Part shown: positions 1 to 64,000 of the stretch, in pieces | How the letters are laid out: each line of letters opens with the position of its first letter | How positions within the stretch are numbered: position 1 is the first letter of the stretch | NCBI GenBank assembly: GCA_044892505.1 | Contig: CM097882.1 | Span: forward strand, 1 to 64,000 | Length of the DNA: 64,000 bases | Direction: 5' to 3' | DNA from: Schmidtea nova | Taxonomy: Eukaryota | Position numbers and translations under genes: made by a program | Notes under the pieces: model-generated | Seen by the model: the letters and a program-made list of their open reading frames with translations, nothing else | What the model was told of the DNA's origin: nothing | Database searches by the model: none

Positions 1-12300: not shown

Positions 12301-12699
12301 GATTATAGTATGTAGAAACTTCCTACTTCAGCCGTTAAGACCCATTTGAGCTGACCATCATTTTTGGAAAAGTCAGTTGTTCAATTTCAACCGATGAGGA
12401 AATATATAAATTCATATCCCATCAGCAACAGTCCACCCTACCGATACAATTCGACTTGACCATGTTATAGTACCATTTTCATAAAACTATACTCCCCAAT
12501 TAACTCGTAACGAAAGACCTATATTCAGAGCGATACCAAAATTTAGACCGCATCTTGTTATATTACGAATATCTACCAAATTAACGCAAATTTATTACAC
12601 TCACACTATTTAAATTCTATAAAATTAGCAATAAAATCTTAGTACACTTTTATTAAAAAATCAATAAAATTAACGGACAAATATTTATTATAAAGTATA

Positions 12700-14000
12700 C
12701 TGAACATTCATCGACATTTGAAAGTTACCCATGACACTCATGCAATAGTCCACTTAGTTCATCCTAAGTATGGGTTATTGCTTGTAGAAAATTTATTTGA
12801 TCCATTGATTGAACGATGTAACCCTTCATGTACACCAACCGCAAGTTTAAGATTTCAACCAAGTTGCTTTAATACCAGAATAAGAAAAGAATTTTTTCTA
12901 TTTAATATATCCATTTTTGAAACTCCAGCACCAGGTTTACTACAAGAAGAGAGATATCTTTGACCCCAACTGGGCATATCCATAATTTCGTATTTTTGCA
13001 AATTGTTGGGGTTAGGCTGGAGTTGTGTAAGTAAAATGAGAGTGCGCCGGGAGTTGAAGAAAAATCAATAAAAAGGCTGAAAGGCTGAAAAGCATTAAAT
13101 TTACAATTAATAAATAAATACAAAAAATAAAGATTTAACAGGGAAATTGGTATGTACGGATGGCAAATGGAGAGATGAGCACGAATATAATAATAAAATA
13201 TCAATGGGGGTCCCTAGAAAAAGATATTTGGTAAATAGAAATTAATTAAAAATTTATGAATAATTTATTAGCCATGTAGAAAACCCGAGTCTAGAGAAAG
13301 CCCGAGTGCATGGGAGATCCGGGCTAGTGGAGAGCCCGAGCAAAGGGAAACACGAGATGAAATCGAATTAACAAAAGCGCGGATCAAATAAATCAAATTA
13401 ATGTAAAGTATAATTATCAAAATTCCAATTACGGAAAATCATAATCGAATTTGATCGCAAGTTTGGAAAACATAACCAATTTATTGACAAATTGGTAAAC
13501 TATAAAAACGGCAAGAAAAACAGAAAATTGCCAGTTTGGTCGAAGATAATTTTCATTAAATTTAAAGATTGGGTAAGTAAAAAGGATATTATCACTCAGT
13601 AACATTAGCCAATCAAGCGTATCAGAAAGTGCAATCTACCCTTGGTAGACCTACCCCTATCACTTAGAAGAGAGTGCAGAAACAATAAAGATTGTACTGA
13701 TTTTAGTTGTTGTGAATTTTCAATTTAAATAAATAAAATTTATTGTGTTGGATCTCAGTTATATCGTTATTAAAGTAGAACGAGGAGTCAGAAACTAGAC
13801 CGAATCAAATTAATATCCCAACAAAATTTTTTTATCCGAATTTTAAATCCAAATTTTGCGAAAAAAGATTTAATTCCATCGGAGAGAGATCCACATTTAT
13901 CTTGCAAAGTATTAAGTGATATGGATTGTGCTCACAAACAGAGTTTTCGGAATATAAATAAGATTTTAGCAACTAAAACGTGTTGGAGGTTGATGTGACA
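12700..14000 (+). mobile_element. Second, diverged LTR of the same family in opposite orientation (5' boundary approximate)
   Basis: Ends GTGACA at 13995-14000. Segments such as 13786-13826 and ~13525-13550 are diverged reverse complements of 10581-10626 and 10876-10900. Confidence 0.6.
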
Positions 14001-14114
14001 ATTTAGAATTAATTACTAATTAATTCTAAATCTATTTATTCATCTTTAAACATTTTTGTTTAAATAAGCAGTTTTTGATAAAAAAAGATATTTTAAAAAC
14101 GTGTCTTATTTATT

Positions 14115-14470
14115 GTCGTAACAATGGCGTCACGAGCAAAAGAAAACGAAGCGCAGATACGAAGACTCGAATTAGAAGAGAAAAGACGACAAGATGAATT
14201 AGAAGAAAAAAGACGACAAGACGAATTAGAAGAAAAAAGACGACAAGATGAATTAAGAGAAAAAAGAAGACAAGAAGATAGAGAAGACAAGAAAGCCGAA
14301 ACAGAAGAGAGGAAAAGAATAGACGAACTGGAAGACAGAAGACGACAGAACGAGATCGAGGAAAGACGACGTCAAGAAACATTTCAACTCGAATTGAAGA
14401 AGCTAGAGATCGAGGAAAAGAAATCATTGCCAACAAACAGAAGAGAGAGTCAAAGCTGCATACAACAAAG
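14115..14470 (+). mobile_element. LTR end, primer-binding-site-like motif and 5' fragment of a coiled-coil gag-like ORF
   Basis: GTCGTAACA (14115-14123), then A, then TGGCGTCACGAGCA. The ORF begins MASRAKENEAQIRRLELEEKRRQDEL... with ELEEKRRQD tandem repeats and is truncated where it meets the opposite-strand element. Confidence 0.55.
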
Positions 14471-16754
14471 CCCACAGATTATATGTTGTAGACATGCCCG
14501 GATGGTGAAGGTTGTGGATGTGGTTGAAAGCTTCGCGCCTTAGCTTTTCTTGCAAGATTGGGCGGATATTTCCAGATAAGGCGTTGTCGTAGTAGATGCA
14601 TTTATCGAAAACCGTTGTATTTTGGAAGAATGACAGGTCTCTTGGGGAAGGTGGTGATGCCCAAGGGGAATTCGATCGGTGGATAGTACCGGCTTCGAGT
14701 AGCTTATTGAATTCTTCCTTGACAAGTGTGAGCTTCTTGGGCGCGAGTGGTCGCATACGTTCTCTGATAGGCATACCGTTATTGGTGACTATGACGTGTA
14801 GAAAAGAGGGAGTTTGTTGGTGATTGTTTGATCTCTTTTCGACATTTGGAAACGTCTTTAGTAGTTGTTGTATATAGCAAGGTGTGGCGGGTAAGACATT
14901 GAGAGCGTCGCTACAGAGATGGTCAAGAACTTGAGCTCTAGGTGTGTGTTGTGAGAGGATTAGTTTGCGTTCTCTGCAATCAGGCAGTAAACCTTCAGCA
15001 TCGAGAAAGTCGGCACCTAAGAGTGGATGAATCACCTCGGCGACTTGGAATGTCCATGAAAAAGTTTTAGACAGACCAGGAATTTGGAATACTAAGTTTT
15101 TAGTTCCAATAGTGGAAAAGTTTTCGCCACTGGCTGTCCGGAAAGACCTTTTTTGGTTATTATCAGTTCCGAAACGATTAGGTAGGAATGAAATGATATC
15201 GCAGTGGATAACGAAGTAGATGGGGGCATCGATTTCGTTGGAGTTCTGAGAATGAGGTACGGCGGAAACAGAAAAGAGTCCACAGGTTATGGGATCGCCA
15301 TCAAAAACTGTGGGAGAGTTCGATGGCGTCTTCAGTTTTCCGACGACTTATTATATGAATTTTGATTAATGTTACTGGTATTGTGATTACCAGTATGGAA
15401 ACGGCAGCCTTCCAAGCATGTTTTGGCCTCGGTCGTAAATATTGCGTGATAGATGCAAAGGTTGCGAGGCAGGCATGTTGGAAGTCGGTTGTTCCACCTA
15501 CAACCGACATAGCAATGTTGGGCTTTGTCTCCATACGTCTTATGGTAAGAGCATATGAGACCTCGTGCAGATGTGGACCGATGTCGTTTTTGATTGTTGT
15601 CACGACTGTCTGTTCGACTTCGACCTCGGGTGTGTAGACTTGCGTCTAAATTGTCCATCCTCGATGTTAACGCAGTTATGGTGCTGACTAGGGCTCCGAA
15701 TTCAGCGTGTGGGAGGCTTGTTGTTGCGACTACCGGTGATGGAGTAACGGGTGACGTGTTGATTTCGACGATCTTGTCGGCAATTTTGGCCAGTTCTTCC
15801 AATGTTGTGTTTGGGACAACGGCCAGAATGGACTGGGCTGATGTAGGTAGTGCTTTTAAAAAGAACCTACGGAGCAGAGCGTCGTCTTTGGTAAGACCAG
15901 CCTGGATCCTTTCGAGTTGTTCCTTGGCTCGCTTCAGGAAGGCGCTTGGTCTTTCATTATTGAGAGGTTGATTTCGGAACCAAGCCTCATATAAATGATC
16001 TAATTTTGGTCGGTAGGCGTCTAACACTGCCGATTTCAATGAGTTGTAGGGCTCACTTGCCGTGGCTGCGGTTGCAATGGCGGTGGACAATGTGGTGTAA
16101 ATGGTGCTTGGAAGCATGGACAAGAGTGCACCAAACTTCTGCCCTTGAGATTGAGTGGGTAGAAAGGTTGGAGTCACTTCTAGTGCCAGGAACCACGTTT
16201 GTGGGGAGCCAACGCCGTCTAGGAAAAACGGTATTGGGGTAATAACTGGTGTTGTTTGTTGTGTTGGCGTTTGTATGTGGCTGATTTCACAGTCTGTGTT
16301 AGTCTCGTCGGTTTGCATTCCTCCAGTCAAACGAGGGACGATGTCGAAATAGGTGATGATGACTGGGGTATGTGTCGCAGATTGGGACTTCCTGACAAAG
16401 AAGTGGCGGTGTGTTTCTCTTGGGACACCAATTGCTAGGAGCAATGAAGTCATTGAGGACAATTGTGACTTCGTCGGACACAGAGGTTGCCATCCGGAAG
16501 TCTTGTTAGGACACCGGAAGAGAAACTTGTGTGATAATTGCGTCCTCTCAATGTTTAAAAAACCGGTTGATCTTATGATGTGGCTTCCATGCACCTTCAA
16601 TACCGTTAATCCCGCCCAGGGTTGTAGCGCCTTCATTTGAGAAGGGATAGGAAAAATAATAGATGTGGGAATAGAATAAAATAAAATGTTACTTAGAATA
16701 ATATAAATGTTACTGGACAAACTTTAAATGTTACTGGAGTAACTTCTGACACCA
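14424..16754 (-). mobile_element. Internally deleted Gypsy/Ty3 retrotransposon (CsRn1-like): gag, protease, RT start, integrase zinc-finger start
   Basis: PBS TGGTGTCAGAAGT (tRNA-Leu type) at 16754-16742; gag ORF 15332..16720 (PFFLDGVGSPQTWF, C/H-rich end); protease tail HPLLGADFL; RT start EFNKLLEAGTIHRSNSPWASP fused near 14650 to RPILQEKLRREAFNHIHNLHHPG. Confidence 0.88.
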
Positions 16755-16757
16755 ATT

Positions 16758-17208
16758 TGATGAACGGGAAACCACACCAAAGTATTCTGCTTTTTGGTGC
16801 AGTTACCGATTCATCAATTTTAGTTTTATTTCCTCGCTTTTAATTTTATATAATCGTATAAATAAATTTAATAATACTTTTGTTTCGGAATATTTATAGG
16901 CCGTATTCAATTTACAGAAATTTGTTACCATACACTCATTCATGCCAAATAGAAATGTAAGAAGAATTCCAGGCCAAACCAAAGGTCGATCGGAATCATC
17001 GGGTAATCCCCCAAGATGGATCTCATAAGGGAGTGTTCCACTGAAGGCTTTCTCTTTAGAAAATGCTTGTCCAATAAATCGGGTTGCGTTGATATAGTTG
17101 TTTGATCCTAGTTCATTCATAGTTCTATAATTTGAATAAGACCGTATGTTTAATGTTATTTTTTTAATATCAGTAACGACGATTTTTAATTATGATACAT
17201 CTGTCACA
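16758..17208 (-). mobile_element. 5' LTR (~450 bp) of the Gypsy element
   Basis: Starts TGTGAC at 17208 and ends TTCATCA just before the PBS. Contains TATAAAT (~16898) and AATAAA (~16830) on the minus strand. Confidence 0.6.
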
Positions 17209-18124
17209 TCGTTCATAGAATAGGTATAATAAGCAAATACGTCAGGATTACAGTTTAAAATTATCGTGTCGGGCTTATTAGTATTATTTGTGAGGCTTTT
17301 CAAACTACGATCACCAAGTATCAAAAGCATTGGGTTATTAATTAAAGGAGTCCAATCAATCAAACCGACATAAGTCGTAGCAACTCGGCCTAATAAAATC
17401 ATCAAATCATGTTCACAGTTGCTCATCCATGTCGGCACTTCCAGCATTCCTATCAAATGTGGCCAAATCAATTCAAAGAACGACTTGTGATTATTGTAAT
17501 AAGATGGTAGAAAGACTTTTAGGATTTTTAATCCATTGAGTTTGTCGAGCTCAACGGGATAGGGATAATAGAAATAAAATCTCGACAATTGCCAGATTTC
17601 TTCAGTTGAGTTATCAAAAAAAACTTGAAAAATAATCGAATTATTGCTGCAGAAATGACTTTTATCGGCTTTGGCGTAAATATAATTCCATTGTGAACGA
17701 CAGAACTATGAGTAAAATGATACCAAATATCATACAAAGAATTCCAGTCAATTGTTAAATCGTCACGTGATAGAAAGTTCGTTTTTTTGAGAAGCATTTT
17801 TAATTCAGTTATAACATTTATCGTAATTATCACATCGATATCTTTTTGAATAAGCACCCCATATAGGAGCTTCATAATTGCTAAATAGTCTGCTAGTGTA
17901 AATCTGAGACTATAATTATTTATATACCTTTGAAGCAATTTTAAATTGTGATTGAAATTTTCATAAAATTGCTTGTCTTTAGTTAAATAAATGAAATTTC
18001 TTTTAATTTCAGCTAACAGATCGTCAGCGTACTCTTCATTCTCATCAAAATTCGGTAAAAGATAGGGGAGATTATTTTCCTTTATGAATTTGCTATTTGA
18101 TAAATTAGAATAATCTGTAGACAT
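17209..18124 (-). pseudogene. PSME4: Proteasome activator PA200/Blm10 (PSME4), N-terminal ~300 codons; frameshifted and truncated by the LTR
   Basis: NNLPYL...LLAEIK, LLKKTNFLSRDDLTIDWNSLYD, then after a frameshift at the A8 run (~17616-17623) LKVFLPS...LLGRVATTYVGLIDWTP. These match the recalled PSME4 N-terminal motifs ([39 protein letters not shown]). No introns seen. Confidence 0.85.
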
Positions 18125-18599
18125 AATTCGACAAATAATTTTACAATTGAAAATTTTAAAAAACACAACAGCTGTAACTAATATCTTTATTTCTCCTTTT
18201 ATCATTTATTGCGCGGGTTAACCGCTTAACAACATCTTTTAAACAACTTTTAACAAATAATAAAATATTCAGGATTACAAAATTTTTACATATATAATTA
18301 CATAACATTTTTTTATAACATTAATTTACATAACTTTAATTAATTACATAACATTAAATATAAATAAGACAAAGCATTAAATGATAATCACATCTCTAAT
18401 CAAAGTATGTAATATTAACATCAGCGAACAGATTAGTTTATTTACTCACAATTAGTAATTATTAATTCAAACAGACACAAATAAACATATACAGTTAAAA
18501 ATATATATCCAAACGTTACCAACGAGAGTTATTATGGTGTGTAGAATATACAAGGAAACAAGAGATACATCAACATAATAATAAAGACTCCAAAACACT

Positions 18600-19240
18600 A
18601 TTTGATAGATTGGTGTGACCACAGAACATTACAGTTAGTTAATCTGTTGGTTGGTATAAGATTAATGAATAGAACCAATTGATTGGTGTATAGAACTAGT
18701 TGGTTAACATGTAGAAGTAGTTGGTTAATGTGTAAAACTACTTGGTAAGTAAGTATTTGATTGCTGACTGGTTAGTATGTATAGAGTGGGTAGTTGATCG
18801 GTAAGTTGGTTAATGAAAAGAGTTAGTTGGTTGATGTATAGAACTAGTTAGTAAGTAAGAGATTAGTTACTGGTTAGTATGTATAGTTAGTTAGTGTAGT
18901 TAGTTGGTTGGTATAGAACTAGATGGTTAATGTATAGAAGTAGTTGGTTGATGTATAGAACTAGTTAGTAAGTAAGGAATTGGTCTGTTTGTTAGCTAAG
19001 GGGATTGGATTAATTGATATCTAGTTAATAGAAAGGGATAATTGATTGACACATGGAACAATTTTCCTAGTTGGTTAATACATAGTCAGTTGGTAACTGG
19101 TAAGTAACTAGTTGGTTGTTGATTTGTGGATAGAGTCAGTTGACATTTTATCAGTTACTAGTCAGTGGTTGATTTGTGTGTGTAATGAGATTATTAGTTA
19201 GTTGATCGGTTTATTGTAGGTACTTAGTTTGATTGATAGA
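18600..19240. repeat. Strand-asymmetric GT-rich minisatellite-like region (GTTGGTTGATGTATAGAACTAGTTAGTAAGTAAG units)
   Basis: Near-exact unit at ~18826 and ~18942, with many degenerate copies. Confidence 0.7.
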
Positions 19241-19246
19241 CGTTAC

Positions 19247-19329
<83 letters not shown>
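19247..19329. repeat. (ATT)n microsatellite
   Basis: Direct reading. Confidence 0.98.
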
Positions 19330-20229
19330 TACTTGTTTCCATATTTTCAATTATTACGTTTATTTTTAAAAATTTATGTCATTAATCGTTATTTTTTAAC
19401 TTAGTATACAAAATTGTAACAACTCTTGTTTAATAACTATTTTTATTCTAAATAAATTCAATATTTACATGTGTTTTATTTACTACATTTATTTGTTGTT
19501 ATTTAATCATTTGCTTAATAACCTCATATTGAAAAACAATTAGATTTGTATTTATTAGTTAAAAATTTTACTTTTGAAAAATATTTACTTGTGAAAAAAT
19601 ATTTACTTTGTATTTATTAATTAAAAAATTTTACATTGATTTTATTGATAAAAAATTAAACAGTGACTTTATTGTTAAAAAAAATTTTACTTTAAAAAAT
19701 TTCAAAAATATTTAATTATTCTCACATTTTTCAAATATTACCTTAAAAAGTTCATTTAAAACCAATTCATTTTAAAATTATGACATTAAAACTCACGTCT
19801 TTCTTAATTTACTTATTTATTCTTAATATACTTATAATTCTATTTATCTTTAAATTCATAATTATTTTTAAAATTCTATCTTTAATTTATTTACTTTACC
19901 ATTTTTCATAAATCCAGTACAAATTAATTTAAAATTCTAACTTTAATTTACTTATTATTTCCATGCTTTTATTTTACCATTTTACTCGATAAATTCAATA
20001 CAAAATAATGAGTAAATTATTTACTGAGTTTCGAAATTCGTATAGAATTTATTTACTTTTTTTTTTAATTATCATAAATTTATTTAGATTTAATTATTTA
20101 GTTTAAAATTTTTTAAATATTTCCACGTTTTTATGTACACTATCCTTTTTTACCGAGACTGAAATTTTCCGTATAAAATTTTGATTTTTTCATGATTTTA
20201 ATTTTTTGACATTTATTGTTCGCTTTTCA

Positions 20230-20930
20230 ATTCTCAGTAGATTGGTATAAAAATTATTTGATTCTGAGCATTTTTGATTTTCCCCGAGTCGACCCTTTTA
20301 CGTGTAAAAATTGATCGGATAAGTCAAAATTTTCATGTTTTTAGATTGGTATAAAAAATTTTTGAATTCTGAGCATTTTTGATTTTTTGGAAATTCACCG
20401 AGTTGACCCTTTTTTTACTTTTTAACCCTTTTTGGTTCGCCATTGGAATCTCAGTAGATTGGTATAAAAATTATTTGATTCTGAGCATTTTTGATTTTTT
20501 GGAATTTCCCCTACCAAAATATTGTTTTCGAAAATACCAGACTAAAAATCCTATACAAAAATAAAGATCAAAAATCATATTCAAAATTACCAGAGTCCCC
20601 TTTTGCCCGAGAAAAATCTGGGAGTAGAAATTCCTATTCAAAATAACCAGACTAAAAATCTTATACAAAAACACTAGATCAAAAATCTTATACAAAAATA
20701 CGAGATCAAAAATCATATTCAAAATTACCAGAGTCCCTTTTTGCCCGAGAAAAATCTCGGAGTAGAAATTCCTATTCAAATAACCAGACCAAAATATTGT
20801 ATTCAGAAATCCAGATCAAAAATCCTATTCAAAAATTCCTGTACAAAAAACCCAGTCCCCTTTTTGCCCGAGAAAAATCTCGGAATAGAAAATCGTATAC
20901 AAAAAAACCAGATCAAAAATCCTGTACAAA
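20230..20930. repeat. Two blocks of tandem repeats (~110-120 bp x3, then ~120-145 bp x3)
   Basis: GATTGGTATAAAAATTATTTGATTCTGAGCATTTTTGATT occurs x3 (20240, 20345, 20457). CCAGAGTCCC(C/T)TTTTGCCCGAGAAAAATCT occurs x3 (~20590, 20730, 20853). Confidence 0.85.
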
Positions 20931-21045
20931 AAATAAATTAAATAAAAATATCATAATTATCTTTTTTCACCTTTGATCTTTTTTTATTATTATTATCAAT
21001 AATTCTCATAATGACTATAGATCAAATTTTTTTTTATAAACAATA

Positions 21046-21078
21046 ACACAATATTTCGGCACAGCCTTTATCAAGTGT
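21046..21078 (-). ncRNA. Putative minimal hammerhead ribozyme (U3:A8 variant)
   Basis: The minus strand reads ACAC-TTGATAA-A-GGC TGT GCC-GAAA-TA-T-T-GTGT, giving stem I ACAC/GTGT and stem II GGC/GCC. Confidence 0.6.
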
Positions 21079-21091
21079 GTATTTGATAAGT

Positions 21092-21124
21092 GTACTTGAT
21101 AAAGGCTGTGCCGAAATATTGTGT
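21092..21124 (+). ncRNA. Putative minimal hammerhead ribozyme (U3:A8 variant)
   Basis: GTAC-TTGATAA-A-GGCTGTGCC-GAAA-TATT-GTGT; stem I is retained through G.U wobbles. Confidence 0.55.
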
Positions 21125-21188
21125 TATTGTTTATAAAAAAAAAATTTGATCTATAGTCATTATGAGAATTATTGATAATAATAATAAA

Positions 21189-21452
21189 TTAAAATAAATT
21201 AAAAATAAATTGAAAATAAATTAAATTAAAATTAATTAAAATTAGTAAATAAAATAAAAATAAATAAAAATAAAAATAAATAAAATGACTTCATTTAAAC
21301 AAAATAAAAAAAATAAGAAATTCACTTCATTTAAAGAAAATAAGAAAATTTTTTAGGAGGGTGGGGTGGGGGAAACTGTAACATTATTACGTAATATATA
21401 CAGTTTAGGGATAAATGGCTTGGCCCCGTGTCCTCTCTATCCCCTACTTACT
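21189..21452. repeat. Second copy of the terminal module (A-rich tract, ACTTCATTTAAA repeats, G-tract, CCCCTACTTACT)
   Basis: Cores at 21288 and 21324; GGAGGGTGGGGTGGGGG at ~21356-21372; end motif at 21441-21452. Confidence 0.8.
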
Positions 21453-21620
21453 TGGCTTATCAAAAAATTCTATAAGAAAAATAATTTATAAATATGAAAA
21501 ATATGACCACCTACCAGAAAGCCCAAGAGGTGTTAGCAAGCCCCGAATTTCAGAAGAAACAGGGATTAAGTTGTTAGATTTTGTAGAAAACAATTTAAGG
21601 AAGACAATATCACGATCAAA
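21452..21620 (+). mobile_element. Fragment of a Tc1/IS630-like transposase N-terminal HTH
   Basis: LGLSKNSIRKIIYKYEKYDHLPESPRGVSKPRISEETGIKLLDFVENN resembles the HTH/linker of Tc1-mariner transposases. Confidence 0.45.
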
Positions 21621-21987
21621 TGGCTTCTCCACAATGTCTTTCCAAGACAGATTTTGTTTAGTGGAAACTGCTCTTGAAGGCGAATTAAATAAAGATGAAT
21701 ATAAAGATTTGGAAAACTTTTTCTTATATGTTCGCCGATTTTTTTCTAAATGTTTTCGAAAAATTAAAATATTTGGAGATTAATGTATTTAACAAATAAA
21801 TTTTAGTTAGAATTGAATTTTTACTTACCTTTGATGTTAATGATTCCATAATATCATAAACATTTTCTACTAATTATTTAAAAATTAAATTTAAAATAAA
21901 ATTGATGAATATAGATAACCTTTTAAAGCTTTTATAGTGATCTCATACCATTATGAGATCAAAATAAAAGACTTAATTTGTAATTAA

Positions 21988-23133
21988 GACTATGAGCGTA
22001 AACTGTCTCTTATTGCAAGGGCGCCGTTAAAACCTCAGCAGAAATTAGAACTATTGAATGACTTCTTAATTCCAGGTATTCTTCATCAAGCTATGTTTGG
22101 TGAAACTCCTATCGGGGAACTAATTAGACTCGATAAGAGAACACGAAGGGTGGTCAAGGAGTGGTGCCACCTGCCTTCAGACACAAGCTCATCCTTCATT
22201 CATGCGAAAGCAAAATTTGGAGGTATGGGAGTGTCATCGATTCGAGCGGAGGTTCAGTTTACTATTGCGAACAGATTAAATTCACTAGAATTTGTTAAAG
22301 ATAATAGAATTAATAAACTATCACACCACCCGCATATGGTCCAGAAGCTGGGTATGTGGGGTAAGGGCTTTAATGTCGAAAGCTCTAAAGTACAGTGTAA
22401 AAGAGAATTTTATTCCCTGATGCATAACAAACTGTATGATACCAATGATGGTGTTGGTTTGAGTGAAGCGCATTGCGTGCAATCGCCGAACACTTGGATT
22501 AAACATAATGCCTCCGAAATGAGCGGCCGTTCATTCGTTGGTTGTGTAAAGGTTCGTGGGAACCTTATGTCTACCGTAACTCGGTGGAGTAGGGGCGATC
22601 GGAAAGTAGGCTCTCTTAATTGCCCTAAGGGTTGCCAAGTCCCAGGTAGTCTGAATCATATAGTTCAATCTTGTCCTTGGGTTAAGGGCTTGAGAACTAA
22701 ACGTCATGATAACATAGTGGAATATGTTGCAAAAATAGCAAACAAGAATGGATGGCAGAGTATAATGGAGCCACATACTGATGTTGGTAATACATATATG
22801 AAACCTGATCTTGTGCTAATCAAGGACCAGCATGGATTGGTTCTCGACGTTCAAATCGTTTCCGATAACGGAAAGCTCTCTGACCGGAATAATGAAAAAG
22901 TCCTCAAGTATGAAATCGATGAGATCAGGAACTGGGTGTTGGATCAAGGCGTGGGAAATGTAAAGTTTGGTGGTTTAACCCTGAACTGGCGAGGTATTTG
23001 GAGCTCTGATTCTTTTAATTTATTAACTGAATTGGGCTTATCGGTAAACGACACCAGGATTATATCGATGAGAGTACTTGGAGGCACGGCGCGAATGTAT
23101 TACGCGTGGGGCAAAGGTGGGTTGAGATCGTGA
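21988..23133 (+). mobile_element. 5'-truncated R2-clade non-LTR retrotransposon: RT thumb, CCHC knuckle, restriction-like endonuclease
   Basis: ARAPLKPQQKL (R2-type), CPKGCQVPGSLNHIVQSC, RHDNIV, KPDLVL...LDVQIV, KVLKY. The reading frame is open from 21988. Confidence 0.9.
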
Positions 23134-23593
23134 GAGGTAACAATGGTTGTCTGGGGCTGGTAGTGGCGAGGTTCGTGGCTAATAAGGCAGTAGGTCTCCG
23201 ACCGGCTGTGCTAGGGAATAAAAACAATGTCGTCAAGCCGCGTGATTTGGCAGATCTGGTTGTATTCCATTTCTGAGGATGCAAAAGGGGAGCGCCAATC
23301 GGGGCTCAAAGTAGCGATATTACCTGGTGGGGTATTTATCTGATCTGATGTGGTAAGTTACGAGGTCCGATGTTGCAAACGATGTACCCCTTTGGGACAG
23401 TCTGAAACCGCCTGGAGTTGCGATGGCTGTTAATCGGCTTTGACGCGACAAAGGGAGCTATCTACTCAGGTAGGTAGTTTATTATCTATTATTGTATCAT
23501 ATCAGTAATATATCGGTGGAGTTGGTAAGATCCATTGCTAAAGTCTTCCAGTCCCCCTAATGGCGGGTAGTATACATATCGGTATACTTCTAC

Positions 23594-23707
23594 TTATCGT
23601 TACGTTCTATAGTAGCGTTTTGAGAGGTTCACTTTTGGTTATCTTTCCGAAAGTGCCTTTTTGAGGTGATAGTGTATGAAAATACACCTTCATGGAAACA
23701 TGAAGTC
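23594..23707 (+). ncRNA. Putative structured RNA module, copy 1
   Basis: Hairpins CACTTT...AAAGTG, GTGTAT-GAAA-ATACAC and CTTCATG-GAAA-CATGAAG. Confidence 0.5.
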
Positions 23708-23939
23708 GATCGATTATATGAATGACCAATGTCTTCAAAAGTTGATCTTTTATGAGCCTAATTCGTGGCCCGGCCTTGTCTCGTGGATGAAAGGTTTGCC
23801 TATTCCTCATAATATAGGTATGATCGAGGGGCTATTTAGCTCGGGGTGTTTGTAAGAGCCTAAGTAATAAAATCTTCTAGTTCCCCAACTGGTGGTAAAT
23901 ATATACTCAACATTAATTAATGTATATATCTTTATATAA

Positions 23940-24053
23940 TTATCGTTACGTTCTATAGTAGCGTTTTGAGAAGTTCACTTTTGGTATTTAGTCTTAAAGT
24001 GCCTTTTTGAGGTGATAGTGTACTTACGTACACCTTCATGGAAACATGAAGTC
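23940..24053 (+). ncRNA. Putative structured RNA module, copy 2
   Basis: Same hairpins as copy 1, with GTGTAC-TTAC-GTACAC showing a compensatory T-A to C-G change. Confidence 0.5.
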
Positions 24054-24389
24054 AGATGAGCCTAGTAGATGACACCCTCTATCTCTAATAACGAGATACT
24101 GAACTCGGGAGTTAACTTAGGCAAGTCTTATATAATAATATCTAACATGAACGGGTTTTATTCTTTACTAGAGTTCGACCGACATCTTACTTTGGCAATG
24201 TTTTATTCCCTTACTTGATTTAGATCTGACCGACATCTCATCTAGACCCAGTTCTGAGAAAACCTTTATCATTTACTATTATTATCGATCGATATAAGGG
24301 TTGGCTCCCCTAATTAATCAATCTGGTCTCCCAGTTTGAGGTCTGGAAAATGAGGAAGTCGGAAGCTAGATGGTATCTACTTCCAAAAT

Positions 24390-25140
24390 GGTGTTTCTAA
24401 TGTACTGGACATCTGCCGCCTAACAGGTTGGCCTAGTATTTGAAGAACACAGCTTTCTGGTACTCTAATCAGTGCGCGAGAAAGAAATCAAGAATATGGG
24501 TCTTCATGGGGTCTTCCGGTTAACCATTTCTAATGGGACAAAAAACGTATTCTTGGTGGTATAATTAATAATCCCCTTTATAGTCTCTCGAGACACCTGG
24601 GATTATCTTGCAAGTCGGCAAATTAGTTCCGTACCTAGCACGAACTAATTCTATCTGGACCCGAAATAAAATTATTGGTTCTAGAGATGCAGTGATGGAA
24701 GGCTGCAGGTCTCATACATCTGTGACACGACTAGCATCAATCTAGAAAAGGGTTCGGATCAGTTAATTTGATTGTATTGTTAAACCGCAAAGGCCATTGG
24801 CTTGAGAGGTGTGAACTATAATATCCCTTTTAATGTCTTGTGCGTCTCTTTAGAGGCTATCTTCTCACGGGATTCTGGATATTTAGTGTGTTCTTTAGCT
24901 ACAGGAATTAGCTTAGGACTAACAATCAGATTTTTGCCAAAATGTGTCTCTAATGTATCCGACATCTGCCGACGTCTTGTTGGCCGGATATTTGCAGTGA
25001 TACCGCTCTTGGCACATTTAAGTACTGTACAGTACTGCTGGTGCACGAAGAGAAATCGCAATTACGGGCCTCCATGGGGTGCTTCAGGTAACCATATTGT
25101 AGTATGGGACAAAAGACGTATGCGGTGGTGTATTAGTCTG
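24390..25140. repeat. Diverged ~190-bp direct repeat (24390-24580 vs ~24950-25140)
   Basis: Shared TCTAATGTA..GACATCTGCCG, GTAACCATT, ATGGGACAAAA.ACGTA and GGTGGT blocks. Confidence 0.65.
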
Positions 25141-26348
25141 GATTGAAGGGTCTACTGGGCAACTGGAGTGAAAGATTTGACAATTTGAATTAATGCATTT
25201 CTGGTGGGTCAATGTGCTCACCGAGACAGATATTGACAGTCTTGTTGATAGTATTCTTGTGCGGGGAGAAGTCGTAACCATTCCTAGACTCCTAGCTTGG
25301 TATCTAAGGGGTGGGTTGGCTTTTCCCTACTATGATGGCGAGAATCACAGTTGTATCCTCTCGAGGATACTTCTGTATCTGGTCCCGGTCTATCGAAGAA
25401 GAATAGGTTAGTGAAAGGCAACTCTCACTACTTTCGACTCGTCCTCCATTCTTCTAGTCTATTGAGGAGCATCTAGGTGTTCCTTTAATAGAGGGTCTTC
25501 CTCTCAAGGCCCCCGTGAAAGCTAGCAGGGACATTCCCGGACTAAAGCAAGGAGAAAAACCCAACAAGTCTGAAGCTGATCGGCAAACCATAATTTGTTG
25601 GTTTCGGTGCAAAAAATTACCTGAAAGCCATTTTAAAATAGCTAATTCCAGCAAGTTTTAAAAAATGAGTAATAATAACCCGTGATGTATCTCACTCACG
25701 TGCATTATAGGTGAACGGATTCATTGAAACACGGTGTAGAATATGTTTTATTGATTGCAATTTAATTAATTTGAATTACTTGTTGACATTCCTTATCAAT
25801 CCCTATCATATGCAGTCAAATACATATTTCAATTAATTTCTATTATTGATTTCTATTAACAATAATGAAATTTCTTCCGTATTATTAATATTGTATGTGG
25901 AGTTCATTCATCTTTGTAATTGTCTCAATTGCGATCTCACAAGGTTTTGGATATAATTATTTTTATTATAATTCGTCGCCATTTTTCAGTATCTTCTTTG
26001 CATAGTTGTTACATCAATGAAGGGCAAAATGTTCAAAGACTTTGCGAAGCATGCCAAGTAATAATTTGATATTTTTTATTTTATCATTAAGATATTTAAT
26101 CTTCACCTTTGAAATTTTTTTCGATTTCATTTTTTCAGACAATTAATCAAAATAGGAAGTGTTGAAAAGGAAATGAAAATCATATTTTTTATCTTTCGTT
26201 ATTTTATTAAACAGTTATTTCTAATCGAGTTCTAATTTTACAGATTGCTTTAAAAATTATTTGGTTGATTTTCGGTTTTAGAGTCGGTAATTGATAAAAT
26301 TAAAAAATATATTTAAATAATTATATTTTTACAATAAATAATTATTCA

Positions 26349-26648
26349 ATGCATATCATGATAAAGAAAATGCCAGGCAGACCAAAAAATAATACTTTTA
26401 TTGTGTTGCCTAATGTTGTATTAACTAATCGGGACATAAAGAATGAACCGATTTGGACAATATTTACATTGGAACAGCACTTGGCGAATAGGTTTCCGCT
26501 CTACAATGATCGCGCACGAAAACGCTTGGCTATTGTGTGGCTGAATAAACATGAAACTGACTTTAAATTTTTAAAAAAATTTTATCAGTTACCGACTCAA
26601 ACCAAATATTACCAATTTTTTAATAAATTTATTTTAATTGTTAAATAA
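26349..26648 (+). CDS. Orphan 99-aa ORF, possibly a Polinton-like accessory gene
   Basis: Open, protein-like composition, near an ATPase relic. No family recognised. Confidence 0.3.
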   Translation: MHIMIKKMPGRPKNNTFIVLPNVVLTNRDIKNEPIWTIFTLEQHLANRFPLYNDRARKRLAIVWLNKHETDFKFLKKFYQLPTQTKYYQFFNKFILIVK

Positions 26649-27412
26649 AATCAATAAAGAGGAAGTTCATAGGAAATTAAGGATAAATTATATTTCTGCG
26701 TATTAAATTAGTAAAACATAGTAAAAATAAACAGAAACATAAAACATAACAAAACTATTAATACTAACTAAAATTAATACTTAACTAAATATTGTCTTTT
26801 GGTACACCAAATATATCAAATTTTATTCACGGTGCTTATTAAACAAAACATAATATTTTAAACCTACAGAACACAGGATAATACATGAAAACATTTCGCA
26901 TACGTCTAATCTTGTATCGGGGGGTCTTTTCAGCGATGACCATCGGAAATTCTTAAAAAACAAAGGTCAGTGTTTATACCAAATCTTCACTGGAATTCGC
27001 GAAGGGACCTTAATTCAGTTTGTCCAAAATTGACGCTTCAGTTTTCTTTCGCCCATATCCAAAGATTTTGAATGTGTTGGGTGTGTATTTCGAGGTCGGC
27101 AGGATCAACGCGGTGTTCCTCGTGTATAAGAACAGGATACATAAACACTTCATTTACTAACTGCTTTAAGTTTGAGTAGACCGTCGAGAGTAGGACAAAG
27201 TGAGGATTCTTGATCACCACTAAAAAAGCCTAACTATATATTATTATGTAATTTTATACAGAAAACTATATAACTCCTCCGACAAGAAGCGGGGTTATGT
27301 ATTTATAAAAAAATTAAGTAATTATGTATATGATTAAGAATAATTATATAATACTTTTCCAGTTACATAATCATAAAACATTAATACTTTAATTGTAAAT
27401 TAATTAAGTTAA

Positions 27413-27490
27413 ATTAAATTAAAAAACGATACAGTTTATCAAATTGTTGGACCTAGTGGAAGTGGAAAAACAATTTCTAAGCAGGGATGA
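27413..27490 (+). pseudogene. N-terminal relic of a P-loop ATPase, resembling the Polinton A32-like packaging ATPase
   Basis: IKLKNDTVYQIVGPSGSGKT: a Walker A motif at the extreme N-terminus, followed by a stop. Confidence 0.5.
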
Positions 27491-27810
27491 CTCAAAACAG
27501 TTTTTAACCTCGTGCCCTCATTACCCATGGAAACAGATATTAAAAGAAACATATAATTAAAATACAATTCAATTTAAAATAATATTTTTCTTTAAATTCT
27601 TTTAATTTTATTACCAAATTTTACATTTTTTGTCGATTTTATTTAAATTATTTCTTGATATTTTTAGTTAACAAAAAATAAATTTTCAAATAATTACCAA
27701 AATTAGTTAGAAAATCATTATGATCCATGAAAAATGATCCATTGTTTAAAAATAATATAAATTTTTAAAATTTTTAAAATACTTAAATAAGCCTAGTAAA
27801 GACTTAATTA

Positions 27811-28371
27811 ATGAAAAACATCACTCACATAATCTTCGTACTACATATTTTGATAGACTCCCTGTCATATTTAGGCAATAGACATTTATAAAAATAAATA
27901 TGTTAAATTCAATTTATTCAAAATTATTAACTATTATTAAATAAATTTTAATTAAAGTACACATTTAATTTATTAAAAATCAATCTAAAAATAATTTGTA
28001 TTAAATGGTTTACAAAATTATTATTATTTATTTAATTTCACAAAACTAATTTTACTATTCGATTCAATTAATACAATGACATACTCATGATGACATCTAA
28101 ACTATTAAAAAACATTAAAGATACACGTGTTCAATGAATTCTGCCCATTAATTTTTGGATTTAAAGCTCTTATCAACGACGCGTCACATATAATGCGTTC
28201 ATAATAATTATTAAGATTTTTTGATAAGATTTTAAAGTCAGACATAGCAATCTTTCTCTTACAGTCTATTGTGATCACTAATAATATTTTTTCTGAATGC
28301 CTATTACCTGATGATGACAGGGAGTCTTTCGAAATATATAGTACGAAGGTTACTAAAGTGGTGTTTTTCAT
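27811..28371 (-). mobile_element. PLE relic: GIY-YIG C-terminus flanked by inverted pLTR copies with a hammerhead-like motif
   Basis: KILSKNLNNYYERIICDASLIRALNPKINGQ. 27811-27886 is a diverged reverse complement of ~28295-28371. Confidence 0.7.
28305..28343 (+). ncRNA. Putative minimal hammerhead (canonical CUGAUGA core), slightly decayed
   Basis: TAC-CTGATGA-T-GACAG GGAGT CTTTC-GAAA-TATA-TA-GTA; one mismatch in stem II and a 3-bp stem I. Confidence 0.45.
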
Positions 28372-28480
28372 ATAATGAAAGTATAATAATCAAAAAAATA
28401 AAATTCATAATGGGAAATTATTATATTTTCGTTTTTTTTTGATAATTAATTTTTTAAATTATTAAAAATTTTAACATTAA

Positions 28481-28719
28481 CCCATTAAAGCCCAGATTAA
28501 AAAAAATTTTTTTTGCAAAAATAGATTTAATTGGTCATTAAAACGAAGTAAAAATGACCAAAAAAATTTTTGTTTACCTATCTGTAAAGGTAAACTTTAT
28601 AATATCGGTGGTAATCAAATGACGACTGTGGGTCTTAAAGGTAACTAAATAAATTAACATTATGGTCATTCAAATATAAACAATAGAGTCGTCATTTGAC
28701 GACCATGGGTGCTAATGGG
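28481..28719. mobile_element. piggyBac-type MITE (239 bp)
   Basis: TTAA|CCCATTA...TAATGGG|TTAA. Confidence 0.85.
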
Positions 28720-28855
28720 TTAATAATAATTTTATATATAATGGTTTAGAGTTAACGTACTATAAATAACATTTTTACATCTCACATAAGTTGAACTTTT
28801 CTTGCCTTTTGTTTGGCAAAATCATCAACACAATCTTTAATATTAATGCCTAAGG

Positions 28856-29065
28856 TTATTTCATTTTCAATTTACAATGTTGCCAAGTCTGCAAGCTATT
28901 ATTGAGCAAATATTGAGCCATTGTTGAGCAAAGATGAGTTTTGGTTAATTTCTGTTTCGAAAAACTTCTTTCACCACTTGCTACTGTAGTGGTTTCCAAA
29001 CTTTTGATACTGCGACCACATGTGAAAAAATACAAAATTGGCAGCACCCTTATTACATAAAACAA
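28856..29065 (-). mobile_element. hAT transposase C-terminal fragment (ZMYM1-like type)
   Basis: TTVASGERSFSKQKLTKTHLCSTM. Confidence 0.75.
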
Positions 29066-29181
29066 TAAAATAATATAAGCTCATTTTCAAGTTGTAAAGA
29101 GTAAAACAAAACTAATAAAACTAAATTAAAACAAAACTAAACAAAAATTAATAAAAAATTAGTATATATTTATAAAAAATG

Positions 29182-29382
29182 TTAATAAGATGGATGAGCT
29201 TGTTTGTTAGCACAAAGTTTCTCAAGTCGTGGCTTTATTGTTGAAATATCCAACTGAAGTTCCTTTCCCACTACGAAACGATTTCGATATTTCGAATTCA
29301 TAGCAGCTAAAGCAGAAAATCCAGTTTCACATAGATATGATGTTAAGAATGGCAACAGCACTATTATAGCTCTGTCCGACAA
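29182..29382 (-). mobile_element. hAT transposase dimerisation-domain fragment (Buster/Charlie type)
   Basis: LLPFLTSYLCETGFSALAAMNSKYRNR...IKPRLEKLCANKQAHPS. Confidence 0.85.
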
Positions 29383-30077
29383 AGTAAAGCAAAAAACAAA
29401 AAAATGAATACTTATGGACTGAATATTGTAACCAATTTCTATTAATTACTTCATCTTTAATTAATATTTTTTATAGTGATAATTTGAAGATTTTTGATTA
29501 TTGGAATCATGAGAGTAGGAAATGTCAATTTGAACTATAATATATAGAATTTTATTATTACATGAACTAGGATCATCGAAGCCGTACTCTAATGTAAATT
29601 TATCTATACATACATTATTTTGATTCGCTAGGGCATCTATTTCTATAGAAGTTTCTTCATTTTTTAGAATTATACATTCCTCATTTTCATTCATGTGTCA
29701 ATAATTGCATTGCTTTGGGCCAAACTGTAGCCATTCGCATCGCCTTTCCAATTTTTCGACATATATTTCAAAAAGAGCGTCACTTTGTCTAGAATTTTCA
29801 TTTTCTTTCTCACTTTTTCGCTTTCAATTCTCCTGTACTGAAAAGTTGTTCTTTATATTTCCTTCCATTGAGCTAATTTACCAAAAGAAAAACAATTTAA
29901 AGAATAGTTTGTTAATTTTATCAAATAATACTTTTATCTAATTTTTTAAACTTCTTTCACTGACGCAACCACACTGGAAGTAACTTTTTAGTTTTCGTTT
30001 AATTCATGATTAAAAGAAACTTTTAAAAAACATGTAAAATTGAAAAAAAATTATTGTAAAAAAAATATATATAAACA

Positions 30078-30870
30078 GATTCTAGGACTGTTTATCAAAG
30101 GACGGTTCATCAAATGTCTGTTCATCAAAACGAATTTAATTTATATTGTTTATATTATGTTTTTGTTCAAATATATTTTGACTCAACCTAATTTGCATGA
30201 TTTTTAAGAATGATATTGGTAATAATATTATTATATGATGCATGTTTAAATATTGTTTCAAATATATATCAACAAAATCTTATCAACATCAATTTAAAAA
30301 ATAATAATGATATTTATGGTATTATAATAATAAGTATAAATTATAATATATTCTGTTTCAACCTTGAACTATTTTAACTTTAACATATAAAATGTCAGGC
30401 AACTGTATTTATACAAAAACAATGAAACAAATTTCTAGCTTTCTATTTTGTTGTTCTTGGTACGGTTATAGTCCAGGTATAAGTTCCCAAGGGCAAACAC
30501 ATTTCTCGCTGCTTTGTTAATCTCAACTTCAGGCAGTGAATTTTAATTATGGATTTATTTGAGTTTGGCCTGTGCCATCCAAACAAGATGAAACCTCTCA
30601 CTTAAGAATGAACAGCAGGTATTATCATTCTCCGCTTCATTGATTTCAACCACAGTATTTCATTTTTAATCTGAATTAGAACTTATTAGAGTTTGGATTT
30701 TATGTTTGTTTCCAATTAAGATGGAACCTTTCGCTTTTTGAATGCAAAATTTAGAATTAAAAAATAAAAAACAATATTATTTAAATTGGTTTGATGAACA
30801 GTCCTTTGATGAATAGTTCTTGATGAACAGTCCCTTGATGAATTGTCCTTTGATGAACATTCCGTATACC
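30078..30870. mobile_element. Mutator-like non-autonomous element with subterminal TTGATGAACAGTCC repeats
   Basis: Imperfect TIRs (17/24 match), inverted repeat arrays at both ends, and a 9-bp TSD ATATAAACA / AAATAAACA (8/9). Confidence 0.7.
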
Positions 30871-31879
30871 AAATAAACACTTAAATAACTATTTTTTATA
30901 CAATACTTTATTTTTACTTTTATTTAATCAAAACAATTTTTTGTGAATTACTTTATATTTTGTCATTTAAGAATTAAGGAATGACATATTTGTCTATGAG
31001 TTTTAGCAACCAATATGCCTCTAAAATAACGGGTGCCGATATTTTAGGGGTGCATTCACATTTTTTTGAAGAGAAAAAACTCCAATAATTTACGTTTTTA
31101 TTATAATGAATTTAATGAGGTAGGAAAGAAAAAATAAACAAGAAAGAAGAAAGAGCTTGGAAATGAATAAACTTGTGTGACAAGCTGTAAACAGAATAAG
31201 CCTCTTTTTATCCCATTATTGTTTATGGATGGCTTTGAGAAAGATGCTACACACGCAATATATGTGTATGAAGCCAGTGGGAGCTGGTGAGGACTTAAAG
31301 AGTGCACTTATATCTTGACTGTTGCCTGTATACCGGTAGAATGTCACTCGGCGTAAAAATTATAATAGTGGTCGAGGGAAGCCAGTTGTAACTCTGAACT
31401 CAAACAGGGATTTCCTAAGAACTAACAGTTACCTTTGAACTATGGTCGGTAATATATCACCAAGAATATTATATTAAATGGATTTGTATGATGATGTTAA
31501 TGAGGTATTTTAAAGTATGTACTCGATTATATATTAATTTTTATGTAGTTAATAGTATATAAAGTTTGAATTGAATTGATATTATTGAAAAATTGAAAAA
31601 TAATATTATAACCCGTGAAAAATCATGTGTTTTAACGACTTAGTTTAAATTATATCTCTCATAGATTAGGAATTATATTTTATTTATTTTATTATGTTTT
31701 AAAAATATCACGCTACCAACAAACAACAAAAATTTTATATTTTTATTATTATTATTAAATACAAATGATGATGATGATGATGATGATAATAATAATAATA
31801 AATAAATAAATATAAGAACACCATTTATACGCTTAATAGTGATTACATAATCACATGTGCACGATCCAATAAAATTTTT

Positions 31880-33566
31880 ATTTATCCTAGTAAAATTAAT
31901 TAAAAACTCTCAAAATGCATGTAGATATTGCATTTTCTATGTTTATTTTAGGATTAAATGATTTTTTCATCAAAGCCTCACAATTTACACGTTCATAATA
32001 ATTTTTAAAACTCCTAGAAAGTGTTTTAAAATTGGAAATATCAATGCTCTTCTTGCAAGTCTTATTATGCTCAATAATGTTACTCTTTCCGCTCTATCTG
32101 GCATGTTCTTGAACTCGTGTACAGAGATGACGGGTAGTCTCTCCAATGAATGTGTCATTACACCAATTACAAGTAAAACGATATATGAGATCAGAACACA
32201 GACCAACTGGCGTCACAGATTTATTACTGAACATGTCCCGAACTTTGCAAGACTTAGAAATTATTTTAACATTAGTATTTCCAATATATTTTATAATAGA
32301 TTTTTTAAAATTTACAAATCCCTCAGAAAACGGTAAAACTATAACAGAACCAATGCTATCATTCAAGTTACTTTTATTTATTTCATTATTATTATTACAT
32401 CAACACTATCGTTCATTCCCATAACAACATCACCTGTTTCAATCAAAGGAGCGCTATCAGGGGTATTAAACGGATCAACACCAGGAAAAAAATTTTCATC
32501 AATCACATTCAACTTATTAATACACTTATCAACAGTTTCACTCACCATTCGTTGCAAGAAACATTTTGAATATCCATTATTCTGTAGTAATTTAAGTAAT
32601 TTATCAATACTATTTATAGATTTACAATTAGTTGACGGCAATGTCCAAGAACGATAAACCAATCCCCTTATCATATTTCTTTTATATTTAAAATCACAAA
32701 AGCTTTCCGGCGATGTATACAAACTAGTATCTGTTGTTTTCCTATAAATTTCAGTTTCAAAATGTTTCTCTTTTCAATCAACAAATCAAGAAATGATATT
32801 TTAGAATTACTTTCTTCTTCAAAAATAAATTTAATATTTTTATGCAAATTATTCATATAATACAAAAAAGGCTTGACCTGTTCTTTATTCTTAAATACAA
32901 GAAAAATATCATCAACATAACGTTTATATACTAAGGGTTTATTCACACTACAATTTATAAATTTATTTTCTAAACTTGACATAAAAATAGATGCCAGTGT
33001 AGGAGCTAAAGGTGAGCCCATGGCAACACCATCAATTTGCTTATACCATTGATTATCAAAGATAAAATGGACATTAGAAGTAGCAAATGTCAAAAGTTTA
33101 CGAAAAGCAACAACATCAATAATATTATGAAGTGAAGTGTTAACACTCCATAAATTGCAACAAATATCAATCGTTTCTATTAAAGAAACATTTGTAAAAA
33201 GGCTAACCACATCAAACGAAACCATAAAGTTATCATTCCCACTCTTTTAAATTTACTATAAAAGAGGCAAGCTCAAAGCTATCTTTACATTCATATTCAG
33301 TCTTAATCAAGGGTTTCAACAAACTATCTAAAGACTTAGCAACCTTATATTGTGAAGTTTGAATCATTGACAATACAGGTCTCTTAGGTGAATTATCTTT
33401 TTGTACTTTTGGAGGACCATATAATTTAGCAGGTTGGGATCCCCGAGTCCAAATTGAATTACCAATATCCTTATCTATATGGTTATTTAAAATTAAATCA
33501 TGAAGTAGAGATATTAATATTGTTTCATCTTTTAAAGGTGGTAATTTGCAATTGTAACGAAAACTG
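31880..33566 (-). mobile_element. Penelope-like element 1 (RT + GIY-YIG), frameshifted
   Basis: KLYGPPKVQK..RPVLS, SFDVVSLFTNV, GVAMGSPLAP, YKRYVDDIF, NNGYS, LIYRFTCNWCNDTFIGETTRHLCTRVQEH. Confidence 0.92.
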
Positions 33567-34719
33567 ACAGTTTCTTATGGCTCTTTTTCTTTCTCCTATT
33601 AGTAATGCGATTTTGCGTTGAAGTGGAACGTGGCTTTTCCATGGGAGGATATGACCGCTATGTAAACTTTTAGAATATAGCTCGGTGTTTGCATTTAGTG
33701 TATCTTGGGCTTTTGTGAAACTTACTATGGTATCTAAAAACGGTATTTTACCTTCTGTGTTCGGTGTTTCAAAAGTGAATTGTATGTTGGTATTAGTAGA
33801 ATTTGCGTGTGGTAGGATTTGATTGAGAGGGATTATGGAGACTATGAAGATGTCGTCGATGTATCGTTTCCAGAAAAGTATTTTGTCCCCAAAAAAAGAA
33901 ACTGTTCAGACGCAAACAAAATACAAGAAACATTAGAAAACTTCAAAATACGATTCCTCCAAAATGGATACCCTGAAGAATTTGTAAAGAAACACTTCCT
34001 TAACGAAACATACCACAATAAACGCAACAATAGGAAACGCCAGAAACACAATAACAATAACAAACACACAACATATCTAAGATTACCTTTCCTAAATGAC
34101 ACTACAGCCAACAAAATCACCAACATTTTTAATCAAACAGATTTGCCTATCCACATCCGTCCAACGTTCATAACCTCCGCACCGTTAAAATCACAACTCC
34201 GAAAGCCACCAATTTCCAACATCTCCAAACATAAATATCTTTGCCGTTCCACAACCCGATGCTTTTGCTTTTCCAAAAATATAGTATATAAACTTTCTTG
34301 CCAAAAATGTGACGCTACTTACATAGGAGAAACACATAGAACTTTTCGCACCCGACTTAATGAACACACTAAAATCAAAACCAGTAATTATTACGAACAC
34401 TGGGAGAAAGTTCATAAAACAACTCCATCTATTGAAGAAACAAAATGCCAGATTTTACAAGAGGGATTCAAAAATTCATTACAAAGATTAGCTTCCGAGA
34501 CTTTTTACATAAAAAAATACAAACCGTCCATCAACATTCAATTCGCACAAAAAAATTAAAATAAATTTTTTCATCCAATAAAATCATTATAAAATATTAA
34601 AAAAATAATTAATGCTACTATTTAGGATTAAGTAAATATAACGATAGAAATACACACTTGATAAAGGCTGTGCCGAAATATTGTGTTATTGTTTATAAAA
34701 AAAAATTTTGATCTATAGT
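33567..34719 (+). mobile_element. Penelope-like element 2 with an inverted 5' part (33567-33896 on -; 33897-34719 on +)
   Basis: The minus part reads FWKRYIDDIF...IPFLD...RAIRNC. The plus part reads RNCSDANK...NGYP...NIVYKLSCQKCDATYIGETHRTFRTRLNEH...KPSINIQ, followed by the 3' UTR. AGAAACTGT is shared at both junctions. Confidence 0.9.
34654..34686 (+). ncRNA. Putative minimal hammerhead ribozyme (U3:A8 variant) in the PLE 3' UTR/pLTR
   Basis: ACAC-TTGATAA-A-GGC TGT GCC-GAAA-TA-T-T-GTGT, ~95 nt downstream of the GIY-YIG stop, in sense orientation. Confidence 0.65.
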
Positions 34720-34969
34720 NNNNNNNNNNNNNNNNNNNNNNNNNNNNNNNNNNNNNNNNNNNNNNNNNNNNNNNNNNNNNNNNNNNNNNNNNNNNNNNNN
34801 NNNNNNNNNNNNNNNNNNNNNNNNNNNNNNNNNNNNNNNNNNNNNNNNNNNNNNNNNNNNNNNNNNNNNNNNNNNNNNNNNNNNNNNNNNNNNNNNNNNN
34901 NNNNNNNNNNNNNNNNNNNNNNNNNNNNNNNNNNNNNNNNNNNNNNNNNNNNNNNNNNNNNNNNNNNNN
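34720..34969. other. Assembly gap (250 N)
   Basis: Run of N, beginning inside the foldback repeat. Confidence 1.
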
Positions 34970-35471
34970 GATTTATTTAATAATAAATATTTACAATAAA
35001 AATGTTAAGTACAATATGGTGAAACTAAAATATATTGTATTTAAAAATTATAATTTAAAAAAATGATTTTTCTGAAATGCAATAAATTATACTTAAAATT
35101 GATTTTCCTGAAATTTTAATAAAAAATATAATAAATTAATAATTGCCTAATATCTAATATATCTTCTAATATAATAATTTCTATGTAACGATATATGTCT
35201 ATAACGCTGTATTGATTCATAAATCAATACCAATAGTCTTAGTCATAATTTTTACATAGAAATTATTATATTATATTATTAGTATTATTATTAAATCGAG
35301 TATATTAATTAATATATCAATAAAAGCCAATTAAAAGGGAATTAGATAATACTGTTCATTTTTTTTCATTTACATAAATGTTATGACATTTATCAGGAAA
35401 TTATACAAATATTATCTTTCTACAGTAAACACAAAAAACGGAAATAAATCTTTTCGCTATTATAATTAAAA

Positions 35472-36395
35472 ATGAAATTTATTATTTGTGAAAATTTTGG
35501 AGACAGCATCCAGTTCTATACAGTCAGAGGTATTTGTTGCCTGCTCTTCGCCGGTTTCAATGGGGTCTTGCTATTGTTTCTGATAAATAATAGAATTGCC
35601 TCGACTTCCGGTATGTTGCTTATAAAGGTTCAAACCGTATTAGACATTCTGATTATTTGCATTGTTCCATTTTATAATTTTCAAAATGACCCCGTTTTCT
35701 CTTCATCGTTATTCTACGCAAATTTCTATTGTTTCATTTGGTATAACAACACGATATTTTGGCTTCTCGAATCGTGGAGCACGAACTTCCTGATTTTGAT
35801 AACCTTCGAGAGGTTCATTTGTATTGCTCTGCCTATGCGTTATAAACTCGTAACCATTTTTCACGTAAAATGTGCAATGCTAGGAGCGGTTTTATTTTCG
35901 ATGATTTATTTTACAGTCACTTTTTCAATTTATCAATTTGCGATAAAAATTGCATCAAATGAAACGGTCTTTTACCGATGCCCTTGCAAGTATTCGATCA
36001 AATTGTTGTTGGCTTATGAAATTTTACTTTCATTGGGTCCTCCAGGAGTATTTACAGTTTTGAATATTTGGACAATAATCGGGTTGAGGAAAATCAAAAA
36101 GAACAAAATGTTATTTAATATCGAAGTGATAAATCAGAGGAGGAGTGATTTATTTGTAAGATTTACGGCAGCAAATCTCATTTCAACATTTTGTTATGGG
36201 GTCCTTTTCTTTAGCCTTTCAATTGGATTATTTCAAAATGCAACGAAGGTTGTTCTCATAGACCCAAATCTCATCAAATATTATTTGACCAAAGGTTTCG
36301 TTTGTCTGTCCATCATCAACCCGATAGTTTACATAATCATGTTTAAGAAGTTTAGAAGTTTCCTTCTGAGTCTGTTGAAACTGAAACGACCCTAA
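35472..36395 (+). CDS. Single-exon class A (rhodopsin-like) GPCR, 307 aa
   Basis: Seven hydrophobic segments; TM3 ITFERFICIALPMRY (DRY-equivalent ERF); TM7 INPIVY..FKKFR (NPxxY and helix 8). Confidence 0.88.
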   Translation: MKFIICENFGDSIQFYTVRGICCLLFAGFNGVLLLFLINNRIASTSGMLLIKVQTVLDILIICIVPFYNFQNDPVFSSSLFYANFYCFIWYNNTIFWLLESWSTNFLILITFERFICIALPMRYKLVTIFHVKCAMLGAVLFSMIYFTVTFSIYQFAIKIASNETVFYRCPCKYSIKLLLAYEILLSLGPPGVFTVLNIWTIIGLRKIKKNKMLFNIEVINQRRSDLFVRFTAANLISTFCYGVLFFSLSIGLFQNATKVVLIDPNLIKYYLTKGFVCLSIINPIVYIIMFKKFRSFLLSLLKLKRP

Positions 36396-36762
36396 TTTGT
36401 GATAAATTAATTTTATCTTAATTTTTACTAACTGGTTTAAGTTCAAACTTTTTATCTAATTAATTAGAATTAAATCAGATATTTTCTATAATTATATTTT
36501 CTCTTTTATTTGTTATATTTTGTTTTTATCACTCTTGATAGAATTTAAATTTTAAAAAAATCAGGTTGTTTTAATTTTCATTAATTTTTTAAATTTTTAA
36601 AAAAATAAATTTCTTAGCTGAATGTTGCTGTTTATTTTGCATTTGAATGTTAAAACAAATTTTATTATGAATGCTTTTATATTTGCACGGAATTCCTTTT
36701 ACTTTCCTTTATAAATGAAATCATTCTACGCTAATTTACATATATTTACTATAAATATTTAA

Positions 36763-37016
36763 CACGTTGAGCCCCGCACTGTATAATCGTATTTCTCACG
36801 TACGAATTGCATACAAAATTTTTTAAATATTTTTTTAGTATACAATATTTTGAGTTAGAAATTTAAAAAACTTAAATTAATTGTTACTATTGAACATAAA
36901 TTATTTTTAAATCATGCCCACCAGTGGAAACATGGTGCCGAAGTAGAAAATACCGTGTGCCCACCCGTAGTGTTGTAGAAGAGTGGCCCATCGGTGAGCA
37001 TGAGGGGCTCAACTTG
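36763..37016. mobile_element. piggyBac-type MITE (254 bp)
   Basis: TTAA|CACGTTGAGCCCC...GGGGCTCAACTTG|TTAA (12/13 TIR match). Confidence 0.88.
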
Positions 37017-37084
37017 TTAAACAAAATTCGATATGAAATTTTAACAAACCTTCCAGTATTGGAAAATTTTATTAATTTATTTAT

Positions 37085-37245
37085 TTGATCAATAATTACA
37101 TTTCTTATCTTTGATCTCTTCGTTTATATTTCAGAAATTTTCATTTTTTATAAACTATGGATCAAATTTTTAAAAAGAATTTGTGTATTTTTTATAAAAA
37201 AAATTGATCTATAGTTTAAAAAAAATGAAATTTTCTGAAATATAT
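37085..37245. repeat. Decayed copy of the PLE-derived foldback repeat with the ribozyme core deleted
   Basis: ACTATGGATCAAATTTTT (-) and AAAAAATTGATCTATAGT (+) arms; flanks match ~57190-57420. Confidence 0.6.
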
Positions 37246-37254
37246 GTTTCTGTT

Positions 37255-37990
37255 GGTGCTCTGACCATAGGCGGGAACTCTATAGTAGTTGCTGGGCTCA
37301 TAATTAATTTTCTATCAGCGGGTGTAATTGAATAGTTCTCAGTGCGTAGATTACTAATGGCAGTAATAAACCCACGTGATCATTTGTATCATCGCCCGTA
37401 TCAAATTATTCGGCATTGATCGTTAGATTTTTAATTTTATTTGGAAGAGGAATTTCTTTCTTCCATGTTCACAGTTGAATGACCTTAAATTTCGCGGATT
37501 TCTCATACGCTTTGCTCTGATAGAAATAGTATTTGACAGCAATCATTTCCATTGATCGACGGTTGAGATCAGTTAATTGATCCATTAATAAATTGAAACA
37601 TTTTACTGAGTCTTTTTTCCGATCATTGTCAACTAAGAGAATTGGTAAATGCAAATGTAGAAATATTTCCACTTCAGACAATAGAAATTGAGATTGCTTG
37701 GAGCCTGAAAAAATTGTAAAACAGCTAAATCAGTTTCCATAGCTTCAGGCAAATACTCAGAAAAAATGTTTTTTTGAACATGTATTTGGATAATAACCGT
37801 CTACTAATCAAAGAGAAAATCTGCTCTCCAGTTTCTTTCTGATTCTGAAAATACTTCTAACAACCATGGTCATATAATGCAACTCTTGTTAAGACAAATT
37901 TTTCCACCAATTTAATTTGATTTCTAATATCTTCCAATGTTGGTAGGTTAATATCTTTAACAATTTCTACATTGGTTTTAACTAATTTTA
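37255..37990 (-). pseudogene. PSMD3: 26S proteasome lid subunit Rpn3/PSMD3, decayed 5' fragment
   Basis: PTLEDIRNQIKLVEK, EAMETD, EVEIFLHL...DLNRRSMEMIAVKYYFYQSKAYE match the recalled PSMD3 motifs ([38 protein letters not shown]). Multiple stops and frameshifts. Confidence 0.82.
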
Positions 37991-40900
37991 ATTTTTGGAT
38001 TTAAAACTGTAGTTATTATTGTTTCTGTCAGAAATTAATTCAAATAAATTAACTCGATTAGCTTAATAATTTATTTTTAAAAATCCACAAGTTTTTCTAT
38101 TTTTAAACAAACACAAATAAACAAAAGTACAGTTTTTAAAAAAAAAAACATTCAAAACAAAAAATTGACAATCGAATCAAAAGAAATTAAGCTACATTTT
38201 TAAGACACAACATCTTAAAAATTTGCGTGATAGAATTAATAATAACAACAGTTGTTGTCTTAATTATTATAATGAATTTTATATTAAATGTTGTAATTAT
38301 ATCTTTGTAATTATATTTATATTTTAAACATATCTACTTACCTCCCAAAACTGAAATTTTCAATTTTCAAATTTACTTTATTAAAAATATATTTATCTTT
38401 GAAAAAAATTATTTTACGTACATAAACGTCAACTTCACATAGCATAAGGATAATGGTTACTAGCTCAATTTTCACAAATTGTCCAATTGAATTATTATAA
38501 ATTAATTTATTTGCCGTGATTGTTTTAATGTTTGTCTTATGTAGGTAATTATATGTGACATATACGTTTGCTGAAATAATTCTTGTAGAAGTTGCATCTT
38601 TTCTATTATAAATGACGATTTAACTGACCAAGTAATCACTTTTCAACCAAGAAGCCGTTGAATTGTTATTATTATTGGAACAATCATTTACCCCTGTATC
38701 GTTTGAAAAAGAATTTGGTAATAGTTCCCATCATTATCTCGAAATGACTCTCCCAAAATGAAGGTTCATTTAAAAAAAATAAGATCAAAAATAAAACAAA
38801 ATTTATTACTTTTTGTAATTTAAAATTACAATTTATAACTATTTTTCAAGAATTTCTCTTAAATGTAAAATATGAAGATTTCAGGTCATTATAAATTTAC
38901 TGACAAATTGCCTGTAATCTTGCTTGAATTTATATAATTAATTGAAGAAAAAAATATTTAACAAAATAATAAAAAAATAACTCACATTTTGGATGAAATA
39001 ATTCCAAAATATTAAATATTTAAAAAATACTAAAATTGTTATATTAAACAAAAGAATTTTAACTTAAAAATTAAATCTAAAAATATGATAAAGACTAATA
39101 TGAAATATACTTAAATTAAATTCAGACACAATGCACTATGTATGGAGGGTTGACATTAATTAGACTATATAGTTTTTTAGCTCGACATCTGGCCCACATT
39201 TGGCAACATGAAAAACTTTATCACTTCCCTTGGCACCCGTTTCTTGACAAAGTTGGTACTGTAACGAGTGATGAATGAGCTTATAAAAGGTGAGCTGTGT
39301 CTTCGCGACTGCTAATGACCAGACAATTCATTGGGTTCAGGTACCACCGATAGAAAGTTATGGTACTCTTATTTTCTGGTACCTTTATCATGTATTTAGT
39401 TTGATATTTATTCATTATTACTTTCCTAAAATCAATCGACTTTGCTTTTAATCCTCAGGCCTATTTTTCCTTTTCTATTTCATTAATATTTTTTCTCGTC
39501 TTAAGTCGTTGTGAATTCAATAATATATCCCTAAAAAACCATTTCGGTTTCAAAAATTCAAAAGGCGACGAATAAAATTATTAACAGAAAAATAAAACAG
39601 AACGCTAATTACAATGACATTTATTTAAATTTTCTATCACAATTGCAGTTGGCCTGCTATCCTTACTACTTTGCACAATTGTTTTCTTTTACTTTCTATT
39701 TTCCCTGGTCTCGGTTTTCAAATCCTATCTTCTTTTATGACTCCATTCGTCGATGTATCTGCGTTATGGGGAAATAATTCTTTTTCAGAGTAAGACAAGG
39801 GTTTTATAGCCTTACTCATGGCATCTTGGTTAGTTGATTGGTTCTTTGATATTGTAGCCCTCATACCTTGATCTTTAGTGCATGAATCTCGATTTCATCT
39901 TGGCTCACTTTGGCTTTTAGAACTTTGATTTGTTTTGGTGTGTGTTGCATCTTTCGGGGTTCAAACCAAGTGTTTCTATTTTTAGGAATCGCTGTAGGAG
40001 ATCTGTAGCCCTTTTCTCTGCATCTAATATTTGTTGGCTCATCTCATTCAGAAAGGATTTTAACCTGTATTTTGTTGTGCATATCTATAAAATAAATAAG
40101 ATCTCATAGAAATTCGTATTTATCATAATAAGTCGTATCTTCTTAAACAAAACTGTAATGTTTTTCTTATTATCCACGCAAAGGTAAAACACAAAATCAA
40201 AGGTAAAAGCTACGGTGCCCGGAAATTTTATTGAAACGACACAATTAAAATCATTCTTTCACAGAAATCCTCGATGCTTTTCGTAATTTGCTACTATTAA
40301 CTGATCCTCCCGTAGCATTCATTTCTCCTTTCTATTTAAGAGACGACGTGTTCATATACCAGACTTATTCTTTGTCCTCTTGGTGGAATTAAATTTGCAT
40401 TCTTGTTGTTCTGACTGGCGTGAACTTTATCCTTGTACCTCAAATTCACTCGCAGCTTGTTGTCAAACATTAGAAGTCATTCTGGTTACGCTGGCTCTCG
40501 GTTGATAATAATAATCTTTGGAATCGAGTGAGTTTGATAATACTCCAAATAATACGGAAAATCATGTTCTCCTTCCAGAATGATGAGAAAGCCGAGTTCG
40601 TGGAACATCCTTCATGGCGTTTTTAGAGGCAGGATAGTGTCCATTCCCTTCATGAGCTCATGCTCTTACGTGAGGTTTGTCAGTACGCACTCTACTCCAG
40701 GGTAATCCATTCGAAGTTTCAGTGGATTTGAATATACTAGATAATTTGATTCGGTTCGTAACTACAGTTTAATGCTTATCGAATGACCTTATGTAATATG
40801 TAAATTACGCGAGGTAGCGGTAAACCGAATAAAATCTCCATTCTTCGGATTTGAACAGAAAATACACAGAAATCCAAATTTATTTTGGAATTTTCGACGA

Positions 40901-42149
40901 TTTGATACGTGATTAAAGCGGTTTGCCGGGTAAACTTTTCATTTGTGTCCAATATTTGTGCCCCCCCCGTTTTCTGTAGTTTTGTTTTGATATTAGGGCT
41001 GACGTCATTATATTTATTATCATTAAATGTGATCAATAAGTGATTTCATATGCAGATTTTATTTCAATTTGGTTCGGTAAATCGCTTTACTTGACTTGAT
41101 TTATTGAGCAAGTTAGTGACCCACGCTATGTTGATCATAATCATTAGAATGGTTTCTTCGTCATTGTGCATTCCATTTAGTTTTGGTTCGTTGTTATAAC
41201 TTTATTTTATCATTCTCGTCAATTCCGAGACGAATGACATATTTTGAAGGTTTTCGAGAGCAACTCCATTATGTTGGATGTTGCCGACTTAGTCACATTA
41301 ATAATTATAGTGCCTTTTACAAATTTGTAACCCATAAAGTTTTCGATGAGAAATTGTTTGCCATTTAACTCAAACTTGATAAATATAATGTCATCTTGCT
41401 CAAAACAATATTATTCTATAATATTATTTGAATATATTTTTTTTGAATTATCAATAGTTTTTATGACCTATTATTCAAACATTCTGTAATTCAACTTATT
41501 GATTATATTTTATATTTTCAATTTTATTTGAAATTAAAACTTTACAATCTCATTTTTTTGAATTTAATAAAATTTTGTAGTTTAATTTTTAAATCAATAT
41601 TTATTAAACTTATTTGACCAAATTTTTATATTAACATCTTACATCACTCGTTGGTAATTTAGCCCAGTCCTACCTGATGTAATCGAGGGCAAACTTCGCT
41701 CCGGAAGATCGAATCGTATATAATAAAAATAATGCAGTGTATTTTATTAGTCGAACTTTGAATCATCACTTTTATATTATATCAAACATAATGATTCGTT
41801 TCCTACTCTAGTTTTCGATCACATTCTATTTGACCTGTTCAATGTCCTTGATATTGGGGTTACATAACAATTCTGCTTATGACAGCATCTAAAAAGATAT
41901 CTCAGTAAGCTTCTTTCAGAATGTATATGTAATATGAACAGTTAAATGATTTTAAAACCTTCCCGGTGGTTTTACAGTGTTGGCCTCTCATTCCGCTCTG
42001 TAGCAACTGTTCATCACATGTTAACATAGTGGTCGTTCTCCGGCATTCCAAACTTAAGCATAAACTAAATTTATTTTGATAATATACGAATCTCCAATTC
42101 AGGGACATTTTCTGAACATATATTTGTGCGGGACATAAAGTTAGAATCC

Positions 42150-42188
42150 TGCACTGTCCCGCTGGATCCGGGACGAATGGTCACCCTA
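42150..42188 (-). mobile_element. Single DNA-transposon end (TAGGGTGACCA..GTCCCG type, hAT-like); duplicated at ~50535-50573
   Basis: GGGACGAATGGTCACCCTA with nearby GGGAC repeats. The partner end was not found. Confidence 0.5.
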
Positions 42189-43439
42189 ACAATATATACG
42201 ATTGTAAAAATTGTTATTAAAATATTAAAATATTTCAAAGCTCATTTTAATTGAGATTATTTGTCGACAAAACAAAGTTTCAACTATTTTAAATGATAGC
42301 AATTCAGGTTTTATTTTTATACATAAAGGTGTATATTTTAGTAAATTTAGATTGTAAAAGTAAATTAAGCAATGTTTTATTTGAATGTGAACCCAATTGC
42401 TACGCTAATCATAAGATTTTTAACTCAATAAAAATGGTCAACGATAATCCTTATTGAGATTTTTATTAATATTAGTGAGGCGTGAAATGTGATATTATGA
42501 AATGTATATGTATAAAGAAAACTGTTGAGCCCAGCCGAATCACCTGTAAAAACGTGTCAGGACAGCAGATGTGCGTGTTGGGTAAGCGTGTTTATGTGTG
42601 ATTGCGAGCATGTGTATTTATTCGATATAGTTTAATATTTAACAAAAACAGAATACAAAATAACAAAACTTTATTTCTAAGTAAGAACAAATTTAGAATT
42701 ACTCACAATAATAAAAATTGCATTTAATCTCGTATTTATACTATTTTTTTTGGCATTGCTTTTTCCAATCAATTCTTTTTTTGTTTCATTTATGTTCCTA
42801 TAGCAATTTTTTAATTACAATAGGAATTAATTTTTTATTTTTAACTCGAATTTTTTAATTTATTATTATTATAATTATAATAATTATTATAATCCCTACA
42901 ATAATTATGATAATAAATAAATTAATAGATAACAAAATAAGCCTTTGCTGCAAAATATGTTTTATTAATGGAAAATTTTCAATTATAAAATAATAATCCT
43001 CTTCAATCCTAATTCGAAATCTAATTGGTACCTTCATCCATTTCTGCTGATTCTTTCTCGTGAAATATTTTCTTTTTCTTTGCATGTTAAGCTGAATAAT
43101 ATAATTTTTAAATTTTAAAATCCTTTTTAATTAAAAATGTATTTTTGTTAAAAATTTAGAAATATAAAATAAACACTCTAAAATTAAAAAATTTTCGGAA
43201 TTCAAATAAAAAAAAAATTTTTTAATTTTTATCCTTTCTAAAATTTAAAATTTTTTTCCCTTTTATTGTCTGTATTCTATATTCTAATTTTCTAACCCTT
43301 TATTTTTGAATTTTTAAAAATTAATTTAATTATATGTTTATGAAATTCAGATATATTTTCTGTACTTTCTCTTTTTCTCCCCTTTTTTTCTTTTTTCTCT
43401 TTCTTCTTTGTAGAACAACATATTTTTTAACAAGGTAGT

Positions 43440-43690
43440 AAGTTGGCGGTTTCGCTTATTTCCTCTTTATAGTTTATTTTTGGTGTTTGTCTCTAATGAG
43501 AATATTTTCTTTCAGTCTGGGATTATTTTCATCGTTTTCGCTATTCAATATTCTCACTGATACTAAATTTTCTTTTTTTCCTGTCTGACATTGGTAATGA
43601 TGTCTATATACAGATGAATTTCCACCAGGATCAAGATGTTCTTTAATTCTCTGTTACAAAGTCCTGTTAGGGTCAGATCCTTGGCCCTAA
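43440..43690 (-). mobile_element. PLE GIY-YIG C-terminal fragment (duplicated at ~51825-52075)
   Basis: RTL*QRIKEHL...SSVYRHH..C...ILNSENDENNPRLKENILIR. Confidence 0.7.
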
Positions 43691-44599
43691 AGAATAAAAA
43701 AGCTAAGTTTCTAAAAATAGTAATAATAAATTACCTTATTTAGAATAATAGAATAAATAATTACTGAAAATAGATTATTAAATAAAACAATTACTATAAA
43801 TAGATTTAGGTTATTTTAGGTAATTGATAATATAGAAATAGTTAAAAATAGTAATTTTTTAATTACTAAAAATATAATAATGATTTTTATTGAGTATATA
43901 AATTCAAGATAAACAAAGAGAGCTGACCATAATTTCACAATAATTATTAGATTGAGTGTTGATAAAATAGAGGAAATCATTAGAAATCAGCGAGACGAAG
44001 GTTAATTTGTTTTAGACGAAGAATACTAGTTTGGGAGAGAAGCGAAATCGATTTATTTGAGTGAAGTTCTTTATAAAAAGATAAACAATTAGCGTGGTGG
44101 ATTAAGATTATTCGAGAATCGTCTGTTACAGTGTAATTTTATTTTTGATTAAAAAGTAAAGGGATTTTCAAAAAGCGACGGTTGATTACTTCCACAGTAT
44201 TAACCGTTTTCTAAGTAAAATAAAGTAAATGATAGTTTCAATTTTAGAAGTAGAGGGAAGCAATTATCGTTTCACCACTATTCGGATAGCCTCAAAATCA
44301 CATTCTTGCTTGCCTTTTTTCTCTCATTTGTGATAGTTATGTTACTCAGGTACCAACTATTTCTTTCAGGCTGGTAAAAACAGCAGGGATCAGTGTATCC
44401 ATATCTTTGTATTATCTTTCATAAATTCTAACACAACAACAGAGATTTTGTAAATTTTATTATTAATTAAACATTAGAAAAATTAATTGTCTTTGTTTTA
44501 TTTATTTAAATAGGAACTAGCAACTTACTAAATATAAATCATAATATTTCAAATTATTATTTATAAAAAACAGTTTTATTTAATATTGGAGTCAGCTGT

Positions 44600-45000
44600 G
44601 TTAAGATTAATAACCACCACTTTTGATCTTAACAGTCTGAAGGGTGCTTCCGATGTAAATTTCTTCGTATTTATTACACATGATGCTATAGACTATGTTC
44701 TTGTGGAAGCATATTTTCTTTAATTTTTGGCAGTTTGCCATCTTACAGGTATTTTCTTTTCGGGTTAAGCTCTTTGAATATTGTTAGCTAACGCTACTAG
44801 TATGATCTTGTAAATAGTGAGTAATCTGTTTTTACTTATATTGAGTGGATTATTGTTTGGGAAGATATTTATGAAGTTATATTTTATGAAAGGAAGATTT
44901 TGTAGAACCCAGTAGAGTCTCCTTAAAAAGATTGTTTCGAGACTGCTGGGGTGAATGTTATATTCATAATAGGATTGTGTGTTTGCGCGCTTGTGTTTGT
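44600..45000 (-). mobile_element. PLE linker / GIY-YIG N-terminal fragment (duplicated at ~52985-53385)
   Basis: CFHKNIVYSIMCNKYEEIYIGST. Confidence 0.65.
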
Positions 45001-45136
45001 ACAGAATATATTAATAAACAACCAACTTTAAACGATTAAAATTAAAAAATTTTATTGAATACGATTAAAGTTAACAGTTACTCACGTATGTTCAGATTAA
45101 AACACAGTAAATGTTCTCAAAAAAATGGATTTTATT

Positions 45137-45636
45137 NNNNNNNNNNNNNNNNNNNNNNNNNNNNNNNNNNNNNNNNNNNNNNNNNNNNNNNNNNNNNNNN
45201 NNNNNNNNNNNNNNNNNNNNNNNNNNNNNNNNNNNNNNNNNNNNNNNNNNNNNNNNNNNNNNNNNNNNNNNNNNNNNNNNNNNNNNNNNNNNNNNNNNNN
45301 NNNNNNNNNNNNNNNNNNNNNNNNNNNNNNNNNNNNNNNNNNNNNNNNNNNNNNNNNNNNNNNNNNNNNNNNNNNNNNNNNNNNNNNNNNNNNNNNNNNN
45401 NNNNNNNNNNNNNNNNNNNNNNNNNNNNNNNNNNNNNNNNNNNNNNNNNNNNNNNNNNNNNNNNNNNNNNNNNNNNNNNNNNNNNNNNNNNNNNNNNNNN
45501 NNNNNNNNNNNNNNNNNNNNNNNNNNNNNNNNNNNNNNNNNNNNNNNNNNNNNNNNNNNNNNNNNNNNNNNNNNNNNNNNNNNNNNNNNNNNNNNNNNNN
45601 NNNNNNNNNNNNNNNNNNNNNNNNNNNNNNNNNNNN
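45137..45636. other. Assembly gap (500 N) separating the tandem copies
   Basis: Run of N. Confidence 1.
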
Positions 45637-48600
45637 GTTGGTGCTCTGACCATAGGCGGGAACTCTATAGTAGTTGCTGGGCTCATAATTAATTTTCTAT
45701 CAGCGGGTGTAATTGAATAGTTCTCAGTGCGTAGATTACTAATGGCAGTAATAAACCCACGTGATCATTTGTATCATCGCCCGTATCAAATTATTCGGCA
45801 TTGATCGTTAGATTTTTAATTTTATTTGGAAGAGGAATTTCTTTCTTCCATGTTCACAGTTGAATGACCTTAAATTTCGCGGATTTCTCATACGCTTTGC
45901 TCTGATAGAAATAGTATTTGACAGCAATCATTTCCATTGATCGACGGTTGAGATCAGTTAATTGATCCATTAATAAATTGAAACATTTTACTGAGTCTTT
46001 TTTCCGATCATTGTCAACTAAGAGAATTGGTAAATGCAAATGTAGAAATATTTCCACTTCAGACAATAGAAATTGAGATTGCTTGGAGCCTGAAAAAATT
46101 GTAAAACAGCTAAATCAGTTTCCATAGCTTCAGGCAAATACTCAGAAAAAATGTTTTTTTGAACATGTATTTGGATAATAACCGTCTACTAATCAAAGAG
46201 AAAATCTGCTCTCCAGTTTCTTTCTGATTCTGAAAATACTTCTAACAACCATGGTCATATAATGCAACTCTTGTTAAGACAAATTTTTCCACCAATTTAA
46301 TTTGATTTCTAATATCTTCCAATGTTGGTAGGTTAATATCTTTAACAATTTCTACATTGGTTTTAACTAATTTTAATTTTTGGATTTAAAACTGTAGTTA
46401 TTATTGTTTCTGTCAGAAATTAATTCAAATAAATTAACTCGATTAGCTTAATAATTTATTTTTAAAAATCCACAAGTTTTTCTATTTTTAAACAAACACA
46501 AATAAACAAAAGTACAGTTTTTAAAAAAAAAAACATTCAAAACAAAAAATTGACAATCGAATCAAAAGAAATTAAGCTACATTTTTAAGACACAACATCT
46601 TAAAAATTTGCGTGATAGAATTAATAATAACAACAGTTGTTGTCTTAATTATTATAATGAATTTTATATTAAATGTTGTAATTATATCTTTGTAATTATA
46701 TTTATATTTTAAACATATCTACTTACCTCCCAAAACTGAAATTTTCAATTTTCAAATTTACTTTATTAAAAATATATTTATCTTTGAAAAAAATTATTTT
46801 ACGTACATAAACGTCAACTTCACATAGCATAAGGATAATGGTTACTAGCTCAATTTTCACAAATTGTCCAATTGAATTATTATAAATTAATTTATTTGCC
46901 GTGATTGTTTTAATGTTTGTCTTATGTAGGTAATTATATGTGACATATACGTTTGCTGAAATAATTCTTGTAGAAGTTGCATCTTTTCTATTATAAATGA
47001 CGATTTAACTGACCAAGTAATCACTTTTCAACCAAGAAGCCGTTGAATTGTTATTATTATTGGAACAATCATTTACCCCTGTATCGTTTGAAAAAGAATT
47101 TGGTAATAGTTCCCATCATTATCTCGAAATGACTCTCCCAAAATGAAGGTTCATTTAAAAAAAATAAGATCAAAAATAAAACAAAATTTATTACTTTTTG
47201 TAATTTAAAATTACAATTTATAACTATTTTTCAAGAATTTCTCTTAAATGTAAAATATGAAGATTTCAGGTCATTATAAATTTACTGACAAATTGCCTGT
47301 AATCTTGCTTGAATTTATATAATTAATTGAAGAAAAAAATATTTAACAAAATAATAAAAAAATAACTCACATTTTGGATGAAATAATTCCAAAATATTAA
47401 ATATTTAAAAAATACTAAAATTGTTATATTAAACAAAAGAATTTTAACTTAAAAATTAAATCTAAAAATATGATAAAGACTAATATGAAATATACTTAAA
47501 TTAAATTCAGACACAATGCACTATGTATGGAGGGTTGACATTAATTAGACTATATAGTTTTTTAGCTCGACATCTGGCCCACATTTGGCAACATGAAAAA
47601 CTTTATCACTTCCCTTGGCACCCGTTTCTTGACAAAGTTGGTACTGTAACGAGTGATGAATGAGCTTATAAAAGGTGAGCTGTGTCTTCGCGACTGCTAA
47701 TGACCAGACAATTCATTGGGTTCAGGTACCACCGATAGAAAGTTATGGTACTCTTATTTTCTGGTACCTTTATCATGTATTTAGTTTGATATTTATTCAT
47801 TATTACTTTCCTAAAATCAATCGACTTTGCTTTTAATCCTCAGGCCTATTTTTCCTTTTCTATTTCATTAATATTTTTTCTCGTCTTAAGTCGTTGTGAA
47901 TTCAATAATATATCCCTAAAAAACCATTTCGGTTTCAAAAATTCAAAAGGCGACGAATAAAATTATTAACAGAAAAATAAAACAGAACGCTAATTACAAT
48001 GACATTTATTTAAATTTTCTATCACAATTGCAGTTGGCCTGCTATCCTTACTACTTTGCACAATTGTTTTCTTTTACTTTCTATTTTCCCTGGTCTCGGT
48101 TTTCAAATCCTATCTTCTTTTATGACTCCATTCGTCGATGTATCTGCGTTATGGGGAAATAATTCTTTTTCAGAGTAAGACAAGGGTTTTATAGCCTTAC
48201 TCATGGCATCTTGGTTAGTTGATTGGTTCTTTGATATTGTAGCCCTCATACCTTGATCTTTAGTGCATGAATCTCGATTTCATCTTGGCTCACTTTGGCT
48301 TTTAGAACTTTGATTTGTTTTGGTGTGTGTTGCATCTTTCGGGGTTCAAACCAAGTGTTTCTATTTTTAGGAATCGCTGTAGGAGATCTGTAGCCCTTTT
48401 CTCTGCATCTAATATTTGTTGGCTCATCTCATTCAGAAAGGATTTTAACCTGTATTTTGTTGTGCATATCTATAAAATAAATAAGATCTCATAGAAATTC
48501 GTATTTATCATAATAAGTCGTATCTTCTTAAACAAAACTGTAATGTTTTTCTTATTATCCACGCAAAGGTAAAACACAAAATCAAAGGTAAAAGCTACGG

Positions 48601-51600
48601 TGCCCGGAAATTTTATTGAAACGACACAATTAAAATCATTCTTTCACAGAAATCCTCGATGCTTTTCGTAATTTGCTACTATTAACTGATCCTCCCGTAG
48701 CATTCATTTCTCCTTTCTATTTAAGAGACGACGTGTTCATATACCAGACTTATTCTTTGTCCTCTTGGTGGAATTAAATTTGCATTCTTGTTGTTCTGAC
48801 TGGCGTGAACTTTATCCTTGTACCTCAAATTCACTCGCAGCTTGTTGTCAAACATTAGAAGTCATTCTGGTTACGCTGGCTCTCGGTTGATAATAATAAT
48901 CTTTGGAATCGAGTGAGTTTGATAATACTCCAAATAATACGGAAAATCATGTTCTCCTTCCAGAATGATGAGAAAGCCGAGTTCGTGGAACATCCTTCAT
49001 GGCGTTTTTAGAGGCAGGATAGTGTCCATTCCCTTCATGAGCTCATGCTCTTACGTGAGGTTTGTCAGTACGCACTCTACTCCAGGGTAATCCATTCGAA
49101 GTTTCAGTGGATTTGAATATACTAGATAATTTGATTCGGTTCGTAACTACAGTTTAATGCTTATCGAATGACCTTATGTAATATGTAAATTACGCGAGGT
49201 AGCGGTAAACCGAATAAAATCTCCATTCTTCGGATTTGAACAGAAAATACACAGAAATCCAAATTTATTTTGGAATTTTCGACGATTTGATACGTGATTA
49301 AAGCGGTTTGCCGGGTAAACTTTTCATTTGTGTCCAATATTTGTGCCCCCCCCGTTTTCTGTAGTTTTGTTTTGATATTAGGGCTGACGTCATTATATTT
49401 ATTATCATTAAATGTGATCAATAAGTGATTTCATATGCAGATTTTATTTCAATTTGGTTCGGTAAATCGCTTTACTTGACTTGATTTATTGAGCAAGTTA
49501 GTGACCCACGCTATGTTGATCATAATCATTAGAATGGTTTCTTCGTCATTGTGCATTCCATTTAGTTTTGGTTCGTTGTTATAACTTTATTTTATCATTC
49601 TCGTCAATTCCGAGACGAATGACATATTTTGAAGGTTTTCGAGAGCAACTCCATTATGTTGGATGTTGCCGACTTAGTCACATTAATAATTATAGTGCCT
49701 TTTACAAATTTGTAACCCATAAAGTTTTCGATGAGAAATTGTTTGCCATTTAACTCAAACTTGATAAATATAATGTCATCTTGCTCAAAACAATATTATT
49801 CTATAATATTATTTGAATATATTTTTTTTGAATTATCAATAGTTTTTATGACCTATTATTCAAACATTCTGTAATTCAACTTATTGATTATATTTTATAT
49901 TTTCAATTTTATTTGAAATTAAAACTTTACAATCTCATTTTTTTGAATTTAATAAAATTTTGTAGTTTAATTTTTAAATCAATATTTATTAAACTTATTT
50001 GACCAAATTTTTATATTAACATCTTACATCACTCGTTGGTAATTTAGCCCAGTCCTACCTGATGTAATCGAGGGCAAACTTCGCTCCGGAAGATCGAATC
50101 GTATATAATAAAAATAATGCAGTGTATTTTATTAGTCGAACTTTGAATCATCACTTTTATATTATATCAAACATAATGATTCGTTTCCTACTCTAGTTTT
50201 CGATCACATTCTATTTGACCTGTTCAATGTCCTTGATATTGGGGTTACATAACAATTCTGCTTATGACAGCATCTAAAAAGATATCTCAGTAAGCTTCTT
50301 TCAGAATGTATATGTAATATGAACAGTTAAATGATTTTAAAACCTTCCCGGTGGTTTTACAGTGTTGGCCTCTCATTCCGCTCTGTAGCAACTGTTCATC
50401 ACATGTTAACATAGTGGTCGTTCTCCGGCATTCCAAACTTAAGCATAAACTAAATTTATTTTGATAATATACGAATCTCCAATTCAGGGACATTTTCTGA
50501 ACATATATTTGTGCGGGACATAAAGTTAGAATCCTGCACTGTCCCGCTGGATCCGGGACGAATGGTCACCCTAACAATATATACGATTGTAAAAATTGTT
50601 ATTAAAATATTAAAATATTTCAAAGCTCATTTTAATTGAGATTATTTGTCGACAAAACAAAGTTTCAACTATTTTAAATGATAGCAATTCAGGTTTTATT
50701 TTTATACATAAAGGTGTATATTTTAGTAAATTTAGATTGTAAAAGTAAATTAAGCAATGTTTTATTTGAATGTGAACCCAATTGCTACGCTAATCATAAG
50801 ATTTTTAACTCAATAAAAATGGTCAACGATAATCCTTATTGAGATTTTTATTAATATTAGTGAGGCGTGAAATGTGATATTATGAAATGTATATGTATAA
50901 AGAAAACTGTTGAGCCCAGCCGAATCACCTGTAAAAACGTGTCAGGACAGCAGATGTGCGTGTTGGGTAAGCGTGTTTATGTGTGATTGCGAGCATGTGT
51001 ATTTATTCGATATAGTTTAATATTTAACAAAAACAGAATACAAAATAACAAAACTTTATTTCTAAGTAAGAACAAATTTAGAATTACTCACAATAATAAA
51101 AATTGCATTTAATCTCGTATTTATACTATTTTTTTTGGCATTGCTTTTTCCAATCAATTCTTTTTTTGTTTCATTTATGTTCCTATAGCAATTTTTTAAT
51201 TACAATAGGAATTAATTTTTTATTTTTAACTCGAATTTTTTAATTTATTATTATTATAATTATAATAATTATTATAATCCCTACAATAATTATGATAATA
51301 AATAAATTAATAGATAACAAAATAAGCCTTTGCTGCAAAATATGTTTTATTAATGGAAAATTTTCAATTATAAAATAATAATCCTCTTCAATCCTAATTC
51401 GAAATCTAATTGGTACCTTCATCCATTTCTGCTGATTCTTTCTCGTGAAATATTTTCTTTTTCTTTGCATGTTAAGCTGAATAATATAATTTTTAAATTT
51501 TAAAATCCTTTTTAATTAAAAATGTATTTTTGTTAAAAATTTAGAAATATAAAATAAACACTCTAAAATTAAAAAATTTTCGGAATTCAAATAAAAAAAA

Positions 51601-53520
51601 AATTTTTTAATTTTTATCCTTTCTAAAATTTAAAATTTTTTTCCCTTTTATTGTCTGTATTCTATATTCTAATTTTCTAACCCTTTATTTTTGAATTTTT
51701 AAAAATTAATTTAATTATATGTTTATGAAATTCAGATATATTTTCTGTACTTTCTCTTTTTCTCCCCTTTTTTTCTTTTTTCTCTTTCTTCTTTGTAGAA
51801 CAACATATTTTTTAACAAGGTAGTAAGTTGGCGGTTTCGCTTATTTCCTCTTTATAGTTTATTTTTGGTGTTTGTCTCTAATGAGAATATTTTCTTTCAG
51901 TCTGGGATTATTTTCATCGTTTTCGCTATTCAATATTCTCACTGATACTAAATTTTCTTTTTTTCCTGTCTGACATTGGTAATGATGTCTATATACAGAT
52001 GAATTTCCACCAGGATCAAGATGTTCTTTAATTCTCTGTTACAAAGTCCTGTTAGGGTCAGATCCTTGGCCCTAAAGAATAAAAAAGCTAAGTTTCTAAA
52101 AATAGTAATAATAAATTACCTTATTTAGAATAATAGAATAAATAATTACTGAAAATAGATTATTAAATAAAACAATTACTATAAATAGATTTAGGTTATT
52201 TTAGGTAATTGATAATATAGAAATAGTTAAAAATAGTAATTTTTTAATTACTAAAAATATAATAATGATTTTTATTGAGTATATAAATTCAAGATAAACA
52301 AAGAGAGCTGACCATAATTTCACAATAATTATTAGATTGAGTGTTGATAAAATAGAGGAAATCATTAGAAATCAGCGAGACGAAGGTTAATTTGTTTTAG
52401 ACGAAGAATACTAGTTTGGGAGAGAAGCGAAATCGATTTATTTGAGTGAAGTTCTTTATAAAAAGATAAACAATTAGCGTGGTGGATTAAGATTATTCGA
52501 GAATCGTCTGTTACAGTGTAATTTTATTTTTGATTAAAAAGTAAAGGGATTTTCAAAAAGCGACGGTTGATTACTTCCACAGTATTAACCGTTTTCTAAG
52601 TAAAATAAAGTAAATGATAGTTTCAATTTTAGAAGTAGAGGGAAGCAATTATCGTTTCACCACTATTCGGATAGCCTCAAAATCACATTCTTGCTTGCCT
52701 TTTTTCTCTCATTTGTGATAGTTATGTTACTCAGGTACCAACTATTTCTTTCAGGCTGGTAAAAACAGCAGGGATCAGTGTATCCATATCTTTGTATTAT
52801 CTTTCATAAATTCTAACACAACAACAGAGATTTTGTAAATTTTATTATTAATTAAACATTAGAAAAATTAATTGTCTTTGTTTTATTTATTTAAATAGGA
52901 ACTAGCAACTTACTAAATATAAATCATAATATTTCAAATTATTATTTATAAAAAACAGTTTTATTTAATATTGGAGTCAGCTGTGTTAAGATTAATAACC
53001 ACCACTTTTGATCTTAACAGTCTGAAGGGTGCTTCCGATGTAAATTTCTTCGTATTTATTACACATGATGCTATAGACTATGTTCTTGTGGAAGCATATT
53101 TTCTTTAATTTTTGGCAGTTTGCCATCTTACAGGTATTTTCTTTTCGGGTTAAGCTCTTTGAATATTGTTAGCTAACGCTACTAGTATGATCTTGTAAAT
53201 AGTGAGTAATCTGTTTTTACTTATATTGAGTGGATTATTGTTTGGGAAGATATTTATGAAGTTATATTTTATGAAAGGAAGATTTTGTAGAACCCAGTAG
53301 AGTCTCCTTAAAAAGATTGTTTCGAGACTGCTGGGGTGAATGTTATATTCATAATAGGATTGTGTGTTTGCGCGCTTGTGTTTGTACAGAATATATTAAT
53401 AAACAACCAACTTTAAACGATTAAAATTAAAAAATTTTATTGAATACGATTAAAGTTAACAGTTACTCACGTATGTTCAGATTAAAACACAGTAAATGTT
53501 CTCAAAAAATGGATTTTATT
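45637..53520 (+). repeat. Copy B of the 7.9-kb tandem duplication (includes a second PSMD3 fragment at ~45640-46375)
   Basis: Identical to 37252-45136 at all spot-checked positions except one A-run (7 vs 6) at the contig end. Confidence 0.98.
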
Positions 53521-53817
53521 TTATACAGGCTTTTCTTTGATTTTCTTGGAAAATATAATTTTGAAATTTTTCGTTGGTTGACAATTTGAATTAATTTCTT
53601 TACTTGACTATTTGTATAGTTTTCCTTTCAGTTCTTTGGAAATTTAATAGCTTGATGATTTGGTAATCGGTTAATTTTTCTTTAATTTGTTTATTTTTAG
53701 GTAATTTGAAATCTTTATTTTCTTGTCAATTTGTAATATCTTTTTTGGAAATTTCTATAGTTATCTATAATTATTGCTTATTGATCCATTTTTCAAGTTT
53801 TTAATTTTCTTTAATTA

Positions 53818-54282
53818 TCAAGTCTGATAATTTGTATAAATTATAACTTTTGAATCAACAGTAAATAATTGGCATTTGCTAAATACAGAATATTTACAAA
53901 TAAACAAAAATAAATAAATAAAATAAATAACATTCATAAAATAAAGGGGGTTCGCCATTAGCTTAAACACAGAACTAACATAGAAAAAAAACCATAATGC
54001 AACCTTTACAATTATCATAAAGTTGATCCTGTCATTGATAAAAGGAATTCGAATGTATAAATATTTTTTTTCCTTTTGTAGATCTTTCTGCCTTCTTGGC
54101 TTGCATTTTATTTTGTTATTCTCGATTCTATTTTGGTATCCATTACGGTGCAGGACTTCAGTAAATATTGTTTGCTGTGCTGAATTGTCCTCTTCTTTTG
54201 TGCGTCGATTATCTATCTTTTGTCTCTCATTTCTAATGACGTTTACTTTCTGTAGATGAGGATGTGCTGATCTTTGTTGCAT
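53818..54282 (-). mobile_element. PLE thumb/linker fragment
   Basis: SAHPHLQK...EVLHRNGY...YIRIPFIND. Confidence 0.7.
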
Positions 54283-54399
54283 TAATGTTTTTTGTGGGCT
54301 GATTTTTTGTGGGCTGATTTTTTGTGGAATCCGTATGTTGATGTGTCTGAATTTATTTTTATTCTCAGATATAATTATTTTAACTGAAAGGACATCGTG

Positions 54400-55100
54400 A
54401 AGCCTGCCAGCTGCGTATGTCCAACATCAGCAAAGTTTTTAACTGCGAAGGCCCAGCTTTGTAATCGTGATCCCAAATCAATAATGCCATTTTTAAGTGT
54501 GATTTGAATATCTCCCATTGGTCCTTCCAATTCACCATAATGCGCTATAATAACATTAACACTTTCAATAACTCTTTGAAAGTTTTAACATAAATCATCC
54601 GGTTCACATTGTAAACTTTGAACTGACCTAACCATTTTATTCGTGAACAACACCGGTTTGATTTGTTCAGCTATAGCCTGCCGCAATAAGATCTCTGTTC
54701 GAACGCAGATTCCAGAAACACAATTCACAAAAACAAGTGTTCCATCATTAACTCGCAATACCGCTTCCATTTCACTGCTGAAATCAATGTGGCCAGGATA
54801 ATCTATTAAATTGATTATAAATCCTTTTTAGTCAGTCCCATCGTCACTTAACGTTACAGGTTGACCAAATTTGACAGCAGCTAAATTGCCTTCAGTCATT
54901 TCATTATACATAGAAAAAGCTGCAGATTTTATGATTATACATCTTCCCTGCTCATCTTTTCTTGCATCTGTAAATCTAGCCTCATCGGCTTTGGAACCTG
55001 CTATGATACCATCTTTACTCACTGACAAATCTGTTGAGTTAGACTTTTCATGATCAACAAAAGCTATGGCATTCATATTTCGGATGTTTATATTGCTCTT
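54400..55100 (-). pseudogene. EEF2: Elongation factor 2 pseudogene, N-terminal GTPase domain
   Basis: [73 protein letters not shown]. In-frame stops and degraded GTP-binding motifs; no introns. Confidence 0.93.
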
Positions 55101-55429
55101 CAGGATTGAAATTGGAATGGGATTAAAGTCAAATTGTCTAAATCAACAACAAATCAGTATCAATTAATTGGTATTAAATCGTAGAGATTGTTAAAGCGAG
55201 TACTCAAACTAATTTACAAAGCAAATCTTCAAAGCGTTTATTTTACTAAAATTTCGAATAATTACCAAACAGATAATTAATCAAGATAAAAATTTCCAAT
55301 CCAATTCTGCCAAAACAGGACTCCAAATTCAAATTAAATCCAATATAATCAAATCAAATTGATTTCGAAAGGAAAACCTAAATTCAGAAAACAAGTCAGA
55401 AATTCTAACTTAAAATCCCAAATCAGGTT

Positions 55430-55493
55430 GCGCACACAGACACTAGAAAATAATACACACAAAAATCCAACATGCGCACACAGACGCGAGAAA

Positions 55494-55552
<59 letters not shown>

Positions 55553-55625
55553 GTGCGCACACAGACGCGAGTAAACTAAAATGCGCGCACTGACGCTACT
55601 AAAAAAGGCCACTGCGCACACACAT
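55430..55625. repeat. (AT)n microsatellite embedded in GCGCACACAGACGCGAG repeats
   Basis: (AT)n at ~55498-55549; motif copies at ~55430, 55474, 55555, 55583 and 55614. Confidence 0.8.
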
Positions 55626-55839
55626 GGCTCAACATTTGGGCCATGATTATCTATTATTTATTTTTATTCTCTGTTCGAGGGATCCATCTATTTTCGGGCA
55701 TTCAATCTTAAATTTAATTTCATTGTTTGTTGCATTGAAAATATGAAATATTTGTTCCACTTCTTTTTTGCTGTGTCGTGATAAAGATATTATCTACATA
55801 TCGTGCGTAAATAGCAATGGTTTATGTGGTTATCAATGT

Positions 55840-55970
55840 TTGTTGTTCGAGATAAGAGGTCTGCCAATGGGCTCTAGTATATCAGTCATACTAGTGATTA
55901 TATTCATGGATTATCTCGAACAGCAAACATTGCTAACCATAAAAACCATTGGTATATACCACATTCAAAG
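55840..55970 (+). mobile_element. PLE reverse transcriptase fragment
   Basis: GLPMGSSISVILVIIFMDYLEQ. Confidence 0.7.
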
Positions 55971-57189
55971 AGATATAATTAAATTAATTTAAAAAAAATC
56001 AAATATAAAGGGTTAGAAAATTGGAATATAAAACACAGACAATAAAAAGGAAAACATTTTTAAACTTTAGAACGTATAAAAACTTTTTTTGATTTGAAAT
56101 TGAAAAGACCTTTTTAAAAAAAGTAGAAGATTAATATTGATTTCGAAAAATTTTTAATTTTAGAGTGTTTATTTTATATTTTTAAATTTTTAACAAAATA
56201 AACAGTTTTAATTAAAAAGGATTTTAATATTTAAAACTTATATTAATCAGCTTAACATGCAAAGAAAAAGAAAATATTTCACGAGAAAGAATCAGCAGAA
56301 ATGGATAAAGGTACCAGTTAGATTTCGAATTAGAATTGAAGAGGATTATTTTATAATTGAAAATTTTCCATTAATAAAACATTTTTGCAGCAAAGGCTTA
56401 TTTTGTTATCTATTAATTTATTTAATCCTTAATGCTGCTACCAAGGAATCACCATTTTATACTCAATAATGACCACACACGCACATCAAATACTCAAGTA
56501 GCGTGAAATAACAAAAAAGGGTCACTATGTGCCCAAATCGTGAAATGTAATAAAACTTGAACATTTAAAAAGTAAACATTGTAAAAGTAAATTAAGCAAT
56601 GTTTTATTTGAATGTGAACCCTATTGCTGCGCTAATCATCAGATTTTGAACTCAATAAAAATAGTCAATTTCTATTTAATTCAACTGTGACTGTGGTCAA
56701 TTTTCCACGGTCCAATTATAGTATGATTCATTTGTGAACTGGATCAATTGCCTGGTATATATGATGTAGACTCTACATCATATATAGATGAATGGCTAAA
56801 CAATGAAATAATATTTACAAAACGCAATCTTCAGCCTCGGCCAATTTTGTCTCGGGTGGATTGTATGTATTTGAAGTACTCGGTATTTCTATTCAATTTT
56901 GCAACTATGATTCTAGGTTGATTTCTTTCAATTTTTTATATAGTTCATCTCAGAAGAGTCATATTTATTTTTCCCGCTTTTATTTACATTACAAAGAAAA
57001 TATTTTTTTTGATCTATTGTCTGAAATAAATGAAAATTATTAAATTATTTTTTTGTGAAATTCTGACTAAATTCCAGAGTTTTTGTGAATTTTTTTAAAA
57101 ATCTTTGAAAGAACAACCAGAAAGATAAACAAATAAAAGTAAATACTCAATTATAAAGATCATATTAATTTTCCTTTGTAAATAACATT

Positions 57190-57420
57190 ATTTATAACTT
57201 TGATTTCTTTTTTCTATTTCAGAAATTTTCAATTTTTCACGACTAGATTGAAATTGTTTTTTAATGGATTTTTCGGCACAGCCTTTTTAAAGTGTTTTTC
57301 GGAATTGAAATACACACTTGAAAAAGGCTTTGCCAAAAATTTATAAGTATTAAAATAACAATTTTGGTCTGTAGTCATTAAGGAAATGAAAATTTCTGAA
57401 CTTTTTGTGAGATTTTTATT
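57190..57420. repeat. Diverged copy of the foldback repeat with two decayed hammerhead cores
   Basis: TTTCGGCACAGCCTTTTTAAAGTGT (57271-57295) and TACACACTTGAAAAAGGCTTTGCCAAAA (57311-57338). Confidence 0.7.
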
Positions 57421-58565
57421 TTCCTTAAAATTAAAAAACAACTAGAATTGAATATATCGATTTTATAATTTTAATTTTATTATTTAATGATGCATCTGAT
57501 GTAGACTGTGGCATTACTGATGCATAACGAATCGGTGATCCGTTACCGTCACCACTGCATAACTATTAGTGATTTCATAAAATGCTACAACCAACTGACC
57601 CTAGCCGGCACGTCATTTATCATATTAAATTGTTGCTATTCGAATTTGTGCAATACTCGAAGAGAATTATTAGGATTTGCCAAATATTTTGTCTGTGCTG
57701 GGTATCTATATTAAAATCTGTGAAAAATCCACTTTCATGCATTTTATATAATAATTGTAATTGCTGAATAAATCATTGTTTTGTAACAATATATTCATTT
57801 ATTATTATTATTATTGTTGTTGTTATTATTATTTATTATTATTAATATTTATTATTATTAATAATATTATTATTAATATTATTAATATTATTTTTATTAT
57901 CATTATTAATAATAATATAATTAACATTATTCTTCAATAAATAACATAACAGACATGACATTGAGATAATTAAAAACAAACAGCAATCCACATATATATA
58001 TATATATATTCTGCACTATATATTTCGAGAAACTCTTCTCATAATCAGGTGCTGTTCAGCCAACCATTCAAATATAAATCCAATAAATCAATTTTCAAAC
58101 AAATTAATATTTTTTTTAAATGTGAATTATAATTTTATAAAACATTTTTAAAAGAACAATTTAAAACGATAAAATTATATTTTAATTTAAATAATTTAAT
58201 CTTAAAAATCATTCTATCTTTTTTAAAAAAGAATATTTTATAAATATTTCCATGTTTATAAACTTCATCGCTTCAAATTACCAACTTTAAAAATAAAATT
58301 ACAAATTATAAAAATTTAAATACACATTTAATTATAACAATTATTTTAAAACTTATTAAATTTAAATTATTTATCATTTCAAATTATTTTAATAAATTAT
58401 TGAAATATTTAGTTCTCAACTGAAAACACTTCACAACGTGCTAAAGTAAGGGACCCTACGAGAAAACGCTTTTTATAGTACGCTTTCTATATGTTCTCTT
58501 CGGATTGATTCAATTGGTCATGCTTCACTCTTTTGATCTTTATTTACTCTCTGGATAACTAACAT

Positions 58566-61500
58566 CAGGGCCCGCTTTAGGGCTGGGAAATCCGGTCATT
58601 TGTCCGGGCGGCAAAATTAAGGGGCGGCATTTCGGTTATAAGTGTGAGAAAAATAGAAAAATATTGATGTGTTAAATACTCATTAAATAGAAAATTTCAC
58701 ATATCATTTTTTCGTTAGTAAAAGTTTAGAGTACAGCGTGGCGTATATTTATATTGTTTATGTCTAAATGCGAAAAAATATTTACACTTATTGAAAAAAT
58801 AACGCAGTATTTGTAAAGAACGATGTTTGAACTTGTTTGAACATGCAACCAATGCAATATAGCAATGAATATATGCAAGGAAAACCATTATCTGAAGCAA
58901 AGATATGGCATTTATTAAGTTCATCACTTCCTTAAAACGTGTTTTATAATAATCTATTTGAATAATTTAACTGAATAAAATCTCAAAATCATGAATTATA
59001 AAATTGTTTTTAATGACTATTTATAATTTGCTGAAGTATTTGTTATTATATAAATTACATGTATAATAAAAATTTACTTTCTTTATTTTCCCAGACCCTA
59101 TATACGAAAATGTCTAACGATCAAAGAAAAAGACTGTCTGGTTACCAGTACAAAAAAGAAGGCTGGAAATAGAAGCCGAAAGGGAAGAACAAGCTGGCGC
59201 TTTGCAAAATTATATACAGTTGTACCAGACCCAAGATAGGATTTGATTGTACCAAAAGAAATGACTGCTCTGAGAATCCAGCGTCAAGTTCGGTTATAAA
59301 TAAAAATACAAAGTCATCAGAGGATGATGATAACAAACAAATGGACAAAGTTTCAAAATCAATTGAAACTGACGACGCTCTCACTCAGTTATCACCAGAT
59401 GAAAGCATTGAAAATATTGACACCCGCAGAAAACGTTTAACAAACTTTGAGTACAGATCAGGCATTATGGCCAAGAATTTTAGGAGACGCCGTAAGAAGA
59501 TTTTTAGTAAGACAAGGGCCAGCTAAACCGTTGCATAATTACAAATTTCCTTCCAATGAAGCTGGTCGGCTTTTTGACGCAAATTATTATGCACGAATTT
59601 TAAGCAATGGATAGCAAGTTTTACGAGACTGGCTAGTGTACTCTCTTTCACAAAACTACGTTTATTGCTTCTGCTGCAAAATTTCGGCTGTATAGTTAGT
59701 TCTCTTTCAAAGGAGGGTTTTTAAAGTTGGAAGCATCTCTGCGAAATTTTAAAAGAGCGTGAAATTTCCAAAAATCAATTTCAGTCCCAAAACTCATGAC
59801 TAGAAATAAACCAATGATTAAAATGTTGTAAAACTTTAGATGCGGTCGCTCAAAGAATTACTAATGCTGAAACAAATCATTGGAACGAGGTACTTCTAAG
59901 AATCGTAACAATTACAAAAATGCTTGGTAAAAGTAGTTTGGCTTTTCAAGGTACAAGCGACAAGTTGTTTGAACATAATAACGGTAATTTCTTAAAAAGA
60001 GTTGAGTTGCTATCTGAATTCGACTAAAATTCATTACCTCGGGAAGAATATACAAAACGAGATTATAGATCTGCTACATCAAACTTTTAAGTCTTATATT
60101 ATTGATGAAATAAAAAAATCCAAATACTTTTCCATAATTCTAGACTGTACTCCTGACATTAGCAAAGTAGAGCAAATGACTTGTAATCAGATATGTTTCA
60201 ATCAATAAATTTAGAACTGATGTTTAAATTAAAATTAATGAAAAGTTTTTAGGCTTCTTACCAGTAGAAAGATCTACAAGAAAACAAATGTCTGATATTA
60301 TAATCGCAGAACTTAATAACTTAGATTTAAATTTGCAGGATATCAGAGAGCAGGGATACGACAACGGGTCCAATATGAGGGGTTATGAAGCAGGAGTGCA
60401 ATCTAGAATTAAACAACGTAATTCACGAGCATTCTATGTTCCGTGTAGTAGCCACTCTCTCAATCTTGTTGTTAACGATATGGCAAAAGCGTCCTTGGAA
60501 GCCGATAATTTCTTCAACATGGTCCAAAACATATTTATTTTTTTCAGCATCTACTTTTCGATGGACAATACTTTTAAAACATGTTCAAGGTTTAACTTTG
60601 AAACCATTGAGTGACACTAGATGGGAAAGTAGGATAAAGGCATTGAAACCTTTTAGATTCCAATTGGGAGATGTATACGACACCTTGCTAAGCCTTTTCG
60701 AAAACCAAGAAATTGATAATTTAATAAGAGACCAGACCTAGGGTTTATTAAATTGTATTAAACAATTTAAGTTTTTGTGTTCAATATTTATTTGGCATAA
60801 AATACTAAATTGTATTAATCCAATAAGTAAGTTGATGCAAACAAAAGATTTTGATCTACCCGCTGCACTTTATCTTTTACAAAACTGCAAAATGTTTTTT
60901 AAGAATCTTCGATCAGATTCGTCCTTCAATGAAACTATTATTGATGCAAAAGAACTTGCTACCGAAATTGATGTGGAGGCTAATTTTGGATCAACAATAA
61001 CACTGCACCTTGTTAGAAAAATAAAGAGGAACTTCTCATACGAAGCACGAGATGAACCCATTAAAGATCCAAGAAATATATAAAACAGATTTTTTTTATT
61101 TTACAATCGACCAGGCACTAAATACACTAGATGCTAGGTTTGAACATCTTAGTAATCATAGTAACTATTTTCAGTTCTTATACAATATATAAGATTTAAA
61201 TACCATGTCCAAAGAAATGCTACTAAAACACTGTAAGAATTTAGAATGTATTTTAACTGATGGTGATTCTGTTGACATAAATGAGGTAGAACTAGCTGTT
61301 TAATTTTCAGCAGTATCTGCTCTTTTGGGAAAGAAAGAAAGCCCAAGCAATGTACTGAGCCCAATTACAAAGTTAAATTTTGCCCCAAATCTTTATATTG
61401 CTTTAAGAATATTGCTAACGATACCTATTACTGTAGCTAGTGTCGAAAGGAGTTTCTCTAAATTAAAATTAATTAAGAAATTTTTACGCTTGACTACTAC

Positions 61501-61965
61501 ACAGAATAGTCTTAATGGTTTGGCCATTTTGTCAATTGAGCATGAAATTGCTGATCAAGTAAATTTAAAAGATGTAATAAAAAAGTTTGCAGAACTGAAA
61601 GTAAGAAAAATAAGTTATTTGTGATTTCAGCGTTAGTTGATTTTACCTTGTTTTTTTTTTAAAATGACATTTTGATTGTTTGTGCAATAATTCAATTTAA
61701 TAGCACATGAAAATGTAAAAAATTATTTGGCTTAAAATTTGTGGCTAAGTACAGATATTTCTTAATTTCTACTGTTTTGTGCTGCTTGATAATCAATGTT
61801 ATGTTATATTTTTTTCTATTATTAAAATTTATATGAAATTATTAGGTTTTTATTAAAAATAAAAAGTAGGTACATTTATTTAAATATTATATATTAATAT
61901 ATATTCTTAAGGGGCGGCAATTTGTCTTTTTGTCCGGAGCAGCGTAGCCGCTAGAGCGGGCCCTG
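58566..61965 (+). mobile_element. Full-length decayed hAT DNA transposon (ZMYM1/DUF4371-type transposase)
   Basis: TIRs CAGGGCCCGCT(T/C)TAG with subterminal AAGGGGCGGCA. Fragments: RKRLSGYQY, DWLVYS..YCFCC, YFSIILDCTPD, QGYDNGSNM, CSSHSLNLVV, SDTRWESR, TVASVERSFSKLKLIK. Many frameshifts. Confidence 0.95.
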
Positions 61966-62850
61966 ATATCTGAAAACTCTTTGATTGAATCGTTTTTGAC
62001 TTATCTCTTCGACCAACTGGCAATTTTCAGAATTATCTCTACACTTATATAGTGATTTCTTTTAAATTAATTAATTAGATCTGTCTATCGTCCTAATTAT
62101 TCCTCCAAATAAATAATTTGATTTTGACAGCCGCCTTTCATAGGTCATAATTAGGTAAAATGATAATTTGGGATCATCCGGATTTTCCTTTTGCTAGGGG
62201 TTTCCATATAATTAATTTGTTTCAGGTAATTAAGTCAATATATTGACAACTCGGGTTTCCCATACATCTCGGGTTTTCTATTAGTCAAATAAGCTTTTTA
62301 TTAGTTTTTTTTTAATATCGAGTTCTGAAAACCCCTTGATATAATAATATTATATGTGGATTCGTCTTATCATTACGCATCTGTCCATACCTGTTTACCC
62401 GCAAAATATTTATTTGTAAATTTTTAATTAATTTTGCATTTTATTTGTTATTTTTTGAATTTTGATGATATTTATTGATTTGTACTGAGTTTTCTGTGAA
62501 TTTTATTTCATTGCGCCTGTTTAAAGAAACCCCAACATTATTTTTATATAGAAATCTTTGAATCTTTTATTAGGGCTCAGCTATGACTTCAAACAATTAA
62601 GAAATTAATAATACTATTAATAAAATATTATAAATTCTGATCATTATAAACCCCAACATTTATCATAAACCATTCGATATACAAATCATAGGTTTACGGT
62701 AAAAGCTGCAAAAGAAAATATTTTAATTAAAGTAAAATCAAACTCGGTTTTAAGAGACTGCAATTCCTTCATAGATTTATTTAATTAAAATTTATAAAAA
62801 GTGCCAAATAATCAATTATTTAAACACCAATTAATTTAAATATCCAACTC
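61966..62850 (-). mobile_element. 3' LTR of the Gypsy element, interrupted by the hAT; probably resumes left of 58566
   Basis: Follows the polypurine tract AAGAAGGGGAGAG (~62860-62848) and shares motifs with the LTRs at 10236-14000. Confidence 0.7.
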
Positions 62851-62859
62851 TCCCCTTCT

Positions 62860-64000
62860 TAAGAACTTTTCCACTTCTTCAGTCACTCGATTCTTCTTTC
62901 TTTAGTTCCTTCTTGCTATATGGGCCATCATACAGCATACCATCCTTGAGCCTGTTCTGCGGTTCTTTGCGTACGAGTTCCTCCTCCCCCCTTCAAAAAC
63001 ACGAGTGCCTCTCTTTGCCTTATCCATAACTCTCATAGTGTCTGCGACTTTACTCGAGTTATATCTTGCGTCTTCTATCCATTCTCTTCTTGATATCTCT
63101 GCTTGTTTCAGGTTTGAATGTAAGTTAACACTCCGTCCATAAATGATCTGAAATGGTGATAGACCTGTAGCACTCTGTCGACTGCTATTTATACTGAACT
63201 CTATTCTAGGTAGAAGTTCGTGCCAGTTTCTCTCTTCACACCCACCTGCCAAAATCGCTGTAATAAGATCTCTTATCGTTCGTATGGCTCGTTCGGCTAA
63301 TCCATTTGATTGATGCTGGTAAGGTGAGCTGAATTCCTGTTTGATTCCAAGTTTCTGTAGTCTCTGTCTTAAAATATTCCCTTAAAAATTGCGTCCTCTG
63401 TATGTTAAAATGCTCTTTGGTTTTCCGAATCGATATATCCAACTGTTAAGTATCGTTTTGAAAATTGTCCCTTCGTCTTGCTTCGTGATTGCGGTCAAAG
63501 AAATAAATTTACTAAACCGGTCCACCATTACTAGCATATATTTTAAATGGTGTTTTTATCCATGTAGGCCACATCCATAACAATCTGTTTTAGGAATTCA
63601 GAACTAAATCTAGGGATAAATATTTCCTTGGTTCTTGTCTGATCGATCTTTCTCTTAGAGCAGATATGGCAACATCGTAAACAGAGCTGAATTGTTTCTT
63701 GCATCTTCGACCAGTAAAATATCTTTTCCATATAATGGAATAGTTTCTTAACTCGAATATGACATAATTCTTCATGTAGGGTTGCTGTTAATAAGCCCGC
63801 GAAGGTTTCTGGAAATAACATTAAAATATTTTTGTTCTTTTCTACTGTTATTAATCCTCCATCAATTCGTGTATTTTTTACGTTAAAAGGGAAACAATAC
63901 TTTTTTTCCGTGCGCATCCATTTTCTAATATCTCTTGTAACTCTTGAAACCTAACGTCCTTATGCTGTTGCTCCAATACTTTTTCCATAGCTTCTGTTCT
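62860..64000 (-). mobile_element. Gypsy/Ty3 integrase, degenerate, running off the window end
   Basis: HEELCH...CLRCCHIC, MDVAYM, VDRFSK, SPYQHQSNGLAERAIRT, GLSPFQIIYGR. Frameshifts; the second catalytic D appears as Y. Confidence 0.92.

What the first reader, a model, noticed from the sequence alone, without database searches (positions are those of the whole stretch)
20953..21188. Foldback mini-element with two back-to-back hammerhead motifs (possible retrozyme-like system)
Seen: a ~205-bp near-perfect hairpin in which each arm begins with a hammerhead motif, so transcripts of either strand would contain one. Related pairs occur at 57190-57420 (decayed cores), 37085-37245 (core deleted) and 9475-9790, and the parent sequence is the 3' UTR of PLE2 (34650-34719). 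Established: PLE pLTRs carry minimal hammerheads that act as dimers, inverted pLTRs are common, and retrozymes are non-autonomous hammerhead retroelements. Inference: repeated recovery of the same short head-to-head form in diverged subfamilies suggests it propagates as a unit, perhaps via a self-cleaving rod-like RNA.
Basis: partly seen in the sequence, partly recalled or inferred. Interest (0 to 1): 0.75.

Follow-up and report, generated by a model that had tools for sequence, protein, structure and literature searches.

The report
Head-to-head Penelope retrotransposon end fragments
The hairpin is real and each arm carries a genuine minimal hammerhead motif, but it is best read as the usual scar of one Penelope-like retrotransposon insertion (two short inverted end-copies), not as a self-propagating retrozyme-like element.

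Summary
Window 20947-21188 is a foldback whose arms are 98.9% identical. Each arm is 98.4-98.6% identical to the stretch just 3' of a Penelope-like element (PLE) endonuclease ORF at 33819-34559.

Each arm starts at the centre with a 33-nt minimal hammerhead. Its core has U3-A8 in place of C3-G8 and one extra base before helix II. Both features are published for PLE hammerheads. Five relatives from other sources keep the same architecture, one of them with the C3-G8 core, and helices I and II covary.

The retrozyme reading is not supported.
- The two ribozymes have opposite polarity, so any transcript holds one sense copy plus its perfect complement. Forming the ribozyme costs about 48 kcal/mol against the rod.
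- No two of the four pairs in the window share a central junction.
- Exactly one arm of each pair carries the 35-40-nt PLE "tail".

Inverted short copies, a one-sided tail and paired hammerheads on opposite strands are all described for PLEs. A PLE protein has been shown in vitro to cleave and extend both DNA strands.

One regularity remains open. Arm starts cluster tightly around the hammerhead, here and in two metagenome contigs.

This is an ordinary new member of a known kind.

The parts
20947..21086 (-). Left arm: a short PLE end-copy in inverted orientation. It includes a roughly 35-nt 3' tail (about 20947-20982).
   Evidence: Aligns to PLE2 34648-34719 at 98.6%, and to copy C (9701-9796) through the tail at 88.5%.
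21046..21078 (-). Minimal hammerhead of the left arm. It has a 4-bp helix I, a U3-A8 core, one extra base, a 3-bp helix II with a 3-nt loop, GAA, and a 4-nt palindrome. The predicted cut follows 21050 on the minus strand.
   Evidence: Descriptor hit. Covariance-model score 54.3 bits.
21077..21102 (.). Central junction. The 17 nt between the perfect arms include a 13-nt tandem duplication.
21092..21124 (+). Minimal hammerhead of the right arm. Only 2 parent bases lie upstream of the core, so helix I is kept through G-U pairs. The predicted cut follows 21120.
   Evidence: Descriptor hit. Covariance-model score 39.0 bits.
21094..21188 (+). Right arm: a short PLE end-copy in direct orientation, without the tail.
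   Evidence: 98.4% identical to PLE2 34656-34719 and 98.9% to the left arm. It diverges from the tail-bearing arm after about 21188.
21175..21286 (.). AT-rich short-period tandem array that abuts the right arm. It is the likely target sequence.
   Evidence: TRF rows with periods of 6-16.
33567..34559 (+). PLE2 coding remnant, treated as one part. The C-terminal GIY-YIG endonuclease ORF of 246 codons is open. The element is 5'-truncated, and the roughly 0.3 kb that encodes the preceding part of the protein lies inverted beside it. That makes one truncation and one inversion.
   Evidence: The GIY-YIG motif is visible in the translation. There are 1587 relatives, and the long ones carry RVT_1 plus a C-terminal GIY-YIG. 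tblastn outer bounds are.
34560..34719 (+). The stretch 3' of the PLE2 ORF. It holds the parent hammerhead at 34654-34686, 95 nt after the stop codon, and is cut off by the N gap at 34720-34969.
9503..9562 (+). Solo short copy A. It has no tail, ends on (TA)n, and starts about 2 nt after the predicted cleavage site.
9634..9802 (.). Head-to-head pair B(-)/C(+). B has no tail and C has one. Both lack the core, and both ends lie on (TA)n.
37088..37244 (.). Head-to-head pair of a second subfamily. The left arm has the tail and the right arm does not. Both arms start at or after the 3' part of the hammerhead. The arms are 86% alike.
57175..57400 (.). Old head-to-head pair of the second subfamily. 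The left arm has the tail. Both arms hold decayed hammerheads. The arms are 76% alike.
   Evidence: Covariance-model scores are 29.8 and 19.4 bits.

Best explanation
The foldback is the product of one integration event of a Penelope-like retrotransposon of the PLE2 family.

**Proposed mechanism.**
1. The element's RT-endonuclease starts reverse transcription at internal sites about 70 and 105 nt downstream of the hammerhead.
2. It copies only the short stretch back to a point just upstream of the hammerhead.
3. Two such copies end up joined head to head. This happens either because both nicked DNA strands prime a cDNA, or because the first cDNA snaps back and primes its own complement.
4. The result is two inverted end-copies of about 95-140 bp, one with the tail and one without, sitting in AT-rich DNA.

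**The hammerheads.** They are passengers of that copied stretch. They are genuine, conserved PLE minimal hammerheads of the U3-A8 type. In a foldback transcript they are locked in a perfect duplex and are not expected to cleave.

**Shown here:** the anatomy, the parentage, the conservation of the ribozyme motif, the differing junctions and the tail asymmetry.

**Inferred:** the priming route.
For: **Parentage.** The arms are 98.4-98.6% identical to the sequence after the PLE2 endonuclease ORF. The ORF's long relatives carry RVT_1 plus a C-terminal GIY-YIG.

**PLE insertion signature.**
- In 4 of 4 window pairs, and in L007, exactly one arm has the tail, about 35-40 nt in the window pairs and about 28 nt in L007.
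- Copies end on (TA)n or AT-rich arrays.
- PMC8557442 describes adjacent inverted 5'-truncated copies and a tail at only one end.
- PMC4209133 reports paired minimal hammerheads on opposite strands.
- PMC11167929 shows a PLE protein that cleaves and extends both strands. It has two internal RT start sites that define the tail, and a hammerhead about 90 nt upstream of them.

**Independent events.**
- The junctions differ in every pair.
- L007 shows the textbook form: an inverted arm, then a direct arm, then a truncated ORF.

**The ribozyme is real as a motif.**
- Six independent elements (PLE2 and five relatives; the two hairpin arms are near-identical copies of PLE2's) share the same spacing. 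Seven of the 8 distinct sequences have U3-A8 and one has C3-G8.
- 83% of cells are paired, against 30-50% in the slid controls.
- 9 of 11 pairs change on both sides, and 0 of 500 shuffles reach the observed covariation score.
- The isolated 41-nt segment folds into helices I and II at its energy minimum.
Against: - Only nine short copies in one window and two pairs elsewhere were seen. No genome-wide census was possible.
- No target-site duplication could be read in the AT-rich flanks.
- Arms B and C are no more alike (88%) than each is to other copies, so that pair could be two separate insertions.
- Arm starts are not random but cluster around the hammerhead. Plain 5' truncation does not predict that.
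- The dual-strand priming evidence comes from a different PLE, from Anolis, tested in vitro.
Confidence: 0.75

Rival explanations
1. The foldback is a non-autonomous element that is transcribed, self-cleaves and is copied as a unit, in the manner of a retrozyme.
For: - A short head-to-head form recurs in two subfamilies in the window, and in contigs L007 and L010.
- Arm starts cluster just upstream of the hammerhead.
- Animal retrozymes are thought to derive from PLE terminal repeats.
Against: - No two pairs share a junction.
- Each transcript holds only one sense ribozyme, so no unit can be excised. Retrozymes are direct tandem repeats.
- The ribozyme fold costs 48 kcal/mol against the rod, and its complement is transcribed first.
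- Minimal hammerheads need a second sense copy to form helix III.
- The hairpin arms match an ORF-linked copy at 98.4-98.6%.
Confidence: 0.05
2. Each pair is two separate insertions of short PLE copies. They landed next to each other because the endonuclease prefers AT-rich or (TA)n DNA, or prefers existing PLE sequence.
For: - Three copies lie within 300 bp in a (TA)n tract at 9503-9802, one of them solo.
- B and C are only 88% alike, no closer than to other copies.
- A PLE endonuclease is reported to recognise its own element's sequence.
Against: - In all four window pairs the 5' ends abut within 20 nt, with no target sequence between them.
- Exactly one arm has the tail in 5 of 5 scorable pairs. 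Independent use of the two start sites would give mixed pairs at most half the time, so p is at most 0.03.
- The arms of the young pair are 98.9% alike.
Confidence: 0.12
3. A single short copy was later turned into a palindrome at the DNA level, by fold-back repair or a replication error. Alternatively, the palindrome is an assembly artefact.
For: - Palindromes and gaps go together in this assembly. N gaps sit at the end of PLE2, and at the place where a second copy of the 37175 pair would be expected.
- A 2.4-kb inverted repeat flanks another gap.
Against: - The arms differ in length by the tail and have different flanks.
- The same asymmetric form recurs in two subfamilies of different age within the window. 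It also recurs in unrelated metagenome assemblies.
Confidence: 0.05

Closest known systems
Complex insertion units of Penelope-like elements: an inverted 5'-truncated copy beside a pseudo-LTR, with a one-sided tail (Evgen'ev and Arkhipova 2005, as cited in PMC8557442)
   Same: - Inverted short copies joined at their 5' ends.
- A 30-40-nt tail at one end only.
- AT-rich or (TA)n targets.
- A hammerhead in the repeated stretch.
- Association with assembly gaps.
   Different: - Here the unit has no ORF body at all. It consists only of the two short arms.
- The arm starts fall in a narrow zone at the hammerhead rather than anywhere along the element.
PLE minimal hammerheads (Cervera and de la Pena 2014, PMC4209133)
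   Same: - Type I topology, with no real helix III and a palindromic 15.x-16.x stretch.
- One base between positions 9 and 10.1.
- A G10.1-C11.1 pair and a short helix I.
- A U3-A8 core variant.
- Paired motifs on opposite strands are also reported.
   Different: - Helix II is only 3 bp with a 3-nt loop, against 6-8 bp in the Schistosoma and Drosophila examples.
- The two motifs are about 20-40 nt apart, against the reported 100-700 bp.
Metazoan non-LTR retrozymes (PMC7229834; bioRxiv 10.64898/2026.07.22.740005)
   Same: Short, non-coding, hammerhead-bearing sequences related to PLE terminal repeats and found in AT-rich animal genomes.
   Different: - Retrozymes are direct tandem repeats of 150-450 bp.
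- They carry canonical hammerheads with loop-loop contacts.
- They give unit-length circular RNAs.
- Here the repeats are inverted, the ribozymes are minimal, and there is one sense ribozyme per transcript.
Twin-priming inversions of LINE-1
   Same: Both strands of the target act as primers in one event, giving an inverted 5' part. The PLE2 remnant itself has such an inverted upstream piece.
   Different: In twin priming the two parts cover different stretches of the RNA. In the foldback both arms cover the same stretch.

Membership tests
PLE-type minimal hammerhead ribozyme | Conserved core boxes: positions 3-9, with 3 and 8 able to pair, and G12-A13-A14. | tested here: met
   The core carries U3-A8. 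Among the 8 distinct aligned sequences, U4, G5, A6, A9, A13 and A14 are invariant. G12 is invariant in all but the decayed copy. Relative L003 has C3-G8. PMC4209133 reports the U3-A8 variant.
PLE-type minimal hammerhead ribozyme | Helices I and II are kept by compensatory change. | tested here: met
   83% of cells are paired, against 30-50% when the partners are slid. 9 of 11 pairs change on both sides, and 0 of 500 shuffles reach the observed score. Caveats: there are only 8 distinct sequences, and two of them were picked by a descriptor that required pairing.
PLE-type minimal hammerhead ribozyme | An extra base between positions 9 and 10.1, a G10.1-C11.1 pair, and a palindromic 15.x-16.x stretch. 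| tested here: met
   All three features are present in both arms and in PLE2. The spacing is the same in five relatives. The features are listed in PMC4209133.
PLE-type minimal hammerhead ribozyme | Self-cleavage. | not testable with these tools
   Published minimal hammerheads cleave poorly in vitro and need a dimer or a protein.
Rfam hammerhead families | A score at or above a family's gathering cut-off. | tested here: not met
   There is no hammerhead hit even at E <= 10. This says little, because the canonical-core relative L003 reaches only 16.8 bits against a cut-off of 52.
Penelope-like element, endonuclease-positive | A reverse transcriptase followed by a C-terminal GIY-YIG endonuclease. 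| tested here: met
   The PLE2 remnant keeps the endonuclease part and about 100 residues upstream of it. Full-length relatives carry RVT_1 plus GIY-YIG. Pfam itself gives no hit on the window ORF.
Penelope-like element, endonuclease-positive | Insertion units with inverted truncated copies and a 30-40-nt tail at one end. | tested here: met
   The definition is in PMC8557442.
Hydra clade of PLEs | The CCHH motif is absent from the endonuclease, and insertion is into (TA)n. | tested here: inconclusive
   (TA)n ends are seen. However, two Cys between the GIY and YIG boxes and two His downstream are invariant in 17 relatives. That looks like a CCHH motif. No reference clade sequences were available, so the clade is left open.
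Retrozyme | Two or more hammerheads of the same polarity in direct repeats, bounding a unit. | tested here: not met
   The two motifs lie on opposite strands. No direct or tandem copy of the unit occurs in the window.
Retrozyme | Copies share unit boundaries. | tested here: not met
   The junctions differ in all pairs.
Retrozyme | Unit-length linear and circular RNAs. | not testable with these tools
   No expression data were available.
microRNA or hairpin-RNA gene | A match to a curated family at its gathering score. | tested here: not met
   The miRNA-family hits (MIR447, mir-31 and others) are all below their cut-offs and occur on both strands. They reflect hairpin shape only.

The most novel reading that the evidence does not exclude
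The junctions are not random.
- In 4 pairs from 3 sources, all 8 arms start 2-17 nt upstream of the hammerhead core.
- The other 5 window copies start from 6 nt before to 12 nt after the predicted cleavage site.
- Exactly one arm per pair carries the tail.

This could mean that the arms are run-off cDNAs. They would be made from the RT start sites nearest the 5' end of the RNA, back to the 5' end of intact or ribozyme-processed PLE RNA. They would then be joined by snap-back or two-strand priming. If so, such foldbacks would be genomic footprints of the PLE transcript's 5' end and of hammerhead action in vivo. A transcribed foldback would also be a ready source of double-stranded RNA against its own family.
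Probability: 0.25. Interest if true: 0.55.

Novelty: new member of a known kind. Interest (0 to 1): 0.25.

Why it matters
As it stands, this mainly matters for annotation. Back-to-back minimal hammerheads in a short palindrome should be read as a PLE insertion scar, not as a new ribozyme-driven mobile element. Such palindromes also coincide with assembly gaps.

A modest mechanistic point may interest PLE specialists. The tight clustering of arm starts at the hammerhead and the strict one-sided tail constrain how these elements finish integration, a step that is still unresolved in the literature. A genome-wide census of junctions could turn these scars into a map of template ends.

Tried and rejected
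- **Rfam.** I searched the whole window at gathering score, and at E <= 10 on the hairpin and on the parent stretch. There was no hammerhead hit. I judged this uninformative after a canonical-core relative scored only 16.8 bits.
- **Canonical core word.** It is absent from the hairpin. The five hits in the window are at chance level.
- **Naming the organism.** Exact look-up of a 307-aa window ORF, and of relative P0001, found nothing on record. The organism is left unnamed: an AT-rich (29% GC) eukaryote.
- **Supplements.** The supplementary files of the two key papers are not held.
- **Word-index protein search.** It gave only 2 hits because of its length window. I therefore ran the full profile search.
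- **Contig look-ups.** Three of six relatives (P0004, P0009, P0010) returned no DNA because the sample files were too large, and P0001 was not on record. The viral collection gave one irrelevant locus.
- **Hydra-clade assignment.** I first assumed it from the (TA)n targets and withdrew it after seeing a CCHH-like pattern.
- **The arm as the start of the next ORF.** A 21-codon open frame starting from an ATG runs to the end of the tail. That is too short to mean anything, and it shows no likeness to the N-termini of relatives.
- **Target-site duplications.** None could be discerned in the low-complexity flanks.
- **Clean run-off on cleaved RNA.** Rejected for two of the five copies, which keep about 6 parent bases upstream of the cleavage site.
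- **Covariance model.** I built a model of the 41-nt motif for searching.

Full report
**1. What is there**

The window is AT-rich (29% GC) and has three N gaps. At 20947-21188 lies a foldback.
- The region matches its own reverse complement over 207 bp.
- The two arms are 98.9% identical over 95 bp.
- As RNA it folds into one long hairpin of -134.4 kcal/mol, against -33.9 for shuffles (z = -24.8).
- The arms are not equal. The left arm runs about 35 nt further at its outer end.
- The centre is not a clean palindrome. The 17 nt between the perfect arms include a 13-nt tandem duplication.

**2. Where the arms come from**

Both arms match window 34648-34719 at 98.4-98.6%.
- That stretch begins 95 nt after the stop codon of ORF 33819-34559. 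The ORF's translation shows the GIY and YIG boxes, with Cys pairs around them.
- Pfam gives no hit on this ORF.
- A full profile search finds 1587 relatives. In the long ones the match lies at the C-terminus, behind an RVT_1 domain, and several carry a Pfam GIY-YIG hit.
- This is the architecture of an endonuclease-positive Penelope-like element (PLE).
- The window copy (PLE2) is a remnant. It is 5'-truncated, and the roughly 0.3 kb encoding the preceding part of the protein lies inverted beside it. Its 3' end runs into an N gap.

**3. Are there hammerheads?**

Evidence that looks negative:
- The canonical core word is absent from the hairpin.
- Rfam finds no hammerhead at any threshold I tried.

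Evidence that the motif is real:
- Cervera and de la Pena (PMC4209133) describe PLE minimal hammerheads with exactly the deviations seen here. These are U3-A8 in place of C3-G8, one unpaired base between positions 9 and 10.1, a G10.1-C11.1 pair, a short helix I, and a palindromic stretch in place of helix III that lets two copies pair.
Shuffles give 0.36 hits per window. These three are copies of one sequence, so this alone is weak.
- The stronger evidence is comparative. I fetched the 3' flanks of relatives with 40-50% protein identity from metagenome and ENA contigs. Five of them carry a motif of identical spacing 95-190 nt after the ORF.
- One relative (L003) has the canonical C3-G8 core. 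The others have U3-A8.
- Helices I and II change by compensatory substitutions. 83% of cells are paired, against 30-50% when the partners are slid. 9 of 11 pairs have changes on both sides, and no shuffle in 500 reaches the observed covariation score.
- The isolated 41-nt segment folds into helices I and II at its energy minimum.
- Rfam's silence says little, because L003 reaches only 16.8 bits against a cut-off of 52.

I conclude that the motif is a genuine, conserved PLE minimal hammerhead. Its activity cannot be tested here. In the right arm only two parent bases precede the core.

**4. The other copies**

| Copy | Window coordinates | Arms alike | Hammerhead core | Arm with tail |
|---|---|---|---|---|
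| Young pair | 20947-21188 | 98.9% | intact in both arms | left |
| Solo copy A | 9503-9562 | n/a | absent | none |
| Pair B/C | 9634-9802 | 88% | absent | C |
| Second-subfamily pair | 37088-37244 | 86% | absent | left |
| Old second-subfamily pair | 57175-57400 | 76% | decayed | left |

Three facts stand out.
- The central breakpoint is different in every pair.
- In every pair exactly one arm carries a 35-40-nt extension at its 3' end.
- The copies that lack the core lack it because they start further downstream, not because of an internal deletion.
- In addition, copies A, B and C end on (TA)n, and the young hairpin abuts an AT-rich array.

**5. The same form elsewhere**

The covariance model found two more back-to-back pairs in metagenome contigs of a related family.
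- In L007 both arms start 17 nt before the core. The inverted arm has a tail of about 28 nt and the direct arm has none. The direct arm is followed by a truncated ORF. This is the textbook PLE unit: inverted copy, pseudo-LTR, ORF.
- In L010 the arms start 8 and about 5 nt before the core.
- Two pairs of one family therefore again have different junctions.

**6. Comparison with what is known**

- Craig et al. (PMC8557442) describe PLE insertions as highly 5'-truncated. They often have an inverted truncated copy adjacent, a 30-40-bp tail at one end only and a microsatellite bias, and they cause frequent assembly trouble.
- PMC4209133 reports paired minimal hammerheads on opposite strands.
- PMC11167929 shows in vitro that a PLE protein cleaves and extends both DNA strands. 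Reverse transcription starts at two internal sites whose spacing is the tail. The hammerhead lies about 90 nt upstream of those sites, and the ribozyme needs the protein.
- The geometry here is the same. The predicted cleavage site lies about 68 nt (no tail) or about 105 nt (with tail) from the 3' ends of the arms.

**7. Why not a retrozyme**

- Metazoan retrozymes are direct tandem repeats of 150-450 bp. They carry canonical hammerheads and yield unit-length circular RNAs. Excision needs two ribozymes of one polarity on one RNA.
- In the foldback each transcript has one sense motif, so there would be at most one cut.
- Minimal hammerheads need a second sense copy to build helix III. None is present on the same transcript.
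- On either strand the sense arm is transcribed right after its perfect complement.
- Forcing helices I and II to form costs 48 kcal/mol relative to the rod.
- No direct repeat of the unit exists in the window.

**8. Best explanation and what remains open**

Each pair is most likely the scar of one integration event. Two short cDNAs of the same end stretch were joined head to head, either by priming on both nicked strands or by snap-back of the first cDNA.

Two regularities go beyond plain truncation (note 4).
- Arm starts cluster. Eight arms start 2-17 nt upstream of the core. Five copies start from 6 nt before to 12 nt after the predicted cleavage site. None reaches further upstream, although PLE2 has more than 1 kb of upstream sequence.
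- The tail is on one arm only in 5 of 5 scorable pairs. Independent use of the two start sites would give this with a probability of at most 0.03.

These regularities suggest run-off copying to a defined RNA 5' end, and a coupled, asymmetric second step. With 13 arms this is a lead, not a result. Two of the five downstream starters keep parent bases upstream of the cleavage site, so they are not simple copies of cleaved RNA.

**9. Limits**

- The organism is not identified.
- The clade of the element is open. The (TA)n targets recall the Hydra clade, but a CCHH-like pattern is present.
- I did not fill or look up any N stretch.
A covariance model of the 41-nt motif was used for searching only.
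I note this as a slip.

**10. Verdict**

The PLE origin and the hammerhead identity are supported, and the retrozyme-like propagation is not. This is a new member of a known kind, of low to moderate interest.

Noticed in passing
window 4869-8606 (+): A protein-primed type B DNA polymerase gene (Pfam DNA_pol_B_2, E = 8e-18), with a weak endonuclease VII-like stretch. It looks like a Polinton/Maverick-type gene. One in-frame stop splits it into two same-frame ORFs.
   Followed up: partly
window 1-2389 and 2822-5207: A 2.4-kb inverted repeat, 98-99% complementary, around the N gap at 2394-2552. Its right arm reaches into the start of the polymerase ORF. It could be a real palindrome or an assembly artefact.
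   Followed up: partly
window 37252-45136 and 45637-53520: A 7885-bp direct duplication at 99.99% identity, separated only by the 500-N gap. The foldback at 37088-37244 sits immediately before copy 1, so the gap lies where a second copy of that foldback would be expected.
   Followed up: partly
window 33567-34559: The PLE2 remnant has its upstream piece of about 0.3 kb inverted next to the endonuclease ORF. This layout resembles twin priming and fits priming from both target strands.
   Followed up: partly
window 31929-33433 (-): A second PLE remnant of a different family, about 30% identical to the same relatives. It has RT (Pfam RVT_1) and GIY-YIG pieces. It is 5'-truncated, and its pieces lie in three reading frames, so there are at least two frameshifts. 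The covariance model found no hammerhead after it.
   Followed up: partly
window 58009-58056 (-): A weak covariance-model hit (21 bits, E = 0.03). The sequence is hammerhead-like, with a 4-bp helix I, three extra bases inside the core box and a 6-nt palindrome. It lies directly next to (TA)n and may be the decayed end of another PLE family.
   Followed up: no
L007 1582-1776 and L010 about 1960-2112: Back-to-back hammerhead foldbacks of a related PLE family in metagenome contigs. L007 also holds an unrelated 197-nt-arm foldback at 258-705.
   Followed up: partly
L005 1521-1601 and 1647-1735: Two copies of the PLE 3' end face each other tail to tail, with 45 nt between them. This is the opposite arrangement to the head-to-head pairs.
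   Followed up: no
L001 1-54 and 1120-1173: An inverted copy of the end of the endonuclease ORF lies upstream of the ORF-bearing copy. It is another adjacent inverted copy, with a longer arm than those in the window.
   Followed up: no
window 20513-20838: A tandem array of period 138 bp (2.4 copies, 82% matches), with 13-27-bp sub-repeats, lies just left of the hairpin.
   Followed up: no
window 15332-16720 (-) and 35472-36395 (+): One ORF of 462 aa has a DUF7041 hit just above the cut-off. The other, of 307 aa, is hydrophobic, has no Pfam hit and is not on record by exact look-up.
   Followed up: no

What the first reader, a model, noticed from the sequence alone, without database searches (positions are those of the whole stretch)
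23535..24060. Duplicated multi-hairpin RNA module with covariation downstream of the R2 ORF
Seen: a ~346-bp diverged tandem duplication in which a 114-nt core is nearly invariant while the flanks differ strongly. The core changes preserve pairing: GTGTAT-GAAA-ATACAC becomes GTGTAC-TTAC-GTACAC, and the loop of the CACTTT/AAAGTG stem varies. CTTCATG-GAAA-CATGAAG (GNRA loop) is identical in both. Inference: selection on RNA structure. It could be the template-recognition element for R2 reverse transcription or an undescribed structured RNA or ribozyme. I could not match it to hammerhead or HDV folds.
Basis: partly seen in the sequence, partly recalled or inferred. Interest (0 to 1): 0.7.

Follow-up and report, generated by a model that had tools for sequence, protein, structure and literature searches.

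The report
R2 transposon carries copied ITS2 domain
The duplicated hairpin module is a copy of the first ~120 bases of the planarian's own ribosomal spacer ITS2, carried twice in the tail of an R2 jumping gene and apparently kept in shape by selection, so it is a borrowed host RNA domain and not a new ribozyme.

Summary
Window 23588-23710 and 23934-24056 are two copies, 346 nt apart and 88% identical, of a four-hairpin module. They lie in the 2.5-kb 3' UTR of a 5'-truncated R2 retrotransposon (21977-25613).

The core is 91% and 85% identical to the first ~121 nt of this genome's own rDNA ITS2, starting right after 5.8S, and it folds the same way. The assembly statistics match Schmidtea nova schNov1.

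The module also sits in the 5' leader of a second R2 lineage whose protein is only 46% identical. The genome holds at least 146 matches to the module, counting the rDNA ITS2 itself.

Evidence for constraint:
- Between R2 subfamilies the module is 80-89% identical, against 54-73% for the rest of the UTR.
- Variants shared by several copies cluster in two loops and the flanks, while singletons are spread evenly.
- Five base pairs show changes on both sides.
- The R2 copies share states that differ from the present ITS2, which argues against simple ongoing conversion.

No Rfam family, ribozyme or R2 3' element matches.

Best reading: a captured ITS2 domain retained as a functional mimic of the host spacer. 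The function is inferred, not shown. The same UTR also holds two 28S-like pieces and a second covarying module, "B".

This scan found the same phenomenon before on other DNA of this genome (s1-376014). Verdict: a new variant of a known kind.

The parts
21977..25613 (+). 5'-truncated R2 non-LTR retrotransposon copy (lineage here called R2-B), inserted in a high-copy repeat and not in 28S
   Evidence: Contigs of four public runs join 21976 to 25614, the empty site. Other genomic copies start at varied 5' points, and those whose 3' end is in hand end at ~25604-25613. Copies of the same lineage abut the canonical 28S target TAGCCAAATGCCTCG at L013 and L052/L062.
22054..23133 (+). C-terminal remnant of the R2 ORF (thumb, CCHC knuckle, restriction-like endonuclease). 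The frame is open from 21988.
   Evidence: the ORF listing and translation. phmmer against the PDB hits Bombyx R2 8gh6 residues 744-1095 at E 9e-38, and also R2Tg. Pfam gives no hit for this fragment.
23416..23469 (+). 28S-like segment in the 3' UTR. It matches 28S about 123 to 75 nt upstream of the R2 insertion site and is one of the most conserved islands of the UTR.
   Evidence: blastn 23417-23449 vs L061 5248-5280, 91%. Local alignment z 11.7. Conserved 86-93% between subfamilies.
23512..23574 (+). Upstream box of repeat copy 1, homologous to 23840-23903. No rDNA counterpart found.
   Evidence: Local alignment z 7.6, 0 of 500 shuffles reach it. The stretches upstream of the two modules (23441-23590, 23841-23936) show no convincing match to 5.8S (z -0.2 and 2.9).
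23588..23710 (+). ITS2-derived module, copy A1, four hairpins (H1 23598-23617, H2 23622-23661, H3 23672-23687, H4 23688-23705)
   Evidence: 91% identical over 121 nt to ITS2 positions ~4-124 (L019 1501-1621, directly after 5.8S at 1345-1497). Same fold as ITS2. Best hit of covariance model R1.
23840..23903 (+). Upstream box of repeat copy 2
23934..24056 (+). ITS2-derived module, copy A2 (H1 23944-23963, H3 24018-24033, H4 24034-24051)
   Evidence: 85% identical to ITS2 and 88% to A1. A2 copies of the young and 'old1' subfamilies form a clade with support 95/90.
24383..24563 (+). Module B, copy 1: a second conserved structured RNA domain of the UTR, without rDNA homology. It is shared with the other R2 lineage, where it lies just 5' of that lineage's ITS2-like module.
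   Evidence: Internal repeat with 24937-25121. Match to L038 8367-8456. RNAalifold finds 12 of 41 pairs with changes on both sides. No similarity to 5.8S. No Rfam hit.
24611..24635 (+). Second 28S-like segment, matching 28S about 400 nt upstream of the R2 site
   Evidence: 24 of 25 nt identical to L061 4969-4993 (z 9.2)
24937..25121 (+). Module B, copy 2
   Evidence: A ~85% identical version lies in rDNA-resident recombinant R2 copies L056/L063.

Best explanation
Shown: the duplicated core is a retrotransposon-borne copy of the 5' third (about nt 4-124 of 299) of the host's own rDNA internal transcribed spacer 2. It lies twice in the long 3' UTR of an R2 element, together with two 28S-like pieces and another structured module (B). 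A second R2 lineage carries one copy in its 5' leader.

Supported: the active R2 lineages have kept both the fold and much of the sequence of this domain under purifying selection since the duplication, while the neighbouring UTR sequence diverged.

Inferred: R2 RNA is made by Pol I as part of the 28S co-transcript in the nucleolus. Positions identical between ITS2 and the R2 copies are mostly the ones that do not vary among the R2 copies: the 8-nt loop of hairpin 1, the linker CCUUUUUGAGGUGAUAGU, and hairpin 4. The domain therefore most likely works as a mimic of the 5' part of ITS2 that engages host factors which recognise that part of the pre-rRNA (pre-60S 'foot' or ITS2-processing factors). 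The likely effect is on processing, stability or nucleolar retention of the R2 transcript. The original capture is most simply explained by template switching of the R2 reverse transcriptase onto pre-rRNA.
For: Origin:
- Genome search, Rfam and blastn place the match directly after 5.8S in every rDNA unit.
- There is no homology to the rest of ITS2 or to 5.8S.
- ITS2 and the R2 copies fold into the same four hairpins.

Host element:
- The ORF fragment matches the R2 protein.
- Family members carry the 28S target junction.
- Empty-site joints in public runs define the insertion.

Second lineage:
- The module lies at L038 8199-8327, 377 nt into a 7.7-kb insertion that carries a 1014-aa RVT_1 ORF.
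- The independent chromosomal copy L037 is colinear with it.
- Module and ORF keep a constant ~4.4-4.6 kb spacing in many copies.

Constraint:
- 80-89% identity in the module vs 54-73% in the rest of the UTR between subfamilies (profile).
- 95.7% of cells form a standard pair, and 5 pairs changed on both sides vs 2.2 in shuffles, reached by 10 of 500.
- Lineage-shared variants fall in the H2 and H3 loops and the flanks (25 of 54 in 27 of 123 columns, p 9e-5), while singletons are uniform.

Against conversion:
- A2 copies form a clade across subfamilies.
- Both R2 lineages share six states that differ from the present ITS2, and they are up to 91% identical to each other against 81-88% to ITS2.

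Precedent for rRNA-derived pieces in R-element UTRs: PMC5035012 (28S-like 3' UTRs in fish R2) and PMC3414825 (an ITS-1 piece in a Drosophila immigrans R2/R1 SIDE).
Against: - No RNA data. The only public runs that hold the stretch are contig sets of unrecorded library type (not on record as RNA), which cannot show RNA ends or expression.
- No ITS2 or R2 from another species could be obtained, so constraint on ITS2 itself and co-evolution are untested.
- Independent compensatory events are few, about 4-5.
- Most copies analysed are dead 5'-truncated insertions.
- Young copies also differ less in the module than in the flanks, partly because indels inflate flank divergence.
- An ITS2 mimic that attracted the cleavage machinery inside a 3' UTR would cut the ORF from the 3' end needed for reverse transcription, so the benefit is unclear.
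- The module is in different UTRs in the two lineages.
Confidence: 0.5

Rival explanations
1. Passive passenger. A pre-rRNA fragment was picked up by template switching of the R2 reverse transcriptase and has no function in R2. Its similarity to ITS2, and among copies, is kept up by repeated recapture or homology-driven template switching (conversion) against the very abundant pre-rRNA or between R2 lineages.
For: The same UTR holds other rRNA-like scraps (28S-like 23416-23469 and 24611-24635). R2 lineages here clearly recombine: L056/L063 combine an R2-B-like UTR body with an R2-A-like 3' terminus. The module is far more similar between the two lineages (up to 91%) than their ORFs are (46% aa), which fits recent exchange. 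In the oldest subfamilies, A1 and A2 cluster within each element. A one-off ITS-1 capture is known (PMC3414825).
Against: All 24 R2 copies share states that differ from the present ITS2, so conversion by ITS2 is not frequent. A1 and A2 have stayed distinct across subfamilies. Lineage-shared variation avoids stems, the H1 loop and the linkers, while singleton decay is uniform. Compensatory pairs are present. Retention of two copies, and retention in two lineages, needs explaining.
Confidence: 0.25
2. R2-protein binding element. The module, perhaps together with module B, is recognised by the R2 protein for template selection or for positioning a second subunit, like the 3' and 5' protein-binding RNAs of Bombyx R2.
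For: R2 proteins bind structured RNA from both the 3' UTR and the 5' end (established for Bombyx R2; PMC4117753, PMC10499050). That fits a module found in a 3' UTR in one lineage and a 5' leader in the other, always with module B in the same UTR.
Against: The module lies 1.5-2 kb from the 3' end where reverse transcription starts. Sequence-level conservation shared with ITS2 is not expected from an R2-protein constraint. Rfam's R2 3'-element model does not match. No binding data exist.
Confidence: 0.15
3. A self-cleaving ribozyme or other new catalytic RNA.
For: R2 elements of other animals use an HDV-like ribozyme at the 5' end, and none was detected here.
Against: The sequence is ITS2-derived, and four simple hairpins explain it. 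No ribozyme family matches even at E up to 10. Two self-cleaving copies inside a 3' UTR would destroy the template.
Confidence: 0.03

Closest known systems
28S rRNA-derived sequences in the 3' UTR of R2 elements of actinopterygian fish (Kojima et al. 2016, PMC5035012)
   Same: An R2 UTR carries a diverged copy of host pre-rRNA sequence as a stable part of the element. The same window UTR also has two 28S-like pieces. The second lineage's insertion replaces 153 nt of 28S upstream of the site, as described for those fish elements.
   Different: Here the main captured piece is transcribed spacer (ITS2), not mature 28S next to the target. It cannot help annealing at the target site. It is duplicated, and in another lineage it lies in the 5' leader.
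ITS-1-derived segment in the R2/R1 hybrid SIDE of Drosophila immigrans (Eickbush and Eickbush 2012, PMC3414825)
   Same: A transcribed-spacer fragment of the host rDNA unit lies inside an rDNA-specific retroelement.
   Different: That is a single non-autonomous element with a 75% identical piece and no reported structure or conservation. Here the piece is a defined structural domain kept in two autonomous R2 lineages and many subfamilies.
ITS2 of the host rDNA (5' hairpins following 5.8S)
   Same: 85-91% sequence identity, and the same four hairpins with the same loop of hairpin 1 and a GNRA loop on hairpin 4.
   Different: The module is not between 5.8S and 28S. It lacks the remaining ~175 nt of ITS2, including the long helix. 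It also carries fixed differences, such as an A-U to G-C change in hairpin 1.
R2 3' UTR protein-binding element (Rfam RF00524) and HDV-like R2 5' ribozyme
   Same: Structured RNA in R2 untranslated regions.
   Different: No model match. The position is not terminal, and the sequence origin is the host spacer.

Membership tests
Copy of host rDNA ITS2 (5' domain) | Significant sequence homology to the ITS2 of the same genome, delimited by 5.8S and 28S | tested here: met
   91% and 85% over 121 nt to L019 1501-1621. 5.8S is at 1345-1497 and 28S starts at 1797, by Rfam.
Copy of host rDNA ITS2 (5' domain) | Same secondary structure as the ITS2 segment | tested here: met
   Identical four-hairpin MFE and centroid folds. 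95.7% of cells form a standard pair across 25 sequences.
Copy of host rDNA ITS2 (5' domain) | Homology to the whole spacer or to the adjoining 5.8S | tested here: not met
   Downstream flanks vs the rest of ITS2: z 0.1 and -0.8. Upstream flanks vs 5.8S: z -0.2 and 2.9. Only the first ~121 nt were captured.
R2 clade non-LTR retrotransposon (host element) | Protein with a reverse-transcriptase thumb, a CCHC knuckle and a C-terminal restriction-like endonuclease related to R2 | tested here: met
   E 9e-38 to Bombyx R2 8gh6 residues 744-1095, and hits to R2Tg. The RT domain itself is lost by 5' truncation in the window copy.
R2 clade non-LTR retrotransposon (host element) | Insertion at the conserved 28S site upstream of TAGCCAAATGCCTCG | tested here: met
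   Met for family members L013 and L052/L062. The window copy itself is ectopic, inside a repeat.
R2 3' UTR element (Rfam RF00524) | Match to the covariance model | tested here: not met
   No hit at the gathering score, nor at E up to 10, over 23134-25620.
Self-cleaving ribozymes (HDV-like, hammerhead, twister, pistol, hatchet) | Match to a family model, or a catalytic core | tested here: not met
   No hit at E up to 10 in the window UTR or in the R2-A 5' leader. Cleavage activity is not testable with these tools.
R2 UTRs with rRNA-derived sequence (Kojima 2016 type) | A diverged 28S-like stretch inside the UTR, less similar to 28S than the true flank | tested here: met
   23416-23469 (z 11.7) and 24611-24635 (z 9.2).

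The most novel reading that the evidence does not exclude
Planarian R2 elements have no detectable HDV-like ribozyme. Instead they may use borrowed host pre-rRNA processing signals: an ITS2 5'-domain mimic, with module B and 28S-like pieces. The nucleolar ITS2 machinery (Las1/Grc3, Rat1, exosome, 'foot' factors) would then cut, trim or shield the R2 RNA within the Pol I co-transcript. That would be a transposon parasitising ribosome-assembly factors through a spacer mimic.
Probability: 0.15. Interest if true: 0.8.

Novelty: new variant of a known kind. Interest (0 to 1): 0.58.

Why it matters
R2 is the model site-specific retrotransposon and is now a genome-engineering tool. How its RNA is released from the rRNA co-transcript, and how it is handled in the nucleolus, is known only for ribozyme-bearing lineages.

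A conserved, duplicated copy of an ITS2 structural domain in two R2 lineages suggests a different route: mimicry of a host pre-rRNA processing substrate. It also gives a compact natural probe for which part of ITS2 is recognised in flatworms.

If the module is instead a passenger, it still documents repeated template switching between R2 RNA and pre-rRNA, and modular exchange between R2 lineages.

Tried and rejected
1. Rfam on the whole window, the UTR and the R2-A leader found no family, even at E up to 10.
2. Homology of the flanks to the rest of ITS2 or to 5.8S: none.
3. Module B as a diverged 5.8S, because it precedes the ITS2-like module in R2-A: rejected, z about 0.
4. The box upstream of each module as the tail of module B, or as the linker seen in R2-A: rejected, z below 0.
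5. A metagenome scan with a 20-mer of hairpin 4 gave 22 loci. All are chance hits according to the covariance model.
6. Searches for R2 relatives in other species, to test co-evolution:
   - The word-index search found one hit at 30% identity.
   - The full HMMER search found nothing above 37% identity.
   - The two best contigs are R2 elements in 28S of unknown hosts, without the module.
7. RNA evidence: no run that holds the stretch is on record as RNA, and contigs cannot show RNA ends.
8. A full-length R2-B copy, to inspect its 5' UTR: none among the loci fetched. The longest reaches only the equivalent of residue 255 of the R2-A protein.
I did not try to get round this.

Full report
**Observation**

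The window is AT-rich (17-43% GC in 2-kb steps), with a GC-richer island at about 22000-25600. The repeat finder reports a direct repeat 23591-23707 / 23937-24053: 117 nt, 88% identical, 346 nt apart. Each copy folds into four hairpins that are more stable than shuffles, with z -4.1 and -3.3.

About 64 nt upstream of each core is also homologous (23512-23574 vs 23840-23903, z 7.6). The downstream flanks are not alignable (z 0.3).

**Host element**

The open frame 22054-23133 has no Pfam hit. It matches residues 744-1095 of the Bombyx mori R2 protein (8gh6, E 9e-38) and also avian R2 proteins.

Genome searches find many copies, 68-98% identical, that start at varied 5' points; those whose 3' end is in hand end near window 25604-25613. 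That is the signature of 5'-truncated non-LTR insertions.

Contigs from four public runs join window 21976 to 25614. This gives the empty site and fixes this copy at 21977-25613, inside a high-copy repeat. Other copies of the lineage abut the canonical R2 target TAGCCAAATGCCTCG... of 28S (L013, L052/L062). It is therefore a genuine R2 lineage, here called R2-B. This copy is ectopic, and its 3' UTR is about 2.5 kb long.

The genome has 1,251,382,582 bases in 283 contigs. That is exactly the size and contig number of the Schmidtea nova assembly schNov1 (PMC11410931).

**What the core is**

The genome search returned many 121-nt matches at 91% identity, 14-22 kb apart on small contigs. Rfam shows that these lie in rDNA units, directly after 5.8S (L019 1345-1497) and before 28S (from 1797). 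The core is therefore homologous to about nt 4-124 of the 299-nt ITS2. Identity is 91% for copy A1 and 85% for A2.

Nothing beyond that piece matches the rest of ITS2 or 5.8S. The ITS2 segment folds into the same four hairpins. The hairpins were inherited from ITS2. They are not a new RNA invented by the element.

**Distribution**

A covariance model of the module finds at least 146 matches in the genome. These include the ITS2 of the rDNA units, the R2-B copies, and a large set of 127-131-nt versions belonging to a second R2 lineage, here called R2-A.

R2-A has a 1014-aa ORF with an RVT_1 domain. It is 46% identical to R2-B over the C-terminal 350 residues. It sits in the 28S site of several rDNA units as a 7.7-kb insertion that replaces 153 nt of 28S.

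In R2-A the module lies 377 nt into a ~3.1-kb 5' leader (L038 8199-8327, minus strand), just after a second module, 'B'. The independent chromosomal copy L037 is colinear with it. Module and ORF keep a constant 4.4-4.6 kb spacing at many loci.

Module B occurs twice in the window UTR (24383-24563 and 24937-25121). It shows 12 of 41 predicted pairs with changes on both sides. It has no rDNA or Rfam counterpart.

The window UTR also holds two 28S-like pieces, 23416-23469 and 24611-24635.

**Selection or relic**

- *Rate.* Between R2-B subfamilies the ITS2-like columns are 80-89% identical, against 54-73% for the other UTR columns. In a sliding profile, the rRNA-like pieces are among the most conserved islands, along with the stretch 23454-23553 and the box upstream of A2.
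- *Pairing.* On 25 distinct module sequences, 95.7% of cells form a standard pair. Five pairs changed on both sides, against 2.2 in column shuffles (10 of 500 reach it). Slid controls drop to 35-53% paired. Examples:
  - A-U in ITS2 vs G-C in all but one R2 copy, in hairpin 1.
  - U-G, U-A and C-G at the closing pair of hairpin 3.
  - G-C, G-U and A-U within hairpin 3 in R2-A.
- *Where variation falls.* Variants shared by two or more copies, which arose in active lineages, are concentrated in the loops of hairpins 2 and 3 and in the flanks (25 of 54 in 27 of 123 columns, p 9e-5). Singletons, which reflect decay of dead copies, are uniform (7 of 35, p 1.0).
- *No homogenisation.* A2 copies of the young and 'old1' subfamilies form their own clade (95/90). 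The duplication therefore predates about 20-28% UTR divergence, and A1 and A2 are not being homogenised.
- *Distinct from the present ITS2.* Both R2 lineages share six states that differ from the present ITS2. They resemble each other (up to 91%) more than either resembles ITS2 (81-88%). This argues against frequent conversion by ITS2. It points to one capture followed by exchange between lineages, or to capture from an older ITS2 variant.

The caveats are real. There are few independent compensatory events, most copies are dead, there is no outgroup, and recombination between R2 lineages is evident (L056/L063).

**Mechanism**

Shown: the origin, the position, the duplication and the fold.

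Supported: purifying selection on the fold and on particular unpaired stretches.

Inferred: function. R2 RNA arises from the Pol I co-transcript. The R2 copies have kept the same unpaired sequences as ITS2: the hairpin-1 loop, the linker after hairpin 2 and the GNRA hairpin. I therefore favour mimicry of the 5' part of ITS2 towards host nucleolar factors, affecting processing, stability or retention of the R2 RNA.

Template switching of the R2 reverse transcriptase onto pre-rRNA is the simplest origin. It also explains the 28S-like scraps.

The rivals are a functionless passenger kept similar by recapture or exchange, an R2-protein binding element, and a ribozyme. The ribozyme is least likely: there is no model match, and self-cleavage inside a 3' UTR would be self-defeating.

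**Comparison with what is known**

28S-like sequences in R2 3' UTRs are described for fish R2 (PMC5035012). A single ITS-1-derived piece is described in a Drosophila immigrans R2/R1 SIDE (PMC3414825). Three full-text searches found no report of an ITS2-derived module in R2, nor did term searches within five of the papers they returned.

This scan has already noted the same phenomenon on another piece of this genome (s1-376014). I reached it independently here and tested it on this window. Another note (s1-428495) describes R2 copies with 28S flanks outside rDNA, which agrees with L037, L052 and L013.

**Verdict**

'Undescribed RNA or ribozyme' and 'template-recognition element' are not supported. 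The feature is a new variant of a known kind, rRNA-derived sequence in R-element UTRs, with an untested but interesting possibility of spacer mimicry.

Noticed in passing
window 24383-24563 and 24937-25121; L038 8355-8570 (minus): Module B is a ~190-nt structured RNA domain shared by two R2 lineages whose proteins are only 46% identical. 12 of 41 predicted pairs show compensatory changes. It has no rDNA, 5.8S or Rfam counterpart. In R2-A it lies directly 5' of the ITS2-like module. It may be the more novel RNA of the two.
   Followed up: partly
window 23416-23469 and 24611-24635: Two 28S-like pieces lie inside the R2 3' UTR, matching 28S at about -123..-75 and -401..-377 from the R2 site. The first is one of the most conserved islands of the UTR.
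   Followed up: partly
L037 5039 (C2:255841000-255849000) and window 24611: A chromosomal R2-A copy begins inside 28S 404 nt upstream of the R2 site. That is within 3 nt of where the 28S-like piece of the R2-B UTR begins. A discrete RNA 5' end there is conceivable, for example from the 28S 'gap' or hidden-break processing known in planarians. This was not tested.
   Followed up: no
L038 1016-8703 (C55:64000-73000), L061 5216/5370: The rDNA-resident R2-A insertion is 7.7 kb with a ~3.1-kb 5' leader that contains 258-nt tandem repeats. It replaces 153 nt of 28S upstream of the canonical site. Its first ~40 nt look weakly 28S-like (z 2.2). No HDV-like ribozyme was detected.
   Followed up: partly
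L056 1112-2524, L063 1-1272: Recombinant R2 copies at the 28S R2 site (L063 in rDNA contig C55, L056 on chromosome 2) combine a UTR body ~85% identical to window 24635-25331 with the 3' terminus of R2-A. This shows modular exchange between R2 lineages. It also explains the very high read depth over 24814-25361 in public runs.
   Followed up: partly
L054/L055/L058, L057 (3' junctions at the 28S site): At least two further R2 3'-end types abut the same 28S site (ending ...gagtaggcgg and ...gagtatcgg). Several R2 lineages therefore coexist. One type is a ~840-nt truncated insertion found in several rDNA units (two in the array at the end of chromosome 1, at least one on contig C55, and C10).
   Followed up: no
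window 21000-21171: Nested perfect inverted repeats (36-nt arms 100% and 53-nt arms 98% complementary) lie just upstream of the R2 copy. The same sequence flanks other loci (L004, L011), so it is a dispersed foldback or MITE-like repeat.
   Followed up: no
window 20513-20838: A 138-nt tandem repeat (2.4 copies, 82% matches) with nested 27-nt and 13-nt periodicity.
   Followed up: no
G000 contig C10 (e.g. 85628-85759): A 132-nt variant of the module scores 120 bits. It lies about 2.9 kb upstream of an uninserted 28S R2 site, against 2.7 kb for ITS2 elsewhere. It may be a variant rDNA/ITS2 type.
   Followed up: no
L088 4195-4559 (metagenome contig Ga0612063_27333): An unrelated R2 (34% identical protein) of an unknown host has a weak 28S-like stretch (48 bits, LSU model 1891-2388) between its stop codon and the true 28S. 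This is another case of a 28S-like 3' UTR.
   Followed up: no
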